Positions 1-64,000 of a stretch of 64,000 nt of DNA are shown here, one piece after another. Numbering within the stretch: the stretch's first letter is position 1; each line of letters begins with the position of its first letter. Position numbers and translations under genes: made by a program. The notes beneath the pieces were generated by a model. It worked only from the letters and a program-made list of their open reading frames with translations. It had not been told where the DNA came from and searched no databases. Origin of the DNA: a virus (taxonomy: Duplodnaviria; Caudoviricetes). The DNA lies in IMG/VR virus record IMGVR_UViG_3300018405_000014, positions 1-64,000 of that record; one strand, written 5' to 3'.

Positions 1-29
1 GGGAGGGGCAGCTGCCCCTCCCTGTTATG
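1..29. terminator. GC-rich hairpin terminator (GGGAGGGGCAG/CTGCCCCTCCC + TTATG)
   Basis: Perfect inverted repeat just past the stop of the 33..1040 gene; the same 29 nt recur at 14280-14308. Confidence 0.7.
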
Positions 30-32
30 CGC

Positions 33-1040
33 TTATTTGAGATTGGTGACCATCTTTGGGAATTGTGAACGGATCACTTCGGCCACTGAGACCGCTTGGA
101 AATTAGGCGCGATCTGAACAAGAGGACCGATGACCGGATGGATAGAGAGTACCCGCAACGCATCCGGTGTGACCTTGGTCAGGTATTTGAGATCGTAGAC
201 CACAGGTGTGGTGTCAGCCGAGTGGATGTACCAGTGGGGGTCCAACAGGGTCAGGTTCTCGACCAGGTCGTTGGAGAAGGCTGCCATGTCAGTCGGGTGT
301 GGTTCGGGTAACTTGAACTGACTGAAGAACATCTCAATGAAGCCTGGCTGGTTGGCCAATATGACTTCGGGATTCAAGGCCCTCAGCGCTTGTTTAAGCG
401 CATCTACCGACCCAGAGGTAGCTACGGAGGGTAACGAGTAGATAACCGCCTGATGGTACACGTCAGGGTCTACATGGCTCCTTACTGACTCGTAGTAGTC
501 ATACGTGCCGAAGCTATTGGCTTCAGTGAAGGCTGCACCCCAGACTGCAGACTCAAAACCGACATTGATCATCCTGGATATTTCAGGATTACCGCTCAGA
601 TCACCCATCAGACTGGCGACGTTGCCATACTGACTGATGTCTTTCAAGTTGCCATTGGTAACCGTGGTCAGTAGCCCATCGGAAGTACGTTTGATCTTAC
701 TGGCAAGGGCTGGGTCAAGGTCGATGAACTTGGCGGCCTTATCCAGTACACCACCGCCCACTGTACGCAGCAGACCAGTTGAACTGGTCCCAAACATCCC
801 GAGTCCCTGTTCCAGTAGCTGTGCTCCACTGGCACCGGCTTGCTTAGACAGAAGAATGTTAGTCAGGCCACTTGTGACACCATTGACACCCCCGGCTCGA
901 AAGTAAAGCTCGCCAGCTTTCTTCTTACTGGCTTGGTAAATCTTGTTGATGGGGCGTTCATTGGCCACGTCGTATGCGTCAGCCACTTCAAGTTTTTCGG
1001 TATTGTCCGTCTTAAATAATGGAATGGAAATCAGGCTCAT
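33..1040 (-). CDS. phiKZ-like conserved protein, probably virion structural
   Basis: Long ORF; likely start MSLISIPLF at 1040; jumbo-phage structural neighbourhood; no recognisable catalytic motif. Confidence 0.55.
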   Translation of the reverse strand: MSLISIPLFKTDNTEKLEVADAYDVANERPINKIYQASKKKAGELYFRAGGVNGVTSGLTNILLSKQAGASGAQLLEQGLGMFGTSSTGLLRTVGGGVLDKAAKFIDLDPALASKIKRTSDGLLTTVTNGNLKDISQYGNVASLMGDLSGNPEISRMINVGFESAVWGAAFTEANSFGTYDYYESVRSHVDPDVYHQAVIYSLPSVATSGSVDALKQALRALNPEVILANQPGFIEMFFSQFKLPEPHPTDMAAFSNDLVENLTLLDPHWYIHSADTTPVVYDLKYLTKVTPDALRVLSIHPVIGPLVQIAPNFQAVSVAEVIRSQFPKMVTNLK

Positions 1041-1107
1041 GACTGGATCTCGAACAAACAAAAAAGAAAAGGAGGAAGAGGGGCCCTAAGGCCCCGCATC
1101 CGGTGTG

Positions 1108-1671
1108 TCAGATGTCGTCTTTCGGACATTCTTTCGGGTTGCTGAGGTGGTACTTGATTTCCTCTTGCAGTTCCTGACGGATGACGTTCAACGAGCCGGT
1201 GCTCTTCAGTGCCGAGCGCAACAGTGCCCAATAGTCCAGCTGCCACTGATGGCGATCCTGGACAATGACTTTGGTATGGTACACGTAATAGTGCGCCAAG
1301 GGCAGTTCGTTCTCGACCAGATCACGTTGCAGTTGGGGATTGCGTTCGAGTTTTTCGAGCATCCCCAGCTTGAACATCTTGCTGAACAGGGGATAGTAAT
1401 CACTCGGCATCCGCTTGCCTTGATCGCGAGCGGTCATACCTTTCACAATCCGGAACGAATCATCTTTGAAACCGGTCTTCATGTAGAACCACAGGCCTTC
1501 CAGTGTCCGGAAGTGTCCGAAGTAGGGGTGCTCAATGTTGCAGTCCGACAGATTGGACAATGCACGGCCAAGTGCAGTGGCACCACGCGAATAGACATTG
1601 ATGTGGTCAATCCCATCGTTTTTCGGTTGGATGGGTTGGGTGTCCTGTTTTTGCAATGCGTCGAGGGTCAT
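1108..1671 (-). CDS. conserved jumbo-phage protein, possibly NADAR-like fold
   Basis: DGIDHINVYSRG..LGRALSNL...FRTLEGLWFY motif resembles the NADAR/T4 gp30.3-like LSNF...F.S.E.F block; SD AGGA before ATG 1671. Confidence 0.45.
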   Translation of the reverse strand: MTLDALQKQDTQPIQPKNDGIDHINVYSRGATALGRALSNLSDCNIEHPYFGHFRTLEGLWFYMKTGFKDDSFRIVKGMTARDQGKRMPSDYYPLFSKMFKLGMLEKLERNPQLQRDLVENELPLAHYYVYHTKVIVQDRHQWQLDYWALLRSALKSTGSLNVIRQELQEEIKYHLSNPKECPKDDI

Positions 1672-1721
1672 TATAGTGGTCCTGTAAAACCTATAGGTGG
1701 GCAGCACGCGACTTGGTCGTT

Positions 1722-2306
1722 CTAGTCATTGCGGTACGTCCGTCGGCGGCGGGTAACAAACGCCTGACCTTCGCTGCCTTCTGGGATTTGGATCTGATCG
1801 ATTGAATGGTCAACAGCATCGGCGGTCAGGTCTTGGTCCTGATCGTAGTCTTCGATGTCGTTTTCCGGTGACATGCCTGTGTTAGAGACAGCCGAGGACA
1901 GCTCATCGATGATCGCATATGGGTTCTTAAACATCGGTGTGGAGATGGTGATCTCCTCGCCGTTGCGGAGCAGCAACGTGACACTCATACTATATTTGAG
2001 TGGTCCAAGAATCTGAAGGGCCTTCTGAAACGTCTTGAAGGTCATCTGGGTCTTGGAAATTGCCCGGTTAAAGTTGTTGCGTTCCTGGCCAATGTCCTTG
2101 GGGTTCTTCGGACACCGGCTAAGGTGGCTGTTTAGAAAGCGCGTGAGACGCATGTTCCAATTCTTGGCTTCCACACCGCTGGGCCAGTCTCCCGATCCTG
2201 CAGGCCAGTCACGAAGAATCTTACGAAAGAGGTAGGTCAATGGATTACCTGCTTCATTCAGCAGCTTATCCCGATCCTCCATCATGCGTTGTTGCTCTTT
2301 GCTCAT
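1722..2306 (-). CDS. hypothetical protein
   Basis: 194-aa ORF in a co-oriented run of genes. Confidence 0.7.
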   Translation of the reverse strand: MSKEQQRMMEDRDKLLNEAGNPLTYLFRKILRDWPAGSGDWPSGVEAKNWNMRLTRFLNSHLSRCPKNPKDIGQERNNFNRAISKTQMTFKTFQKALQILGPLKYSMSVTLLLRNGEEITISTPMFKNPYAIIDELSSAVSNTGMSPENDIEDYDQDQDLTADAVDHSIDQIQIPEGSEGQAFVTRRRRTYRND

Positions 2307-2325
2307 GGTTAAGTACCTAGGTGGA

Positions 2326-2808
2326 TCACTTCAGACACAAACGACTGGCCGCAACCAGAGCATTCAGATCCTCAATGATAAAGTTGGTTTTACGTTGGTA
2401 GTACTCAGCATCAGCTCGATCCATTTTCTGGATAGCGTCCGTGAGTTTAAGGATGTGGTGACGTTGCAACTCAATCCAGTCCAGTGGGTGGATGAGGTCA
2501 TTGTCTTCTGTGATGTAGTGGTCTAACGATGTCTCACGCTTTCGGGTGGATCGACCTTTCCATGATTCAGGAAGATACTGTCCCTTGCTGACAAAGATAG
2601 ACGCTTCGATGAGTAATTTCTCCAGCTCCTCTAAGTTGCGGGTGGTACATGCAAGCATTGTGGACTGGGCCTTTGCGGGTGAGAATTTCTTCAGGTTCAG
2701 TTCATGGAGTTCTCCTAGATGAAATTGGATGAGTTCATAAATGGTGAGGCCTTGGGTGATGGAGGCTGGTTTTTTACGCCGCCACCATGGGAATATTGAA
2801 GTCAGCAT
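2326..2808 (-). CDS. hypothetical protein
   Basis: ORF; likely start MLTSIF at 2808 with AGGA upstream. Confidence 0.65.
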   Translation of the reverse strand: MLTSIFPWWRRKKPASITQGLTIYELIQFHLGELHELNLKKFSPAKAQSTMLACTTRNLEELEKLLIEASIFVSKGQYLPESWKGRSTRKRETSLDHYITEDNDLIHPLDWIELQRHHILKLTDAIQKMDRADAEYYQRKTNFIIEDLNALVAASRLCLK

Positions 2809-2872
2809 GTGGGTTCCTGACGTACTTCTCACAAGATCCTATGGATTACTGTCTTTTCCTGGAGATTTTACC

Positions 2873-3388
2873 ATGTCCGAGATAAATCCCCTCGAAGGGG
2901 ATCTGATGCCTGTTACTGATGCTGAATATCTGACCGAGATGCCGATGAACATCAATGCATCGGTCGACCCATCCGATGTCATCAAGACCACCCAGAGCAT
3001 CCGCCTGGCGATGGTTCAGAAACACCTCAAGAGTGGCGTTCCGAGTGTCGATAAAGATTCAAACACCCTCTTGCAAGTCCTGCGTGACCTTGATCAAGCT
3101 GCCCTGACTACCCGCAAGATCGATGTCGATGAGCGGCAGGTCAGCGAGTCTGAACGCCTGGCGCAAGCCCAGAATGAGTTGCTGCGTATGCTCGGTGGGA
3201 AGAACCCGTTCCTTCTCGATCTGGCAACTGGCCAGTCGATACCGCCGGTCCAGCGACCGGAGGCGGAATTACCCGCTCCGGTGCTGGTGCCCGACGTAAC
3301 AACCCAAGGTACACAACCGGTAAACTACGACGACTTCGTGACTTCGGTAGAAGCCTCTGAAGCCTCGCGTTTGACCGGTGACGACTGA
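2873..3388 (+). CDS. hypothetical protein (coiled-coil)
   Basis: GGAGA SD then ATG at 2873; TATG motif at 2841. Confidence 0.7.
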   Translation: MSEINPLEGDLMPVTDAEYLTEMPMNINASVDPSDVIKTTQSIRLAMVQKHLKSGVPSVDKDSNTLLQVLRDLDQAALTTRKIDVDERQVSESERLAQAQNELLRMLGGKNPFLLDLATGQSIPPVQRPEAELPAPVLVPDVTTQGTQPVNYDDFVTSVEASEASRLTGDD

Positions 3389-4125
3389 TCTTCCGGTAGA
3401 CGATAAGTGCCGGGGACGATGAAGCTAAAATCACTTACCGGGATATGCTCCAGGTGGATGTAATCTTCCATCACCAGCTCCAGTAGCCCGTGTCGATCAG
3501 CCCCCTGCAATTCCCCTGTCAGCTCATCTTCCTCCCCAAGCTCTCGGTAGTAGAGCTTGGGGAGTATGACCGAAACCCCGTTAATGGGTTTAACCAGCAG
3601 GGTTTCGTTGTGCAGCTCCAGCCACGGGTGAAAGTGGTAAGTGACCCACCCACTGTACTGACGACTGAGGGCCTCCGGAGACAGCGACTCAGGCGAGTGG
3701 GAGACAACATGCACCTCGACGTAAGGTGGAACCAGAGCTGTAAGGCAGTTCTTGTACATCTCGATCAGGGGACCGGGCAGACTGTACGGCCAGATGTTTA
3801 GGTCGATCCGAATGCCGGCCACATCCACCTGTCTAACCAGACGTTCCTCAAGACCTGCGATGTACGTCAGAAGAACCGGCAGGACCCCGGTGACAATAGA
3901 GCGCCGCAAGACGTCATAGTCGCGCTTGGCGTAGCGTTCCTGGAACGCTTTGTTGGTGACACGGCCATCGGTGATCTCTTCGAAATCATCCATGGTTCGG
4001 GCACGGTACTTCTCAGGCGACAGAGTCTTGCTCAACTCCGGATCAAGAAGCATCAGAGTTCCCATGCGGGTATCCATGAGCGCATCGAGATCCAAGAGGA
4101 GAACGTAGCTGCTATCAGGGGACAT
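3325..4125 (-). CDS. phiKZ-like conserved hypothetical protein (LLDLDALMDTR N-terminus, HAD-like DxD motif)
   Basis: 266-aa ORF; GAGG SD; 3' end overlaps the convergent gene by 64 nt. Confidence 0.65.
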   Translation of the reverse strand: MSPDSSYVLLLDLDALMDTRMGTLMLLDPELSKTLSPEKYRARTMDDFEEITDGRVTNKAFQERYAKRDYDVLRRSIVTGVLPVLLTYIAGLEERLVRQVDVAGIRIDLNIWPYSLPGPLIEMYKNCLTALVPPYVEVHVVSHSPESLSPEALSRQYSGWVTYHFHPWLELHNETLLVKPINGVSVILPKLYYRELGEEDELTGELQGADRHGLLELVMEDYIHLEHIPVSDFSFIVPGTYRLPEDQSSPVKREASEASTEVTKSS

Positions 4126-4166
4126 AAGGACCTCATCAACAACTTGATAATGTATCGTTATAAAGA

Positions 4167-4652
4167 TTACTGATCGACAGGGGTGATCGACAGCAGGATC
4201 ATCAACAAGATCCAGTGATTCTCTTTCAGCAGCTTCTGGAATGAGTCGTAATCGTGAGCGTACTCACGCACGTATTCGGGTACCAGTGGACTTGAGCGCA
4301 CCCATGCCAGCACGTTGCAGAGATGACCGATGAACGACTCTTTCTGCAACTGTACGGCCGGAGTCGCCAGCCACATGTAGGTCGCACCATTCATGTAAAA
4401 ATCCAGAATGGCGTTTTTCATTTCACCGGTGTAGTCTTCCACCTCGACGTATTCGCGCCATAGCTTCTCGACTGCAACGGGTCCACCAATGGCATACCAG
4501 CGAATGCGACGGAGTCGAACCAGGTGTTCGGTCAGGACTTCTTCAAGCCCCAATGCTTCATTGACCGGATCGGAAAGGAAGATCCGTTTCCAATCCTTGA
4601 CGGCTATCAGCAACTTATCCAGGATAAGCTTATCGTTGTCGGCTGTATTCAT
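4167..4652 (-). CDS. hypothetical protein
   Basis: 161-aa ORF coupled by an ATGA overlap to the upstream RNAP subunit gene. Confidence 0.7.
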   Translation of the reverse strand: MNTADNDKLILDKLLIAVKDWKRIFLSDPVNEALGLEEVLTEHLVRLRRIRWYAIGGPVAVEKLWREYVEVEDYTGEMKNAILDFYMNGATYMWLATPAVQLQKESFIGHLCNVLAWVRSSPLVPEYVREYAHDYDSFQKLLKENHWILLMILLSITPVDQ

Positions 4653-5356
4653 GGGCCCACATCATCCAGGTTGTTATCGATCATCATCCCTCGCAACCAG
4701 TTGGCCACGCTGGATGTAGACTTGGTCACACCGCCGCCTGCAGTGACATCTTCCAGAGACGCTTCACCGTTCTCGATCAGTTGCCGATCAAACTCGACCT
4801 GTGCCATGCGGTCACCGGCTCGTACCTTGACTTCTTCCACCAGCGTCTGTTCCAACCCCTGCGATAGCTGTGATTGAAACTCTGGGAAGGAAATCTTAGA
4901 GCCCTTAGACTTACCTGTCACCTGACCGGTCATCTCGTCAACGTGGCGAGTGTTTTCTGGGATCGAAGATTTCTTGGTCAGCATCTGGGCCTGACGACGG
5001 ACCATCATGTCCAGAATCAGGTAGCTATGCGGCGTGAGGAAGGTCTCGTTGGTCTGGGGGTCGGTCAGCCAGATGCGCTCAAAGAGCGGGTGTTTAATCT
5101 TCTCCGCCACCTGCATCAGACTCTCCATGGTGATGCGGGGGTCTTTCAGGTTAGGGGAGTAGAACGGTATGATTTCCTGATGCACTCGCTCATCTTCGGT
5201 ACTGGGTTTAGCCAGTGCCCGAATATACTGATCGAATTCCTCATCACCCATGGCATTGAGGCGCTTCTCGGCCAGATCGGCATTATACCGATCACCAGGA
5301 ATGATGCCTGCCAGCGACTCTACGATGAAGGCAGTGACTTCTTGACGACTGGCCAT
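4649..5356 (-). CDS. virion RNA polymerase beta-subunit C-terminal fragment (phiKZ gp149-like)
   Basis: TGQVTGKSKGSKISFPEFQSQLSQGLEQTLVEEVKVRAGD aligns by eye with the beta C-terminal [20 protein letters not shown]...LQEMLTVKSDD block; lies near uvsX as in phiKZ; start MASRQ at 5356. Confidence 0.8.
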   Translation of the reverse strand: MASRQEVTAFIVESLAGIIPGDRYNADLAEKRLNAMGDEEFDQYIRALAKPSTEDERVHQEIIPFYSPNLKDPRITMESLMQVAEKIKHPLFERIWLTDPQTNETFLTPHSYLILDMMVRRQAQMLTKKSSIPENTRHVDEMTGQVTGKSKGSKISFPEFQSQLSQGLEQTLVEEVKVRAGDRMAQVEFDRQLIENGEASLEDVTAGGGVTKSTSSVANWLRGMMIDNNLDDVGP

Positions 5357-5366
5357 AGCAGAGACC

Positions 5367-5651
5367 TCAGTGAACGACTGGCAGGTTGTGATTGACGATG
5401 ATCGGCAACACCAACCGACCAAAGTGACGCAGCCAGTCACGTGGCGCCATATCATCGACCAAGCAGGTGCGAGCAGATATGGTGGAGGTGTGAAGGCCCA
5501 TCAACTGGTCACGCCAGTAACGGTTGAGCGCAACGATTGCCGCATGGTCATCAGCGGCACTGTCACGAAAGTTCTGGGTAAATCGCGTTGCCGCATGGGG
5601 ATTCTTATCTGCCAACATGTCGATGACGGCAGACACTACAGTATTCGACAT
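5367..5651 (-). CDS. hypothetical protein
   Basis: ORF with GAGGA SD before ATG 5651. Confidence 0.6.
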   Translation of the reverse strand: MSNTVVSAVIDMLADKNPHAATRFTQNFRDSAADDHAAIVALNRYWRDQLMGLHTSTISARTCLVDDMAPRDWLRHFGRLVLPIIVNHNLPVVH

Positions 5652-5722
5652 GGTCGTTTTCCTCGTATCTTCATTTGGGTGTCGCCCGTACAAGCACTTG
5701 CGTATACGGGCGTGTCAAATAA

Positions 5723-7285
5723 TTAGCTGGCTTTAGCCGCCTGCCGATCCTTGATCTTATCGAGCAACGCCTTAGGCGTCAGCTTAGTACCACTGTCAGT
5801 GCCAGCTGAGGCTTCTTGTATACTGGCGACACCGCCGCTGGCTTTAGCCTTAGCCGAGACAGCTTTGTCGTACCAGTAAGGACGGTAGGTCCCAGCTCGC
5901 ATGTTCAGCAAGTCCATGGTGGAGAGGAACGGGATATCGGCGTAAGTTCCCTTCTCCTCCAGAGGCAGCCAGAAACCGCGCGTATCGAGCAGCAAGTCCC
6001 AATCGTAGCCAGCGGCCACGATATCGCTGTAAAGCTCTTTAGGCGTGCACAGGAGGCCTTCTGGCAGGTCATGCCACAGGTTACGCATCATACACAGCTC
6101 AGCTGTGATGTTCATGGCACGCTGCAGACGAGGATCGGTCTCCAACAGACGACGGGTCGTCTTCCTGGTTAGGTTCTGTTGAGGATACAGATCGAGACGG
6201 TAGTTAGGCTTGCCTTTGGCCTTGTTGCCATCTTTGTCACTGATCCCATAGTACTCATACCCCTTACAGTAGATGAACTCGGTCAACTCGGGCTTAAGTC
6301 CTTCCGACTGGGACACCACCACCTCAAAGGGGATACCCGATGGACCAGACTTGCCACGCAGGTTGACAAGGTTGATGCAGATCAGGTCGGTATCGCCCTT
6401 CAGATCGTCTTCGTCGTCACGCGGGAACTCAGGGGCCTTGTCGGCATCGAGCATCGGCATCAGAGAGACGCAATACCAGCAGTTCGCCGTCAGGAAGCTG
6501 AAGTTCTCCGGTACCTTCTTGAGCTTGAGGTCCCCTTTGAGGAACTTCAGGCGCTTGACGTTCGGCTTGTACATGTCCAGCTGGTATTCTTGTCCGACGT
6601 GTGCTGTCATCAGGATGTGCAGACCAGACCCGCCGGTTACGCCAGTGACTTGGTCGATCAGCTGACTCTTAGCCCCAGCGCCTTTCATCGCCACCATGTT
6701 CAGGTCTTTGTGGCCGACATCGGCCTTCTCGTACATGTTCATGATGCCTTCGGTCTGCAGACCAGACAGTGAGTCAAGGAAGCTCAGTGTCGGACTCGGG
6801 ACCTTGATCAGTTCGCCGGTGTTCTCATCGACAAACGGGGTGGTGACCAGAATGGACTTGTCGTTGCGCCGGTCATTGGCATACTCGCGCATGACGTTCC
6901 ACCACTCGTTACCGTTGTACACGGTGGCGTCGGTAAACAGGAGCCGTCCACCGTCGACCAGATCAGTGCCAAACAGCTCCGGGAACTGTCGAAAGACGTT
7001 CTGAATTCGACCCGGAGACAGTGTGTTCTCCGAATCATGTGCCATCATGATGGCTAACGATACCCGGTTCATCACAGAACCTAGTTGAAATAGCGAGATC
7101 ACGGTTTTGAACATGTTGGGCAAACCGGCTACGCCAGTGAAGTGGTTCAGACCACCGCAGAGGATAGATTCGCCGTGCTTGCCTTTGTAGTATTTACCGG
7201 TTTGGATGTCGAAGAGTGCTCCGATGTTCCACATGGGACGAATGGATGCGGCCTTCTTAAACTTCGCGAAAGGGCTGGTGCTCAT
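5723..7285 (-). CDS. uvsX: RecA/UvsX-like recombinase (phiKZ gp152-like)
   Basis: Variant Walker A GLPNMFKT, DSENT catalytic Glu motif, Walker B SFLDSLS; RecA-fold order of motifs. Confidence 0.85.
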   Translation of the reverse strand: MSTSPFAKFKKAASIRPMWNIGALFDIQTGKYYKGKHGESILCGGLNHFTGVAGLPNMFKTVISLFQLGSVMNRVSLAIMMAHDSENTLSPGRIQNVFRQFPELFGTDLVDGGRLLFTDATVYNGNEWWNVMREYANDRRNDKSILVTTPFVDENTGELIKVPSPTLSFLDSLSGLQTEGIMNMYEKADVGHKDLNMVAMKGAGAKSQLIDQVTGVTGGSGLHILMTAHVGQEYQLDMYKPNVKRLKFLKGDLKLKKVPENFSFLTANCWYCVSLMPMLDADKAPEFPRDDEDDLKGDTDLICINLVNLRGKSGPSGIPFEVVVSQSEGLKPELTEFIYCKGYEYYGISDKDGNKAKGKPNYRLDLYPQQNLTRKTTRRLLETDPRLQRAMNITAELCMMRNLWHDLPEGLLCTPKELYSDIVAAGYDWDLLLDTRGFWLPLEEKGTYADIPFLSTMDLLNMRAGTYRPYWYDKAVSAKAKASGGVASIQEASAGTDSGTKLTPKALLDKIKDRQAAKAS

Positions 7286-7368
7286 GTGTTGGTTTCCGAC
7301 AGATGAAGGTTGTTAGTACAAATCGATATGGAAAACTGCTTTTCTTTAACTTGGAGTTGGACCTTATT

Positions 7369-8196
7369 ATGAATCCTGAATATTACCAGTCGCTTGACAC
7401 GTGCAGCCTGGAAGACCTTGAACGACTGGCAGGCGTGGTCGCGATGGAATCAGCCGCAGGTGGCATCACCCTTGATCCGCGTCAACGCATGGGTCAGTTC
7501 TTCCGTAAGGCCAGTGGCTTCTTCGGTAAGATGACACTCCCTACCCTCAACCTCGCAGCCATGCTCCCACGTGACATGGTTGGCTTTGTAGGTAAGGTTG
7601 GTTTTGTCGATGCCTCGAACAAGACCATCGTCGTACCGGAAAGCTTTATCGGTCAGTGGGTACCTTACAGTGCTGCACTGTTGGATGCCACCACCAAGGC
7701 GGTCCAGATCGAAGCCATGATCAAGTCGTTCAATGTCACCCTCGGACGGATCATTAATGACCCCAACATGCTGCAGTCCTCCAGTGGCTTGGGCCACAAC
7801 GGTGCTGTGAGTGTTGGGCTCAACGATGCCATGGTCTCCATCGGTCAGACCTTCTTTGACCCCAAGAGCAACCACATCCATCGTACTCTGGGTGCTGTGA
7901 TCGAACGTGCTCAAGACATCGCCACCACCCACAATAACCTCAATGAGGCCGTGGCGCTGGATAAGGCCCATCCGGCCAAGAACGCCCTGGACCTGACCAA
8001 CCGTGCCATGGTCCTAGCTGACAAGATCCTCCCCCTCGTAGAAGAACAGGGCCGTGCCTCCCGTACTGCAGTGAATGAACTGATCGGCATTACCCTGTCG
8101 ATTGCCAAGGAAATGGAAGCGTACGGCTCGTTGCTGTACCGCCTGCGTCAGTTCTCTGAAGCGCTGAAAGACAGCCTGAAAGAGATCAAAAAATAA
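7369..8196 (+). CDS. internal head protein (phiKZ gp153-like) with prohead-protease site
   Basis: GGAG SD; SLE and AME motifs near the N-terminus match the S/A/G-X-E cleavage consensus of phiKZ-type head proteases; position next to uvsX. Confidence 0.65.
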   Translation: MNPEYYQSLDTCSLEDLERLAGVVAMESAAGGITLDPRQRMGQFFRKASGFFGKMTLPTLNLAAMLPRDMVGFVGKVGFVDASNKTIVVPESFIGQWVPYSAALLDATTKAVQIEAMIKSFNVTLGRIINDPNMLQSSSGLGHNGAVSVGLNDAMVSIGQTFFDPKSNHIHRTLGAVIERAQDIATTHNNLNEAVALDKAHPAKNALDLTNRAMVLADKILPLVEEQGRASRTAVNELIGITLSIAKEMEAYGSLLYRLRQFSEALKDSLKEIKK

Positions 8197-8205
8197 TGCA
8201 TCGCG

Positions 8206-8245
8206 CATAAGGTCGATGGGAGGGCGCCAGTCCCTCCCATCTATG
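8206..8245. terminator. bidirectional hairpin between convergent genes
   Basis: GATGGGAGGG/CCCTCCCATC stem flanked by CATA and TATG. Confidence 0.7.
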
Positions 8246-8250
8246 CCGTT

Positions 8251-8631
8251 TCAAGCAAAGCGTTTACGCCGGCGAGTTCGTGCAATGACACTCTCTGCAT
8301 CACGCACCATGGTTTCTCGATCCAGGTACCTGAGCCAACGAGGCATTTTTCCATACACTAATTCCACCGCCTTTTTGAGTTCGCCACGCTCACAATACCC
8401 TATCACCTGATCCACGGTCTTCTCACGCCACAACATGCGGCAGATCATCGCGGGGAAGGATAACGACTGGGGATTGACAACGAGGTAAAACAACTGGTTG
8501 AACTCATTGAGCAGCGACTCGTCGGGATCGTAGTTACGGATCAGACGGAAGTACAGACTGGCCATGAACAGCGTGCGTTTAAGCGTGGACCAAAATCCGT
8601 AGGACTGATTAATCGCAACAGATCTATACAT
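8251..8631 (-). CDS. hypothetical protein
   Basis: 126-aa ORF directly downstream of RNase H. Confidence 0.65.
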   Translation of the reverse strand: MYRSVAINQSYGFWSTLKRTLFMASLYFRLIRNYDPDESLLNEFNQLFYLVVNPQSLSFPAMICRMLWREKTVDQVIGYCERGELKKAVELVYGKMPRWLRYLDRETMVRDAESVIARTRRRKRFA

Positions 8632-8645
8632 AGAAGCCCCTATGT

Positions 8646-10193
8646 TTATCGTACCAGTTTAAAGTTGCCGAACGGGTTTGCCCACAGTCCGATATCGTGC
8701 TCCGTCTCAATGACTGTCGCATAACGAATCACTGTTTCAGATTCACGCCATGTAAGGACTGTCACGCGTTGGACGTTGTCACCAAGCGCCGATAGGGCAT
8801 TGCGTCCGATGATGTCAGAGCCCATGATCAAACGTACCTTGGTGCGTTCAACCGGGACCTCTTCCATCGCCCTCAGCTCACGGGCAAAGGATGTATTGAA
8901 GTTGACGTTCACATCGAGGTGTTTCACCGTGTTGGTGATCTCCTTGCGAAGCTTTAACGACTTTACACCCTTCTTTTCCGCGGCTTCATATAGTAGGTCA
9001 GTCAGATCGGTCGCGATCAGGGACTTGTCACCATCGAGAAACTGATTGAGGATGGTGGTCATATTCTCCAGGTTCTCGACGTTGTAATACGCCAGACCGG
9101 TTGGAGTAACGTGGTGAATCACCGGCAATTTCTTCTGACTCACGAGTCCCATGTTGGCCTTATTCTTGCGAAAAACCGACATGCCAAAACGGGTAATATC
9201 CTCGGCGATGGTGGCGGTTAGGATGTTGCGCAGGACACCGACAAAAAGGTGTCCCACTTGGTGGGTATCCTGCTCGATGAAATGCGCGCGAACCTTTTCC
9301 AGAACCTCAATCTTCTCCTTGAGATAAAGGACGGCATTGGATGAATCAGACTGTGGCTTGGCCACGTCTTCGTCGTCGCCGTGTTGACCTGTCCAGTACA
9401 CATGACGGCCACAGGCACTGATACGACGATCAGTCTGGTCGGAACTAAAGTACCATTTAGGTTGGTCCAGGAGTCGGTTATGGTTCACCGTCGATTTCCA
9501 ATACCCTTCGGGTTTCTGTTCGAGCTTGTAGGTCAGGTTGTAGCCATTGACGCCGATGCAGTTACCTTTACCTGCCCATTGATCGGCCATCTCATTACCA
9601 GTATGGCCGTTGTGACCCTTGATCCACGCGAGCTGGATTTCATTGTTCAGGTCTTTGTGGCGATTTAGCAAGGAATCAACTTTAAGCCAATCTTCCTTGC
9701 AGGCGATGTCTTCACCGGCACGGGTGCGCCAGCCGTTTTGCTTCCAGCGGTCGATGTACTCGTTGACCCCTTTGACCACGTAAGCTGAATCTGAGTAAAT
9801 AAGGGTGTGGCTTAATCCCTTTTCCAGCGCATATTCCAATGCCTGTCTGGCAGCAATCAGCTCTGTGTGATTGTTGTCTTTAGCCTTAGGTACGCCACCG
9901 AACGTATCGACGTAGTTAAGGACGTTGACTGCCTTGTCCTCAGCTTTGGTCTCGCTGTAGCCATTTGCAGTAGGGGTGGATTTAGGATGTCCACTCCCTT
10001 TGGTCGGAAGGCTGTCTACGCTGTAGACGTAGCCGTGCACACCCCATCCGCCTGCCTTCTCAGTGCTGTAGAACCCACCGTCGGCGTACAAAACCCCCTT
10101 ACACACTGGAATGGATTCCGATTCTTTTACTCCCGACATGACTGCTGAACCTTCGAGATGATGATGATGATTATGTTGGTGTTGGCGATCCAT
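8646..10193 (-). CDS. rnhA: ribonuclease HI with C-terminal extension (phiKZ gp155-like)
   Basis: LYADGG, NNHTELIA, YSDSAYVVKG, WKQNGW, WIKGHNGHTGNEMADQWA are canonical RNase HI motifs; alternative start at 10139. Confidence 0.9.
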   Translation of the reverse strand: MDRQHQHNHHHHLEGSAVMSGVKESESIPVCKGVLYADGGFYSTEKAGGWGVHGYVYSVDSLPTKGSGHPKSTPTANGYSETKAEDKAVNVLNYVDTFGGVPKAKDNNHTELIAARQALEYALEKGLSHTLIYSDSAYVVKGVNEYIDRWKQNGWRTRAGEDIACKEDWLKVDSLLNRHKDLNNEIQLAWIKGHNGHTGNEMADQWAGKGNCIGVNGYNLTYKLEQKPEGYWKSTVNHNRLLDQPKWYFSSDQTDRRISACGRHVYWTGQHGDDEDVAKPQSDSSNAVLYLKEKIEVLEKVRAHFIEQDTHQVGHLFVGVLRNILTATIAEDITRFGMSVFRKNKANMGLVSQKKLPVIHHVTPTGLAYYNVENLENMTTILNQFLDGDKSLIATDLTDLLYEAAEKKGVKSLKLRKEITNTVKHLDVNVNFNTSFARELRAMEEVPVERTKVRLIMGSDIIGRNALSALGDNVQRVTVLTWRESETVIRYATVIETEHDIGLWANPFGNFKLVR

Positions 10194-10238
10194 ATCTGCT
10201 CCATCTAATATCTAAGATCCTTTTTTGAAAACACCATC

Positions 10239-10595
10239 TTACCTGGAGTGGTTACTTTGACACTTGTCCTGATGACGGGCAATGTCCTGTTTCAAAAAGG
10301 CTTCCTCATTTTCAATGAAGGTCACCAGATCCTCCGTCAAGGTGAGAAGGACATCATTAAGCTGTTCGGTTGACAGCCTGGAGATGTCTATATCCGGAAC
10401 CACAGGCTTGTGGTGCCCTAGTCGTATGGTGCGTTCGAACTTGTGGCAATCGCTCTCATCATCGACAATTTGCTGCAGACCAAAGGCCTGATTATTGGTG
10501 ATGTTGTACTGGACTACTGAGCAGGAGCCGAGGCTGACCACTAACCAGAATAAACCTACGAAACGGCCACCTCGAGATGTATGAGTATTTGACAT
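10239..10595 (-). CDS. lipoprotein, candidate o-spanin
   Basis: Signal peptide RFVGLFWLVVS followed by lipobox LGSC; directly downstream of a single-TM coiled-coil gene. Confidence 0.5.
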   Translation of the reverse strand: MSNTHTSRGGRFVGLFWLVVSLGSCSVVQYNITNNQAFGLQQIVDDESDCHKFERTIRLGHHKPVVPDIDISRLSTEQLNDVLLTLTEDLVTFIENEEAFLKQDIARHQDKCQSNHSR

Positions 10596-10603
10596 GAATT
10601 AAC

Positions 10604-11077
10604 CTATTGACGGAGTCGTTTCCATCTCTCGACTAAGTCCGTAGAAGGACCGCGAGTCGTGACGGGTCTATCGGTAGTGGTAGGAGTTGGAGGGGGGTTA
10701 ATCGGCTTTCCTGGGGTGTGCTTAGGCTTAGGTGGTGGTTTCGGGTCAGCGGCGTGTGAGGCGGCCGCTACGGCCTCGAGATAGCGAGACTTATATAGCG
10801 TTACCTGCTCACGAAGTAGAGGTACCTCGGTGTCATAGGCGAGTCTCAAACGTGAATTTTCAAATTGGTATTGTGAAATCTGCGCTTCTTGGTCTTTGAC
10901 GATCATGTAGACGTGAACAAAGAACACGGACATGATTACAAAGCCCATCGACATCACGATAAGCGACAAGTTCTCATGGATGAACTGTCGAAACGTACGG
11001 TCGCGCAGCCACATCTCCCTGATGAACAAGAACAGGGCCTTTGCCAATTTGAATAGCGTGGCTATGGGCATGGACAT
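10604..11077 (-). CDS. inner-membrane protein, candidate i-spanin
   Basis: Start MSMPIA at 11077; one TM helix LSLIVMSMGFVIMSVFFVHVYMIV, then a coiled coil and a Pro-rich tail. Confidence 0.5.
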   Translation of the reverse strand: MSMPIATLFKLAKALFLFIREMWLRDRTFRQFIHENLSLIVMSMGFVIMSVFFVHVYMIVKDQEAQISQYQFENSRLRLAYDTEVPLLREQVTLYKSRYLEAVAAASHAADPKPPPKPKHTPGKPINPPPTPTTTDRPVTTRGPSTDLVERWKRLRQ

Positions 11078-11129
11078 ATTCCAAGAGGTTCTTGTCGAAT
11101 AGTGACAAGGGTCGTATGATCCGTTAAGA

Positions 11130-12747
11130 AGTGAGTTATGTGGGTTGATGCGCGTAGCGGTAACCGTCATTGTGCTGTAACCGACTGACGTGACGTTGAC
11201 GGGTGGTGATTTTACCAACGTCAGTTGTAATGACAAATTGGCCACTACTTCTTACAGCTACACGTCCTACATACGCACCGATATATTTACCTCTGGGTAC
11301 TTTGGCTTCGACTATATCGCCGGTCCGGTATCCGCAGACCATAGAAGGACCTTTAGCTAAGGTTCTAGGGAAACCATACTGATCTACCCGACACATCTGT
11401 CTCGAACCATGTCCCAATGCTTTTGCAGTCAACGGTCTCATCCCCTTCGGAATGTATACAATGTCACAGGCACCACCCAGTACCGCTGCATCGATAAAGT
11501 GATCCTTTGGATACCCTTGACGATGACGGTTGTATTTCGTCATGTAGCTTGGACGTTCTACCGAGAGCAGTCCGATTTCACGGACTTCTTGGATCAACCG
11601 TTTAGCTGTGCTGTTGACGGCTGCTGCATCTCTGAGAGGTGGTTTCTTACCTTGGGCAACTCGGCGACAGCCTTTGCGTCTCGCTGCACTGAGCACATCC
11701 CCTTTGCCCTTGAGGGACCATTCCCACTGGACAGGAGTGCGATTGCCCTTGTCGCGGTTACAGGTATGGCAGGACAGGGTCAGGTTGGTGATCGAGTTCG
11801 ATCCACCTTGAGCCTTGGGAGTGACATGTTCAGTCTCCAGACGTTTATCCTTGGAGATACCCGAACAATACTGACAGATGTAGTTGTACCGATAGAGTAG
11901 GTACTCACGGATCTTGTAGCCTTGCAGTGTACCTTGCTGATACCCTTTGCCTTTGATCGACCCGTTGAGCATCTTCTGGGTGTCAAAGGACACATGTTCG
12001 ATCTCGATCTTGGAGACAGGACTCGCTAGACAGAGTCGTTTCACCCAGGTCAGAGTCGTCAGCACCCGGTGCATTAGACTGGGTGGGAGCCATCCGGCGG
12101 GTCGAGTTCGGTTGAGGAATCGGGGTTTACGGTAACGCGTCTTACGATTACGACGGTTACGTCGGCAGGTAGCACGACTGACCAGATTCTTCTTGATTGT
12201 GATACCGCGGTGCTCCAGATGGACACCCATGATACAACGTTCGCCGCGTTTACCTTTGACAGTGACTGCGATCCCGGTGGTCTTGCTGCCCGGATCGATC
12301 TTGATTGCCGTAGGTTGAGGGATGGAGCCCACCGGGTCTTTTAAGATAATGGTAAAAGGGAAGCGTCGAAATACCGCTGCTTTACCTTTACCTAGAAGTT
12401 CTCTAGCTCTAGCCGGATGACAGGGCATGAGCGCTCGGCGTCTCGTGTCAAGGACGAGAACATAGTTAGTAGGTGTTACCTTCATTAGGGTTTCCCCTTA
12501 GTCTATCCGATCTAAGTCGGTGTAACGTGAGCCTCGACGATGTTATCCCAAGGTTTTGTATCCTGACTGCACTAACCCTGCCTCACAGGCTTGTTTAACA
12601 GCTCGGCGTAGAGTCCGGGACTGGCTCGGCCATCCCGGAGTACCTATGTATTCTTGGGTAACGTAGGTTCTATTACAAACCTGGGTCTGGTCAACTAAAC
12701 CTCTATACCAGCAGATTATCTTCGGTTAAAAGGATGGGGCGGTTGAC
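11130..12747 (-). mobile_element. non-autonomous IS200/IS605-family IscB element (no tnpA; right end uncertain)
   Basis: omega RNA plus iscB inserted in an intergenic region between divergent phage genes; no Y1 transposase in the window. Confidence 0.65.
11136..12485 (-). CDS. iscB: IscB RNA-guided endonuclease (IS200/IS605 OMEGA; RRXRR + HNH)
   Basis: N-terminal PLMP-like ALMPCHPARAR, RuvC-I IDPGSKTTG, Arg-rich bridge helix RRNRRNRKTRYRKPRFLNR, GWLPPSL, RuvC-II EHVSFD, HNH CQYC..EHVTPKAQGGSNSITNLTLSCHTCNRDK, RuvC-III HFIDAA. Confidence 0.95.
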   Translation of the reverse strand: MKVTPTNYVLVLDTRRRALMPCHPARARELLGKGKAAVFRRFPFTIILKDPVGSIPQPTAIKIDPGSKTTGIAVTVKGKRGERCIMGVHLEHRGITIKKNLVSRATCRRNRRNRKTRYRKPRFLNRTRPAGWLPPSLMHRVLTTLTWVKRLCLASPVSKIEIEHVSFDTQKMLNGSIKGKGYQQGTLQGYKIREYLLYRYNYICQYCSGISKDKRLETEHVTPKAQGGSNSITNLTLSCHTCNRDKGNRTPVQWEWSLKGKGDVLSAARRKGCRRVAQGKKPPLRDAAAVNSTAKRLIQEVREIGLLSVERPSYMTKYNRHRQGYPKDHFIDAAVLGGACDIVYIPKGMRPLTAKALGHGSRQMCRVDQYGFPRTLAKGPSMVCGYRTGDIVEAKVPRGKYIGAYVGRVAVRSSGQFVITTDVGKITTRQRHVSRLQHNDGYRYAHQPT

Positions 12748-12763
12748 ATCATTTCTTGGAATC
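12490..12763 (-). ncRNA. omega RNA (HEARO-type) of IscB; scaffold from 12747, putative guide 12763-12748
   Basis: Minus strand reads GTCAAC...GTTGACCAGAC..CTACGTTA..ATAGGTACTCCGGGATG..CCAGTCCCGGACTCTACG..TTAAACA..AAAACC..AACATCGTCGAGG, the hallmark HEARO/omega blocks, directly upstream of iscB. Confidence 0.85.
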
Positions 12764-12770
12764 ATATGAT
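12761..12770. promoter_or_regulatory. palindromic ATCATATGAT: candidate back-to-back late (TATG) promoters
   Basis: TATG on both strands between the divergent omega RNA and the 12822 gene; TATG at the start site is the known phiKZ late-promoter motif. Confidence 0.45.
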
Positions 12771-12821
12771 CGTTTGTCTTAATCGACCTTCATAAATTAC
12801 GCCCTTGGGCGGGAGATTAAC

Positions 12822-14177
12822 ATGTATAAGCTAAAGGCATTCAGTGTCATTTCGGCCTTGATCGACAACACGCGGGCTCAAGTGGCTCCGGTGGGTGAAC
12901 TCTCCCCCATGGCGTTGACCTATGCCCGTGAGAAGGAATACCTCAACACAGCAGCTGCTGCTGGTCACATGCTGGTGGTTTTCTCTAGCACCCAGGACGG
13001 CGTGAACCAGCAGGTCGACCCGGTACTCGCCGGTAAACTGCTACTGATCAACAAATGGGCATACGAGCAAGCGCTTGCTGGCACTTTCACACCTAGCACT
13101 GAATCCTTCCGCACGGCTTTCATTCGTCAGTTCGGTACCCAGTACAGTCTCTGGTCTATTGGGGCCATGGTTGAGGCCGGTCGGAACATCTGGCTGCCTG
13201 GTGTCATCGAGGTCCGTGACCAGGCAGATGATACCAAGCAATATAAGCTTTGGTACGCCACTGAGGTCTTTGAGCAGCAGTTCGACGAATACGAGATCAA
13301 GATCGTCCCACCTGTAGAAGACCTCGATGTGTTCTTCCTAGGTCGCGCGGCGGTACAGACTGCTCTGACAGACATGACTCACGACATTGTAGTCGAGAAG
13401 ATCATGGCAGCCAAGGAGGGTTATCCTGAGACCTACCTGCAAGGTGAGATGTTCGAATGGTTCGATCCTGTAGCACCGTTGGATGTCAGTCGTCGTATTA
13501 AGACCTACTGGTCAGTCATCATTCACGGCATCGCCGGTCGTAACATCGATGTGATCAAGGAAGCTATTCGCGACTACATCCTCAGTCATAGCGACCACAC
13601 CAAAGACGAATGGGCTAAACTCTTCCCGGAGATCTTCACCTCCACGGAGTTCGTCTTCGTTCCGCTCTGGGGCAACTACTCGATCACCAACCGTGAACTG
13701 GAATCGGGCCTTTACAGCTCGGTGACCAATGCACTGGCAGGTATCGCACAGCTTAAGCAACTGGTCAAAGGTGAGGGTTATACTCCCGAGTACCTTGAAA
13801 CCAATGCTGAAGTCTTTGGAGCGGCGTTCAAAGCTGTCACTGTGATGGTCGCCGGCGGTCCGCACAACCGCGACGGTATCCGGTCGTTTGTTCAGCGTTA
13901 CACCGATTACATCAACATTGACACCACGAACACAGACTTCGGGCGGATGTCGCCTGAAACCCGCCGGTTCGTGCTGGCGTTGATTGAACTACTTGCTGTC
14001 GCCGAGGAAATGACTCCGGATTCGGCTGTGCCTGTCAAGTTCACTCGACTGATTCGAGATGGTGTCTTGTACGTAGCGTACAACCTCGACCGGTTCCAAC
14101 TGATCGTGGCCAGTAAGTATTCGTATAATGACGCCACTGTAACAAATGGTAGCGACGATGGCGAACCTCAATTCTGA
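12822..14177 (+). CDS. phiKZ-like virion structural protein
   Basis: 451-aa ORF, GGGAGA SD; MYKLKAF N-terminus typical of the jumbo-phage conserved family as recalled. Confidence 0.6.
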   Translation: MYKLKAFSVISALIDNTRAQVAPVGELSPMALTYAREKEYLNTAAAAGHMLVVFSSTQDGVNQQVDPVLAGKLLLINKWAYEQALAGTFTPSTESFRTAFIRQFGTQYSLWSIGAMVEAGRNIWLPGVIEVRDQADDTKQYKLWYATEVFEQQFDEYEIKIVPPVEDLDVFFLGRAAVQTALTDMTHDIVVEKIMAAKEGYPETYLQGEMFEWFDPVAPLDVSRRIKTYWSVIIHGIAGRNIDVIKEAIRDYILSHSDHTKDEWAKLFPEIFTSTEFVFVPLWGNYSITNRELESGLYSSVTNALAGIAQLKQLVKGEGYTPEYLETNAEVFGAAFKAVTVMVAGGPHNRDGIRSFVQRYTDYINIDTTNTDFGRMSPETRRFVLALIELLAVAEEMTPDSAVPVKFTRLIRDGVLYVAYNLDRFQLIVASKYSYNDATVTNGSDDGEPQF

Positions 14178-14198
14178 CTAGAGTTTGTGAGAATTAAA

Positions 14199-14263
14199 AT
14201 GCATCCATTATTGATGGCGGCGGCAGAATGGGCTGGCGCCCTGTCTTAGAACTGGTGGAATAA
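14199..14263 (+). pseudogene. collapsed gene remnant: leader MHPLLMAAA joined out of frame to C-terminal GWRPVLELVE*
   Basis: ATG at 14199 gives MHPLLMAAAE; the frame from 14231 gives GWRPVLELVE-stop, matching the C-terminus GWRPVLELID of the 18908-19552 protein; a terminator follows. Confidence 0.6.
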
Positions 14264-14273
14264 GGAAAGTCGA

Positions 14274-14308
14274 CATAAGGGGAGGGGCAGCTGCCCCTCC
14301 CTGTTATG
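14274..14308. terminator. bidirectional hairpin
   Basis: CATA-AGG-GGAGGGGCAGCTGCCCCTCC-CTGT-TATG; identical stem to 1-29. Confidence 0.7.
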
Positions 14309-14321
14309 TGGTTTCGCGGTG

Positions 14322-14696
14322 TTACCAGTCTGGTGTGAGCGGTAGGCCGTCAGTGCGAGGACACCCAAGACGATCGAGTACCTCATCTTTACTGACTGAT
14401 AGGTATTTGCCTTGGCCGTGTTGCAGCATCTCCAGCACCGTAGTCTCACCTACGTCTTCAACCAGTTCAGCGATCGACATGAGGTACGTCTTACCGTCGT
14501 CTTGGCTTTGTGCAGTAAACAACCCGTACTTCTTCCATGTGTCCAAGTCAGGCTCTAAAGAACGACTGCAGTTTAGCTTGTAACTGAGCTCGTACAGCAA
14601 CGGCAGGTCCCGTCCGGGCCACGACCACTTACCGGGACCGGTACCTGTGGTTGCAGCGCCGATATAGAAACGTGCCGTGGTGGCAATCAGGTTCAT
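14322..14696 (-). CDS. hypothetical protein
   Basis: GAGGAGG SD; 124-aa ORF after sbcC. Confidence 0.7.
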   Translation of the reverse strand: MNLIATTARFYIGAATTGTGPGKWSWPGRDLPLLYELSYKLNCSRSLEPDLDTWKKYGLFTAQSQDDGKTYLMSIAELVEDVGETTVLEMLQHGQGKYLSVSKDEVLDRLGCPRTDGLPLTPDW

Positions 14697-14705
14697 GGTA
14701 CCTCC

Positions 14706-17174
14706 TCAGGTGATGGTTACATGCTCGTTGTACTCACGCTTCAGTGAGACATGGCTGTCATCAATGACTGCGATCTGACTGGCAGGGTAACTGTTCTGGC
14801 TCTCGAACGAGTGACTGATGAAGAAGATCTGTGAGTACGTCTCATCACCCATCAAATCCTTCAATGCCAGAGTCAGGTTCAGACGATGGACTTCGTCAAA
14901 GGTCCGACCCAATTCATCGAGATAGAGCGGATACCCGTCCAGTTCCATGAACTTGTAAACCACCAACCGGAAAGCCTGATTGACAATGTCCTTCTGACTG
15001 TCCGAGCCAAAGCGGATATCGTCAACGGTATTGTCAGCATTGTGTACGTACATCGGGAACTTGTAATCCAGCTCCCCTTCAGCCAGGTCGCAGACATCCA
15101 GTGCAAGGTTGTAGCCCCACACCTTGGCGATTACGTCATTGATGCTCTCGATGAAGGTGTTGATGAAGACCAGGATCTGCTCAGCGATGATCCCGTCGCG
15201 AGGCGACAGCACCTTCTCCAGCATGATCAAGGCTTTCTCTTCCACGCGGGCGTCTTCGAGCGAACGGTTAAGGTCGGTGACAATCCCCATCTGCACTTCA
15301 GCTTCAGCCAGAGACTGCTCCAACATGCCGAGTTGCACCTGATGCTTCTTGACCTGAGCTTCGACTTCTTCGACTGCGATAAAGCGGGTCATCTGAGTCA
15401 TCAAGTCATCCAGGCGCAGCATGCTGTATTCAACAGCCTTACTGATCTCACGGGCCTCCGCCATTCGCTGAGAGAAACTCTCCACTTCCTTCAGGGTCTG
15501 TCTGGCATCGATCAAATGGCCTTTAAGATCCACCACACGCTCGCTGAGCGACTGGGCAACGTCACGCAAGCCACTGGACTGGTCCAGCTGTTTAAGCGCA
15601 CTGAGGCGCTCTACAAGTGGCACAATCTCATGATCCAACTCAATCATGGCCAGATGGGCTTTAACGTCACTCACAAAGTCAGTGCACAATGGGATCAATG
15701 CCCGCCCTCGTCCAAAGCCACCTGCATCATTGATCAGACTGAACAGTTCAGCCAAGTTGGGATTGCGATCACGCAGCCCGTACAGTTGATGGATGACATC
15801 ACCTGCTTGTTGTGCTTCTCCGAGCCACGCCTTGACCTCATCGATCTTGGCAGACATGTTCTGTCGGAACGAGTATCCTTTGGCCAGTAGCTGACTGATC
15901 TCCTCCTCTTCACTTCCTGAGACCCCTTCCTTGAACTGATGATTGCAGTTGGGGCAGGAAACCGTGGAGCAATTACGGATGTGATTGAGTCGGTACTCCA
16001 GTTCACTGATCCTGGACGATCCGGAGACCAGCTTCTGCTGGAGTTCATTAAGTTCCTGCTGCTTGCGAAAGATATTGGCCCGATCAATCAAACTATCATC
16101 GGTGACCGAGACGCCATGCAAGGTTTCAATGACTTCTTGAATGGCTGCAAAGCAATACCCATGGTTGGGTAGGTTGTCTGGGTTGGCTGTAGTCTTAAAC
16201 TGGACCTTGAGCAGTTCTTTACGTGTGGTCAATTCTGCGATACGGGCATGGAGTTCAGCAGGATCGATCGCTTCCAGCTCTCCAATGTCGTGCAATTGCT
16301 TGTCAATTTCCTGATGACGACTGGAAACTTCATGAAGCGCTGCGTCAAGCATCTGTACACGGCTACGCAAGGCCTCCTTAAGCTCTGTGACGGCCTCTTC
16401 GTCCGTATCCTTGACCGACAGTGGCACTTCACCTTTAAGGTACTTGGCGCGCTGTAGGAGAGCTTCCAGATCAGACAGCAGATTATGGTACTCTCGACCA
16501 TAGGCATCGAAGTTATCAGCCAGACCTTCACGCTTGGAATGCTGGTGCAGTCGGATCAGTTTGTCACAGATCTCCTGAGACTGGCGCCGCAAGGTGTTGA
16601 ATGTCTCATCGTCAATCTTCTTGGCGATCTCATTGACAAGGCGACCCGACAGGTGCTTGATAACTGCACCCGTGTCACGCACTGCACGTTTGATCTTACC
16701 GTGCAGTTTGATGACGTATTCAAAGTCAGCCGAGGACAACAGAGTGATCCACTCGCGTCGCTGGACAGCACTCATGTCAGTAAAGTTCAGCTGGCCAGTC
16801 AGGACCTGATGCAGCTCATTGGTCATGCCAAAGTGTTCACGCACCAGTTCACGTTGAACAGCGCCAGTATGGCCTTCATTGAGTTCCTCACCGTCACAGA
16901 TGAAACTGTGCAGAGGGGCTTTCCCGGAGAAGTCATTCTTCAGCTCGTACACTTTGCCGTTGTGCATCACGTGAACCAGCTTATAGCCGCCCTTCATGAA
17001 GTCACGAGCATCGGCAGGCAGAACGGTGAAGCCAACCTTAAGTAGACTGGACTTACCGGAACCGTTGGTACCTAGGATGATCTGGGTCTTTAAGGTCGGG
17101 TTGATTTCCAGGGTTTCAATTTCACGTAGATAGAAACGCTTGCAGCGATGCAAGATCAGCTTTGTGATAAACAT
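14706..17174 (-). CDS. sbcC: SbcC/Rad50-like SMC ATPase (phiKZ gp165-like)
   Basis: Walker A GTNGSGKS, long coiled coils, central CPNC zinc hook, signature GSDSQ, Walker B LYLDE, H-loop ISH; start MFITK at 17174. Confidence 0.9.
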   Translation of the reverse strand: MFITKLILHRCKRFYLREIETLEINPTLKTQIILGTNGSGKSSLLKVGFTVLPADARDFMKGGYKLVHVMHNGKVYELKNDFSGKAPLHSFICDGEELNEGHTGAVQRELVREHFGMTNELHQVLTGQLNFTDMSAVQRREWITLLSSADFEYVIKLHGKIKRAVRDTGAVIKHLSGRLVNEIAKKIDDETFNTLRRQSQEICDKLIRLHQHSKREGLADNFDAYGREYHNLLSDLEALLQRAKYLKGEVPLSVKDTDEEAVTELKEALRSRVQMLDAALHEVSSRHQEIDKQLHDIGELEAIDPAELHARIAELTTRKELLKVQFKTTANPDNLPNHGYCFAAIQEVIETLHGVSVTDDSLIDRANIFRKQQELNELQQKLVSGSSRISELEYRLNHIRNCSTVSCPNCNHQFKEGVSGSEEEEISQLLAKGYSFRQNMSAKIDEVKAWLGEAQQAGDVIHQLYGLRDRNPNLAELFSLINDAGGFGRGRALIPLCTDFVSDVKAHLAMIELDHEIVPLVERLSALKQLDQSSGLRDVAQSLSERVVDLKGHLIDARQTLKEVESFSQRMAEAREISKAVEYSMLRLDDLMTQMTRFIAVEEVEAQVKKHQVQLGMLEQSLAEAEVQMGIVTDLNRSLEDARVEEKALIMLEKVLSPRDGIIAEQILVFINTFIESINDVIAKVWGYNLALDVCDLAEGELDYKFPMYVHNADNTVDDIRFGSDSQKDIVNQAFRLVVYKFMELDGYPLYLDELGRTFDEVHRLNLTLALKDLMGDETYSQIFFISHSFESQNSYPASQIAVIDDSHVSLKREYNEHVTIT

Positions 17175-17237
17175 ATTGGCATTGCTCCCCAATTCTGTAG
17201 AATAAGTCGTTTATGTTTTCGTTTAATGAGGTGGGTA

Positions 17238-18034
17238 TGTTTGACAACACCGTCAGTATGTTTCGCTGTGTGGCCATTGGCACTGCGGCTGAAAACAAGA
17301 AGTTAAAATCCCACGAATTGCTGGTATCGCCCCATGAGAAGATGCCCTTCATGGATGGGGAGATTGTCGATAAAGTCGACGAAATGGAGTACGAGGTCAA
17401 AGACAGTTCGGGTAATGTCCAAGCAGGTACCGCATTTGTAGCCACTGACCTACCTGCTATCTGGCTCCCTGACAGTAACCGCCTCACCCCTCCCGATATC
17501 CAGCGCGGCGAGATGGTCGAGCTATGGCAGATGGCGGGCAACGACCAGTACTACTGGCGATCCATGGCCAAGGATGAAAAGCTGCGTCGCTTGGAGACCG
17601 TGGTCATTGGGATCTCGGGCAATGCCGACCCCGATGCCGATGGACGCATTCCAGAGAACATGTACTTCATCGAGATCAGCAGTCACGCCAAGACCATTAC
17701 ACTCTCCACCAGTCAAAAGAATGGGGAGTTCTGCACCTATGACTTCCAGTTCGACATGGGTAATGGTCGAGTGGTGCTTCAAGATAACGTAGGTAATAGC
17801 TGCTTGTTTGACTCCAAGAATATTCACTACAAGGTACTGAACCAACTCGGTACGTTCTTTGAGATGAACAAGCAAGACATAAATGCCTACGCACCGAGGA
17901 ACATCGCTTTTACGGCCGATCAGAATGTCGATGTGAAAGCGAAGAAGATCACGCTCAATGGTGGTGGGAGCGTGTTCATATTACAATCTAGCGGGACTAC
18001 CCTTAAGACACCGAACTTCAAAGGGGTATCGTAA
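17238..18034 (+). CDS. baseplate central spike (gp5/gpV-like; phiKZ gp164-like)
   Basis: OB-like N-terminus (WLP...P.IQRGE.V) and beta-strand repeats; immediately upstream of a PAAR gene; GAGGTGG SD before 17238. Confidence 0.75.
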
Positions 18035-18297
18035 TGGGTATTGTATCTCTGGTCGGGGTGGACAGTGCTGGTGCCGTTATTACCGGTCCGGGTGCATCGA
18101 ACTGGACATGGAATGGGTCACCCATCTCGTTAGTGGGTGACGCAGTGGCAGGACATGGCAAAGATGCTCACGCGGGTCCTGTGATTGCTTCAGGCAGTCC
18201 CTGGATGACCATCGATGGTGTCCCTGTGACACGGGTCGGTAGTGTGGCCACTTGCGGTCACGGGGCAACTGGTTCCAGTGACATGGATATCCCATGA
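18034..18297 (+). CDS. PAAR-like spike tip protein
   Basis: NGSPISLVGDAVAGHG..H, DGVPVTRVGSVATCGH repeats with His/Cys metal ligands. Confidence 0.85.
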   Translation: MGIVSLVGVDSAGAVITGPGASNWTWNGSPISLVGDAVAGHGKDAHAGPVIASGSPWMTIDGVPVTRVGSVATCGHGATGSSDMDIP

Positions 18298-18303
18298 GGC
18301 GGA

Positions 18304-18334
18304 CATAGGGGAGGGCATGAGCCCTCCCCTTATG
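18304..18334. terminator. bidirectional hairpin
   Basis: CATA-GGGGAGGGC/GCCCTCCCC-TTATG between convergent genes. Confidence 0.7.
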
Positions 18335-18337
18335 CTG

Positions 18338-18895
18338 TCAGACAAGACTGGCCAGGAACCGTTCTAGGTTGTTACCAAGACCACTGACGATGAATGTCAG
18401 CTTGTTGGTCTCAGGGTGCCACGCTGCAATGAACATCTCATCGCGAGTATGATCGGTACCGTACACCAGAAACTGACCATCCTCGGTGGTGGCGAATGGA
18501 ACCACCCCAGCCAGGGTTTCGCCGCGCGCCATCGTTTTCTGCATGGCCACGTAGACCGCCAGGACGTTCGTGGGTGACTTGGGAATGCAGTCGAGCATTC
18601 GGCCGAACTTCATTTCTGGAGAAGTCTTAGTGGCAGGGATCTTGCGACGTTTGGTAGGTCTGGATCGACCGTGCATCGATAACACACCGACCAACTCATA
18701 AGGCAGTTTGAGGTTACCTACCTTGGAGCCGATCTGGACCGCCTTTTGCAAATCGATGAGTACTTGAACGTCATAACCTGGTGCGTTATATTCCCAATCC
18801 AACTCGGCAAGTTCGATGGCCACTTCGGCTGGAAACCGAAGTGGACTAGTTACTCGGATGCTTTCCATGGCTGTTACAAGGACTTTATTTTTCAT
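18338..18895 (-). CDS. putative head-packaged protein with SMI1/KNR4 (SUKH)-like C-terminus
   Basis: N-terminal AMES protease motif; VVPFATTEDGQFLVY...WHPET...NNLERFLASL resembles the SUKH C-terminal pattern. Confidence 0.45.
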   Translation of the reverse strand: MKNKVLVTAMESIRVTSPLRFPAEVAIELAELDWEYNAPGYDVQVLIDLQKAVQIGSKVGNLKLPYELVGVLSMHGRSRPTKRRKIPATKTSPEMKFGRMLDCIPKSPTNVLAVYVAMQKTMARGETLAGVVPFATTEDGQFLVYGTDHTRDEMFIAAWHPETNKLTFIVSGLGNNLERFLASLV

Positions 18896-18907
18896 GAGTG
18901 TTTCTCG

Positions 18908-19552
18908 TTAATCAATCAATTCCAACACAGGTCGCCAGCCAAAACGATGGGTTACTGTGCCTGTGGTGTACACTGCCTGGGTAATGTGTGTATCATTACC
19001 GCGGTACAGATAAGGTTCCTGACACCACGTATAGCCACCAAAACCTTTAATACCGAGATCGTCATCACTGATCTTAGCCCATTGGCCAAACTCAATGCCT
19101 TCGCCGGACAAGCCCACCGAAGACCCGCTGATACGGTACATCAGGCGGTTCCACTCAGACCCATAACATGCAGCCGGGTCGGCTGCCGACCCTCTGAACG
19201 AAGTTGCCCCTCCATTGAACAAGCGTACTTTATAAACTTTGCCCTTGATGGTTACCGTCTTATTACCATCCACCACCCCGGCGCTGAAAAGCTCAGTGTA
19301 TTTTAAGCCTGATCGGAGCGGGCGCTTTGGTACGTATTTGGTCTTGCCGTCAACTGGGTCGGCAAACACCAACCAAGGTGTAGTATCGTTCGCGCCAATC
19401 GAACTCCCGCTAGTCAATCCCACTGCCGTGGCCAACACTGTGCCTGTAATGAAATCACTGGCAAGAACTTCCCCTTGAAAGGGCGTCTTAGGCCCCATCC
19501 TTAAACGCATCTGAGATGCACCGATCATCAAGCTTTTCATATCGTCACTCAC
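18908..19552 (-). CDS. virion protein of the jumbo-phage 'GWRPVLE' family
   Basis: FQGEV...FITG..LA..VGL, PWL.F, YKVRL, GSEWNRLMY, TWCQE and GWRPVLE motifs. Confidence 0.65.
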   Translation of the reverse strand: MSDDMKSLMIGASQMRLRMGPKTPFQGEVLASDFITGTVLATAVGLTSGSSIGANDTTPWLVFADPVDGKTKYVPKRPLRSGLKYTELFSAGVVDGNKTVTIKGKVYKVRLFNGGATSFRGSAADPAACYGSEWNRLMYRISGSSVGLSGEGIEFGQWAKISDDDLGIKGFGGYTWCQEPYLYRGNDTHITQAVYTTGTVTHRFGWRPVLELID

Positions 19553-20808
19553 TCAATTATCAGGGTACTGGTACCCCATTTGACCAACTCGCCACGGTGG
19601 AATGTAACTGGCTCTGCCGAGATCCGCTTCTCATCCACCTTGGGTTGCCAGCGATAGTTGTAGGTGTCCATCAACCGATGCTGGTGCAGATTATTGTCAG
19701 TACGTAGAACCCAGACCTTGTTTTCTTCCTCCTTGATATAAGAGGGCAGTAAACCAAGCTGAGTCCTCAAGGGCCAGAGTGGCACCTCGCCTTCAAGGTA
19801 GAAGCGACCGGGTAGGAACGTCCGACTGGTCTGGATGGTGTCGACCGTCATGTGATCTGCTTCGATGGCCACTACAAACGACTGACTGAGTCCCAGCAGT
19901 TCCAACATGCATTCATTGGAGTGGAAGTTCTGAAGGTCGTAATCGGTGGGGTTCGTCGGACTGACTTCGTGAAACCGCTCCAGCGCCGATTGGTTGATAA
20001 GGTACCGCGATTCCATGTACCGCTCAAGGAACGGGATGCGTTTCATGTCCACCCGCAGTGTATGGGGTCCGATCACCTTAACGTCTCGGCTGGCCAGGTG
20101 CAGATACCCACCGATGACAATCCCGACCACTTTATTCGTGGTGTCGAAAGGCAACTTCAAGTAGAACTGATCCGACAACAGGCGTGTTGGGTTGGGCTGA
20201 TAGACCATCTCCGGTGTGATACTGACCGTATGGACTCGACCAATGTTCTTGAAACTGATCAGACCAAGCATGGCATTCTGTGTTTTACGAAACGTCACAC
20301 CGCCGTCCTTGATGTAGGCCCCATCGCTGTCTGCATCCAATCGATGTACCAGACCATTGACAGTAGCCAGACAATGACGCTGCAGGTCAACATAATCAGT
20401 GTCGTCCCGAGTCAGCCAGATATCAGGTTTGTCATAGTCGGTCGCATCGTTAAATGGCGAACCCTTGGCCACGCAAAGATCGGCTTTAAAACCCGCCTGC
20501 CAGATGTCTCGTGCCAGTGCATCGAATTGCTTGACTTTGGGTTCACCGGTGATTGTAGGTAGCGTGGTGTTGGCGTTATCGATCAACCACTGCGCTACCG
20601 TGACGGTATCTAGCACCGGGACGAGCAGGGCCTCAGCGTCACGCAGGCGCAGGGTGTGCTTACCTTCCAGTGCCGGATGCGTCACGACAAGGTAGACTTC
20701 GGTATAGGCCTGAAGCATGGTTTTGACTGGCAGATCACGGATATCTTTTTCTTCGTAACGCACATTGGGCAGCCGGTGCTTCAACATGGCGTATTGGTAT
20801 TCGTACAT
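19549..20808 (-). CDS. phiKZ-like virion structural protein
   Basis: Long ORF; likely start MYEYQY at 20808 (GGGGAG SD). Confidence 0.6.
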   Translation of the reverse strand: MYEYQYAMLKHRLPNVRYEEKDIRDLPVKTMLQAYTEVYLVVTHPALEGKHTLRLRDAEALLVPVLDTVTVAQWLIDNANTTLPTITGEPKVKQFDALARDIWQAGFKADLCVAKGSPFNDATDYDKPDIWLTRDDTDYVDLQRHCLATVNGLVHRLDADSDGAYIKDGGVTFRKTQNAMLGLISFKNIGRVHTVSITPEMVYQPNPTRLLSDQFYLKLPFDTTNKVVGIVIGGYLHLASRDVKVIGPHTLRVDMKRIPFLERYMESRYLINQSALERFHEVSPTNPTDYDLQNFHSNECMLELLGLSQSFVVAIEADHMTVDTIQTSRTFLPGRFYLEGEVPLWPLRTQLGLLPSYIKEEENKVWVLRTDNNLHQHRLMDTYNYRWQPKVDEKRISAEPVTFHRGELVKWGTSTLIIE

Positions 20809-20951
20809 TTTCGGCTCCCCCGGCAATAATGGTATGCCAGTTGTTTGATGAATAATATTGTCAAGCATAGTTCTTACAAACACGTCGACCGTTCAGGCCC
20901 TGTCAAATAGAGTCGATGCCGGTGGAGATTCCTCTTCGGAGAGTGTAACTC

Positions 20952-23351
20952 ATGAGTACTGTCATCCCACAATACCCTTTCGATCCGACGGGGCTTGCTC
21001 AAAGTAACAAGGTAGTTGAGACTCAGGCGATCAAATCGCGTGGTACGTTCGATTACTACTATGTCGTCCCGCGCGTCAGCCCGTTTTATGCCGAAGGCGC
21101 TGAACTGCGTCTATATCCGGTGGGCACCAGCACCGCTAACCCCCTGGGAGGTCAGCTGCTAGTAGAAGGTGTCCACTATAGTTTCGGATACCATTTCGCT
21201 CAAGCATCACATACCATTGGAAAGCCGGTGTACGGCGCGATCACCTTCTTCGATCGTACGATGGAAGGTCAACTGCGGATGGTACTGCAGACGGTCGGTG
21301 GTGATTGGGTTCTTGACGATCAGGCAATGAATGAGCTCCTGCTCAATACTGCCTACAACCCCCGCATTGCTACCTGGGAACAATTGGTTGAATTGCCTCA
21401 CCAGTTCCCTGTTGTAAACCATGATTTCAGTGTCGATGATTTTGTCGGCATGAGTGAAGTCGTCGATGAACTAGGAGATATCGAACGCGCCATCCTTCAA
21501 TCTAACGAAGGTGGTCTGCAGCAACACATTGAAGACCAGGCCAACCCACACCAAGTCTCCAAGATTCAGGTTGGTCTCGGACTGGTCGATAACTACCCGA
21601 CTGCGACCATTGCAGAAGCCACAGGCGGTACCGCCAACAACCGCTTCATGACGCCGTTGCGTACCAAGCAACTGATCGACACCGTGGCCACTGCAGCACT
21701 GGTGGCTCACCAGGGCGATTATACCAACCCGCACCAGGTGACAAAGACACAGGTCGGTCTGGGTAACGTACAAAACCTGGCCCTGGCCACCCAAGCGGAA
21801 GCCGAAGCGGGCGCCTCCCATGCGCGTTATATGACGGCACTGCGCACACGCGAGGCCATTATCGCTATTGTCGGTAACCGTCTCGACGGCCACATTGGTG
21901 ATTACGCCAACCCGCACCAGGTGACGAAAGCCCAAGTGGGGCTCGGGAATGTCCAGAACATCGGGATCGCTACCGATGTCGATGCATTGTCAGGCCTTGG
22001 CGACAGTGGGGTGATCACACCTCGACTCCTTAGCCTTGTGTTGAGTGAGACGGTAGGTGAAGGTGTCACCGATCACATTCAGGACTCTGCAAACCCCCAT
22101 GGTGTCACCAAAGCACAAGTGGGTTTGGGGAGTGTTGAGAACTTCGGGATCGCGACAGAAGTAGAGGCTCGGGAAGCCACTGCTGCCAACAAGTACATGA
22201 CCCCACTGGCCGTCCGGCAGGCAATCAATGCTCTGGTCGGTGACAGTTCCAACGCTCACGTCACTGACTTCGGTAACCCGCATGCCGTTACTGCCGCCCA
22301 GGTCGGCACGTACGATCGTGACCAGATCAACCTTCTGTTGAACGATAAGTTGGACCTGGCCGATACGGCAGGCGATTCGGCGCGAGTGTTCGGTCTTAAC
22401 CAAGAGGGTCTGGCAGCATGGATTGGGTCCGTCACCTCAGGTGATGCACTGAAGTTTGATGGCAAGACTTACAATGAAGTCAAGCTCGACATCCTCGCAG
22501 GTAAAGCTGCAGACTCTGCTCGACTTGATGGTAAGTCCTACGCTGACATCTTGCAACAGATCTCGGAAGCAACAGGTAACAGCTCGTTTAAGTATGTTGT
22601 AGACGGCATCCCCATGGTCGAGGACGACCTCGGCGATAGCATCGAAGCGCCTACAAACTGGTGCCATATCGGCTCCATGTTCCAACGGTCAGCCTTCGCC
22701 GATGCCGACCTTACGATACTTATCACAGGGGGTCGAGTTGACAATATAGACATTCGCCGTCACCACTCTATCCTAGTCGAGATTTCCACAACCAACGACT
22801 ATGAAAACGGTGATGTAGGTGCCGCCTATGCTCCTCTCCTACTAGGAGACTGCGTGGTCAAGTACCTCACTCCACCAGAGCGATCCATCGACGTTGGAGT
22901 TGTAGTGTCTGATGTTGAAGGTAGACCGTGTCTTGATATTTACGTTAAGAGCACTGGGGTTACTTCACCGTGGGTCGTGACTGAACTGACCGATGGGCTA
23001 TTTGTCCAGAAGGAGCGGGGCCCTATCATTGGGGTTTCTGATCTGATTACGGTAGAGCCTGCTGGGATTGTCTATCCGCGTATTCTCCTCGAAGGAACGG
23101 CTGAGATCCAGGCGCTTCAGGAGTTCTCGCAGCGTAATGATAACCCTCATGCCGTCACCAAGGCCCAGGTTGGATTGGGGAGCGTGGATAACTACGGAAC
23201 GGCATCTACGGCAATGGCCATCACCGGCACTGCTACCGATAAGTTCATGACCCCCGCATCTACCACGGCTAAGGTCAACGACTCCATCGGCATTCTCTGC
23301 GATGAGCTGATCCTTGTCATGGATGATGCAATGGCTAACCTGTTCTCATAA
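20952..23351 (+). CDS. tail fibre protein (phiKZ gp145/146-like) with NPH-VTKAQVGLG repeats
   Basis: YPFDPTG N-terminus; repeated H..D..NPHQVTKAQVGLG.V.N...A...FMTP units. Confidence 0.8.
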   Translation: MSTVIPQYPFDPTGLAQSNKVVETQAIKSRGTFDYYYVVPRVSPFYAEGAELRLYPVGTSTANPLGGQLLVEGVHYSFGYHFAQASHTIGKPVYGAITFFDRTMEGQLRMVLQTVGGDWVLDDQAMNELLLNTAYNPRIATWEQLVELPHQFPVVNHDFSVDDFVGMSEVVDELGDIERAILQSNEGGLQQHIEDQANPHQVSKIQVGLGLVDNYPTATIAEATGGTANNRFMTPLRTKQLIDTVATAALVAHQGDYTNPHQVTKTQVGLGNVQNLALATQAEAEAGASHARYMTALRTREAIIAIVGNRLDGHIGDYANPHQVTKAQVGLGNVQNIGIATDVDALSGLGDSGVITPRLLSLVLSETVGEGVTDHIQDSANPHGVTKAQVGLGSVENFGIATEVEAREATAANKYMTPLAVRQAINALVGDSSNAHVTDFGNPHAVTAAQVGTYDRDQINLLLNDKLDLADTAGDSARVFGLNQEGLAAWIGSVTSGDALKFDGKTYNEVKLDILAGKAADSARLDGKSYADILQQISEATGNSSFKYVVDGIPMVEDDLGDSIEAPTNWCHIGSMFQRSAFADADLTILITGGRVDNIDIRRHHSILVEISTTNDYENGDVGAAYAPLLLGDCVVKYLTPPERSIDVGVVVSDVEGRPCLDIYVKSTGVTSPWVVTELTDGLFVQKERGPIIGVSDLITVEPAGIVYPRILLEGTAEIQALQEFSQRNDNPHAVTKAQVGLGSVDNYGTASTAMAITGTATDKFMTPASTTAKVNDSIGILCDELILVMDDAMANLFS

Positions 23352-23419
23352 CACCCTGGACGCTGCGCTGGAGACGGCGCAGCGTCATTATCTGATAGAC
23401 CCAGACACTGGAGTTTTCC

Positions 23420-24994
23420 ATGAGCGTGCCACCCATTATTCAATATCCGCTCGACCTTACCGGAACGTCAGCGACAAACGCCATTGTAGGTGAAAGTCGG
23501 GACATTGCCAACCTCAACGAGCGGGTCTTCGTGCCCAAAGCCGGACCATTCTACACCGACAGCTTCGTCATTCGTAACGCCGAAACCGGTCAGCCCCTGA
23601 GGCCTGTGGATGACTATGTTCTGGCACAACCGTTTTCTCAAGCGTCGTTGCGCAGCGGCAAGGATGTTCAGTGCGCCGTTGTCCTGAAGACTTCTGTCCC
23701 CATCAGCGTTGAGATGGATTATCAGGTTGTCGGGGGCGAGTATTCCTGGAACCTGGCGGGCTTGGCCGACCTCATTGCCGAACTCGATCTGGATGACCGC
23801 CCTATCAAATGGGGTGCAGTTATTGGTCGACCGACCATGTATCCGCCAGCACCGCACATGCACGACATTGGCGACACCTACGGGTGGGAATACGTCGTGT
23901 GGCAGTTGGAGCGTGTGACGTATGCGATCCTCACAGGTGACGAGGCCTCTCACGAAGAGCTGCGCCAACAGATGCAGACGCTACATGCCCAGCAACAAGC
24001 GATCATCGATGCTCTGGATGCGCGGTTTGTAGGTCACACCAACGACAAAACCAACCCTCATGCCGTCACCAAGGCCCAGACGGGACTGGGTAGTGTCGAC
24101 AACTATCCGACAGCTAACGCCAGTGAGTCGCTGGCCGGGGTCGCCAACAACCGCTTCATGACACCTCTGGGAAGTGCATCGCTGGCAGACCGCATCGCCA
24201 CCGAGCGGGTCAGTGACCATGAAGCCAAGAAGACCAACCCGCACCAGGTAACCAAAGCGCAAGTCGGCCTAGGAAACGTGGATAACTACGGGACAGCCAC
24301 TCAGGCACAGGCCGAATCTGCATCGGTTACCGACAAGTTCATGACGCCTCAACGGACTTATCAAGCCATCATGATCCATGCGGGTGTTCTACTGGATGCC
24401 CACGTCAACAACAAGCAGAATCCGCACAGTGTCACCAAAGCACAGGTCGGGCTTGGAAGCGTCGACAACTATGCCACCGCCAGTCAGGCTGAAGCCCTGG
24501 CGGGTGTGGCCACCAACCGCTTCATGACACCCCAGCGAGTCAAACAATCGATTGACGTCCATGCCGGCAACCTGATCAATGCCCACGTCACCAACACCAG
24601 TAACCCACACCAAGTAACGAAGGCTCAGGTCGGTCTGAGTAACATCCCCAATGCCGTCACTCGCGAGCGAAGCCTTGACAGTAACACCACCCTGCTACTC
24701 GCTGGTGCAATGCGCGATCACCTTATTTCGGGTGACCACGACAACCGGTATGTTCGTCTGAACACTCAGCAGAACACCAGTATGCGGATCGTCAACGGTA
24801 CACTGCAGTCGTATGTCGGTGGTTACTGGCGTCAGGTCTGGCCGGCGGTGTGGAGTAACCACGTTGCACAGGGTTACAACGACCCCTACCTTGGAGAAGG
24901 TACTGGGGTGCAGCTGTTGTCAGCAGGCGGACGCCTGTACGCCACGGTCAACGGTAATTGGCAGCAGATCTGGCCTTCGCAGTGGGCGGATTAA
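23420..24994 (+). CDS. tail fibre protein A (paralogue of 36406-37839)
   Basis: YPLDLTG N-terminus, NPH/VTKAQVGLG repeats, duplicated C-terminal G.W.Q.WP..W motif. Confidence 0.8.
   Translation: MSVPPIIQYPLDLTGTSATNAIVGESRDIANLNERVFVPKAGPFYTDSFVIRNAETGQPLRPVDDYVLAQPFSQASLRSGKDVQCAVVLKTSVPISVEMDYQVVGGEYSWNLAGLADLIAELDLDDRPIKWGAVIGRPTMYPPAPHMHDIGDTYGWEYVVWQLERVTYAILTGDEASHEELRQQMQTLHAQQQAIIDALDARFVGHTNDKTNPHAVTKAQTGLGSVDNYPTANASESLAGVANNRFMTPLGSASLADRIATERVSDHEAKKTNPHQVTKAQVGLGNVDNYGTATQAQAESASVTDKFMTPQRTYQAIMIHAGVLLDAHVNNKQNPHSVTKAQVGLGSVDNYATASQAEALAGVATNRFMTPQRVKQSIDVHAGNLINAHVTNTSNPHQVTKAQVGLSNIPNAVTRERSLDSNTTLLLAGAMRDHLISGDHDNRYVRLNTQQNTSMRIVNGTLQSYVGGYWRQVWPAVWSNHVAQGYNDPYLGEGTGVQLLSAGGRLYATVNGNWQQIWPSQWAD
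23621..23672 (+). repeat. 52-bp exact direct repeat shared with 36607-36658 (fibre A/B)
   Basis: CTGGCACAACCGTTTTCTCAAGCGTCGTTGCGCAGCGGCAAGGATGTTCAGT occurs in both fibre genes. Confidence 0.85.
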
Positions 24995-25091
24995 TTTACC
25001 GGACATTAGAATTCTATAGACGATGGCAAGCAGGGCGGCAGAGTTCGCCCTGTACCTTCAAATAGACTTCTAAATCTGACGAGGTGCACCG

Positions 25092-25607
25092 ATGCTCCAG
25101 CGATTGGAGATGTTCAAATTTTCAGGAATCTGTGAAGATACCTTAGCGGTGGAGGATGTCATTGCCAGTGCCCATGTATACGAGCAGAACATGATCAAGG
25201 TGGTTCGCAACAATGCGTCTTATGTAGTCAATAACTTGAACGAATACCTTGAGCTTTCGACCTACCCGATTAAGATCGAGGGATATGAGCGATTCAATTC
25301 GGTCATGTTTCGCGAATGCAAGGCGCTGGCGTCCCACATGAAGCACCAGGGGTTTGTCAGTTGCCATTTGTTCTTGTCGCCCAAGGCCTCGGTAAGTTTT
25401 GCCATGCACACTGACCCTGACGATGTCGTTGTTCACATGGTCAAAGGGCGTAAGCTCTTTGAATCACCCGACGGTGTTCTAGAACTCAGTGAAGGTCAGT
25501 CGATCTACATCCCACGCAACTATCCGCACCGAGCAATCAACACCGAGGATTCTATCATGTTGAGTTTTGGGTTGGAATTGTTCACTGAGCAAAAATTATG
25601 GGCATGA
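25092..25607 (+). CDS. JmjC/cupin-4 (YcfD/ROX-like) Fe(II)/2OG oxygenase
   Basis: SFAMHTDPDDVVVHMVKGRK...GQSIYIPRNYPHRA: HxD...H facial triad in a ribosomal-oxygenase-like context. Confidence 0.8.
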   Translation: MLQRLEMFKFSGICEDTLAVEDVIASAHVYEQNMIKVVRNNASYVVNNLNEYLELSTYPIKIEGYERFNSVMFRECKALASHMKHQGFVSCHLFLSPKASVSFAMHTDPDDVVVHMVKGRKLFESPDGVLELSEGQSIYIPRNYPHRAINTEDSIMLSFGLELFTEQKLWA

Positions 25608-26638
25608 ACAAGACCATCTACATCAAGACCACGGGTACCTGCAATCTTGACTGTCATCATTGCTTCACCAACGGGAAGAACGGCGACAAGACGCAGTTTG
25701 ATCCGATGGTCACAGCTGACTGGGTCCGGTCATTTATGGCCAAGTATCCAGTAGGAACACACTACCACATGGAGTTTCATGGTGGAGAACCGTTTCTGGT
25801 GCCACTCGAAAAGCTTAAGGCTTTTGCCGATCAGTTCATCGACAACCCACATGTCTCGTTCTGTGCAAACAGTAACCTGACATTCAAGTTGAGGGAGGAG
25901 CATATTCTTTTTATGCTCGATTACTTCGACGGGTTTATCGGCACAAGCTGGGACCCATGGATTCGATGGGCGAACGATAAACAGTTCAACCTCTGGAAAA
26001 GTAACCTTGAGTTGCTCCGGAGTAGGGGTATAGGCATTGCGCTTAAAGCCTCGGTCAGCCGTGCTTTGCTGCAGATGACTCCCGACTGGTTCATCGATCA
26101 GATGGAAAGCTTTGCAGTTGAAGAAGTGTCACTCGAGCGCCTGACCTTCGATGGGAACGCAACCGCCAATCGGGATGTATTCCCCGACAATGAAGAGCAG
26201 GACAATTGGTACCTGGCCCTGTACCAACGCTATAAACAGCGAAAGCCAAGGGTCCGGATCAAGACCCTCGACATCATCGAGGAAAAACTCAAGAACAATA
26301 TCGTCAAGGTCGACACCAATTGCCGTAATTGTGAACAGAACCTTGTAACCATCAACTCAGACGGATCGCTCTCAGGTTGTCCAAACGCAGCCGCTAAGCT
26401 CCATCACGCCAAGATAGAAGACGGTGTGGAAGCTTTTCTGGTCTCGGACGGTCGGGTAACCGAGATCGCTACCGAATTGACTTGGGGTGATGGTTGCCTC
26501 GGATGCGATGTGTTTGATCTATGTGGCGGTGATTGCCACAGACTTCCATGGCAAGATGGGCGATGCGGTGGGTTGAAAAACACCCTGCGCTTCCTGTCTG
26601 GCCGAAACACTCACAGTAACCTGATTTTGAAGGTGTAA
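25604..26638 (+). CDS. radical SAM protein with SPASM-like C-terminal Cys cluster
   Basis: CNLDCHHC, FHGGEPFL, C..C...GC and CLGCDVFDLCGGDC; ATGA overlap with the upstream gene. Confidence 0.92.
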   Translation: MNKTIYIKTTGTCNLDCHHCFTNGKNGDKTQFDPMVTADWVRSFMAKYPVGTHYHMEFHGGEPFLVPLEKLKAFADQFIDNPHVSFCANSNLTFKLREEHILFMLDYFDGFIGTSWDPWIRWANDKQFNLWKSNLELLRSRGIGIALKASVSRALLQMTPDWFIDQMESFAVEEVSLERLTFDGNATANRDVFPDNEEQDNWYLALYQRYKQRKPRVRIKTLDIIEEKLKNNIVKVDTNCRNCEQNLVTINSDGSLSGCPNAAAKLHHAKIEDGVEAFLVSDGRVTEIATELTWGDGCLGCDVFDLCGGDCHRLPWQDGRCGGLKNTLRFLSGRNTHSNLILKV

Positions 26639-26639
26639 C

Positions 26640-27179
26640 ATGACTGAACAAATAACTCGTAACCGTCTAGCGGTCCAAGCCAACAGCCGGATTCGTGACC
26701 GCTGCAACAGTGGTATTTCGTGGGGCACCAACAGTTATCCGGCCAACTCGTTGTCGTGGTGGTTTGGTGGCACGACAGCAGGCCGTGGTGAGTCCTTGTC
26801 TCGCGATAGTTTCAACGCCGGCGATACCGATGCCAGCCAAGTCGTGGAGCGCCTGCGGTCATTCGCCAACATCTTTGCGGCTATCCGTCGGACGCGCATC
26901 GTCATTTACCGCACCCATCATCAACTCGGCAGTGAAGTGATCTATGATGGGACGGCGGTGGCACACACGGCGTACTCGGTGGGGGCGTTCGCCAACGGTG
27001 TGCCAGTATCTGCAGTTCGCAATGGCGTGACAATGGATCTCGGGATGCTGAACGATAGTATCGATGAACTGTACAGTGCCTACGTATCCAATTGCCGCAA
27101 CACCACCCTGGACCTGACCAACACGGTCTGTCATTCAAGCTGTCACAGTAACTGCCATACAGCCCGCGGTCGACGTTAA
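26640..27179 (+). CDS. putative substrate/precursor-like protein with C-terminal CHSSCHSNCH motif
   Basis: 179 aa ending VCHSSCHSNCHTARGRR; embedded among radical SAM genes. Confidence 0.7.
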   Translation: MTEQITRNRLAVQANSRIRDRCNSGISWGTNSYPANSLSWWFGGTTAGRGESLSRDSFNAGDTDASQVVERLRSFANIFAAIRRTRIVIYRTHHQLGSEVIYDGTAVAHTAYSVGAFANGVPVSAVRNGVTMDLGMLNDSIDELYSAYVSNCRNTTLDLTNTVCHSSCHSNCHTARGRR

Positions 27180-27194
27180 ACCAGGAGCAGCACC

Positions 27195-27917
27195 ATGGAA
27201 CATCAAGAAAAGAAAGTCATCGTTACTCCGGCACCCATTCCAATGGATCTCTTGCGGTTGAAGTTCACCGAAGATGTTCATTACGTAATCGACTACAGTG
27301 AAAGTAAGTTCAAGGGGAAGGTTCTGCTCACGTACCTGACCAACCTTAACCTGAACTGTGAGATCAAGTTTCCCGATCTCGAATCAGAGCTACAGGTGTT
27401 TAAAGAATATCTGTCTCTTCCAAGTATGGTGAATACGCCGCAGTTTGAAAGCATCATCATTCATCTGCTACTCGATATCATGGCCGTCCCCAATGCCCTG
27501 ACATTCGACCCAACTCAATTCGTCATCGAGAACGCAGAGGTTCTTTCCCGCTGGTTGACTAACGTCTCCATGCTACCGGCCTTCGCCCTACACTGCCACC
27601 CTAAGCTTAAGGATCAGGTAGGTAAGTACGAGGAGGTGGCGGACGATCTGCGAGGGATCAACTTCGTCAATCTGGTCAAGCATCCTGATTTCCCACTGCT
27701 CATTGATGAGATCCCGGAAAGCGACTGGTGCTGGAACCGGACTTTCTTTAACGAGCCGTGTTTTGCTGGTAAGAAGATGTTTGAGTTCTTCATGGATAAG
27801 AATAACCCTTACTTTATCTGTCTGCTGGCAATGGAAGATCAGCTCGAATCCGGTAGGTTCCTTGATGCCCTATCGTCTACAGTTTCCAACCTAGCTACTC
27901 TGCCCGAAGGAGTGTAG
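27195..27917 (+). CDS. hypothetical protein of the radical SAM cassette
   Basis: AGGAG SD; 240-aa ORF. Confidence 0.75.
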   Translation: MEHQEKKVIVTPAPIPMDLLRLKFTEDVHYVIDYSESKFKGKVLLTYLTNLNLNCEIKFPDLESELQVFKEYLSLPSMVNTPQFESIIIHLLLDIMAVPNALTFDPTQFVIENAEVLSRWLTNVSMLPAFALHCHPKLKDQVGKYEEVADDLRGINFVNLVKHPDFPLLIDEIPESDWCWNRTFFNEPCFAGKKMFEFFMDKNNPYFICLLAMEDQLESGRFLDALSSTVSNLATLPEGV

Positions 27918-27918
27918 T

Positions 27919-28983
27919 ATGTATCATTTTATCAACCGTGTCTATGTGGACACATCGCTACTGCTCGACCATGACGCAAAGCGAATGACCATCGGTAAAC
28001 AAATCGGGTATGAATACGCCAAGGTGAGTGAATTTGATCCAGAGGGCGGTGTCCAGCTGTTCTACGCTGAGTCTCTGGATGCTGTCGATCATAAGGCTTT
28101 CAAAGACGCGATGGTCCAAGCGGTATCCAGCGATGAGAAGACCACCATCTTCTGTGATTCCGATACGTACGTGCGCCTGTACGGTATGTTCATCAAGGCT
28201 CTTTTCCCCAATATCGACTTCGACACCTTCAAGTGGATCATGGTCTGTAAGAAAGCGATGTTCAACAGTTCGGTATCGTCACGCGGTGAACCCAGCGTCG
28301 ATGTCCTTTCTAAGCTGGTGATTAATGGGGCTGTAGTAAAGGCTGTCTACGACAGTGAAGAAGAACTTCAGGACATCATCGATGAGCTGGTCCGTGACAA
28401 TGCCGAAGAGCTTTCGCTTGAGTGGCAGATCATCCGACTTCGACTTGATGGAAAATACGGTAAGATCCCTCGGGTAACCAAGAACATCCTGCGCAAGATC
28501 GCACTGTCGAACGCACACGATGCTCTGGAAGTGTGGGCTCGTCATATCACGCGGCCAGAGAACTGGGATATGGCAGGTGCTGATATAGACACCTTGCTCA
28601 ACGGCCAGACTGTATTTGAAGGGTGCCTGAGGCTCCCTCATCTATCGTCTACGGTACTCATGCGCCCGGGTCTTTACGCCTACCGTCCTACCGATGAATG
28701 GCTCATGGGTATGCTCCGTGAAGCCATTAAGTTAATGACTCATCTTGAGGATGAGTCCTCGGCCAAGCGTGCTGCCAAGATTCTCGAGTTACTCGCCGAT
28801 ACCCGTCCCATGTCCGACCCTGCAAACTGCATGGATCGTATCCAGGTTATGTTCAACGGTCCGATGCGCATTGCTCTCGCTATGCGTGATAACGGTAAGT
28901 ACGACGAGAGCCTTATCAGGCTAATCCTTAGCCTCGACGACGATAAGCTTAAGGATATACTTGAAGGGGCTGCCTGGCGATGA
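27919..28983 (+). CDS. hypothetical protein of the radical SAM cassette
   Basis: 354-aa ORF tightly coupled to its neighbours. Confidence 0.75.
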   Translation: MYHFINRVYVDTSLLLDHDAKRMTIGKQIGYEYAKVSEFDPEGGVQLFYAESLDAVDHKAFKDAMVQAVSSDEKTTIFCDSDTYVRLYGMFIKALFPNIDFDTFKWIMVCKKAMFNSSVSSRGEPSVDVLSKLVINGAVVKAVYDSEEELQDIIDELVRDNAEELSLEWQIIRLRLDGKYGKIPRVTKNILRKIALSNAHDALEVWARHITRPENWDMAGADIDTLLNGQTVFEGCLRLPHLSSTVLMRPGLYAYRPTDEWLMGMLREAIKLMTHLEDESSAKRAAKILELLADTRPMSDPANCMDRIQVMFNGPMRIALAMRDNGKYDESLIRLILSLDDDKLKDILEGAAWR

Positions 28984-29978
28984 TAAAGATCCCACTGGTA
29001 GATATACTCCAGGAGAAGAAGGGCCGATTCAAAGAGGTGCACCTAATACTCTTTGAATTCTGTAACATGAGCTGTTCGTTTTGTCACCAGGACCATAGTT
29101 CCAAAGTGGGTGTCGATCACCACGCTATGTTCGATAAGGTACAGACCCTGATTGGGGTGTCGGACCCAAACGTTCCTGTCGTAGTGAACATCACCGGTGG
29201 GGAATTGTTCATGGACGATATCGCAGATGAGTACTTTGATACTTACTACGAGATCGGGTCAAGGATCATCGAGCATTTCACTGAAGTCAAATTAGTCTTT
29301 GGGACTAACCTGGTCTACGGCGACGCGGATCGCGTGAGATGTCTTGTGGAGCGCCTCAGGGAGAAATGTAGGGAAGTCTACCTGGCTACCTCTTACGACC
29401 CGGCAGGGCGCTTCACCGGCACTCAGAGAGAGGTGTTCTTCAGAAACCTCAACCAGCTGCATGATCTGGTAGATACTGTTAACGTAGTGCTCACCAAACA
29501 GAACATCCATCTCTTCCTTGACGGTAAGGAAGGTCCGGAGTTCAAGGACATGTGTGATAACTTCAGTGTCTACTTTGACCACTACATTCCAAGTCAGATG
29601 TACGAGTACATCCAACCGGATGAAGACTTGATTGGTCAACTGTACCTCAACATCAATGAACGGTACCCGAACTCCTATCCCATTCGGGACTGGAAGGAAA
29701 ACAAGTTCAATGAGACCACCTGCCGCTCGACTAAGATCATCAATAAAGATGGTGTAGTCAGCACCTGCTGGTCGGAGGCTGGTAAGGATGCCATCCTGGA
29801 TGAGGCAGAAGGTCTGCGCGCCAAGGACGCCGCAGAGGTTGCGTTCGTTGAACATTACGAATGCTTCAGTTGCGAGTTCTACTCTAGATGCGGCCTGCGT
29901 TGCTTCCTGCACGATACAGTACTGGGTGAGAAGTCGAAGGTCTGCTCGATAAAGGAAATGTTTAAAGCCATCTTGTAA
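28980..29978 (+). CDS. radical SAM protein
   Basis: CNMSCSFC, ITGGELF, C-terminal CFSCEFYSRCGLRC. Confidence 0.9.
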   Translation: MIKIPLVDILQEKKGRFKEVHLILFEFCNMSCSFCHQDHSSKVGVDHHAMFDKVQTLIGVSDPNVPVVVNITGGELFMDDIADEYFDTYYEIGSRIIEHFTEVKLVFGTNLVYGDADRVRCLVERLREKCREVYLATSYDPAGRFTGTQREVFFRNLNQLHDLVDTVNVVLTKQNIHLFLDGKEGPEFKDMCDNFSVYFDHYIPSQMYEYIQPDEDLIGQLYLNINERYPNSYPIRDWKENKFNETTCRSTKIINKDGVVSTCWSEAGKDAILDEAEGLRAKDAAEVAFVEHYECFSCEFYSRCGLRCFLHDTVLGEKSKVCSIKEMFKAIL

Positions 29979-29983
29979 CGCGG

Positions 29984-30016
29984 CATAAGGGCAGGGGCCA
30001 CGGCCCCTGCCCTATG
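29984..30016. terminator. hairpin dividing the cassette into two operons
   Basis: CATA-AGGGCAGGGGCC/GGCCCCTGCCC-TATG. Confidence 0.7.
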
Positions 30017-30163
30017 TCTGCTGTAAAGTCAGGCTGGCGTGATAACCTTTTTATTGTCTATAATAGACGGGATTAAGTTAAAACTTTACAGCCATTCTAC
30101 TATGACTTATTTCAAACCAGCCATTTAATGCCAGGCACATTGTCCTGGCAGGGGGATTAGAAA

Positions 30164-31252
30164 ATCGACCTCATAGTCAAGCCCACACAGCTTTGCAATT
30201 TCCGCTGCACGTTCTGCTCCAGTACGCATCTGAGTGAGGACGCTACAGCCACCGTATCCCTTGATCAAATTGAGCAGTTTATTAAGAGGTACCCTGAAAC
30301 CCGCACAATCATCATCAATGGTGGCGATCCCCTGATGATGCCTCCTCAGTATTACTGGGATATGATCGAAATACTGGATCGGTTGGACTCTGATGCGTCA
30401 ATTAGCTTTACCTCCAATCTCTGGCCTTTCTTTGTGAACCCCGAGAAATGGGAAAAGCTTTTTAACCATAGACGAATGGGTATCACCACGTCGTTTCAAT
30501 ATGGTGACAAGCGTTTGAAGGGGGATGGTACCCCACTGACTGAGTCTGAATTCATTGCGGTGAGTGACCTCTTCCTCGAGCGCGTCGGTTACCGGCCTGA
30601 ATTCATTGCGGTGATCGATAGGGACAATGCCCATACCGTCCTCGACACCGTGCGACTAGCTCGATACCTTGGAGTTGAAGCCAAAGTCAACTATGCCGTT
30701 GCTTCGGGTCCCGTGGTTGATAAAAAAGGGATCACCATGGGCAATGAAGATCAGATGTATACTCAAGCCGACATGTATAAGGCATACATCGAGATCTACG
30801 ATGCAGGACTGATGGAATGGGAATTCAATACCAAGCAGATGGTCAAGCGCATAAAGGGGCAACAAACGATCTGTCCACTGTCCCGTGATTGCGATGAGGG
30901 CATCCGTACGTTACAGCCTGGTAACGGATACTTCTCGTGTGGGGCTTTCGGCGATGACCTGAAATACCCAATCGACTTTCAACATGAGATGGCCGGAGGC
31001 TTCGTAACTCCCCTGCGCAACCAGGAAGAACTCTGGTCGATGAAAGAAGATTGCAATACATGCCCCATGTTCCTCATCTGCAATGGTTGTCGTAAAACAA
31101 TAACCGATACCAAGCGCCTTGGCCTGGTCGAACATCACTGTAAGACCATGAAGAGCATCGCCCCACGGATCATCGAGATGAACGGGATGCAGGACTACCT
31201 GACCCCCACCCCGTACGTGGACGAGTCTGTCCAACTCATTGCGAGAGGCTAA
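30164..31252 (+). CDS. radical SAM protein (true start upstream of the ORF track, non-canonical ATC)
   Basis: Frame extends 57 codons upstream of 30335: IDLIVKPTQLCNFRCTFCSS...INGGDPLMM; in-frame TAG at 30158; C-terminal CNTCPMFLICNGC. Confidence 0.85.
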   Translation: MDLIVKPTQLCNFRCTFCSSTHLSEDATATVSLDQIEQFIKRYPETRTIIINGGDPLMMPPQYYWDMIEILDRLDSDASISFTSNLWPFFVNPEKWEKLFNHRRMGITTSFQYGDKRLKGDGTPLTESEFIAVSDLFLERVGYRPEFIAVIDRDNAHTVLDTVRLARYLGVEAKVNYAVASGPVVDKKGITMGNEDQMYTQADMYKAYIEIYDAGLMEWEFNTKQMVKRIKGQQTICPLSRDCDEGIRTLQPGNGYFSCGAFGDDLKYPIDFQHEMAGGFVTPLRNQEELWSMKEDCNTCPMFLICNGCRKTITDTKRLGLVEHHCKTMKSIAPRIIEMNGMQDYLTPTPYVDESVQLIARG

Positions 31253-31311
31253 GTGATGCGGGCTGACAATCTGGCACTGGCAATTGCCATCATCATTTCG
31301 GAGGGTTTGTT

Positions 31312-32241
31312 TTGTCCAAGCCAAGAATAAACCTCAGTCTGAACCCCACGTACTATTGCAACTTTAGCTGTGACTTTTGTTACTTAACGACAGAACAGCT
31401 TAATGACCGGACCCTGTTACCAATCGAGGTCATCGTTGAGCGGGTGGATGAGTTACTTGACCACTTCGAGATAGGTCACGTTGACCTTTATGGCGGTGAG
31501 GTTCTACTCTTACCAGAGGAATATCTACTGGCCATAAAAGAGATATTCCTGTCGAGGGGGATAAATGACATTGTATTAGTCACTAACCTTTCTCATGTCC
31601 CCGATCTTGTTCACGACAGTGACTTCAAGATCTCGGTGTCCTATGACTTCTCGGCCAGGGAGAAGCATGAGAAGGTATTTGAGAACATCATGCTTCTGAG
31701 TAACAAGTTCGTGATGCTTACTCTAGCAAGTCGGGAATTTCTAGACAAGGTGACTCCTGACGAGTATGTCAACACTCTAGCTTCCCTTCCTCATCTATGG
31801 CATGCGGAGATAAAGCCATACAGCTCCAACCAGGCTAATGTTCAACCCGTGTCCTTTAAGGAATTTGAAGAGTTCGTCTGGCAGGTGATCAATCACCCCA
31901 ATCGTAATTTCACCTTCGAGAACGAATGGCAGTTAGAGGATGTGATCAGCGGGGAGCGCAATGCATTTAGTGACGATCACGTTTACATAACCCCTACGGG
32001 TGATCTTGCTGTCCTAGAATTCGACAGCCAGGATCGCGAATACTTCAAAGTAGTCGACGGGATATCCGGTTATTTGGAATGGTGTGAACAGGAGAAAGCG
32101 CGGGTCTCTATGAATGCGATCTGCAATGCCTGTCCCTATTACGGTAAGTGTCTCTCTGAACACTTGAGAGAGGTGGTGGCACTGGATGAATCCTGCAATG
32201 GGTTCCGTGGACTCATAGAGCGCTGGGAGAAACTGAAATGA
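31312..32241 (+). CDS. radical SAM protein (TTG start)
   Basis: CNFSCDFC, LYGGEV, C-terminal CNACPYYGKC; GGAGGG SD. Confidence 0.9.
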   Translation: MSKPRINLSLNPTYYCNFSCDFCYLTTEQLNDRTLLPIEVIVERVDELLDHFEIGHVDLYGGEVLLLPEEYLLAIKEIFLSRGINDIVLVTNLSHVPDLVHDSDFKISVSYDFSAREKHEKVFENIMLLSNKFVMLTLASREFLDKVTPDEYVNTLASLPHLWHAEIKPYSSNQANVQPVSFKEFEEFVWQVINHPNRNFTFENEWQLEDVISGERNAFSDDHVYITPTGDLAVLEFDSQDREYFKVVDGISGYLEWCEQEKARVSMNAICNACPYYGKCLSEHLREVVALDESCNGFRGLIERWEKLK

Positions 32242-33305
32242 TGACTGATCCTGCTACATTCACTGTGAACTTCAATCTGGAGATCACTGCCGGGTGCGGC
32301 TATAACTGTCTAGGATGTACAGTCGATAAGAATGGGGCGAATACCCAGCTCGAACCGGAACTAGGCGATCTTCTGCCCCTTCTGGAGGACATTAGATCGA
32401 AAGGCTGGCGCACACTCGAATTGAAAGTAGGGCCAACTGACCTGACCACTGCTGAGAACGGCTTTACCATCCTTGATGATCCTGTCTTCGGGAAGATAGT
32501 CAGCTACTTCAACTTGATCTCAATTAATCTGGCAATGTTGAATGACCATGGCCTTAAAAGGTTAGCCGACAAGCTTGAAGAATTGATCCCTGGCAAATAC
32601 CTGATGGTAGGTACCCCTGTCACCCTCAAGAACATGCTGAATAAGAAATACATGACGCAGTTGAGGGAACGATTTGCCCGCTTCAAGGGTATGTTAAAGA
32701 CCATTACATTCACTCGCATTTACATGACCATCAACGTCGATTCGGATTCCATCCGCCAATTCAGTGACGAGACCTTCGATGCAATCAGCGACAGTAACCT
32801 GACAGAGTTTGATTCGGTAGAATTCGTTTTCACCGATGTGAGGCGTGGCTTTGATAACCTCATGGTTGCCGAACAGTTCAAGCGGGTGACGCGCCAGTTT
32901 TCATCGTTCGTACTTGATCGTGAAAAACGTGTGGCGGGCAGTCATGTCTTCACTCGACTGGTACCTCGTCCACAGGAGGGGTTCGAGTTCACTTACCGTA
33001 CAGGTGACCTCTATACAACGATAACCATGGTTGAAACGCTGACTATCTTTGACGATAAGTACAAACTCCCAAAACCATGGACATTCGAGTCACTGATTGA
33101 CTTCAGGGAAAACCAGTACGCTGATACACTGATAAAGTATTCAGGGCATCCTGAATGTGGCGATTGTTGTTACCTTGACAACTGCTCTCGAAATAACATC
33201 CCGACGCTGATGGAAGAGGCCAGCAGTGATAGGTGCCTGTTCGACATCAAGAACAGGTGGGAACCTGCCTGTCACCTCGAGAATCCGGAAAGGAATATCA
33301 CATGA
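32238..33305 (+). CDS. divergent radical-SAM-like protein 1
   Basis: CGYNCLGC; VGPTD in place of GGE; C-terminal CGDCCYLDNC. Confidence 0.75.
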   Translation: MMTDPATFTVNFNLEITAGCGYNCLGCTVDKNGANTQLEPELGDLLPLLEDIRSKGWRTLELKVGPTDLTTAENGFTILDDPVFGKIVSYFNLISINLAMLNDHGLKRLADKLEELIPGKYLMVGTPVTLKNMLNKKYMTQLRERFARFKGMLKTITFTRIYMTINVDSDSIRQFSDETFDAISDSNLTEFDSVEFVFTDVRRGFDNLMVAEQFKRVTRQFSSFVLDREKRVAGSHVFTRLVPRPQEGFEFTYRTGDLYTTITMVETLTIFDDKYKLPKPWTFESLIDFRENQYADTLIKYSGHPECGDCCYLDNCSRNNIPTLMEEASSDRCLFDIKNRWEPACHLENPERNIT

Positions 33306-34381
33306 AAAAACCTATAGTACAGCATCGCCAGCGCCTGGAGATTGCCCTCGATATTCTAAAGGGATGTGGTCACTCGTGTAGTGGCTGCATGATCGATAAG
33401 GAACTCGGCGGTAGTGCAGAAGACATTCCCCAACTGTACGCTCTAATTCAAGAGATGGTGGCTGATGGTGGGTACGTTGCATTTGACCTTGGTGTAGGAC
33501 CGACTGACTACATGTCTTCGGATAACACCAGTGTCCTCATGGACAACCCAACATTTAGAACCATGGCGCAGATGTTTGACCAGGTTACGTTCAACGCCGC
33601 CTTCCTCGAGAAAGACCTGGACAAGTACGCTAAAATGTGCGAAGAGATCGACGAGGCCTGTCCCAACAAGGCGATTCGATTTCTGATGCCTGCTGCCCCC
33701 GACTTCTTCAAAACAGATAAGTTCGGGACCATGATTGCCAGTAAGCTCCAATACGTCAAAGATACGTTTAAGAAAGCCTACTTAAATGAAGCAGGGTTTG
33801 TGGTCAACTGTACCTCAGACACTGTAAGCGAGAACTTTGACGAATTGATGAAGAACGGCTTTGCAGTGGAGTTCCCCACTGAGAAAGACGATATCCTCAA
33901 TATCCCATATGGTCGGCTACCTTACAAGGATATTATGGTTGGCCAGAACATCAGACGGATGTCCCACCGTATCAGTCAGTTCTACTCTGCTCTCTGTGGT
34001 GTGGATGAGCGCCGCAGGAACCCTGATCTCTGTTACCACACTGGCACTATGGTAAACCTCTGGTACACAGGCGGTAAGCTCTACTGGGTACCTTTCTTAA
34101 AAGATGATTGTCCGTTCCTTGAAGAAGAATTTGTCATCCCTAAGCCCTGGAACATGGAGAATGTTCTAAGTGTTCGTCAGAAAGCGATGAATGAGGCGAT
34201 CGAGTATCTGGAAGGTACTGACTGCATGACATGTGTTTACATGAGCAGTTGTACCGAGAAAGGGATCATTAATATCATGAAACGGTTAGCAATCAAAGAC
34301 TGTATGGTAGGGCTTCAGTATGTCAGAGATGATTCCCAATCGGGGGTTCAACATAACCTTGGAGATCCTTCAAGGGTGTAA
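33302..34381 (+). CDS. divergent radical-SAM-like protein 2
   Basis: Start MKKPIV at 33302; CGHSCSGC; VGPTD; CMTCVYMSSC. Confidence 0.75.
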   Translation: MKKPIVQHRQRLEIALDILKGCGHSCSGCMIDKELGGSAEDIPQLYALIQEMVADGGYVAFDLGVGPTDYMSSDNTSVLMDNPTFRTMAQMFDQVTFNAAFLEKDLDKYAKMCEEIDEACPNKAIRFLMPAAPDFFKTDKFGTMIASKLQYVKDTFKKAYLNEAGFVVNCTSDTVSENFDELMKNGFAVEFPTEKDDILNIPYGRLPYKDIMVGQNIRRMSHRISQFYSALCGVDERRRNPDLCYHTGTMVNLWYTGGKLYWVPFLKDDCPFLEEEFVIPKPWNMENVLSVRQKAMNEAIEYLEGTDCMTCVYMSSCTEKGIINIMKRLAIKDCMVGLQYVRDDSQSGVQHNLGDPSRV

Positions 34382-35333
34382 GTACAGTTGTGTTGGCTGT
34401 ATGGTCGATAAGGAACTTGATCCCGGTCCGTTCGATGAAGATGGACCGGCACTGCTCTCCTTAGTCGATGAGATGAAGGACAGTGGATATGAGCTCAATG
34501 AGTTCACAGTTGGTCCGGTTGATGTTATCGCGTCGAGTGCTGGTACCGCTATCCTGGACCATCCATTGATACAGTCCTTGGCAGATCGATACTGTGGTAT
34601 GGTACTGCCGCTCGCCCTGCTGCAAGAGACAGGCCTTAAGGAACTGTGCGAGAAACTAAACTCCCTATTAAAAGGGAAGCGGTTGAAAGTTGCCACTCCC
34701 TTCCCCGTGAGAAGTATCCGAAATAGAAAACACATCGACCTAATCAAAGACCGGGTGCAGTATATCGTTGATCATCTACCAGATGTCAAGTTCGAGTTAC
34801 TCTACCTCACCGTGAATATGTCAGACGACCCGACTGAACACCTTAGCGATCAACTCGATAAGGAAATTCATGCGTTGGATTTCGGCGTCCGTAAACTGGT
34901 GGAATATGTCTTCCCCCATGCTCGTAAGGGTTTCGATGACCTTGTCAACAGACAGGCATTCTTAAGAGCGTTTACAGGCTTCACTGAGGTCATCCGAGAA
35001 AACCGGTCGCGGTACCTGATAAAGCCTTTGGATGATTCCCTGGAACTCACCTATAGGAACGGGTACCTATATTACACCCCAACACTAATTGAGAAGTTTC
35101 CTCTATTCTCAGATCAATATAGCATTGAACGACCATGGACACGTCATGGGGTCGAAGGACTGGAAGGGAATCTCTATATCGACGAACTTACTCGTCGAGT
35201 TGAGCACGTTACCTGCGGCGATTGTATCCATATCGATCGTTGCGCACGAGGTGACATCCATCTGATAATGACCCATTTGAATTACGACGAATGCCTGGTC
35301 GGGATGAAGAACGATTGGACTATGCCATTATGA
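34320..35333 (+). CDS. divergent radical-SAM-like protein 3
   Basis: CKYSCVGC; VGPVD; CGDCIHIDRC. Confidence 0.75.
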   Translation: MSEMIPNRGFNITLEILQGCKYSCVGCMVDKELDPGPFDEDGPALLSLVDEMKDSGYELNEFTVGPVDVIASSAGTAILDHPLIQSLADRYCGMVLPLALLQETGLKELCEKLNSLLKGKRLKVATPFPVRSIRNRKHIDLIKDRVQYIVDHLPDVKFELLYLTVNMSDDPTEHLSDQLDKEIHALDFGVRKLVEYVFPHARKGFDDLVNRQAFLRAFTGFTEVIRENRSRYLIKPLDDSLELTYRNGYLYYTPTLIEKFPLFSDQYSIERPWTRHGVEGLEGNLYIDELTRRVEHVTCGDCIHIDRCARGDIHLIMTHLNYDECLVGMKNDWTMPL

Positions 35334-35758
35334 CTCCACCTTATAAAGATTTTCAGCGTGTCTACAATCAGTTAATTACGGATCATCCAGATGACTTCAG
35401 TAACATGGAGATCATTGAAGACGATGAGTTGGTGGACAATGCCCTGTCTTATTTCAAGCACGCTACGTTCCCCCTTATCTACCGTAGTAAGAGTTACGCG
35501 GTCGCCATTATCTACGCGCATAAACTCAATGAAATCTACGGTATCGATAAGTACGATATACTGAATGACCCTGATTTATTCCTGGGTCAGGACATGTATT
35601 TCGTACCGTATAGTCAAGACCCTGAGACATACGACCGAATCATGGAACGTCTAATGACCATCCCAAATTGGATTGAGTCAGGGTGGGCCCCTCAGACCGT
35701 TAAGTATTGTCTACTTGAATGTACTGAGGAAGGCATTGCTTCACTTAGCGAGGTGTAA
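35330..35758 (+). CDS. hypothetical protein of the radical SAM cassette
   Basis: ATGA-coupled start MTPPYK at 35330. Confidence 0.7.
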   Translation: MTPPYKDFQRVYNQLITDHPDDFSNMEIIEDDELVDNALSYFKHATFPLIYRSKSYAVAIIYAHKLNEIYGIDKYDILNDPDLFLGQDMYFVPYSQDPETYDRIMERLMTIPNWIESGWAPQTVKYCLLECTEEGIASLSEV

Positions 35759-35759
35759 T

Positions 35760-36320
35760 GTGGAAGTCTTTGAACTCTGGAAGACCCCGATTGTACGCAT
35801 CAATGTTGCGGATCGGTTCAACATGGCAGACTGGACCGATGAGGTGTTCGCACTATACAGCATGACTGGTGGGGAGGACAGCCGCCAGCGCTGCATCGAT
35901 AAAGATTTGTTTCCAGTCATCCTCAGTATGCGCGATGAGGTGATCACTCCGGCAGTGAAACAATTCTGCCTAGATCACTTCAATTACAAGGTTGGGAACT
36001 TCTACGTCGACACCAATGGCAAGTGGATTGTTGAGGGTGAAGGTCTGTATCCACATTACCATCCCGGTTCGGTTGTCTCGGCAATTTGCTACCCAGGTGA
36101 CTCGGTAAATGGCATGACCATGTTCGACCCGAAAGGGAATGCATGTCGTGGTTACCCAAAACCTATGCGGAACAGTGCACTATTCAAAAACTTTACACTA
36201 CAACCCAAGCAAGGGGACATCTATTTGTTCCCGAGTTATGTGCAGCACAGCGTAGCCCACGTCACCGAGGACTTGCGTCTGTCGTTACTGCACGAATACT
36301 ACATCATCGAGGACCTTTAG
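35760..36320 (+). CDS. 2OG-Fe(II) oxygenase (phage TIGR02466-like)
   Basis: YPHYHPGSVVSAICYP...DP...PKQGDIYLFPSYVQHSV...R.S; GTG start after GAGGTG. Confidence 0.8.
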   Translation: MEVFELWKTPIVRINVADRFNMADWTDEVFALYSMTGGEDSRQRCIDKDLFPVILSMRDEVITPAVKQFCLDHFNYKVGNFYVDTNGKWIVEGEGLYPHYHPGSVVSAICYPGDSVNGMTMFDPKGNACRGYPKPMRNSALFKNFTLQPKQGDIYLFPSYVQHSVAHVTEDLRLSLLHEYYIIEDL

Positions 36321-36405
36321 CCATCGATGAGGGCGTCGCCTTGCGTGGTCTCCCTCGATCTTCTGCTCTCTGGGCGGAAGATCACTTACCTGCTTGGAGT
36401 TCACA

Positions 36406-37839
36406 ATGTCAATTCCACCAATTATTCAATATCCCTTGGATCTCACTGGCACCTCGCCAACGAACCACATTGTTGGGGAAGTCCGTGATATCCTGACCGA
36501 TGCCAATCGGGTCTTTATTCCGTTGGCCGGTCCGTTTTATGCCGACAGTTTCACCATCCTCGACAACGAAACCGGTATGCCGCTACGCCCTGTGGATGAT
36601 TATATCCTGGCACAACCGTTTTCTCAAGCGTCGTTGCGCAGCGGCAAGGATGTTCAGTCGGCGGTCGTGCTTCGTGTATCAGCGCCGATCAGTGTCAAGC
36701 TTGACTACCGTGTAGTCGGTGGTGAGTATTCCTGGAACCTCGATGCGTTGCAGGACCTGATCACTCAGTTGGATCTGGATGACCGCCCTATCAAATGGGG
36801 TTCTGTTCTGGGTCGTCCAACAGCCTATCCAGCAGCCCCTCACATCCATGACATCGGTGATACCTTTGGCTGGGAATATGTCGTCTGGCAACTTGAGCGC
36901 ATCACTCAAGCGATCATGGTGGGCGATGAAGCCTCGCATGAAGAGATCCGTCAGCAAATCCGGATTGTTGAAGAGCAGCTTATTTCGCTCATTGGCAGTT
37001 TGGACAATCGACTGGTCACGCACGTTAATGACAAAACCAACCCCCATGCCACGACCAAAGCACAGGTCGGGCTTGGAAGCGTCGACAACTATGCCACAGC
37101 CACGGCAGCTGAAGCCCTGGCGGGTCTGGTAAACAACCGCTTCATGACCCCAGCGCTGGCCAACACTCTGGCACAACGCATTGCAGCCGAACACGTAGCA
37201 GACCATGAGGCCAAGAAGACCAACCCCCATGCGGTTACTAAGGCGCAAGTGGGTCTGGGTAATGTGGACAATTACCTCACGGCTACCCAAGCACAGGCCA
37301 CTAATGGCACCGCGAACGACAAGTTCATGACGCCCTTGAGGACCAAGGAAGCGATCAATGCCATCGCCGGGAATTTGCTGCAGGCGCACATCAACAACAC
37401 CAGTAACCCACACTCTACGACCAAAGCACAGGTCGGCTTGGGTAATGTGGACAATTACAGCACCGCCACCGCCGAACAGGGTATTTCCACTACGATCTCC
37501 GATAAGTTCATGACGCCTCAACGGACTTATCAGGCCATCATGTCGCACGCCGGAAATGCCCTGAACAGCCACATCGGAAATCTGAACAACCCACACCAGA
37601 CCACCGCAGCACAAGTGGGCGCATACACCACAAGTCAGACCGACACCCTGCTGTCCAGGAAATTGGGTTCGGCTGAGACAGCGGTCAATGCGAATCGTCT
37701 GGAAAACACCACCCGTGCATCAATCCTGTCGGATGCTTACGCAGCTGTCGGAAGCATGGGTAAGCGCAACGTGTTCATCTCCACGGTCGATCCAACCGGC
37801 TCTCAAGGTGCGGTAGGTGATATCTGGCTGACTTACTGA
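36406..37839 (+). CDS. tail fibre protein B (paralogue of 23420-24994)
   Basis: MSIPPIIQYPLDLTG N-terminus nearly identical to fibre A; NPH repeats; C-terminal FISTVDP....GDIWLTY. Confidence 0.8.
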   Translation: MSIPPIIQYPLDLTGTSPTNHIVGEVRDILTDANRVFIPLAGPFYADSFTILDNETGMPLRPVDDYILAQPFSQASLRSGKDVQSAVVLRVSAPISVKLDYRVVGGEYSWNLDALQDLITQLDLDDRPIKWGSVLGRPTAYPAAPHIHDIGDTFGWEYVVWQLERITQAIMVGDEASHEEIRQQIRIVEEQLISLIGSLDNRLVTHVNDKTNPHATTKAQVGLGSVDNYATATAAEALAGLVNNRFMTPALANTLAQRIAAEHVADHEAKKTNPHAVTKAQVGLGNVDNYLTATQAQATNGTANDKFMTPLRTKEAINAIAGNLLQAHINNTSNPHSTTKAQVGLGNVDNYSTATAEQGISTTISDKFMTPQRTYQAIMSHAGNALNSHIGNLNNPHQTTAAQVGAYTTSQTDTLLSRKLGSAETAVNANRLENTTRASILSDAYAAVGSMGKRNVFISTVDPTGSQGAVGDIWLTY

Positions 37840-37849
37840 GGAAGCTGAT

Positions 37850-38983
37850 ATGCCTATTGACATGAAGATAGGTCCATCGACCTGGGCCAGGACAAAGCAA
37901 CCGCATGTGAAGGTGTCTGACTCGAGCTGGGCGCCGTTGAAACGCGCGCTGGTGAAAACAACTGCAGGCTGGAAGGAAGTCTGGCCATCGGAAATGGTTT
38001 ACACCCACACCGGTGTTGGTTATAACCTGAACATCTACAACTGTTTCGGTCAACCCAATTCGCCTGGGAAGTACGTGTTTGTTAACAACGGCTACATTGG
38101 TTCAGATACTACCGATCAATGGGCCTTGGCGACAGGTGTGTTCCCGGCAGGTTCAACTGTGGTCATCATCAACAATGGCCTGATCATTGGACGGGGTGGT
38201 CACGGTGCATCCTTCCATAGCTATGGAATGAGTTCATCGATCAGTCAGGCCGGCCCTGGCGGCCCTGGACTTAACCTCCAGACACCCGTCACTATCCAGA
38301 ACAATGGGGTTATCGCGGGTGGTGGTGGTGGTGGCGGTGCCAGTGGAGACTTCGGCGGGAAAACACGTTGGAACTTCCGAGGGGGTGGCGGTGCAGGCAT
38401 TGAGCCAGGTGTAGGTGGTATCCATACCTGGGGTAATACGCCACCTTCCCCGGCCACTTATGAATTGGGAGGTATCGCCAGAAGTGGCAGTGATGGACAT
38501 GGTGGCAACGCAGGTGTAAATGGACGAACTGCAACCATGGTTGTCAACAACGACCACTCGATGATGACGATTGGTGCACCTGCTGGTATCTCCATTGGCA
38601 GTACTGGTTTTATTCAGGCCGGTTCTACCGGTTTGGATTCCACCCGTGTTAAAGGTCGACAGGTTGGGGGTACGGGACGTACTCGTATACGGGTTGCCAG
38701 TATCGATGGTCGAGGCCAATACGGTGATACCCTCACCGTGAACCTGACCTATGACGGCCCGGCTGGTACCATCGGCGGATCATGGATTTCAGGCGGTTCC
38801 ATGATCTCGGTCGGGCGCATCGGAAACACCTTCAGATTTACCGCAACAGGGTACGAAAGCGGGTATTCGAGAAACTTCTGGCGCAGTGGGACCATGCGGT
38901 TCACCCTGACAACTGGGGAAGGCAGTGACTACCAGGATGTGTACATCCGAGTAGGTGATGGCGGCTACTTTGAACTTTACTAA
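37850..38983 (+). CDS. glycine-rich tail-fibre adhesin (T-even gp38-like)
   Basis: Trp-rich N-terminus (GWKEVWP), IINNGLIIGRGG.G, GPGGPGL, IQNNGVIAGGGGGGG, GGGGAG glycine-rich motifs; follows fibre B. Confidence 0.75.
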   Translation: MPIDMKIGPSTWARTKQPHVKVSDSSWAPLKRALVKTTAGWKEVWPSEMVYTHTGVGYNLNIYNCFGQPNSPGKYVFVNNGYIGSDTTDQWALATGVFPAGSTVVIINNGLIIGRGGHGASFHSYGMSSSISQAGPGGPGLNLQTPVTIQNNGVIAGGGGGGGASGDFGGKTRWNFRGGGGAGIEPGVGGIHTWGNTPPSPATYELGGIARSGSDGHGGNAGVNGRTATMVVNNDHSMMTIGAPAGISIGSTGFIQAGSTGLDSTRVKGRQVGGTGRTRIRVASIDGRGQYGDTLTVNLTYDGPAGTIGGSWISGGSMISVGRIGNTFRFTATGYESGYSRNFWRSGTMRFTLTTGEGSDYQDVYIRVGDGGYFELY

Positions 38984-39204
38984 GATACGAGTGGCGGGGG
39001 TTGTTGTTTCACGGGCGATTCGCTGGTAACCATGTACAACGGTGACCTCAAGCGAATTGATGAGGTGGTACCAGGCGATCTGGTCAAGACTCCGTGCAGT
39101 TTACGTGGGACGGTTCGAACGAGCAGATCCCAGTTTACAGCGTTTACGACTACGAGTTGCCTGCAGTGGATGCCTCACCATTCAAGCGCATCAGCGACAA
39201 GTAA
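38984..39204 (+). pseudogene. decayed Hint (intein-like) domain, in frame after the adhesin stop codon
   Basis: After TAA: DTSGGGCCFTGDSLVTMYNGDLKRIDEVVPGDLVKT, a Hint block A; the rest is truncated or frameshifted. Confidence 0.65.
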
Positions 39205-39207
39205 TTG

Positions 39208-39236
39208 CATACGGGAGGGGCAACCCTCTCGCTATG
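39208..39236. terminator. hairpin of the CATA...TATG family
   Basis: CATA-CGGGAGGG-GCAA-CCCTCTCG-CTATG. Confidence 0.55.
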
Positions 39237-39293
39237 TCACGTCTCATTATATGACCAGAACACCTACCCACCACTCCGAGCAAGGGGTTATTC

Positions 39294-39929
39294 ATGCTTG
39301 ATGAAATTTACACCGGTCCTGACCGAGGCCATTTCAGGACCATCCGTCTACTGGACAATAGCGGTGTTCAGCAACTGGCAAACTGCCGAATCAAGGAAGC
39401 TACGGTATTCAACTACCTGAGCGACCTGAAGTACGCCATTATTGGTTACACCGTTGAATGGTGGAAGAATGACGAACAAGCCCCGCACGAGGGCGGTGAA
39501 TCGCAGATCTACATTCCACACGGTCGACCCAATGTCAACAAGCTTTACTTCCGGGCTAAGTCGAGCATCACCTCGAACATGCTGTATCTGGAAGATGCCA
39601 TCATCAACGACTTCCTGAACACCAAGGCATTGGCTGATCCGATGTCCCTGCAGTCGTACAGTCAGGAAGCGGCTGAACAAACTGCCTCAGTGGCCATCTG
39701 GCGTGAATTGGAAGGCACTCCTTACTCGTACAACGAAGCCGTCCACATCACCCAATTGCAAGCCACACCTGACAGCCCACTGATGGTGGTCTCTCAAGGT
39801 CTGCGGGCCAACTGGCGTCACACTGGTGCAGAGGAATTGCTCCAACTTCGCGTGACGGATTATGCCTTCACCAAACTGCGTGAGTGCTACGAAAAGCTCC
39901 ATGCTGCTATTATTACCGAGGATGTATAA
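39294..39929 (+). CDS. hypothetical protein
   Basis: 211-aa ORF, AAGGGG SD, upstream of the endolysin. Confidence 0.7.
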   Translation: MLDEIYTGPDRGHFRTIRLLDNSGVQQLANCRIKEATVFNYLSDLKYAIIGYTVEWWKNDEQAPHEGGESQIYIPHGRPNVNKLYFRAKSSITSNMLYLEDAIINDFLNTKALADPMSLQSYSQEAAEQTASVAIWRELEGTPYSYNEAVHITQLQATPDSPLMVVSQGLRANWRHTGAEELLQLRVTDYAFTKLRECYEKLHAAIITEDV

Positions 39930-39932
39930 GTC

Positions 39933-40655
39933 ATGGCCACTAAAGAAACCTTGAAAGAACTCCAGCGCCAAATGAAGGCAGCTGGGATGTACAGCGGCGC
40001 TATCGATGGACTCTGGGGCCCGATCAGTCACGGAGCGTTTCTCAATGCCCGCCGCAAAGCGCTGCGGATGAGCCGACCGAGCGCTGAAGCCAATGGCATT
40101 GGTCCGTTGCTGTTCAGTTACTGTAAAGCCACTGCATGGTCCGCCAAGGTCTCTGAAGAATTCGTAGGGATGGTACATCAGATCTGTGACGACCTGCAGA
40201 TGGGTACCCAGGGCGCTGACCTACTGATGTCCTGCATGGCGTTCGAGACGGGCGAGACCTTCAGTCCCTCCATCAAGAACGGTGCTGGCGCACCTCACTA
40301 CGGTCTGATCCAGTTTGGCAGGGCTGCTGCAAAGGACGTAGGGACCACTGTAGAGGCGCTGGTGACCCTGACAGCCGAACAGCAGCTGATCTACGTCCAC
40401 AAGTTCTTCAAGCCGTATAAAGGCAAACTGAAGACCCTGAGTGACATTTACATGCGCATCCTCTACCCTGTGGCCGTTGGTAAGCCCGAAGACTATGTAT
40501 TATTCAGTGAAAAGAATACGAAGTCTAAGGCATATGTTCAAAACCGTGGTCTCGATGCTAACCGTGATGGGCTTATCACCAAAGCCGAAGCCGCTGCAAA
40601 AGTACAGGACAAGTTGCGTCGTGGTCTGCATCCCCGTAATCTGCGGGCCTGCTGA
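39933..40655 (+). CDS. modular endolysin: peptidoglycan-binding domain + lysozyme-like/SLT domain
   Basis: LQRQMKAAGMYSGAIDGLWGPIS PG-binding motif; MAFETG catalytic Glu, GLIQF; EF-hand-like DANRDGLITKAE. Confidence 0.85.
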   Translation: MATKETLKELQRQMKAAGMYSGAIDGLWGPISHGAFLNARRKALRMSRPSAEANGIGPLLFSYCKATAWSAKVSEEFVGMVHQICDDLQMGTQGADLLMSCMAFETGETFSPSIKNGAGAPHYGLIQFGRAAAKDVGTTVEALVTLTAEQQLIYVHKFFKPYKGKLKTLSDIYMRILYPVAVGKPEDYVLFSEKNTKSKAYVQNRGLDANRDGLITKAEAAAKVQDKLRRGLHPRNLRAC

Positions 40656-40679
40656 AACAAAAAAAAGAAAGTGAAGCTA

Positions 40680-40706
40680 GAGGGAGCCCTAGGGCTCCCT
40701 CTTATG
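40680..40706. terminator. bidirectional hairpin
   Basis: GAGGGAGCCC-TA-GGGCTCCCTC-TTATG, with an A-tract upstream. Confidence 0.7.
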
Positions 40707-40796
40707 CCGGCTGTAGGTATTCTTACGACCGTTCTGATTTGGTAAGACGAGTAGCACGAATGCCACAGAAGTTGAAAGTGTCTGGCAGACCGTGAG

Positions 40797-40961
40797 TCAG
40801 ATGCCAAGGGCTGATTCCAGGTGCGCAATCTTACGTTCATACTCCAGAACCTCTGGACTGCGAACGCCATAGCGACGCATTGCCCGTTCGAGCAAGCGTA
40901 CGGTATGGTCCAGATCGGATTTGAGGGCGCGGTTGTCGATACCGAACAGTTTCTTAAACAT
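40797..40961 (-). CDS. small 54-aa protein (absent from the ORF track)
   Basis: AAAGGAGG SD; MFKKLFGIDNRALKSDLDHTVRLLERAMRRYGVRSPEVLEYERKIAHLESALGI*. Confidence 0.7.
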   Translation of the reverse strand: MFKKLFGIDNRALKSDLDHTVRLLERAMRRYGVRSPEVLEYERKIAHLESALGI

Positions 40962-41003
40962 GGTGCGCCCTCCTTTGGGCCAGTAATAAATTAGGTGGTG
41001 AGA

Positions 41004-41504
41004 TTAACGGCGCTTGGATGAAAGCATGCCAAGGCCAATACCCAGCAGGGTACCCAGGGCCACTGAAGCATTTTCAGTGGCCCTGGTGTGAGTGGATGTG
41101 CCAAAGGTCCGCACCACAGTAGGTTCTACAGCATCCCACGGATCATCGACCGGTACTTCACGCACCTTGGGGTTAGCCTCAGTGCAGTTGTTTACCAGAC
41201 CGACGATATCGTTGTACCCGATGACGAAATGATCGACACCGAGGGCGATGCATGCTGCAGCTACATGATGCTTCTCAGTAGCGGACAACCCACTCCAGGG
41301 ATTGAAGTACAGGGTGTAGGTGCAACGGTATTCGATCTGCACGGACTTGAGTTCCAGCTGACCTTTGGTGGTCTTGTTGAAGACCACCTTGTTGGCTGTA
41401 CCGCGACCAAAGGTAACGACCACACGGGTGCTGGTCGATTCGACATTCGCAGTCTTGGAGAGAATGGTGGCGATAGCAGAAACATCGAGGGTATGAACAT
41501 TCAT
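41004..41504 (-). CDS. hypothetical protein (probable early gene, hydrophobic C-terminus)
   Basis: AGGAGA SD; 166 aa. Confidence 0.7.
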   Translation of the reverse strand: MNVHTLDVSAIATILSKTANVESTSTRVVVTFGRGTANKVVFNKTTKGQLELKSVQIEYRCTYTLYFNPWSGLSATEKHHVAAACIALGVDHFVIGYNDIVGLVNNCTEANPKVREVPVDDPWDAVEPTVVRTFGTSTHTRATENASVALGTLLGIGLGMLSSKRR

Positions 41505-41535
41505 GGGTAGTTCTCCTAAGAACAGGGTAATGGTG

Positions 41536-41769
41536 TTAAATCAGTTGTTCGAGTAAGTGTCTGTGAAACTGCTCACGGTACGAGCGATCATCTCCTCCAG
41601 CCGCGGTGAGGCTGCGAATGAGACGCCCGTCGTCTAACCGGTAATACGGTTGTTTAAGGAACGTGGTCAGTGGCATGAATGTCATGGCTGACCGGGTTAC
41701 TGGGACCATCACCCCCGTCTCGGGGTGCGGCATGAAAAAACGGTACGTGTTAGGTACTGTGTCAGTCAT
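41536..41769 (-). CDS. hypothetical protein (probable early gene)
   Basis: AGGAG SD; first gene downstream of the promoter-like motif. Confidence 0.7.
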   Translation of the reverse strand: MTDTVPNTYRFFMPHPETGVMVPVTRSAMTFMPLTTFLKQPYYRLDDGRLIRSLTAAGGDDRSYREQFHRHLLEQLI

Positions 41770-41802
41770 GGACCTGACTCCTGAGGGGATTGCTGGGGTA
41801 TA

Positions 41803-41838
41803 TCACCAGTACTATGTAGGGTTGAAAAAAGTTCGAAT
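41803..41838 (-). promoter_or_regulatory. candidate early (virion RNAP) promoter, copy 1
   Basis: ATTCGAA-N6-TCARCCCTACAT-N6-GGTGA; gapless match to 42088-42123. Confidence 0.6.
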
Positions 41839-42087
41839 CAAAAAATAAAGGGATGATAGATCAGTTTATCAGGCACAGGCCTAACGACTGATCTATCAGA
41901 ATTTCGGTGAGACGGCATAATGGGTAGTCAGGGGCGATGGCCATTGCCGATCGCTCGCCTGATCCTACCCCGGAGGCACTGTGGTACCTATCCTCCCTAT
42001 AGCATACTGCCGACCTAGTTATTTTTTACTATTTTGACTGAACTGACTTCGAAGGCACAACGAATTCTAACAAGAGAAGTGACCACT

Positions 42088-42123
42088 TCACCTAGGTGAT
42101 GTAGGGCTGACTTTAATTCGAAT
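42088..42123 (-). promoter_or_regulatory. candidate early (virion RNAP) promoter, copy 2
   Basis: Same 36-bp motif as 41803-41838. Confidence 0.6.
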
Positions 42124-42161
42124 CGAATCGGCATGGGGAGGCAGTGCCTCCCTCGTTATGT

Positions 42162-42434
42162 TCAGAACCCGTTCATCTTGGTCCATTCACGATCTGTCCA
42201 CTTGGGCGTATCAGGCGATACTGCTACCAAGCTAGACCGTTCAGCGATCCATTTGTACTTCGTGACCCCATCGTAGTCACCCGACTTGCAGAACATCTCG
42301 AACGCATCTGCAGGAGTGTACTCGTAGTCGTTCTTATACCACTCTCGCTTCTCCAGATACAACTCATCACCATCAATCACCTTGATGATAAAGGGGGTCT
42401 TCTGTAAATCCTCGAAGTAGATCGCTTGTTTCAT
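42162..42434 (-). CDS. hypothetical protein
   Basis: AGGA SD; 90 aa; hairpin 42132-42160 follows. Confidence 0.7.
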   Translation of the reverse strand: MKQAIYFEDLQKTPFIIKVIDGDELYLEKREWYKNDYEYTPADAFEMFCKSGDYDGVTKYKWIAERSSLVAVSPDTPKWTDREWTKMNGF

Positions 42435-42647
42435 TGTTATTGTCCTATCGTGATGACCATTACCAATTAACTAAGTTGACCGCCGATCCCACCCCAACAC
42501 CTTGTCCCTCATCGTCGTCGGACTGCGCTTAGGGACACCAGAGCCATTACCCCGGTCACACCAATATACAGGTTTAGTGTTTATTCACGCCCGACCTTAA
42601 CAAATAGTGTGAAAGATCTTTCTATTGACTTACTTCGGTGACTTACA

Positions 42648-43277
42648 ATGCTACTCAATATGGTTATGGCGGCACATCAAGGGCGTCTTCGTTGGGGTCG
42701 GAGACCCACTCCCAATGGTCAGGTACTGTTCGATACACCGGGCACATTTCAATGGACGTGTCCTGAAGGGGTCACCAAAGTATGCATTGCCATGGTTGGC
42801 CATGGCGGCACTGCCAATAGAGATCCGTCGTACGTAGGCGGTGGCGCCAACATCCGTTATATAAACGACATCGACGTAGTCCCTGGACAGGTATACGGCA
42901 TCGTTGTAGCAAGACCTCATCCACATTTCGCAGGTAACGCCAACAATAACTGCGGTGCGCTAGGTTATAGCTGTACATCTCCGCTTAAAGGTGTCGTACA
43001 AGGCTGGAATGGAGGCGAGAGTAGAGTAAGTATCGCTCAGAACGCGAATCGATTTGGTAATAGCGCAGGCAACCTGGGAACTCACGGACATGGTATAGAT
43101 CTCCGTACGTTTAATACAGTCCCTCCTAACAGTGCTACATTCTCTGGTGGTAACTATGGCGCGGGTGCTGGTGTGAGTAATCAGTGGCGAATGACAGGCG
43201 CGGCTGGAAGGTCAGCACTCCGCATCATCTGGGGTGAGGATCGTACCTTCCCAGACAAAAACATCGGTGATCTATAA
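42648..43277 (+). CDS. glycine-rich virion/tail-associated protein
   Basis: FDTPGTFQWTCPEGVTKVCIAMVGHGG..GGGA..YINDIDVVPGQ...G.SALRIIWG..R.FP motif typical of phage Gly-rich tail domains. Confidence 0.65.
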   Translation: MLLNMVMAAHQGRLRWGRRPTPNGQVLFDTPGTFQWTCPEGVTKVCIAMVGHGGTANRDPSYVGGGANIRYINDIDVVPGQVYGIVVARPHPHFAGNANNNCGALGYSCTSPLKGVVQGWNGGESRVSIAQNANRFGNSAGNLGTHGHGIDLRTFNTVPPNSATFSGGNYGAGAGVSNQWRMTGAAGRSALRIIWGEDRTFPDKNIGDL

Positions 43278-43708
43278 TGAACCCACTGTTAATCGCAGCT
43301 GCACACCAACGCTCAAAGGGTAGTGGTTTCAACCCCGCTGCCTATCGCTACGCCGGGACTGTCGTAATCGGTCATATTTCAGCGGGTGGGGCTGAGTATG
43401 GTTACTACAAACCCACCAACATTGGCTCAATCACCCCAAGTACCCTAGACACCCGCGCCATCACTCGCGCCACTTGGAAAGACAAACGATTCCAGGCGCC
43501 TGCTAGCCGCGAACTGGTCTTAACACTCAATGGCACCCAACGCCCCAACATTACCAAGCTCGCCTTGGTCAAAGACGGTCAGTTGGTAGTCGAACTCACC
43601 ACACCGTCCCGCGAAGGTACCTACGGCACCCCAGAGTACAACTTGATCTATCTCACGGGTGACGCTGAGATGCCTATCAGTGGGACAGTACAGCTCTATA
43701 TTGAATGA
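43277..43708 (+). CDS. putative virion-associated protein (MNPLLIAAA leader)
   Basis: Coupled by a TAATG overlap; beta-rich small domain. Confidence 0.6.
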   Translation: MNPLLIAAAHQRSKGSGFNPAAYRYAGTVVIGHISAGGAEYGYYKPTNIGSITPSTLDTRAITRATWKDKRFQAPASRELVLTLNGTQRPNITKLALVKDGQLVVELTTPSREGTYGTPEYNLIYLTGDAEMPISGTVQLYIE

Positions 43709-43715
43709 CATCCGT

Positions 43716-43747
43716 CATAACAGGGGAGCCAGTGGCTCCCCCTTATG
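43716..43747. terminator. hairpin of the CATA...TATG family
   Basis: GGGGAGCCA/TGGCTCCCC stem. Confidence 0.65.
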
Positions 43748-44006
43748 ACGTCGCGATTGAGACACTACCCCATGCATGGATGGGTAAATACCCATTTGTT
43801 CAGGGGATGACATACCGTAGATCGTGCATGGTTCGATCAAGTTCACAGAAAAGATCATAAGAAGTCGTCGCTCCGCTCCTCCGCTAGCGCATTGCTTCCG
43901 TACCCTCCAGCAATGCTTTTTATAGCATTCTGAATTTATTCAGAGAATAGACCGCCAAGGTAATTAATTACCAAATCGTATGTATTAGTCCATCTTTAGG
44001 TAAACC

Positions 44007-44454
44007 ATGAAAACAGCAATGATGGCAGCATCTGGACGTCGTTTAGGTGACTGGAGACGACACGTAAAGATCGATCTCTGGCGACTTCACCATGGAGACG
44101 TTTATCAACTTTGATAGCCTCTCCAATAACAACCAGTACATCTTCGACCTGAACAACAACAGCATGACGTTACGGTACTATGGCACAAACGGAATTCAGT
44201 TCGCTCATTCTGGTTCGCTGGCATCTCAGTTCATTCCCACTGTAGGTGTATGGTACCACATCGCCTTAGTCAGAAAGAACGGTGTTGTTACGGGTCCTCT
44301 TGGATCAAGTATCCCAGATACGTTACTCTACATGAAGATGATGGTGGGTAACTACGGTGGTGGCGGTGGTTATAACGTAGCAGGTCGTTTGTATGGCTTC
44401 AAGCTGTCACTCAGGGCAGTTTATGACGGTAACTTTGTACGTCCTACTTACTGA
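44007..44454 (+). pseudogene. frameshifted or deleted LamG/ConA-like lectin gene
   Basis: ATG 44007 gives MKTAMMAASG..DWRRHVK then stops early; a second frame gives SGDFTME..WYHIALVRKNG..G.LYGFKLS..AVYDGNF (LamG motifs). Confidence 0.6.
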
Positions 44455-44474
44455 CTGTGATTTAACCGAGGAGA

Positions 44475-44507
44475 CATAGGAGGAGGCCCTAGGGCCTCCT
44501 CCATATG
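44475..44507. terminator. bidirectional hairpin
   Basis: CATA-GGAGGAGGCCC-TA-GGGCCTCCTCC-ATATG. Confidence 0.7.
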
Positions 44508-44509
44508 CG

Positions 44510-47392
44510 TTACACCTTAGGTGCGTCAGAGATATCCAAATCCTCTTCCTCTCCCTCGGCAGGTTCCTCTCCTTCAGCCTGTTCTTCCTCAGGAAGCTCC
44601 TCGTCCAGTCCTTCGTCGTCCGGATCTTCCCCTTCAGCAGGTTCGTCTAGGTCAAAACTCCCCTCCTCATCACCTAGGCCGTCATCCCCTCCTTCGGCAT
44701 CAAAGCTTTCCTCGCCGCCGGCGTCATCCCCACCGCCGAACTCACTACCACCGGCCTCATCCTTAATCTCTTGCAGTTCCTGTTTACGGTCTGCCAGATC
44801 TTTCAGGATTTTAGCCCGCTTCGTGGCCGCGGTCAGCAACTCTTTGACGTAGTCGGCGATCGAGCCATTGAGTCCATCCAGATGGTTGCTTGCCGTCTCC
44901 AGTAGGTTGAAGGCTGGAGAGCCATCTTCCTCGTCGACTGTAGTGAAGATATCCACTTCCGGCATGATGTTGCGCTTACGCAGCCAGCGACGCTGGAATT
45001 CGGCTTTGACCACGGCGGTAATGGTTGGGATCATTTCCTCCATGCCAATGGCGGTATCGGATGCAAACATCTCTTCACTGATGTACGCCGCGATGACCTT
45101 GTCCAGTGCCTCACTGTACGCATCGTAGCCCTGCATGGATTTGCTGACATCACCCACTTCAGGCGCTGGCAGGTTAGCATGTAGCGACTCGACGAATTCA
45201 AAGATGAACTGGTCAATCAGCTCTTCTTCAGACAACTTCTGTTCGCCCGTGTTGTCCAAGAACTTCTTGTTCTCGGTTACGAACTCACGCATCTCAGCCA
45301 GGAAGATCCCGGAGTTGAGCAAGTAGCTACGGATGAAGTCTGTCAAGAACGGATCGAACTTGTCCTGGTTCTGGATCACGCGCTTAAGCAGCATCAGGTT
45401 GTTCTGAACTACCGTGGTCGCAAAGTCCGTTGAGTTGATACCCTCCATGATCTCAGGGCTCAGGCCGAACATCTGGATGTGTCGACGGCGGTACATCTCT
45501 TCCATCTCAGTGTCGATCGGGCGAGAGGTGCCTTCACGCTGACTGACGTCCAGTTTGGTCTCCGGGTAGCGGGTGTTTCCACTGACGACGACGTTCACCC
45601 CGTGATTTTGAATTTGATCCGCCAATCCTAGAGGGTGCGTCGAGCCTACGATGCGACTGAACCCCTGGCTGTTGACCTTGGCGTATTCAGAGAGCATGAA
45701 CTCTACTGTGCTGACCGGGTCTTCGTCCTGTGGGTCCAGGGTGATCTCCAGGGTCTTTCCGCCCACGGCGTTGTTGATCGTAGCCAGCGTGTTAGCCAAC
45801 ATGATCGCCGCACGAATCGAACCTAGAATCTTACCGTCTTCCAGCACTGTCTTACCTACACCGAACTCGTTGTAGTCAAACGCAATGTAGGTCATCATCT
45901 CCGCAGGGACAAACAAGATCATGGTCCGCTGACCCTTCAGGTGACGCGACAGCCAGATACGGTTGTGATTCTCAGTCTTGCCCAGTTCGTAGTTGCCAGA
46001 CAATGCCCCAGAACGTAGGCGGCTCAGTAGATCACCCTCGATCACCTCCCCGTGAATGCGCCCCAGTTCGTCAATGATTTCGTTCTGAAAGCCGCCCATG
46101 CCTTCAAACCCACGACGGGCTTGCTGAATCATTTGGCTGGCGTAGCTGTCGACGTTGTTCATCTGAGCTTTGATGTCGTCGTAGTACGAGCTCTGATCGG
46201 CGACATCGATAGGGTTGCCATCGATATCCAGAAGAACGTAGTACCCGACATGCTCTGCTGGGTTACCGGGGACGTGGATCGGGATTACCGATTCAGACGG
46301 CAGGTGCATGACCAACGGATGACCGTAGGTTTCAACCCCCGTCTGCCGATGCGTCATCACTGGCTGTACCGGTACGTGGGTGTAACGGCGCTTATTGTAG
46401 AAGCTCCGTTCGATGGCAGACAAGGTTCGCTTGGCGCCCTGATCGCCCTGATCGGCACGGCTCTCAAGTGACGCCCTGGAGTGCAAACGCCCACCATAGA
46501 TACGTTTGACAGCCAACTTGCGACGGGTCTCCACGACCATCGGCCGTTTGAGGATGTTGAGGTTATCCAACACCTCGATAGTGGACCCCTTATCAGTAAT
46601 CGCCTTCTGCATCGTTTTGGACAATTCACTGAGCTTACTGCGCTGATCACGGTGCTCACTGTCTTCAGGAATCAGGTTCTCCAGCGAGACCTTGATACCG
46701 GTTACATTGACCTCATGGTTATACTGTTCACTGCGGTAGTTGATCGATTCGAACGAGACGCCCGAGTACGAGTCAACCTTTTCAGGATTGGTGGACCCTT
46801 GGCCCAGTACACCCCACGGTAGGTAACGTCCTTTGTTGTCGGTTTCCTGACGAATGTGGCCATCGAGCTGCCGCACCGCCGATTCCAGAGACACACCACT
46901 GTAGTTGTCTGCGTTGATAATGCGGTCAATGGAAGACTCGGGCAAAACCAAGATAGGATACGAACCCTTCTCAAACAGAACATCGTTGAGAATAGGTTGC
47001 AGCAGCGACGTAATCCTATAGGAGTCATCGAAGAATTCCTGGACCTTCCTCAGTAAGGGTCCGGTCAGGTTGGAATCCAGTTTCTGGTTTTTAATCGTGT
47101 ACAGCACCTTGACATCTGTCAGGTCACCTGGTGCCAGCGTAGCTGAAATCAGGATCTGACGCGCATAATCCATGTCCGGAAGGATCTGGAAAAGGTTGCG
47201 TGCATCGCGAATATTGCCAATCGTTGTGTTAGCCACATGCGCCAGCACACGGTTGTCTGGCAGACGCATATTTTGCCGGGGCGTCGCAGCGCCACGCGGG
47301 TCAGGCTGCATCTTGCTGAGTGCCGCTTTGGTTTCATTGTCAATGTCACGCGTTGACAAGAACCTGGGAAAGCGGCGTGTTTCGTCGGCCAT
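44510..47392 (-). CDS. portal protein (phiKZ gp129-like)
   Basis: ~960 aa, start MADETRR after AAGGAG; several SLE/SFE protease motifs; very acidic C-tail; divergent from a gp128-like gene as in phiKZ. Confidence 0.7.
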   Translation of the reverse strand: MADETRRFPRFLSTRDIDNETKAALSKMQPDPRGAATPRQNMRLPDNRVLAHVANTTIGNIRDARNLFQILPDMDYARQILISATLAPGDLTDVKVLYTIKNQKLDSNLTGPLLRKVQEFFDDSYRITSLLQPILNDVLFEKGSYPILVLPESSIDRIINADNYSGVSLESAVRQLDGHIRQETDNKGRYLPWGVLGQGSTNPEKVDSYSGVSFESINYRSEQYNHEVNVTGIKVSLENLIPEDSEHRDQRSKLSELSKTMQKAITDKGSTIEVLDNLNILKRPMVVETRRKLAVKRIYGGRLHSRASLESRADQGDQGAKRTLSAIERSFYNKRRYTHVPVQPVMTHRQTGVETYGHPLVMHLPSESVIPIHVPGNPAEHVGYYVLLDIDGNPIDVADQSSYYDDIKAQMNNVDSYASQMIQQARRGFEGMGGFQNEIIDELGRIHGEVIEGDLLSRLRSGALSGNYELGKTENHNRIWLSRHLKGQRTMILFVPAEMMTYIAFDYNEFGVGKTVLEDGKILGSIRAAIMLANTLATINNAVGGKTLEITLDPQDEDPVSTVEFMLSEYAKVNSQGFSRIVGSTHPLGLADQIQNHGVNVVVSGNTRYPETKLDVSQREGTSRPIDTEMEEMYRRRHIQMFGLSPEIMEGINSTDFATTVVQNNLMLLKRVIQNQDKFDPFLTDFIRSYLLNSGIFLAEMREFVTENKKFLDNTGEQKLSEEELIDQFIFEFVESLHANLPAPEVGDVSKSMQGYDAYSEALDKVIAAYISEEMFASDTAIGMEEMIPTITAVVKAEFQRRWLRKRNIMPEVDIFTTVDEEDGSPAFNLLETASNHLDGLNGSIADYVKELLTAATKRAKILKDLADRKQELQEIKDEAGGSEFGGGDDAGGEESFDAEGGDDGLGDEEGSFDLDEPAEGEDPDDEGLDEELPEEEQAEGEEPAEGEEEDLDISDAPKV

Positions 47393-47419
47393 CTCACTAC
47401 TCCTTTTGGATCTTAAACG

Positions 47420-49609
47420 ATGAGTACTCTGTATCAGATTTATCACGAGTCGGTGATTCGACTGGCAGCAACTTTGGTGGTCAAGGACGAAGCAACCTGC
47501 ACCATCATCAACCAGCGCCTAGCCCTTCTGGGTCATGAGGTGTTGGAGGACCGTCCTGAGACATGGAAGTATTACCTGAACCTTGCAGGTCAGTACCATC
47601 CGTCGGACACAGTGATGACAGTGGTGTCCATGGACACCCATGAGAACATCGAATTCACCAAGGAAAACATGACATTGCACCGTGCCACCTGGCGCGAATA
47701 TCAGTACGGGTCTCGTTACTATAAAGAATTGTTGGCGCGCTACCCCGCTCAAGATGCACTGATCCACGGGATTTTAAACCCGGTGGACCTGAGCACAGCA
47801 ATAACTGCGCCGGATCATAGTATTCTGTATCATGACGCCGCTGAAGTTGAAGCACGCGAAGTCAACCTTATTGCCGAGTTGCAGAACTGGATCAATGCTC
47901 AGTTTGTTCGTTGGGCAAATGACGACTACCGTATCAACAACGCGTATTTTGTCACGGCTCGCCTGGGTGTCCTGTTTATGGCCATGCCGGAAGCGATCAA
48001 ATCCATCCGATCGGCCAATGCACGAACCAACCGCGTCCACAGTTACCACATCCGTCGGTACCTTGCCAGTTTTGGTCCGCTGGATAAGTACTACGACTCG
48101 ATGAATGAGTTCCAGCGCCTGTACTTCTACCGGAACATCCGCTATATCCTGAACAACAATGGCAAGGACGAAATGTTCCAGGAGCTGGTTGGTAAGGTCA
48201 TGACCGAACGAAAGTTCCCACTGGCCGAATACGTCATGCAGCAAAATGACACCAGGCTACTGGAACAAATGGACCCCGAGATACAGTTCGAACGCATGAG
48301 TGTCAATGCCATCCCGTCGGCTTTGGGTGAAGACATCAAGACACCTCGGATGATGTTGAGTCTGCAGCGTACCTTGGCGCGCTCCAACGACGAAGAAAAC
48401 TTCTACGCCGAGCAATACGTGCCAGAGGCCATGAGCCGCAGCTTGACGTCGGAGGTGCGTACCAAGTCACTGGAATCCAACGTCCTTGACCTTAAGGAAT
48501 CGGAACCCTATACCCTGAGCGAGGTCCTGCTCAACCACTGGATCTATTTGGCTGACAGTGGCCAGTACCGTACAGTGTTGATCATGCAGTTGCCAGACGG
48601 TGGTGATGGCGTCAAGCTCAGCATGAAGGAAGCGTACCTGGTATACCAATACCTTTACTTCCGGCGCATGGGCATCGAGTTGACCGAGATCCCACGGATC
48701 ATGGCCAAACGAGTCCGTCGTCAGCCTCTACCGACGTTTGAGGAGCTGCGGTCCATCACGACCACGGCAGTGACCTCAGACGCATTTATCCATGAGGCAC
48801 TGCGAGACAACGAAAGCATCACGTCTTATGTTTCAGTGGATTCATTCCTGAGGCTAAGTCAGAACATTCAGCGTCGAATGCTGTTGCATCGAGACCTCTA
48901 TGTTTACCGGGAAGACCTGTTCCAGTACGGGGAGATAAAACTTCTCGTTGACCGGTTCTATGTTGACATGCCAGTGGACATGGACAACGGACAATATTAC
49001 GCTGATTGGCTCAGGGCCCGCAGCCTTGACTTTGAGAAGTACAGCCAGGCAGAACTCGATGAGATCATGCTGGGAATTCTGAATCAGGCCACCGGGTTGG
49101 AATTGCGTACCGCACAGACGGTCAAGGACATCCAGCGAGCCATGTTGGGGATCATGTCTCAGTTGTCAAGCTACAGTGTTCATTATATCCAGCAGATCAA
49201 CGATGAAGCCGTGATCATGTTGGATTGGCCTCATCTGCGCTGGCATAACCCAGGTGGTTGGGTTGGACATGACGTGCGGCTACCAGTGCCTCAGGCAACG
49301 CCTTTAGACTTTTATGGCGCGGCAAAGCTCAAAGGGGTAATCGACCTGTCCGGGATGACTATTCAGGACCTGTCCCGCAGTGCTGCCCATGAGTTTGGTC
49401 TGGACCTTGGGATTGACTTCAACCTCAGTGGTCTTAACCAGCACCTGGAAGGCGGACTGATGCTGAACTCACTGGTCACTGTTCTCGGTCAGCCGTCATT
49501 CGACCTCAGTCAACTGAACAACACCACGGTCATCATTCCTGCATTGGCAAACAAGCCGATTGCAGACCTTTTTAACAGGACTGTGTCCAATGACTTCGTC
49601 AATCCTTAA
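47420..49609 (+). CDS. baseplate structural protein (phiKZ gp128-like)
   Basis: WKYYLNLAGQYH..D..M.V.S.DT motif of the jumbo-phage conserved family; gene order. Confidence 0.65.
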   Translation: MSTLYQIYHESVIRLAATLVVKDEATCTIINQRLALLGHEVLEDRPETWKYYLNLAGQYHPSDTVMTVVSMDTHENIEFTKENMTLHRATWREYQYGSRYYKELLARYPAQDALIHGILNPVDLSTAITAPDHSILYHDAAEVEAREVNLIAELQNWINAQFVRWANDDYRINNAYFVTARLGVLFMAMPEAIKSIRSANARTNRVHSYHIRRYLASFGPLDKYYDSMNEFQRLYFYRNIRYILNNNGKDEMFQELVGKVMTERKFPLAEYVMQQNDTRLLEQMDPEIQFERMSVNAIPSALGEDIKTPRMMLSLQRTLARSNDEENFYAEQYVPEAMSRSLTSEVRTKSLESNVLDLKESEPYTLSEVLLNHWIYLADSGQYRTVLIMQLPDGGDGVKLSMKEAYLVYQYLYFRRMGIELTEIPRIMAKRVRRQPLPTFEELRSITTTAVTSDAFIHEALRDNESITSYVSVDSFLRLSQNIQRRMLLHRDLYVYREDLFQYGEIKLLVDRFYVDMPVDMDNGQYYADWLRARSLDFEKYSQAELDEIMLGILNQATGLELRTAQTVKDIQRAMLGIMSQLSSYSVHYIQQINDEAVIMLDWPHLRWHNPGGWVGHDVRLPVPQATPLDFYGAAKLKGVIDLSGMTIQDLSRSAAHEFGLDLGIDFNLSGLNQHLEGGLMLNSLVTVLGQPSFDLSQLNNTTVIIPALANKPIADLFNRTVSNDFVNP

Positions 49610-50576
49610 TGGCCCTAGTAACACCCAAGCTGCTCTCCAGGAAAACGACGAGCAGGCGTTTTATCGCCTGCTTCGCTCCATGGTGAAGGCAGGTGTTGAA
49701 GTAGAGGGGTTTGAACATTCTGTACCTGTCACTGACCCGACAAATCCCACTCAGGCGTTGATCGAGGTGGGCATTACTCCTGCTAAATCCATGATCGACT
49801 ACTGGGGGTATCAGGACAAGATCCAGTTGACATATCGTCGCATTCCCATGAGCGCCATGGTGCAGCGCTACGGTACTATCCTGCGTGCTGACCTGCCTGT
49901 TACTGTCAAGACGCTGATGCAGGGGTGGTTTGACCGTGCCGGGCTATACGACCGGTCAGAACAATTTGTCGAGCAATCCATTGCCACCTTCGGTCAACAC
50001 ATAATGACCATCAAAGACGGTCAGTTCCTGCTTTATGGAGGAGCCCCCTTTGAGGTCAAACCGCTACAGCGCCAGCTGATAGATGTCTTGCCAAATCGTA
50101 CGGTTACGGGTTTCCGGACCCCCACTGACTTTGACACCAACGTCAAGGCGGTCCTGCTGTCGCAGTTAACGGCTGCCAATCCCGACACCTTACCTTACCC
50201 CTTGGAAATTGACCGGATCACGTTGAGTCCAGTCGAGGTTATGGGTGGGTATGCACATGACAACAGCCGGATTCGGTTGACTGCCAGTAGTGAGGGGTAT
50301 TACCTCGGTGATCTGGATGTCATCTACAGTCGACTGGACTTTGGCTGGTACACCATGGGTGATCAGATCTACATGGAAGGCCCACCGCTGCCAACCCTCA
50401 ACTACATCCTGAATCAGGCCAGTACTCAGACAGGGTTTCCATTGTCCAGTGACGATGTCGTCGCCACTACCTTCTCCAAGTTGACAGTGGGTGACCTCGC
50501 CACCCTGACCATTGCCTTCAAGCCTCAGAACCTGCGGTATGTGGGCGAACTAACCATTGATTATCGAGCGGTGTAA
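49590..50576 (+). CDS. virion/baseplate structural protein
   Basis: In a structural operon; YRR..M and Y.G.L.V.Y.R repeat motifs. Confidence 0.6.
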   Translation: MTSSILNGPSNTQAALQENDEQAFYRLLRSMVKAGVEVEGFEHSVPVTDPTNPTQALIEVGITPAKSMIDYWGYQDKIQLTYRRIPMSAMVQRYGTILRADLPVTVKTLMQGWFDRAGLYDRSEQFVEQSIATFGQHIMTIKDGQFLLYGGAPFEVKPLQRQLIDVLPNRTVTGFRTPTDFDTNVKAVLLSQLTAANPDTLPYPLEIDRITLSPVEVMGGYAHDNSRIRLTASSEGYYLGDLDVIYSRLDFGWYTMGDQIYMEGPPLPTLNYILNQASTQTGFPLSSDDVVATTFSKLTVGDLATLTIAFKPQNLRYVGELTIDYRAV

Positions 50577-50578
50577 CT

Positions 50579-51025
50579 GTGGCGAACTTTAGTCTTGAAC
50601 AACTCCTGCGTTTTACACCGTACGAGGCCGCACTGATCAGTTTCAATGAACAGCACGGCACACAACTCAACCCACGTTACGTGGAGCTGACAGAAGTCAT
50701 TGGTAGTGAAGGTCCGCAAGTCAGCCTGCGGTTGAAAGCGTCTTCCATAGCCCCCAACAGCGAAGAGAACCGCTTCACCAATCAAGCCCTGATTACCATC
50801 CAGCGCTTGGATATAGGTGCGCTATTCGCCGGGGCTGTTCGTATTCCGTACAGTGGCCGGATTGTCAGCTACGACGTCGGGCGCATCCTGACCCAACGCT
50901 CAGGGATAGTTTTTGATCCCAGTGACTTTATGGACCAGGTCCTGACGCCTGAGAGTAACATTCTGAAGGCTTCCCCTAAATCGCTTCGCTGGTACGGTCA
51001 ACTCACCGTCCTGCAACAACCCTAA
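50579..51025 (+). CDS. virion structural protein (GTG start)
   Basis: Coupled ORF; SLRWYGQL C-terminal motif. Confidence 0.6.
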   Translation: MANFSLEQLLRFTPYEAALISFNEQHGTQLNPRYVELTEVIGSEGPQVSLRLKASSIAPNSEENRFTNQALITIQRLDIGALFAGAVRIPYSGRIVSYDVGRILTQRSGIVFDPSDFMDQVLTPESNILKASPKSLRWYGQLTVLQQP

Positions 51026-51030
51026 TAGAG

Positions 51031-52050
51031 GTGGGTATGTATATCCGTCCACTGAAGTACAACAAACCGGTCGAGCAGCAACTGCTCGACATTTTGAACT
51101 TTACCAACGGCACCGCTATCGAGCCGTGGCAGGTTACCTTCGGTCCTCCCATCCCCGAGCAAGATCGAGAGATCCCGATTAACCTGCCTCACGTTCACGA
51201 CTACGATCTTCAGCGCCCCAACGTCACCACGCTGACGCGGATCGAAGTCAAGCCGACACCGGAATCGGGCTGGCGCCGCTCGCAGCACCTGACCTACCGC
51301 CGGCGGATCATCCAGGACCATTTTGCTGCAGTGCCGTTCGTCATCTATGCAGTGGAAAATTCCGATGCGGTGATCCTCAAGGCACTGAAGGATCAGTACG
51401 GACTTCACCTTGAACCTCACCTGGTCACCATCGACTTCGAACAGATCCCCATCACCACTGTGCTCTTTCAAACGCACATGGGGTCGATCATTGAGAACAA
51501 TATCGAATGTGAAGACTACATTCCACCTGTGACCTGGAATGCCAACGTCAAGATCAATCCAGACCACCCGATCTGGATGGGTGAAATCAAGGTCTATATC
51601 CGTGAGGCTGTCCTGCTTCTGGATCGTCCGATCAAGACCACCCTGGAAGTCAAGCGTTACCTGGGACCAGGCAATCACGACAAGCTTCCTGCCGAGATGA
51701 TCCTGCCCATGGATCGCTTCGTTGATTACGACCATACCCTCAAGCACCTCAAGCACGGTGATCTGGTTGGGGCATGGGCAGTGGATATGGCCAAACGGGT
51801 CACTGGTGATGAGTGGGTGTTCGAGAAGCGCCCGTTGCCTTTTAACCTCTATGGGGCAAAGGTAGTTTACAACGGCCTGAACACGGGCGAGATCTACATC
51901 AATGACCCTAAGGTCTCCAATGCTTTGATTATTCAGTTCCATGACGAGTACTCGAATAACCTTGCAGGCCAATGGATCATCGGCTACTACAACCACGAGA
52001 ACTGGCTGCGGCGTTCGCGCATTGATCATCTGCCGATACAGGATCAATGA
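51031..52050 (+). CDS. virion structural protein
   Basis: 339-aa ORF; FNLYGAKVVYNG motif; start may be 51037. Confidence 0.6.
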   Translation: MGMYIRPLKYNKPVEQQLLDILNFTNGTAIEPWQVTFGPPIPEQDREIPINLPHVHDYDLQRPNVTTLTRIEVKPTPESGWRRSQHLTYRRRIIQDHFAAVPFVIYAVENSDAVILKALKDQYGLHLEPHLVTIDFEQIPITTVLFQTHMGSIIENNIECEDYIPPVTWNANVKINPDHPIWMGEIKVYIREAVLLLDRPIKTTLEVKRYLGPGNHDKLPAEMILPMDRFVDYDHTLKHLKHGDLVGAWAVDMAKRVTGDEWVFEKRPLPFNLYGAKVVYNGLNTGEIYINDPKVSNALIIQFHDEYSNNLAGQWIIGYYNHENWLRRSRIDHLPIQDQ

Positions 52051-52101
52051 AAGCGAATTCTATGACCATATCCTATCTTTACGCTTGCTAAAGGCCTCGT
52101 C

Positions 52102-52977
52102 ATGCAAAAGATTGTCCCAACCCAACTGTCCAACTACCTTCAGGTAGCCAACTTCCTTGGCAGTTCCTTTGTTAAAGAAGAGAACACCACGCTCAACCAG
52201 AAGTTCGATATCCAGGCCAGTGCAGCCATTCCGCCCAACGCTCGCCCGACATTGAAGTTCTTCACCATCGGTATCGGTGGACACGGCTACACCATGGGGC
52301 CGAACAACATCCCCTTGAGCCAGGGTGTCGACCATACCTCGGCAGACGCCGGCCTGTACCATCACCTGCCGTTCGTGGTTCGTCCGATCAATGACGACCT
52401 GACTGCCGGTGAGCGAACCCGCTACTGCCTGCGCAAGACCATAACGGTTGATTCCGTGAACCTGGTTGCCTATTACGGGAAGCGTCTGGACCTGACGTCG
52501 GTCCGTCCCCGGATGACCAAGCGCACCATTCTCGATGATCAAACCATCGTCGAAGACTACGTCTACACCGAAGCCAACCTCTCCCCTACGCCGCCAGAAA
52601 TCCCCAACACTGGAGCGGTGACCACCAGCAACGAGTACCTGGCCACTTCGGCTATCGTGCCCATGCCGTTCACGGAAAAGGACGTGGCTGAGCTGTACAA
52701 CGTCGCAGAGACCCTGTTTGGGGATCGTCGGTTGGCGGTAATCAGTGAGTTCGGTTTCTGCACAGGAATCGATGCCGATGTGTCGATCAATACGCCGGCT
52801 GGCGCAGTCAACTTCAAAGAAGTCATCGCTGCCCAGATCGCCTCGATCATCAGCGGCCACTACGAACTGATTTACAACAGCAAAGGCTTTGACTTCAGTC
52901 TGGAAGTGGGTGCTGTCCAGCCGCTTCTTGGCACCAGCCAGATCCCGACGGTGTCCATGCAGATGCTGGGTGGTTAA
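52102..52977 (+). CDS. phiKZ-like virion/baseplate protein
   Basis: TTLNQKF..LPFVVR..DL...R..Y.LR..AYYGKR motif; TATG upstream at 52061. Confidence 0.6.
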   Translation: MQKIVPTQLSNYLQVANFLGSSFVKEENTTLNQKFDIQASAAIPPNARPTLKFFTIGIGGHGYTMGPNNIPLSQGVDHTSADAGLYHHLPFVVRPINDDLTAGERTRYCLRKTITVDSVNLVAYYGKRLDLTSVRPRMTKRTILDDQTIVEDYVYTEANLSPTPPEIPNTGAVTTSNEYLATSAIVPMPFTEKDVAELYNVAETLFGDRRLAVISEFGFCTGIDADVSINTPAGAVNFKEVIAAQIASIISGHYELIYNSKGFDFSLEVGAVQPLLGTSQIPTVSMQMLGG

Positions 52978-53011
52978 CACCCGGTAAACCGACTCCCTGG
53001 GGGACCTAGCC

Positions 53012-53602
53012 ATGCAGTTTAACGATGAGTCATTCATCTACCGCATCATGGGGATCGATAACGGCTCGTCTATGTTAGGGATGGTGGTGACAGACCTGGA
53101 TTTGCGTACTGGATTGTACGAGGTCGTCACTGCCGAAACCTTCGTGGCCGAGAAGATCCTAAAGGACTACCAGGGGTTGGTTTCATCGCACGGGGCTCGT
53201 TGGGCACGTCAGCACGCATTGCAAGATGCGGTGGCCAGTGCATTGCGATTCTTTAACCCGCATGTCGTGGCTGTGGAGACTCCATTCTTCATGCCACGTC
53301 GGGTACAGAGCTTTGAAACCCTGACAGAGATGATGATTTTCATTCGACTGGCTGTAGAAGATTACGGTCTAGGCAGTGACATTATCCGCGTCACCCCTGG
53401 TCAAGCCAAGCGGGCTGTTCAGCCTGCTAACTTCACCATGAAAAAGGCAGTCATGAAGGACTGCGTTCTTAGAATGGAAAACATCCATTATCGAGAGGGA
53501 ATCCACAAAGACGCGCTGACGGAACACGAGTACGATGCAATCGCTGTGGCCGTGGCCCATGGTCGAGATGTGAGAAGTGCGACGGGTTTCGTCAAGCCAT
53601 AG
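53012..53602 (+). CDS. ruvC: RuvC-like Holliday junction resolvase
   Basis: IMGIDNGSSMLG, VAVETPF, P..AK.AV, HEYDAIAVA catalytic motifs. Confidence 0.85.
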   Translation: MQFNDESFIYRIMGIDNGSSMLGMVVTDLDLRTGLYEVVTAETFVAEKILKDYQGLVSSHGARWARQHALQDAVASALRFFNPHVVAVETPFFMPRRVQSFETLTEMMIFIRLAVEDYGLGSDIIRVTPGQAKRAVQPANFTMKKAVMKDCVLRMENIHYREGIHKDALTEHEYDAIAVAVAHGRDVRSATGFVKP

Positions 53603-53605
53603 ACC

Positions 53606-54088
53606 ATGAGGGGCGTCGTGATGCTACTGTCTGACGTGATAAAGGTAATTGGTGACGATGAGCTCGAAGAGTTTCCGTGGGGGGGCGTGGTTGTCGATAC
53701 TGTCAACCTATTCGTCACTGAAGAATTTCGTTTGAAGCTGTCTTCAACCGGCCACGATGTTGACCGCGCCCTGAATTCTCTGGGTGCGGATGTGAAGGAT
53801 CTGGTGCTTAGGGCCAACCTGGACACCAGTCAATGCCGTATCACTGCCCCAGTGGGCGGTGGCATGGTAGTAGAGTTTGAAGAGACTACACCTGAAGATG
53901 AAACACGTAAGCTATGCAAGGCCATGAAGAGTCCGGTCTTTGTCGTAGTGGCGGTGGTGGTGATGATGATGATTATAGTCGCAATGATTATGATCAGTCT
54001 CCTGCCAGGAAACAGACCAATCGACCGGTCCGAGGTGTTTTCAGAGGCGGTTAGGATCTTCTTCCCGTCCCTATTAAACCTACCGTGA
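53606..54088 (+). CDS. membrane protein (one C-terminal TM helix)
   Basis: VFVVVAVVVMMMIIVAMIMISLL hydrophobic stretch. Confidence 0.65.
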   Translation: MRGVVMLLSDVIKVIGDDELEEFPWGGVVVDTVNLFVTEEFRLKLSSTGHDVDRALNSLGADVKDLVLRANLDTSQCRITAPVGGGMVVEFEETTPEDETRKLCKAMKSPVFVVVAVVVMMMIIVAMIMISLLPGNRPIDRSEVFSEAVRIFFPSLLNLP

Positions 54089-54098
54089 GTAACGGACT

Positions 54099-54302
54099 AT
54101 GGGTACTGTTGAACCTGTAACACCACCTGAGAACAAACGTGGATTTGCTTTCTACGTCAAGATGGCCATTCTGGCTGTCGTATTGTTGGTTGTACTTTCT
54201 GAAATTGTTATATCGCAGCGCGCGGGAACCTCATTCAACATGGAGATGCTCGATAAGCTTCTCGATACCTTATTGACCCTGCTGGCCCCGACTCCTGAAT
54301 GA
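54099..54302 (+). CDS. small membrane protein (holin-like candidate)
   Basis: 67 aa with TM MAILAVVLLVVLSEIVI. Confidence 0.55.
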   Translation: MGTVEPVTPPENKRGFAFYVKMAILAVVLLVVLSEIVISQRAGTSFNMEMLDKLLDTLLTLLAPTPE

Positions 54303-54310
54303 TGTACAGA

Positions 54311-54356
54311 CATAGAGCCTCCTAGAGCCCCTTCAAAGGCTCTAGGAGGCTCTATG
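54311..54356. terminator. long bidirectional hairpin
   Basis: CATAGAGCCTCCTAGAGCC/GGCTCTAGGAGGCTCTATG, a 19-bp perfect stem. Confidence 0.8.
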
Positions 54357-54363
54357 CGGCACG

Positions 54364-55002
54364 TTAGTGCTTCTTGCGATGCATCGGGTTGCTTACCTCA
54401 AAAGAGTTCTTAAACAGCGTCCTGACGAACTCTGCATCTTCCTGGGTCTTGATGCCGGGTTTGATCACGCGGATGTCTTCCAGGGCAAAGGGAATCTCCA
54501 CCTCTTCGATCTTCACACCATCCGGTACTTCCAGATCGATCTTGACCATCGATTGCTGGACACCCTCGGCATCTTCAAAGACGTCCACTTCAAGCACCAA
54601 GTCACTGTCCTTGACCGGGAAGAAGTAACGGGTCTTTTTCAGACCAGTGGGTACCAAGGAACGGAAGATAGCGAATGTATCGGCCGAGATCTCCATTTCA
54701 TTCTCTTGATTGCCGTCGGGTTGTTTGACCTTGATGGTTTGGGTGTAGACAGGCTCACCGTCCCCGGTCTTTGTCATGCGGACACGGATGTTACCGTTTA
54801 TGCCCGTATCACCCCCTACGTTGCAGGGCATGCCCCATTGTTCCTGGAACTCCTGACGGTCTGCCGACTTGGCCAGTGCTTCAAGGTCCTTGACTTTACC
54901 GTAGATCTCATATTCCCGTTCCTGGACCGTAGCCCCTTCTGCATTACTCTCCAAGCTGACGGCGTAGACGGGCGCCATGGCTTGTTTGAGGATTGTGTTC
55001 AT
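54364..55002 (-). CDS. CYTH-superfamily (triphosphate tunnel) protein with N-terminal protease site
   Basis: EREYE motif, IRVR, TIKVK, ENEMEI, KTRY, EVDVF, DLEV; VSLES near the N-terminus; start at 55002. Confidence 0.7.
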   Translation of the reverse strand: MNTILKQAMAPVYAVSLESNAEGATVQEREYEIYGKVKDLEALAKSADRQEFQEQWGMPCNVGGDTGINGNIRVRMTKTGDGEPVYTQTIKVKQPDGNQENEMEISADTFAIFRSLVPTGLKKTRYFFPVKDSDLVLEVDVFEDAEGVQQSMVKIDLEVPDGVKIEEVEIPFALEDIRVIKPGIKTQEDAEFVRTLFKNSFEVSNPMHRKKH

Positions 55003-55101
55003 GATAATGTCCTGTAGACGTAAGACCGACAAAAAAAGAAATGCACCATAGAATGACAGGGAAAGGCCGAAGCCCTCCCCTGTCACCCTGTGGCGTATGA
55101 C

Positions 55102-57018
55102 TTAAGCCAGACGGATACCTACGATGTCGCGGGCACCACTGATGGCCACCAGCTCGAAGCACAGGTTGTCAGCGGTCATCATGTAGATGTGCCCTGCGCC
55201 AGCCAGACGGCGTGCGGTGGCATACAGCTGCACCAGAACTTCAGCCAACTGCGGTTGTGCACCGGCCCCAGTCTTATTGGGGGTGCGCACTTCCTCAGAG
55301 ACCAGCCCGAATTCTTCAGAGCTCACCTTGACATGGATCATGCCCAGCGGCTTGAACAACACCGCGACATTTTCACGGAACTGACGGTAGGCTTCCGGAT
55401 CTTCTTCAGCGATCGGCAGCGTGTCCGTGCACTCCATGAACTCCATACGCATGGCCTCATCGGTCAGCGGCGTCAGGCTCAGCAGCAGGTTGCGGGTACG
55501 GCTGAGGAACTGTGCTGCATAGCCGGCACCGAACTTCTTGAACCGACCGCAATTGAGCAGGTCTTCAAAGTCCTCAACAAAGCTGGTGATCTTCAGGCCC
55601 GACAGACCAAACTGATCCAGGACTGCACGGTTCACCTCGTCGGTGTAATGCTTGTCCAGGTAGTTCATCACGTTTTCAGCGATGTTGCCACGCAGTGTCT
55701 TCAGGCGCTTTTGCAGCACCAGTAGATCCGCTTCGCTTTCATTCAGCGCTTTGATGGAATCCAGCGCTTTGATGGTCTCCTTGTCAGCGGGCAGTTGGAC
55801 AGCTACAAACTTGGATGTCACAGTGATGTGTTCATCCTGCTTTTGCGCAGCACCGGCCGCCTGAAGGGCAGCTTCTTCCAAGCTGGAAACTGCCTCAGTG
55901 CCAGACACACTGTGGACACTGTTCAGTTTCAGGTCATCGAGCACGTACTTGCGGACAGCTTCTTCCACATTCTTCAGTGCATCGAGGTCAACCACATCTA
56001 GGTCGTTGCTGGGGAACAGGTCATCACCGCTTTCACGGTCAGACACAGAACGAACTTGGTTGGGGCGGGTCATGTTGCGGATTTCGTGGGCGTACTCGAC
56101 CAGGTCTCCAGTCACGGCTAGGAACTCCTCTCGGACAGAGCCGTCCTTGCCCTTAACAAGGAAGCAGACTTCCTGGTCGGGATCGTAGGTACGGCGGGTG
56201 TGTTGTTTGGGTGACCAAGTCCAGGCGAACTTGGAACGGTGGGCCAGCTGCCAGTTCTCGCCGTTGACCCAGAAGTCATCGTACGGACGATCTACATTGA
56301 AATCAGGGCCGTCAGACTTCTGAGTTTCAGCAACCGGTTCTTGACGCACGGTTGTCGGGATGTCAGTCCGCGCCACATCGACGCGCCCTTGACTAATACC
56401 CGATGCCTCTTGACCGAACCCGGCGCGGCGTGGTTGTTGCTCGTCACGGTTAAACAGGCTAGCACGCGGCTGTTCAGCCTGCGGGACCGCTGGTCGACGA
56501 GAAAAGATGCTGTTGCTACCCCGGACATCACGCTGAGGTTCGTTGCGGCTAAACACCGAACCTGCACGCGAGCCCACGACACGGTTATCGCCACGCTCAA
56601 AGACGCTACGGCGGTCACCACCAAAGACACCCGAGGAACGACCGGTGCCGGCACTGCGGCCCTGGATACGTGCCAGCAGGGTGTTCCACTTATCCTCGTG
56701 ACGACGCATGTCGGTGTAGATGTCATCCGGAGCGGAGTCAACAAAATCCGGATCACTCATACCGAAGGCGCCCACATGACTGTCGACGATGTCGACGATC
56801 ACGTCACGGACGATAGCTTCTTCGTTCGAGCTACGCGAGGTGCGCAGGTCGTTGTCTGCCACGACGGCAATCACATCCACCAGCTGATTCATCTCGCTGT
56901 TGTTGTAATTCTGAGCCGACATGTAGCGCGCGTACTCACGACGAAGGCTGTTGGAACTGGCCCGGTTCTCGATGTAATCGATAGTGCGGTCGTAGACGTA
57001 GTTGATCAAGTCGCTCAT
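55102..57018 (-). CDS. phiKZ-like conserved protein with disordered Arg/Ser/Gly-rich linker
   Basis: 638-aa ORF downstream of the nvRNAP subunit; GGAG SD. Confidence 0.7.
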   Translation of the reverse strand: MSDLINYVYDRTIDYIENRASSNSLRREYARYMSAQNYNNSEMNQLVDVIAVVADNDLRTSRSSNEEAIVRDVIVDIVDSHVGAFGMSDPDFVDSAPDDIYTDMRRHEDKWNTLLARIQGRSAGTGRSSGVFGGDRRSVFERGDNRVVGSRAGSVFSRNEPQRDVRGSNSIFSRRPAVPQAEQPRASLFNRDEQQPRRAGFGQEASGISQGRVDVARTDIPTTVRQEPVAETQKSDGPDFNVDRPYDDFWVNGENWQLAHRSKFAWTWSPKQHTRRTYDPDQEVCFLVKGKDGSVREEFLAVTGDLVEYAHEIRNMTRPNQVRSVSDRESGDDLFPSNDLDVVDLDALKNVEEAVRKYVLDDLKLNSVHSVSGTEAVSSLEEAALQAAGAAQKQDEHITVTSKFVAVQLPADKETIKALDSIKALNESEADLLVLQKRLKTLRGNIAENVMNYLDKHYTDEVNRAVLDQFGLSGLKITSFVEDFEDLLNCGRFKKFGAGYAAQFLSRTRNLLLSLTPLTDEAMRMEFMECTDTLPIAEEDPEAYRQFRENVAVLFKPLGMIHVKVSSEEFGLVSEEVRTPNKTGAGAQPQLAEVLVQLYATARRLAGAGHIYMMTADNLCFELVAISGARDIVGIRLA

Positions 57019-57041
57019 GGTGTACTCCAGATCTGGTAAAC

Positions 57042-58676
57042 TTAGGTGCGTCGGATCAGTGCTTGCGTATGATCCAAGATAGGTTTGAACTCAGGTACCT
57101 CTTCGGTCGTATGTCGAGGTCCCAGACGGATACACGGATTGAACCGGTTGTTTCCGATGGGGGTTGACTTCGGCAGTACGCCGAACCCTGTGACAGCAGC
57201 GAAGGAGGAGTCCAAGTACATGGTGGGGCCAATCGGCTTGGCATCTTGGCTTTTACCCCGGCCGTGGGTATCGGTCTGCTGAACAATCACACTCGTGATC
57301 TTAAAGAACATGTTGTCACTCGGGTTGGACACCGAGGAGACTTCGGGATGTTCGGCAGCGGAACTGATGCCATGGATCAACCATGGGTTGAAATACTTGC
57401 GAAGAATATCCTCGTACTCCTTGTTGGTGAGGGTCTTCTTGGAATTGCCGGTGATCTTGAACAGGAACTCGAACACATTGTTGTTGATGTTACGCAGCAG
57501 ATAGCGCAGCACTTCGAGACGCTTGTTGTACAGGCAGGCCTCCTGGCCTCGCTTGCTGTTCAACATGTTCTGCATCTCTTTCATGATGTGGGCCATCAGG
57601 TCGTACAGATCGCTGCAGTCGATGTTCACTTCCTTCAGTGTCTTGATGGTTTCTTGGTCCACATAACCATCGAGCGACTTCAGGTGAATGTCAATTTCAC
57701 TGACCAGCTTGCCGTAGTTGTTGCTTTCACCCCAGAGAATGAACGCGAGGAATACACGCCACCACCAAGTATCATTCAGATCCTTGACGTCTTCCACGTA
57801 CTCTGGGAAATGGTCAATCACGTAGAAGAACCCTGCCGCCATCGAACTGGCCAGCTCACTCCATGATCCGCGGTCTATCAGCATGATAAAGTCGGTGGCA
57901 ATGGCTTCGTAGTTACGACGTGGGTTCACGCCCCGCGGGGCTTTACGCATCGAGCTGACCTTGACCCAATATTCTTCAGGATAGGCTTCCGGGTCGTAAT
58001 CTTGCTGGCGCATGACCACCGGTCTGGTGCCGGTGTACTTTTCAAACGCCTCGTACAACCCATACTTACAGAACAGGTAATGTGGAAGGGAACTGAAGAC
58101 ATACCCCAGGCGAATCAGATCGCTACGGTTGCGTGCCTTCTTGTTGTGCAGCTGGGAGTACACCACCTGCTCCTTGACCCGCAGACCATCGATCACCACG
58201 GTGTAGCTTTCGCGGTTAAACGACATCGGTGCACGCGGGATGCGGATGAACACACTGTTCTCTTCGATCTCGAAAGCAATGTCGCCCATGACGGGTGCCA
58301 CTGCAAACGGTTTACCTGAAATGTAAAGCATGCCTGCCTGTCCCACATATGGCAGGTACATGTACATTGGGGCAAGTTCTTTGCCCTGATTCCTGAACCG
58401 ATACTTCACCAAATACACCGAGGTGTGCGCGATGTCGTAGATCCGGTTATTGCCCGAGCGCGCCCGAGTAATGACGTTATACGTTTCCAACGGCGAACAG
58501 CGCTCACTCCCGATAAATTCGAACCCATCCGGATACTGGGACTCACCGCAACGGATGCGGCTATCAATGTAGGCCTTGGCGTGCGGGACGTCCTTACAGG
58601 CAATCCCTTTGACCACATCCTCATTGAACACTGGCGCACGTTTGCGGTGAGAGTATTCGAATAATGCGGAGTCCAT
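57042..58676 (-). CDS. non-virion RNA polymerase beta-like subunit (phiKZ gp123-like)
   Basis: MYLPYV..AG.LYISG beta N-terminal-like motif; position downstream of the major capsid gene as in phiKZ. Confidence 0.75.
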   Translation of the reverse strand: MDSALFEYSHRKRAPVFNEDVVKGIACKDVPHAKAYIDSRIRCGESQYPDGFEFIGSERCSPLETYNVITRARSGNNRIYDIAHTSVYLVKYRFRNQGKELAPMYMYLPYVGQAGMLYISGKPFAVAPVMGDIAFEIEENSVFIRIPRAPMSFNRESYTVVIDGLRVKEQVVYSQLHNKKARNRSDLIRLGYVFSSLPHYLFCKYGLYEAFEKYTGTRPVVMRQQDYDPEAYPEEYWVKVSSMRKAPRGVNPRRNYEAIATDFIMLIDRGSWSELASSMAAGFFYVIDHFPEYVEDVKDLNDTWWWRVFLAFILWGESNNYGKLVSEIDIHLKSLDGYVDQETIKTLKEVNIDCSDLYDLMAHIMKEMQNMLNSKRGQEACLYNKRLEVLRYLLRNINNNVFEFLFKITGNSKKTLTNKEYEDILRKYFNPWLIHGISSAAEHPEVSSVSNPSDNMFFKITSVIVQQTDTHGRGKSQDAKPIGPTMYLDSSFAAVTGFGVLPKSTPIGNNRFNPCIRLGPRHTTEEVPEFKPILDHTQALIRRT

Positions 58677-58694
58677 TGGCTACCCCTTGTTCTG

Positions 58695-59825
58695 TCAGGC
58701 TTTGGCTGATATTTTAGACAATACCCCGTAAAGAGTAATGGCTGCCCCTACGATCGCAACGATCGTCTTAGCCCATTCGACATAATTACGCCGCATCGCG
58801 GCTTCCCTGTCTTGCTGAGCTTTGCTGTAAGCCCCTTCATTACGTAAGTTCTGAAGTGTCTTCTCTACCTCGAGCTGTTCGGTCCTGATCTTGGATTCCT
58901 CCAGTTTCCGAATCGTCATGTCGCGCTCGATCATCCCCTTCGCCATCTCGGTGATCGGGCCACCGTTGATAGCGTCTTCCACGGTCCGGTGTAGTCCGAA
59001 CTTCTTATCTGCCTCTTCGAAGGTGTACGAACGGTTGATCACTTCACTGACCACCCGCCCTTCATCCACCGGCTTACGGCAGACCACATGAATCCCAGTC
59101 GGGTAGGACAGGTCCCGCTCCACCGGAATCATGAATACATCGCCACCCACATTGATGTAGCGCGTCCCGCGCTGCACCTGATGGGCATTGTCCACAGCTT
59201 TAAGCATGAAACCAAAAGTCGCCTCACCCATGCCAGGCGCTATGTCCTGCAGGGTCCGTTCATCGCGCTTGATCTTGTCAAACGGATGGCGGGCTCCACG
59301 GTCTGCGACCCACTCTACCAGAAGATCGACATCCGGCATATAGCAACGCCCGGAGGCGTCTGTCATGTCGCGCCAATAGATGACATACTCTACACTGGCA
59401 CTCACGAACTGCTGAGTGTTTGCATGCAGTGCACCGTCGTAGGCCCTGATCCAATACTGGGTCTCACGGTCATCCAGGTTAGGACGGGTCCGTAACGTAT
59501 CAAGAGCCCGTTCCATGGATGCCTTGCTCATGGTGTGCGTGACACAGACGATGAATTCATCGCCACTGCCATTACCGATCGGCGGAACCACAATAGCGGT
59601 ACCGTCTCGACTGGTCACAACAACGTCACGCTCCATGTAGTTGTAATAGTTGGTGGTGACATACGGAGCACCCCTCACTCCTCGCTCATGGTCCGCACTG
59701 GCTCTTCTTATCCGCGTAGCGTTTCGCTGCTGATAAGGAAGATCTTCACGTTCGAGGTGAGCGGGATTCTGAGTGCTATGTGGGTACCTATTAAAGCGAT
59801 TATCGATGCGAGTGACGTCGTCCAT
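58695..59825 (-). CDS. phiKZ gp122-like conserved protein (C-terminal coiled coil and TM)
   Basis: 376 aa; hydrophobic end IVAIVGAAITLYGVL; gene order. Confidence 0.6.
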   Translation of the reverse strand: MDDVTRIDNRFNRYPHSTQNPAHLEREDLPYQQRNATRIRRASADHERGVRGAPYVTTNYYNYMERDVVVTSRDGTAIVVPPIGNGSGDEFIVCVTHTMSKASMERALDTLRTRPNLDDRETQYWIRAYDGALHANTQQFVSASVEYVIYWRDMTDASGRCYMPDVDLLVEWVADRGARHPFDKIKRDERTLQDIAPGMGEATFGFMLKAVDNAHQVQRGTRYINVGGDVFMIPVERDLSYPTGIHVVCRKPVDEGRVVSEVINRSYTFEEADKKFGLHRTVEDAINGGPITEMAKGMIERDMTIRKLEESKIRTEQLEVEKTLQNLRNEGAYSKAQQDREAAMRRNYVEWAKTIVAIVGAAITLYGVLSKISAKA

Positions 59826-59990
59826 AGATGAACACCATTATTTAAAAAATTACTACGGAATCGTGTGATTTTATTTCTTTTGATACTGATGACTGACTGC
59901 GTGCCATCAGTCTAATGGCAATCGCTTATTTCCTTGATCACATCGATAATGTATCGCTCTATTTCGCTTCAATGGATTCTGGACATGCGG

Positions 59991-60021
59991 CATAAAAAGC
60001 GGACCGAAGCCCGCTTTTTAT
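59991..60021 (-). terminator. intrinsic terminator after the major capsid gene
   Basis: ATAAAAAGCGG/CCGCTTTTTAT stem with A/T tracts on both sides. Confidence 0.75.
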
Positions 60022-60056
60022 TTGCGTCACTAGGACACCCAGTCAACCCTTACGGA

Positions 60057-62294
60057 TTAACCTCCAGTTCCAGCGCCGGTATCAGAACCGGTACCAGTGC
60101 TGCCAGTGCTACCTTCGACGGGGTCGGTGGCGTCGGCGCTACCGGGAAAGTTCTGGACGGGATACGCCCAGCCCTCCGACAGTACTTCGTCCAGGCCGAT
60201 CACGTTGATCTTGCCGAAGATCGGGAGGTGGTTGACGTGACGGTTACGCGGCTGAACCATCGCTTCACGGATCTGGGTTTCATCACGGCTCACGTTAACG
60301 TGGCTGATCAGTTCCGGAATCCAGAAGTGAGTACCGCAGTTCAGCGGATCGAGGCCTTCGGTTTCACGCTTGAAGGTCCAGTAGATGGTGCGGCGAATGC
60401 GCTCGTCGACCGAGGTCACTTTCTCGAAGCTGATGTCGTCACCCAGGGTACGGGCATCGCCGTCCTTCAGGATGTACGAAGCAGTCTTCGGATCGGAACC
60501 GATGATCACGTGCACCTTCTCACCAACGTAGCCGGTGTAGGCGTCCAGAGCGGTCTTGTAGTTGGACTCCAGGATAGCATCCTGAATGTCGCTACGCAGG
60601 ACGTTGCCCAGAGCAGCCTGGACGTCCTGTACGCGCTCGAAGCTGCGGCGGCTGATTACCAGCTCACGCAGGTCGAGGTTGCGCTCACGGAACCACGGAC
60701 GGACCAGGAAGCGTGCGATACCTTCGACTTCCGGCAGGAGGTCGTCAGCGTCGATGCTGCCGCTCAGGAACTTCCAACGGCTCAGGCCGTCAACGAAGCG
60801 CTGCAGAGTGGTCACAGCCATGTTGTCGTTACGCAGACGCGCAGCAGTCACCAGCAGATCGATGTCAGCCATGCCACGGGCTTCAGCCAGCGGGGACGGA
60901 ATCGACAGCGGGCTACCCAGCATCACCGGATAACGCTCGGTGTACTCGGAGCTGTTCAGCTGCAGGCCGCGCAGACGGCGGTTGGCGTTGGACAGGCGAG
61001 CAGCCGGTTCCCAGCCGATCACAGCGAGGTCAGCCAGGCCATCAGCGATGGTCTTGCCTACGCCAGCGTTGGTCAGGGACAGGACTTCACCAGCAGCGTT
61101 AACCACACGGTCAACAGCGATGGTAGCCGGGTTGACAACAGCGTTGCCCTTCTCGACGTCCACGTTACCAGTCACGACCAGAGCCAGAGTCACGGTGTAA
61201 CCACCTTCGACGATCTGCTTCAGGATCGGGTTGGTTACCGGCTCGCCATTGTAGTTCAGGGACTTGGCATTGATCTGGATGGAGCTCGAACGGAAGTTCA
61301 GTTCCAGTTCGCGGGCCAGACCCTGGTTGCCCTTGATGAACGCAGCACGCGGCAGGTTCTCGACATCGAAGCCCAGAACGTCGCTGTCACCCTTACGGAT
61401 GTACAGAGTCTTCAGACCGACGTTGCGGTCCAGAGAATCGGTCTGGTTGGCTTGACCGGCGATCTTGACCAGAGTGTTCTGGGCCAGGCCGACCAGGTTG
61501 ACGCGATTGCCGACTTTCAGAGCGCTGGTGGTGACCTTACGGTTGCCCAGTTCAACGCTGCGCGGAGCGATGACGTTTTCGGCGACGAACAGATCCTTGT
61601 TACCGTCATGGATTTCCGGTACCAGAGTGGTCGACTGGTCGGCCAGGATCTTGTAGTTCAGAGCAGCTTCGAGCAGACGGCGCTGTTTGAAGTCGGCGTG
61701 GTCGCCACGGGTGTTGTGCAGGAAGTGGTTCAGCACGAGGTGCGAACGGATGGTGACGTCAGCGCCGCCCTGTTCCGGGGTCAGAACCACGGTACGGTAG
61801 AAGCCTTCAGCGAATTCGCCCTGCTTGGCCGCTTTCTGGTTGTAGACCATGGACAGACCGATGAAGTCGGTCAGGTTGCTGTTGTCGAAGGCTTCCAGGG
61901 AAGCGACAGCTTTTTCCATGAAGTCGAAGTCGCCGAGGGACTCGACGGAAACGACGGTGCCAGCGCCACGAGGAGCGGAAGCGTCCGAAGCGCTGAGAGC
62001 GGTACGGGCGTATTCAGCCGGGGAGGCCGAAGCCATGGCGATAACAGCAACGGCGTCTTTCTGAGCCTTGGTCAGGGTTTCGCCGCCGAAGGATTCCAGG
62101 GAGACCGACAGGTCGCTGACCACGGATTCCATGGACAGTTCCAGGTTTTCACGGTCCAGCGAGGACAGCGATTCCATGGATGCTACACCGATGTTACCAA
62201 CGATGGCACCCTGGCTGAAACGGGATTGCAGATCTTGAGCCTGACTGGCCAGGGTTTCCTGGGCGGTCGGCGCCTTCTTACCTACTACACTCAT
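60057..62294 (-). CDS. major capsid protein (phiKZ gp120-like)
   Basis: ~745 aa; propeptide with many SME/SLE sites ending ..ASLEAFD; Q.EFAE.FY.TVV and VQPRNRHVNHLP motifs; strong codon bias; start MSVVGK. Confidence 0.9.
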   Translation of the reverse strand: MSVVGKKAPTAQETLASQAQDLQSRFSQGAIVGNIGVASMESLSSLDRENLELSMESVVSDLSVSLESFGGETLTKAQKDAVAVIAMASASPAEYARTALSASDASAPRGAGTVVSVESLGDFDFMEKAVASLEAFDNSNLTDFIGLSMVYNQKAAKQGEFAEGFYRTVVLTPEQGGADVTIRSHLVLNHFLHNTRGDHADFKQRRLLEAALNYKILADQSTTLVPEIHDGNKDLFVAENVIAPRSVELGNRKVTTSALKVGNRVNLVGLAQNTLVKIAGQANQTDSLDRNVGLKTLYIRKGDSDVLGFDVENLPRAAFIKGNQGLARELELNFRSSSIQINAKSLNYNGEPVTNPILKQIVEGGYTVTLALVVTGNVDVEKGNAVVNPATIAVDRVVNAAGEVLSLTNAGVGKTIADGLADLAVIGWEPAARLSNANRRLRGLQLNSSEYTERYPVMLGSPLSIPSPLAEARGMADIDLLVTAARLRNDNMAVTTLQRFVDGLSRWKFLSGSIDADDLLPEVEGIARFLVRPWFRERNLDLRELVISRRSFERVQDVQAALGNVLRSDIQDAILESNYKTALDAYTGYVGEKVHVIIGSDPKTASYILKDGDARTLGDDISFEKVTSVDERIRRTIYWTFKRETEGLDPLNCGTHFWIPELISHVNVSRDETQIREAMVQPRNRHVNHLPIFGKINVIGLDEVLSEGWAYPVQNFPGSADATDPVEGSTGSTGTGSDTGAGTGG

Positions 62295-62442
62295 TTTTTG
62301 TTTCTCCGCGAAGATTGCAGCGCGCGCTGCGTGACTGCGAGCATACCGGGTTTTCATCTCCGTCCCCCGATACTTACGCAAGTTTTGCATACCATTGCAG
62401 AAAGATGTCCGCAATAGTCCTCAATAAAATACCGGCTTTTAG

Positions 62443-62952
62443 TTACAGTTGGTTCACGGCGTGCTGAAACGTGATAGTTTTAGCCAACTCGTGTACACCT
62501 ACCATGTCATAGAGTACGGCGCTGATTTTAAGCGAAAGGTCAGCACGGGCAGTTTTCAAATCCTGCTCAGACTTATCCGACGCCTGTGTACATAGAAAGA
62601 GTCCCAGAGTGTTCTGGTCGATCATTTCTACATGGGCATGTAGCTCACCCTGCCTGTTGGTAGTCGCACCGAAGACAGTAGTCTCGAACGGCACGTTGGC
62701 GCAAAATGCACGTTCTTCGAGGTTCAGGCTTTCACCTACACCGTCGAAATCGAAGGTGCATTTGCCCTCACCCAACAGGATGTTCAGGATTTCTTCACGA
62801 TGGGATTGCACCAAGCGGTAAATCAAAAGATCTCTGCTTGATACTATGCCAGACAACTTTTCCCAATCAGTGAGATCGGCATTCGACAGTCCCAGCTCCT
62901 TCATGATGAGGTTGAGCCAGACAGGGACTACGACCAGTTTGATTTTGCTCAT
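62443..62952 (-). CDS. hypothetical protein (phiKZ gp119-like position)
   Basis: 169-aa ORF, AGAGGA SD, between dnaB and the capsid gene. Confidence 0.65.
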   Translation of the reverse strand: MSKIKLVVVPVWLNLIMKELGLSNADLTDWEKLSGIVSSRDLLIYRLVQSHREEILNILLGEGKCTFDFDGVGESLNLEERAFCANVPFETTVFGATTNRQGELHAHVEMIDQNTLGLFLCTQASDKSEQDLKTARADLSLKISAVLYDMVGVHELAKTITFQHAVNQL

Positions 62953-62993
62953 TAGACATTCATCCTCTTTAGAGCGGTGGTTAAGGCTTATCC

Positions 62994-64000
62994 ATGGACA
63001 TTAAGCTATTCCTTGTTAAATCCGTTTCGCTTCTGTACCTTGAAAGTCAGGTAGAGGGGTATAAATCCGGTAACGTCTCGTTAATTCGCGATCTATTGAC
63101 CAACCTCCAGCTTCCAGATGACATCAGCGAAATCGGCGAAGGGCGGAACGTCCTTGCCAATCTCCGCACCACAGTCCTGTGGATGCTTAATAACGGTGAT
63201 TCACAAAGATATGAACCGGATTCGCTTCTTCAGCGGCTTCGGATGAACACCCAGCATGACGATGTCACCTATAAAGCCCTTGAAAAGTCTATCCGTAAGT
63301 ACCCGGATGAGTCCGTCGTCCGCAAACATATCAATGACATTTCGCAGGAACTGCGCCGCTACAAAAACCGCGAGAAGCTGCACGAGATCATCAAGAAGGC
63401 GTCCTACACTCTGAGCTTCAAAGAAGCCGAAGTCGAGGATTGGGACGGCTTTATTCTCAACACCGCCCAAGACCTCTTGTCGGTGGACATGGAAACTGAA
63501 GACCGGGTCGACCCTGCCTTCATTACCAGCGTCAACTTCCAGGACAAGAGTTCGGTCACCGCGGCGTTCGAGGACATGAATAAGTCCTTGGGCACCGAAG
63601 GTATCATCCGCTGGCCAATCAAGGCCCTGAACCGTCTCATGGGCGTCCAGGCAGGGGGTAGACGCGGTGAGTTCGGTCTGATCAATGCCCTGCCTGGTAA
63701 CAATAAGTCAGGCACTATGCTTGACCTGTTTATCGGCACCTGCATTTTCAACGATCCTTTCCTGTTCGATCCTGAGAAGAAACCTTTGGCTCTGTTCTAT
63801 AGCACCGAAGATGACATCCCAGTGATCATCCAGAAGATCTACGTGATCCTGCGGCAGCGGGAAGTCGGTCACGCAGTCTCTGTCAAAGGTATGGACCCGC
63901 AAGCTGCTGCTGAGTACGTCATCGAGAAACTGCAAGCCCGTGGCTGGAACGTGGAGCTGCACCGTATCCGGGGTTCATCATTCTCCTATGCCAAGTACAT
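62994..64000 (+). CDS. dnaB: DnaB-like replicative helicase (phiKZ gp118-like), truncated by the window end
   Basis: Open frame from ATG 62994 (MDIKLFLVKS...); ALNRLMG..GGRRGEFGLINALPGNNKSG Walker A variant; FYSTED. Confidence 0.85.
   Translation, partial: MDIKLFLVKSVSLLYLESQVEGYKSGNVSLIRDLLTNLQLPDDISEIGEGRNVLANLRTTVLWMLNNGDSQRYEPDSLLQRLRMNTQHDDVTYKALEKSIRKYPDESVVRKHINDISQELRRYKNREKLHEIIKKASYTLSFKEAEVEDWDGFILNTAQDLLSVDMETEDRVDPAFITSVNFQDKSSVTAAFEDMNKSLGTEGIIRWPIKALNRLMGVQAGGRRGEFGLINALPGNNKSGTMLDLFIGTCIFNDPFLFDPEKKPLALFYSTEDDIPVIIQKIYVILRQREVGHAVSVKGMDPQAAAEYVIEKLQARGWNVELHRIRGSSFSYAKY

Follow-up and report, generated by a model that had tools for sequence, protein, structure and literature searches.

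The prevailing view is that OMEGA nucleases serve to bias inheritance in favour of the elements that encode them, and there is little direct evidence from nature that such elements pass from genome to genome when no transposase is involved. IscB, from which Cas9 descends, is an RNA-guided nuclease of this kind. The window analysed here, a stretch of 64,000 nt, is part of a 116.7-kb virus record that is 44% complete (IMGVR_UViG_3300018405_000014), and the record holds one copy of IscB. The original prediction described an intact IscB-omega RNA locus in a phiKZ-like jumbo phage, possibly immobilised or domesticated for homing or for competition between phages.

An intact IscB and omega RNA in a phiKZ-like phage

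The locus consists of the following features:
10604-11077, minus strand: downstream gene of 157 amino acids, orthologue of DT01 PA10_00075, with its ATG 9 nt beyond the insert
11087-12759, minus strand: whole insert of 1673 bp, comprising 12 guide bases, the omega RNA scaffold, iscB and a 49-nt tail
11087-11135, minus strand: 49-nt tail between the stop codon and the insert end, containing a hairpin (11091-11109) and lacking the GGGGTTTCC-type left end of most relatives
11136-12485, minus strand: iscB coding sequence, 449 amino acids, with an AAGGGGA ribosome-binding site upstream
12522-12747, minus strand: omega RNA (HEARO) scaffold, Rfam RF02033, directly upstream of iscB and on the same strand
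12822-14177, plus strand: divergent gene of a virion structural protein, phrog_3293

The 449-residue product matched the NCBIfam guided_IscB equivalog with 376 bits (cut-off 175) and the Pfam RRXRR model with 226 bits, and HNH models were matched too. Profiles and structure matches showed the parts expected of an IscB: a PLMP/RRXRR region at the N-terminus, a split RuvC into which the HNH is inserted, and a TAM-interacting part at the C-terminus. D64, E163, H329 and D332, which we take to be the RuvC catalytic residues, and H220 and N243, presumably those of the HNH, were invariant together with four Zn cysteines in all 27 aligned sequences (the window IscB and 26 homologues). The AF2 model had a pLDDT of 82, and its ten best PDB matches were all IscB or IsrB complexes. 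The PLMP-like, RuvC-I/II/III and HNH residues that had been claimed from reading the ORF are thus borne out by profiles, alignment and model. The ORF and every catalytic residue are likewise intact in a relative with 82% identity. The window locus encodes an intact IscB with complete catalytic residues, for which RNA-guided, TAM-dependent cleavage is predicted from the sequence. A public protein collection starts the window IscB at Met20 (430 residues, dropping 12429-12485), by which the first strand of the N-terminal domain is lost; IscB family models start at residue 9, i.e. before Met20.

A full HEARO/omega scaffold had been proposed upstream of iscB, with a HEARO-model search as the check. 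The search gave 108 bits against a gathering score of 83 and covered model positions 1-211 of 211, in agreement with the proposal. The fold of the omega RNA region was no better than that of shuffled sequences (z -1.2).

The neighbours of the locus are an RNase H-like gene, two small genes, the virion structural protein, SbcC, UvsX and an RNAP beta-subunit gene, with the RNAP beta-subunit PHROG at 4649-5455. The nearest deposited phage is Pseudomonas phage pPa_SNUABM_DT01 (DT01), whose virion protein is 70% identical. Homologues of chimallin and of nvRNAP gp74 are encoded by all three complete syntenic relatives (DT01 and two IMG/VR genomes), which supports the phiKZ-like context named earlier. 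Probes for chimallin and nvRNAP gp74 found no match in the record itself, which says little for a fragmentary record 44% complete. The window also contains, at 20952-24994 and 36394-37839, three paralogous virion/tail proteins with repeated modules (phrog_2163 and many tail-fibre families).

Filled and empty alleles

Four public sequencing runs were compared with the window. A 579-nt contig of run X7 matched 10809-11086 with 8 differences and then continued at 12760-13060 with 4 differences, the flanks being 97-99% identical. Its joint omits exactly 1673 bases (11087-12759) and has no ambiguity (both = 0); this empty allele is a single contig of low depth (depth 4). The filled allele was found in a 30,099-nt contig of run X3, with 141 differences over 5178 nt, and in run X5, where contigs identical to the insert tile it. 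Members of the 90% IscB cluster of the protein collection lay on three contigs (244,243, 31,161 and 30,099 nt). Altogether, three independent assemblies have the filled allele (X3, X5 and the 31,161-nt contig). Both flanking genes were also found, 96-99% identical, on contigs of 250,515, 248,929 and 49,850 nt, which have no member of the IscB cluster, an indirect absence read from protein clusters. Thus the insert is present in some near-identical phages and absent from others.

More distant relatives agree in gene order. In DT01 and three IMG/VR relatives, which are syntenic, only 83 bp separate the two divergent genes, and all four lack a HEARO. No IscB was found in the three complete relatives (DT01 and two from IMG/VR). 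Relatives retrieved from viral contigs and, with the flanking protein, in a single metagenome scan were only 64-77% identical, and a search with the exact flank pattern gave 0 matches.

Comparison of the carrier phages gave 2 differing residues of 430 in IscB, against 27 of 1084 and 23 of 758 in the flanking proteins (2.5-3.0%). The contrast between IscB and its flanks is significant at the protein level, the only level compared (Fisher p = 0.0065 and 0.0024). Such low divergence fits recent spread of the cassette, and strong purifying selection on IscB could give the same contrast. The comparison of related phages that the original prediction suggested as a check has thus yielded an empty allele, the X7 contig, which favours homing. 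Its suggestion that the element may be immobilised or domesticated is not supported; the presence/absence polymorphism in near-identical phages and a divergence below that of the flanks are in line with recent spread.

The X3 contig differs from the window at a further place, where 437 unrelated letters replace 14178-14703 (526 bases, including a 124-residue gene at 14322-14696). It amounts to another small cassette exchanged between phages that are nearly identical.

A guide that matches the empty allele

The features of the guide and its target are as follows:
12748-12763, minus strand: putative 16-nt guide, with 12748-12759 in the insert and 12760-12763 in the flank
11077-11086, plus strand: left part of the split protospacer, 10 nt
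12760-12765, plus strand: right part of the split protospacer, 6 nt, in which C12763 mismatches guide base 14
12766-12770, plus strand: putative TAM ATGAT, overlapping a plus-strand TATG (12765-12768) upstream of the virion gene
12763-12766, minus strand (that of iscB): TATG, a putative nvRNAP start site, with G12763 as guide base 1

The earlier end coordinate of 12763, which allows a guide of 16 nt, is reasonable. The statement that the guide derives from flanking DNA holds for 4 of the 16 bases and fails for the other 12, which lie inside the insert. Since the insert starts 12 nt outside the scaffold, these 12 guide bases travel with the element.

When the empty site was reconstructed, the guide (12763-12748) matched its plus strand at 14 of 16 positions, 12 of them contiguous, in a register that spans the insertion point (10 nt on one side and 6 nt on the other). 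No other place on either strand of 62.3 kb matched as well; three places ranked next, with 12 of 16. A match in the junction registers has a chance of P ~8e-6, and no other target of the guide was found in the virus record. In the uninterrupted site, ATGAT comes in register directly after the protospacer. The uninterrupted site would therefore consist of a protospacer followed by an ATGAT TAM, and the insertion splits its own target. Because the guide matches the empty site across the insertion point and beside the TAM, the filled allele would be protected and the empty allele would carry the target.

On the non-target strand, 6 nt separate the insertion point from the TAM; cuts of this strand at positions 5-7 are described by Goltsman et al., in the part of their paper available to us. 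The same part reports for a related HEARO enzyme that mismatches are poorly tolerated at positions 1-13. Guide base 14 (G) faces C12763, which is 3 nt from the TAM and within this mismatch-sensitive zone, so that alleles with C at 12763 may escape cutting. C12763 is also the complement of the +1 G of the TATG. Four distant relatives have G at the position aligned to 12763, and DT01-like phages match the guide at 9 of 16 positions, as read off the alignment. Inverted pieces of the guide after the stop codon were also considered as a signal and rejected: a 9-nt piece occurred in 2 of 97 loci (the window and L019), in a test without power.

A putative start site at the first guide base

Yakunina et al. 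(PMC4666361), in the portion available to us, give TATG as the start rule of the phiKZ-type nvRNAP. A TATG of this type is placed at -16 relative to the scaffold and ends exactly on guide base 1. As it occupies 12766-12763 on the iscB strand, transcription would begin at guide base 1. A pattern search among the other fetched loci found TATG at the same spacing at 0 HEARO starts. In the empty allele, the same TATG stands 13 nt upstream of the ATG of the 157-residue gene, so the insert would fall at +4/+5 of that transcript.

Comparison with canonical IscB elements

Related IscB loci in IMG/VR were retrieved with an alignment query; 130 of the 142 candidate stretches were IscB relatives, and 37 deposited phage records matched IscB. 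According to the available text of Goltsman et al., >16% of the fragments that encode HEARO were assigned to viruses or prophages. In the available portion of Meers et al. (2023, 10.1101/2023.03.14.532601), the transposon right end bounds the HEARO region, with the guide beyond the element and the TAM directly adjoining the left end; tnpA is a neighbour of about 1.5% of iscB genes, and the TAM of GstIscB is TTCAT on the top strand. Four clear same-genome pairs of our retrieved loci (six of the seven listed) became alike precisely from scaffold base 1 onward, and the remaining pair, L060/L064, was uninformative for the boundary. The bases after the tail were ATGA in 11 of 12 related loci and ATGC in one, which agrees with the published TTCAT TAM when the latter is read on the iscB strand.

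The window insert resembles non-autonomous IS200/IS605 IscB elements (e.g. ISGst-type), as far as the available sources describe them, in its IscB family, the HEARO upstream, an ATGA-type TAM, the lack of a nearby tnpA and a target at the empty site. Y1 TnpA was not found in the 116.7-kb record (44% complete), and within that scope the earlier statement that there is no tnpA is supported. In the canonical elements of those sources, no guide base belongs to the element, the TAM is directly adjacent to the far end and the protospacer is uninterrupted. In contrast, the window insert begins 12 nt outside the scaffold instead of at scaffold base 1, with 12 of 16 guide bases inside it, and its target on the opposite strand is split 10|6. 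The flank beyond the tail is TCTTGG instead of ATGA, and there is no GGGGTTTCC-type subterminal hairpin at the left end. Judged from its ends, the window insert is not a canonical IS200/IS605 insertion.

The tail does contain a hairpin of 6 bp (11091-11109), four bases within the insert end, the fold of which was no better than that of shuffles (z -1.0). The earlier observation of no strong terminal IS200/605-type hairpin needs amending in this detail. Short inverted repeats are present at both insert junctions. A simple inversion or transposition path to the present junctions was attempted, and none could be reconstructed. The tail (11087-11135) weakly resembles the target site on both strands, the best score being reached by 146 of 2000 shuffles and the two-strand sum by 32 of 2000; this likeness is marginal.

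Homing and its alternatives

On balance, the intact IscB-omega RNA cassette is probably a homing element that needs no transposase and is active, or was until very recently, in a group of closely related phiKZ-like phages, as an RNA-guided gene drive of natural origin. Transcription by the phage's own polymerase would start at the TATG, the G of which becomes guide base 1, and the transcript would comprise the omega RNA with its 16-nt guide, followed by the iscB message. During co-infection, IscB would enter the phage nucleus and cut empty alleles, which would then gain a copy of the cassette by recombining with the filled genome. The full version of this proposal, a natural transposase-free drive in a nucleus-forming jumbo phage that carries its own guide, sits inside its own protospacer, has its 16-nt guide set by TATG and spreads between co-infecting genomes in the phage nucleus, is tentative, and we regard it as conceivable and short of probable. 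If it is true, surviving empty alleles with C at 12763 would be drive-resistant.

The cassette might instead be a stranded relic. A non-autonomous IS200/IS605-type IscB element would have inserted canonically at the palindromic ATCAT|ATGAT in the other orientation and later been flipped or re-inserted with part of its old flank, so that the guide match would be a historical trace and spread would be over. After canonical insertion on the plus strand the guide would be TATTCCAAGAAATCAT, which shares 14 of 16 bases with the one now present, and the TAM would be ATGAT. The short inverted repeats at both junctions, the absence of the left end typical of most relatives, the seed mismatch in the guide and the weak likeness of tail and site (146/2000 shuffles for the best score, 32/2000 for the two-strand sum) are in line with this history. 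However, a relic would not readily explain an ORF and catalytic residues that are intact here and in the 82%-identical relative, an IscB less diverged than its flanks across carrier phages, or a TATG exactly at -16. We consider the relic rather unlikely, and it concerns mainly the origin of the cassette, because a relic can still home.

It is more doubtful still that the cassette is kept as a weapon, for the damage it does to co-infecting relatives without it, irrespective of any copying. Such a role would resemble that of the intron endonuclease known from phages that form a nucleus; the available part of a review (PMC13565253) cites Birkholz et al. 2024 for interference competition in which an endonuclease acts between viruses that infect together, and the target here lies in the promoter region of a virion gene. 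But that target exists only in very close relatives, DT01-like phages matching at 9/16, and a cut allele repaired from the filled genome would receive the cassette, which amounts to homing. An assembly chimera or host contamination, the former named in advance as what would refute the locus, is extremely improbable: no supporting point was found, the same junctions occur in contigs from the runs of separate studies and in three assemblies of the protein collection, and the closest IscB in species-representative genomes is 52% identical.

Relation to known homing systems

The proposed homing of the cassette resembles that of phage homing endonuclease genes, intron endonucleases and synthetic CRISPR homing drives, in which a nuclease gene lies inside its own recognition site and the filled allele is immune. 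It differs from homing and intron endonucleases in recognition by an RNA guide, and from synthetic drives in being natural and IscB-based. The available part of the 2026 review (PMC13565253) cites Mears et al. [quoted passage not shown] The window cassette is similar in this respect, whereas the TnpB-IS605 drive, as described there, employs TnpB, plasmids and a canonical flank-derived guide. The same part of the review calls such homing theoretical for phages, and we found no paper on IscB homing in phages.

IscB in phages is already known, as the 37 deposited phage records show. What is new is the architecture, i.e. an element-borne guide, a split target and a presence/absence polymorphism. 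The locus combines filled and empty alleles in near-identical phages with a guide reading the empty allele and a defined putative start site, which makes the homing idea testable. It bears on how an RNA guide could become fixed in an element, a step toward the nuclease-encoded guide of Cas9 systems, and on whether the phage nucleus admits an RNA-guided nuclease.

Two other loci were observed among those retrieved. A phage contig of about 100 kb (L087) has two HEARO RNAs 3.3 kb apart, at 2751-2966 and 6089-6304 (the same in L088), which points to two IscB elements side by side. A second chimallin-encoding phage, of 220.6 kb (G003), carries an ordinary-looking element, with a HEARO at 2798-2999 of L180 and an IscB, 55% identical, at 176-1633 of L181; this element follows a same-strand gene and has a terminator-like hairpin at its end.

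Follow-up and report, generated by a model that had tools for sequence, protein, structure and literature searches.

A jumbo phage carries, next to its tail-fibre genes, a cassette of seven radical SAM (rSAM)-type enzymes and two oxygenases, whose most likely substrate, as inferred from comparative sequence analysis, is the Cys-His-rich end of a small fibre-family protein. The last 16 residues of this protein (g3, 179 aa), of the form (C-H-x-[S/N/A])x3-R-x-R-R, stay essentially invariant, whereas the rest of the protein diverges below 25% identity. The module is widespread in phages, and no publication explaining it was found.

Organization of the cassette

The analysed window comprises 64,000 bp of a 116.7-kb record, and its positions 25092-36320 are filled by 13 tightly packed ORFs on the + strand (Table 1). 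They encode a cupin/JmjC-like oxygenase, four SPASM/twitch-type rSAM enzymes, three divergent rSAM-like paralogues, a 2OG-Fe(II) oxygenase, three proteins of unknown function, and g3. The original prediction, which had described this set of co-oriented genes between tail-fibre genes, is thus confirmed as an observation. It does not reflect chance, since the same gene set recurs in over a hundred independent contigs.

All seven claimed enzymes carry CxxxCxxC near the N-terminus, beginning at C15 in g2, C28 in g6, C11 in g7, C16 in g8, C20 in g9, C22 in g10, and C20 in g11. In g2, g6, g7, and g8, this motif is accompanied by GGE/GGD and a C-terminal Cx2Cx5C(x2-3C) cluster, whereas g9-g11 possess GP(T/V)D in place of GGE, and Cx2Cx5C. 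Concerning the Pfam models, the Radical_SAM scores of g2 (26.3 bits) and g6 (17.7 bits) remained below the cutoff of 29.5 bits that was exceeded by g8, and nothing was found for g3, g4, g5, and g9-g12. PHROGs places g2, g6, g7, and g8 in phrog_1802, "radical SAM domain-containing protein" (2.9e-53 to 5.3e-28).

Some details had to be corrected. The ATG-started ORF of g7 (30335) lacks the Cys motif, which lies upstream in frame, after a stop at 30158-30160, such that the gene must start at a non-canonical codon, probably ATC at 30164; the DT01 orthologue starts with TTG at that position. While the junctions had been described as mostly ATGA-coupled, only 5 of 12 are ATGA overlaps, and most others are gaps of 1-15 nt or short overlaps. 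Two gaps are larger, one of 185 nt with a GC-rich inverted repeat after g6, and one of 59 nt after g7. Furthermore, g13 probably starts at GTG 35760, g12 at ATG 35330, and g10 at ATG 33302. The flanking fibre genes are confirmed, although the position between fibre genes is particular to this phage and a few relatives; in DT01 there is no fibre gene downstream.

Table 1. Features of the cassette and its flanks, in window coordinates
Position	Strand	Feature	Supporting observations
20952..23351	+	tail-fibre-like protein tfA (799 aa)	phrog_2163 2.1e-136; phrog_13857 "tail protein" 8.9e-113; orthologues precede the cassette in 18 of 83 loci
23420..24994	+	tail-fibre-like protein tfB (524 aa), directly upstream of the cassette	phrog_2163 5.3e-129; RSL2 orthologue annotated "virion structural protein"
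25092..25607	+	g1, small cupin/JmjC-like Fe(II) oxygenase	Pfam JmjC_2 8.4e-9 (35.5 bits, cutoff 22), Cupin_2 1.1e-7; family-invariant H106-x-D108...H146 and K121; PDB profile hits: cupin_2 proteins, MINA53 histidyl hydroxylase 4e-6
25598..26638	+	g2, radical SAM enzyme with SPASM-type C-terminal Cys clusters	C15/C19/C22, GGEP62, C300x2C303x5C309x3C313 plus C242, C245, C261, C323, all invariant in 35 sequences; best PDB match anSME 4k37 1.2e-9, aligned over both core and SPASM stretch; NCBIfam SPASM 25.1 bits (cutoff 27)
26640..27179	+	g3, CH-tail protein (179 aa), proposed substrate	no Pfam or NCBIfam family; family of 835 cluster representatives
27129..27176	+	invariant C-terminal motif CHSS-CHSN-CHTA-RGRR of g3	C164, H165, S167, C168, H169, C172, H173, R176, R178, R179 invariant in 49 sequences; only such motif in the 116.7-kb record
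27195..27917	+	g4, unknown core protein (240 aa)	phrog_20767 3.5e-33; always next to the CH-tail gene in type-1 cassettes; no PDB or Pfam match
27919..28983	+	g5, unknown accessory protein (354 aa)	weak rhodanese-like hit 1.5e-3; not rSAM-like
28980..29978	+	g6, radical SAM/SPASM-like enzyme	CNMSCSFC at 28, GGE73, Cx2Cx5Cx3C at 295; phrog_1802 2.8e-32
29989..30012	.	GC-rich inverted repeat in the gap after g6	read from the sequence; not called by the terminator scan because no T run follows; comparable hairpin at the same place in DT01
30164..31252	+	g7, radical SAM/SPASM-like enzyme with a probable ATC start	CNFRCTFC upstream of the first ATG; phrog_1802 5.3e-28
31312..32241	+	g8, radical SAM enzyme with one auxiliary-cluster motif (twitch-like)	Pfam Radical_SAM 43.3 bits (cutoff 29.5); Cx2Cx5C at 271
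32238..33305	+	g9, divergent rSAM-like paralogue	CGYNCLGC, GPTD, Cx2Cx5C; phrog_31457 1e-12
33302..34381	+	g10, divergent rSAM-like paralogue	as g9; 11 of 44 members of this class match Pfam Radical_SAM at E<=0.01; hhalign to the g2 family: probability 54%, E 1.3e-4
34320..35333	+	g11, divergent rSAM-like paralogue	CKYSCVGC, GPVD, Cx2Cx5C; phrog_31457 4.6e-4
35330..35758	+	g12, unknown universal core protein (142 aa)	phrog_20737 8.9e-40; 296 related stretches in IMG/VR; no PDB, Pfam, NCBIfam, or Atlas lead
35760..36320	+	g13, 2OG-Fe(II) oxygenase	Pfam 2OG-FeII_Oxy_5 4.8e-12, 46.6 bits (cutoff 27); TIGR02466 1.3e-5, below cutoff
36394..37839	+	third fibre paralogue tfC	phrog_2163 5.4e-129; absent at this place in DT01
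37850..38983	+	Gp38-like fibre adhesin	Pfam GP38 1.2e-6, 28.9 bits (cutoff 25)

The CH-tail protein

The ten invariant residues of the motif contrast with the remaining sequence of the 49 aligned proteins, which is 19-80% identical. Of 208 family proteins, 193 have exactly three CH units; 148 end in RGRR, 22 in RSRR, and about 25 more in another R-x-R-R. Position 4 of the unit is S (450), N (103), or A (45), while position 3 is free. One relative (P0099) expands the repeat to 13 CH units. The carriers are 126-315 aa long, with conserved domains of their own, and at least two unrelated N-terminal domains carry the same tail. The Atlas model of g3 has low confidence (pLDDT 0.31) and no PDB relative exists, such that a fibre fold of g3 is not shown.

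Linkage of enzymes and CH-tail protein

Among the 83 loci compared, the CH-tail gene sits inside the cassette in 80, and g6, g8, g7, and g2 occur in 73, 66, 64, and 61, g12 in 60, g4 in 56, and g5 in 26 of them. In the reverse test starting from g12, 34 of 36 loci with full 10-kb flanks hold a CH-tail ORF, and 36 of 36 hold at least 3 rSAM-like ORFs. In a quick tree of 77 rows, g2, g6, g7, and g8 each form one clade (SH-aLRT 99) on long stems, which argues against redundancy among them.

The enzymes resemble peptide- or protein-modifying SPASM rSAM enzymes rather than nucleotide enzymes. The g2 family has the full SPASM Cys pattern, and its best solved relatives, anSME, CteB, ChlB, YydG, and SuiB, modify proteins or peptides; its top NCBIfam hits are peptide maturases, although the scores for every curated peptide-maturase family are far below cutoff. 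An N-terminal leader-recognition extension is missing in g2, in which the Cys motif starts at residue 15.

Association with tail-fibre genes

Absence of a link between homologous cassettes and tail-fibre loci had been named beforehand as a refuting outcome; the link holds, however, across unrelated fibre types and lineages, and in most lineages the cassette directly follows a tail-fibre gene. The gene directly upstream carries a conserved fibre C-terminal domain in 51 of 77 loci; of the 26 loci lacking it, 18 have the tfA/tfB fibres instead. This domain matches the Pfam Peptidase_G2 IMC in 2 of 6 proteins scanned, whereas the fibres of the window itself show no IMC domain. PHROG tail or structural families matched 9 of 10 upstream proteins scanned. 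In one locus (L021, = P0200), the g3 homologue is fused to a Peptidase_S74 domain, a fibre-type intramolecular chaperone domain, directly after the CH repeats, and another relative (P0115) has an N-terminal Gly_rich_2 domain. A word-based search for longer fused forms found none, which is weak evidence. In the window, g3 is not adjacent to a fibre gene, as g1 and g2 intervene.

Copies also occur in Bdellovibrionota assemblies. One Bdellovibrio contig (L091) has three S74-bearing fibre-like ORFs directly upstream of its cassette, whereas the cassette of a Bdellovibrionaceae assembly (L087) is flanked by FabH-like and AMP-binding genes, so the module is not strictly viral.

Comparison with known systems

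The closest described system is the bacterial HXS antiphage system (HxsA-D; PMC13128918), in which two rSAM enzymes plus a small protein mature an HxS-repeat effector (+8 Da on SHRSS) that binds DNA electrostatically and blocks phage DNA entry. Equally to what is proposed here, a whole protein and not a short released peptide is matured, at short repeats containing His-x-Ser in a basic context, and the biology concerns the phage-host entry interface. There are, however, differences: HXS has five HxS repeats, a peptidoglycan-binding domain, and N-terminal processing, whereas the present module contains 4-9 rSAM-type enzymes plus oxygenases, has the C-H-x-S unit repeated three times at the extreme C-terminus with RxRR, and is encoded by phages beside fibre genes. 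The cassette fails every test of HXS membership: g2 and g6 give only weak hits to HxsB (5.9e-5; 22 vs 370 bits) and HxsC (0.002; 17 vs 267.9 bits), g3, g4, and g12 give no HxsA or HxsD hit, and no peptidoglycan-binding domain was found in g3. The claim in the original prediction that no system of this kind has been characterised nevertheless needs qualifying, as the bacterial HXS defence system is a characterised analogue.

The anaerobic sulfatase-maturating enzyme (anSME, PDB 4k37) shares with g2 the architecture without a leader-binding domain and acts on a short Cys/Ser motif of a folded protein; the last unit plus Arg (C-H-x-S-R) would match the C...R spacing of the sulfatase motif. Nevertheless, the NCBIfam anSME score is 39.8 against a cutoff of 349, there is no sulfatase, and several different rSAM enzymes would serve one substrate.

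The three-residue cyclophane ("triceptide") maturases (YhhB, FxsB, GrrM, AmcB) and the His-C2 cross-linkers HtkB/HaaB are the top NCBIfam hits of g2 (YhhB 1.1e-11, FxsB 1.2e-10), with scores about ten times below cutoff. The unit H-x-[S/N/A], with its free middle residue, fits an aromatic-X-X motif, and a HisC2-to-LysC-beta link has been reported (PMC11499958). The present substrate candidate, however, is a 126-315-aa protein in which an invariant Cys precedes every His, and a cross-link remains hypothetical.

Thioether-forming SPASM enzymes (CteB/SCIFF, PapB, QhpD) act on Cys-rich motifs of peptides or proteins, and CteB (5wgg, 3.5e-9) and PapB (aligned over its full length, 5.5e-11) were matched. 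The cassette enzymes are not members by curated cutoffs, acidic acceptor residues are missing in the motif, and oxygenases are also present.

Alternative explanations

Two alternatives are unlikely, but less so than the others. The first, the main rival reading, assumes an HXS-like function at the DNA-entry step, in which the matured CH-tail protein would bind DNA or the ejection channel and serve the phage as superinfection exclusion, or as a helper or counter-measure against host HXS-type gatekeeping. The HXS precedent shows that an rSAM-matured HxS-repeat protein can act on DNA entry rather than as a structural part; the unit C-H-x-S contains H-x-S, and the tail is basic. Besides the low HXS scores and the larger number of enzymes, the conserved position behind fibre genes and the fusion to a fibre chaperone domain point to the virion instead.

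Equally doubtful is that the CH motif constitutes a metal or Fe-S binding site of an accessory or scaffold protein, whereas the enzymes modify something else, e.g., the neighbouring fibre proteins. Three Cys plus three His at fixed spacing form a plausible metal site, the expansion to 13 CH units resembles a metal-binding ladder, phage fibres and spikes are known to use His-bound metal ions, and fibre genes are the constant neighbours. However, these fibres belong to unrelated families with no shared candidate motif except a chaperone domain that, by its Pfam description, is autoproteolytic, and the only invariant peptide in the module is the CH tail. Its requirement for a small residue at position 4, with any residue at position 3, resembles enzyme-recognised three-residue motifs, a comparison that rests on NCBIfam family names.

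A true RiPP or cofactor pathway, in which the last 16 residues are modified, cut off, and released as a small molecule (antibiotic, metallophore, or redox cofactor) that helps the infected cell, is improbable. An invariant end-product motif on a variable carrier does resemble cofactor-type precursors such as PqqA and MftA, and the cassette has many oxidative enzymes, but no protease, transporter, or immunity gene was recognised in it, and the length and own conserved domains of the carriers, the chaperone fusion, and the fibre synteny argue against release. Auxiliary metabolism or nucleic-acid modification (DNA hypermodification, queuosine-type chemistry), stated generically as "DNA repair/host metabolism" in the DT01 paper and suggested only by weak QueE-like hits of g6 limited to the Cys-motif region, is very unlikely, since nucleotide-pathway partner genes are absent, the best relatives are protein or peptide modifiers, and the cassette is strictly linked to the CH-tail protein and fibre genes.

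A proposed maturation system for a fibre-associated protein

The original interpretation, a dedicated system chemically maturing a virion or receptor-binding component rather than a metabolic pathway, is partly supported: enzyme type, the hallmarks of a dedicated substrate in the small Cys/His protein it had singled out, and the fibre link agree with it, whereas no modification is demonstrated and a true RiPP with a released peptide is unlikely. What the comparisons establish is one cohesive, ancient module that travels with tail-fibre genes. Its core consists of the CH-tail protein, the four distinct rSAM orthologue groups (g2, g6, g7, g8), and g12; it usually also has g4, a cupin, and a 2OG oxygenase, and sometimes 1-5 divergent rSAM-like enzymes of the g9-11 class. 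The substrate role of g3, all chemistry, and the function at the fibre are inferred from sequence and gene neighbourhood alone, without any mass shift, structure, or virion proteome.

The best explanation, held with no more than moderate confidence, is a dedicated, multi-step maturation system for the C-terminus of a fibre-associated protein. In this view, g3 would be made with the late fibre proteins, and the rSAM enzymes would each install one site-specific radical modification in its C-terminal motif, such as His-to-C-beta or Cys-thioether cross-links, or Cys/Ser oxidation, while the cupin and 2OG oxygenases would hydroxylate His, Arg, or neighbouring residues. The modified, rigid, and possibly metal-binding end would stay on the protein and work at or with the tail fibre, as a tip, adhesin partner, or stabiliser.

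Organization of the cassette

The window is part of a virus record of 116,699 bases that is estimated to be 44% complete. Its closest cultured relative is the 265-kb Pseudomonas phage pPa_SNUABM_DT01 (hereafter DT01), with 76% amino-acid identity for g2, one of the radical SAM (rSAM) genes of the cassette. A tblastn search with g2 found 16 of 50,697 phage records, the others being Ralstonia RSL2/RSF1-type phages, Burkholderia FLC6/FLC8/S13, Agrobacterium Atu_ph07 and Sinorhizobium Phosso at 36-38% identity, plus a weak hit in a Thermus phage. At the nucleotide level, a megablast search of the whole cassette against phage isolates found no match.

The cassette comprises 13 co-oriented genes, namely a cupin/JmjC-like oxygenase (g1), four rSAM enzymes of phrog_1802 (g2, g6, g7, g8), three divergent CxxxCxxC paralogues of phrog_31457 (g9-g11), a 2OG-Fe(II) oxygenase (g13), three unknown genes (g4, g5, g12), and g3, which encodes a protein of 179 aa with a Cys/His end (the CH-tail protein). 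The original prediction of an rSAM and oxygenase cassette at a tail-fibre locus is confirmed as an observation with small corrections: the genes had been described as mostly ATGA-coupled, whereas five of the 12 junctions are ATGA overlaps, and g6 is separated from g7 by a gap of 185 nt. The CxxxCxxC motif of g7 is situated upstream of its first ATG and directly after an in-frame stop, without any ATG, GTG or TTG in between, such that the gene probably starts at an ATC codon; DT01 uses TTG at that position. One related contig (L009) shows the same short ATG-started ORF (306 aa), whereas most relatives have ORFs of 362 aa. The sigma-70 and terminator scans gave counts at or below shuffle expectation.

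Two fibre paralogues (tfA, tfB) lie upstream of the cassette, whereas a third fibre paralogue (tfC), a Gp38-like adhesin and a transglycosylase-like gene lie downstream. DT01 and RSL2 exhibit the same order (baseplate spike, two fibre or virion proteins, cupin, rSAM and so on), but possess no fibre gene downstream; two further loci (L119 and L120) also have a fibre gene after the cassette. Atu_ph07 has a shorter version.

Positions of the features discussed in the text (window coordinates unless stated otherwise)
Feature	Position	Observation
Cassette, g1-g13	25092-36320	13 co-oriented genes
g5, unknown protein	27919-28983	family profile with a weak hit (1.5e-3) to thiosulfate sulfurtransferases over about 45 residues; a lead only
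Inverted repeat after g6	29989-30012	11 bp, GC-rich, in the 185-nt gap, no T run; may be a transcript boundary or an RNA stability element
Comparable hairpin in DT01 (locus L001)	about 20503-20530	same place as the inverted repeat of the window
Start region of g7	30158-30340	in-frame stop at 30158-30160; probable ATC start at 30164, eight bases after GGGGGA
g10/g11 overlap	34320-34381	62 nt if g11 starts at the first ATG; true start of g11 uncertain
Third fibre paralogue and Gp38-like adhesin	36394-38983	paralogue with an N-terminus like that of tfB; both inserted, compared with DT01, between the cassette and the transglycosylase-like gene

The conserved C-terminus of the CH-tail protein

An alignment of g3 with its positional counterparts in DT01, RSL2 and Atu_ph07, which are 48, 24 and 19% identical to it, shows an invariant end, C-H-(S/T)-S-C-H-x-S-C-H-x-x-R-(G/S)-R-R-stop. 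A scan of IMG/VR with this peptide pattern gave 250 stretches, of which 81 encode a relative, and 80 loci were kept. In 80 of the 83 loci then in the set, an ORF ends with three CH units followed by at most 8 residues, whereas the three exceptions (L016, L021, L051) have g3 homologues with other endings. In an alignment of 49 of the about 145 sequences then in the set, ten residues of the tail are invariant while overall identity falls to 19%; loci L001-L003 were left out of the family alignments. A degenerate DNA pattern in which the fourth position of the unit was not fixed as Ser found the window's own motif once.

A profile search of 1.84 billion cluster representatives found 835 proteins at E<=1e-3, 512 at E<=1e-10 and 129 at E<=1e-30. 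Among 208 family proteins, 193 have exactly three CH units, whereas 7 have two, 6 have four, one has five and one has thirteen. Concerning the end, 148 terminate in RGRR, 22 in RSRR and about 25 in another R-x-R-R. The fourth position of the unit is S (450), N (103) or A (45), while the third position is free. The member with 13 CH units (P0099, 227 aa) has them interspersed with SNV(P/V) linkers before the usual RGRR end. At least two unrelated N-terminal domains carry the tail, i.e., the 'I-x-W-G-T-N' type of the window and a 126-140-aa 'LRTFDKT' type that occurs as tandem pairs.

No Pfam or NCBIfam model covers the family, a PDB profile search with g3 found nothing, and the Protein Atlas gave no usable lead for g3. 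A tblastn search with a 128-aa CH-tail protein of the second cassette layout (see below) against phage isolates found no match, and a word-index search for longer fused forms of the family found none.

Cohesion of the module

Labelling of the ORFs by their best phmmer hit (E<=1e-3, crude ORF calls of >=50 aa) to the proteins of the window reveals two layouts. Type 1 consists of cupin, g2, CH-tail, g4, (g5), g6, g7, g8, g12 and 2OG oxygenase, whereas type 2 consists of two CH-tail genes and five genes of the g9-11 class, followed by g6, g12, g8 and g7 on the other strand. The cassette of the window combines type 1 with three genes of the g9-11 class. Over 83 loci, many of them cut by contig ends and without removal of near-identical contigs, the CH-tail gene is found in 80, g6 in 73, g8 in 66, g7 in 64, g2 in 61, g12 in 60, g4 in 56, the cupin in 53, the 2OG oxygenase in 37 and g5 in 26. 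One 151-kb IMG/VR contig (loci L041 and L071) carries both types about 18 kb apart, giving three CH-tail genes and more than ten rSAM-type genes.

A reverse test started from the unknown gene g12, for which 296 IMG/VR stretches encode a relative and 80 loci were kept. Under the same labelling, and again without removal of near-identical contigs, of the 36 loci with full 10-kb flanks, 34 hold a CH-tail ORF and all 36 hold at least three rSAM-like ORFs. The two misses are L118, which is RSL2, where the CH-tail gene lies just outside the stretch, and L165, where none was found in the stretch examined.

A quick IQ-TREE of 77 rows (10 evenly spaced members per class plus the seven of the window) places g2, g6, g7 and g8 each in one clade (SH-aLRT 99) on long stems and the g9-11 class in a separate clade (100). 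So four distinct rSAM orthologue groups predate the spread of the module, which argues for four different reactions; however, this is the quick tree and not a finished careful search, and its group labels come from the same best-hit labelling.

Enzymes of the cassette

The four enzymes g2, g6, g7 and g8 carry the CxxxCxxC motif at C15, C28, C11 and C16, together with GGEP/GGE/NGGD, and all of them match phrog_1802 strongly. With Pfam PF04055 (cutoff 29.5 bits), g8 scores 43.3 bits, whereas g2 (26.3) and g6 (17.7) fall below the cutoff and g7, taken from its ATG start, gave no hit. In the g2 family, the three core Cys, GGEP and eight C-terminal Cys (C242, C245, C261, C300, C303, C309, C313, C323), including Cx2Cx5Cx3C, are invariant in 35 sequences and thus fit the Cys pattern for the two auxiliary clusters of a SPASM domain, although the NCBIfam SPASM model TIGR04085 is narrowly missed (25.1 vs 27 bits). 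Its best solved relatives are anSME (1.2e-9, both core and SPASM stretch aligned), an uncharacterised rSAM protein (8vpo), CteB, the ChlB rSAM domain, YydG, MoaA and SuiB. Its best NCBIfam hits are peptide maturases (YhhB, PapB, FxsB, anSME, AmcB and others), all of which score about ten-fold below their cutoffs: the three-residue cyclophane (triceptide) maturases YhhB, FxsB and AmcB at 44.3 vs 445, 41 vs 370 and 35.5 vs 425, and anSME at 39.8 vs 349.45, with no sulfatase gene recognised in the cassette. The protein starts with the Cys motif and so has no N-terminal leader-recognition domain, as in anSME. Concerning the aromatic-X-X substrate motif of the triceptide maturases, in which a C-C cross-link would be formed, H-x-[S/N/A] is present three times in the CH tail.

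The enzymes g8-g11 possess Cx2Cx5C plus one more Cys, enough for one auxiliary cluster. The g9-11 class, in which GP(T/V)D replaces GGE, is only moderately supported as rSAM: the members of the window gave no Pfam hit, 11 of 44 class members hit PF04055 at E<=0.01 (best 1.5e-4), an hhalign comparison to the g2 family gives a probability of 54% and E 1.3e-4 over the N-terminal core, and the only PDB hit is Tes at 0.28.

Concerning the oxygenases, g13 exceeds the cutoff of Pfam PF13759 (46.6 vs 27 bits). The cupin family of g1 keeps H-x-D...H (H106, D108 and H146, invariant in 33 sequences) and a Lys, and JmjC_2 reaches 35.5 vs 22 bits, but with only the C-terminal third of the model matched. 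It matches cupin_2 proteins and, more weakly, the JmjC-type protein hydroxylases MINA53 (4e-6), YxbC/asparaginyl hydroxylase and a Cupin_4 protein. PDB profile searches found nothing for g4 and g12, and the Protein Atlas gave no usable lead for g12. For g5 they gave only the weak rhodanese hit; g5 is not a degenerate rSAM, and the idea that it acts as a sulfur donor was rejected because the evidence is too weak.

Association with tail fibres

A link of homologous cassettes to tail-fibre loci, the absence of which would have spoken against the original prediction, is found in most loci. In 51 of 77 loci with a called upstream gene, this gene ends in a conserved domain of about 135 aa (jackhmmer); the carriers are 239 to 3,192 aa long, and some have collagen repeats. 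The domain matches Pfam Peptidase_G2 (IMC autoproteolytic cleavage domain) above cutoff in 2 of 6 carriers scanned. As it matches a general autoproteolytic chaperone domain, it was rejected as the specific docking site or substrate of the enzymes. Nine of ten upstream proteins scanned match PHROG families labelled tail fibre, tail or virion structural protein. Eighteen further loci, the DT01/RSL2-like ones including the lineage of the window, have the tfA/tfB fibres instead, whereas the remainder (e.g., L027-L029, L036, L039, L058) show no recognised fibre gene directly upstream. In type-2 loci the CH-tail gene starts within 0-2 nt of the stop of a giant fibre gene. Fibres bearing Peptidase_S74 also follow the cassette in several viral loci, as tfC follows it here.

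Two natural fusions tie the CH-tail family itself to fibre architecture. The g3 homologue of locus L021 (= P0200, 315 aa) sits in the syntenic position of an RSL2-like contig, and its CH repeats are followed directly by a Peptidase_S74 'chaperone of endosialidase' domain (1.5e-11), whereas the family protein P0115 (453 aa) possesses an N-terminal Gly_rich_2 domain (7e-11). The evidence for g3 relatives as proteins of the tail-fibre class is indirect only, consisting of the synteny and these fusions.

By the same best-hit labelling, the module also occurs in nine prokaryotic assembly contigs, five of which (L085, L086, L087, L088, L091) are labelled Bdellovibrionota. L091 has three fibre-like ORFs with S74 chaperone domains directly upstream, whereas L087 is flanked by FabH-like and AMP-binding genes, which suggests a cellular context. 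The module may serve predatory bacteria as well as phages, or these may be mis-binned phage contigs.

Interpretation and comparison with described systems

The existence of the module, its cohesion, the conserved tail, the enzyme classes (with the g9-11 class only moderately supported) and the fibre neighbourhood follow directly from the sequence comparisons, whereas the role of the tail as substrate, all chemistry upon it and a function at the fibre are inferred. The interpretation originally offered, chemical maturation of a virion or receptor-binding component, is supported only in part. A short invariant peptide on variable carriers, encoded among several non-redundant radical enzymes of the protein/peptide-modifying type, is the standard signature of a dedicated substrate, and the pattern of constraint (Cys, His and a small fourth residue fixed, the third residue free, a basic end following) points to chemistry on these side chains. 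Candidate reactions, among which no choice can be made on present evidence, are His-to-C-beta cross-links of the three-residue type, Cys thioethers, Cys/Ser oxidation of the anSME type, and His or Arg hydroxylation by the cupin and 2OG enzymes. With no protease gene recognised in the cassette, the product would probably stay on the protein, and the fibre synteny and fusions make a role at or with the fibre the best guess. That the tail is the substrate appears rather more likely than not, whereas the reading as a whole is about as likely to be right as wrong.

The closest described system is the HXS antiphage system (PMC13128918), in which the rSAM enzymes HxsB and HxsC, with the small protein HxsD, mature HxsA; the mature protein blocks phage DNA entry, probably by binding DNA. 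The present module would work like it in outline, but scores far below the HxsB and HxsC equivalog models (g2 22 vs 370 bits, g6 17 vs 267.9 bits), and g3, g4 and g12 give no NCBIfam or Pfam family at E<=0.1, neither HxsA, the HxS-repeat protein with a peptidoglycan-binding domain, nor HxsD. It further differs in enzyme number, repeat unit, position of the repeats, presence of oxygenases and genomic context. HXS nevertheless provides the main rival reading, i.e., a function in DNA entry or exclusion. Alternatively, the CH motif may be a metal or Fe-S site rather than a substrate. A released RiPP or cofactor finds less support, as no protease was recognised among the 13 genes and the motif is the C-terminal end of domain-bearing proteins. 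Nucleotide metabolism is the least likely of the rival readings.

Published phage studies list these genes without explaining them: only annotations are given for FLC6 (PMC8066314), phiRP12/RP31 (PMC5468394) and S13 (PMC11898562), 12 rSAM genes are noted in a T4-like marine genome (PMC5332604), and the word 'radical' does not occur in the jumbo-phage survey (PMC7824862). For pelagimyophages, rSAM cassettes are described in the host recognition cluster (PMC7029224), which may concern the same module. No paper on the tail motif or on the function of the cassette was found in the literature searched, which included PMC12801897, PMC13434306 and PMC11499958 and was for the most part consulted in extracts.

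A more far-reaching reading, tentative and rather unlikely on present evidence, is that phages of many lineages, and apparently Bdellovibrio-type predators, equip a fibre-associated protein with a radical-SAM-built, cross-linked Cys/His end-piece. This would be a protein-borne, cofactor- or metallophore-like structure made by at least four non-redundant rSAM steps plus hydroxylations and used to engage or penetrate the prey envelope, and it would be the first natural-product-type radical chemistry on a virion structural component.

The module is real, widespread and unexplained, and it is best regarded as a putative rSAM-dependent protein maturation that differs from those described in being attached to phage fibre loci. 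It occurs in hundreds of viral contigs, including the isolates DT01, RSL2/RSF1, FLC6/8, S13, Atu_ph07 and Phosso, such that its role can be tested now in cultured phages, as a directly testable counterpart to the bacterial HXS defence system. It would explain why some large phages carry up to a dozen rSAM genes, a fact noted but left unexplained in print (PMC5332604, PMC8541153), and it would supply a new family of site-specific protein-modifying enzymes with a defined short tag. Virion proteins are generally thought to be matured only by proteolysis, chaperones and occasional glycosylation; a conserved set of 4-9 radical enzymes devoted to one 16-residue tail would add a new layer to how phages build their host-recognition apparatus.
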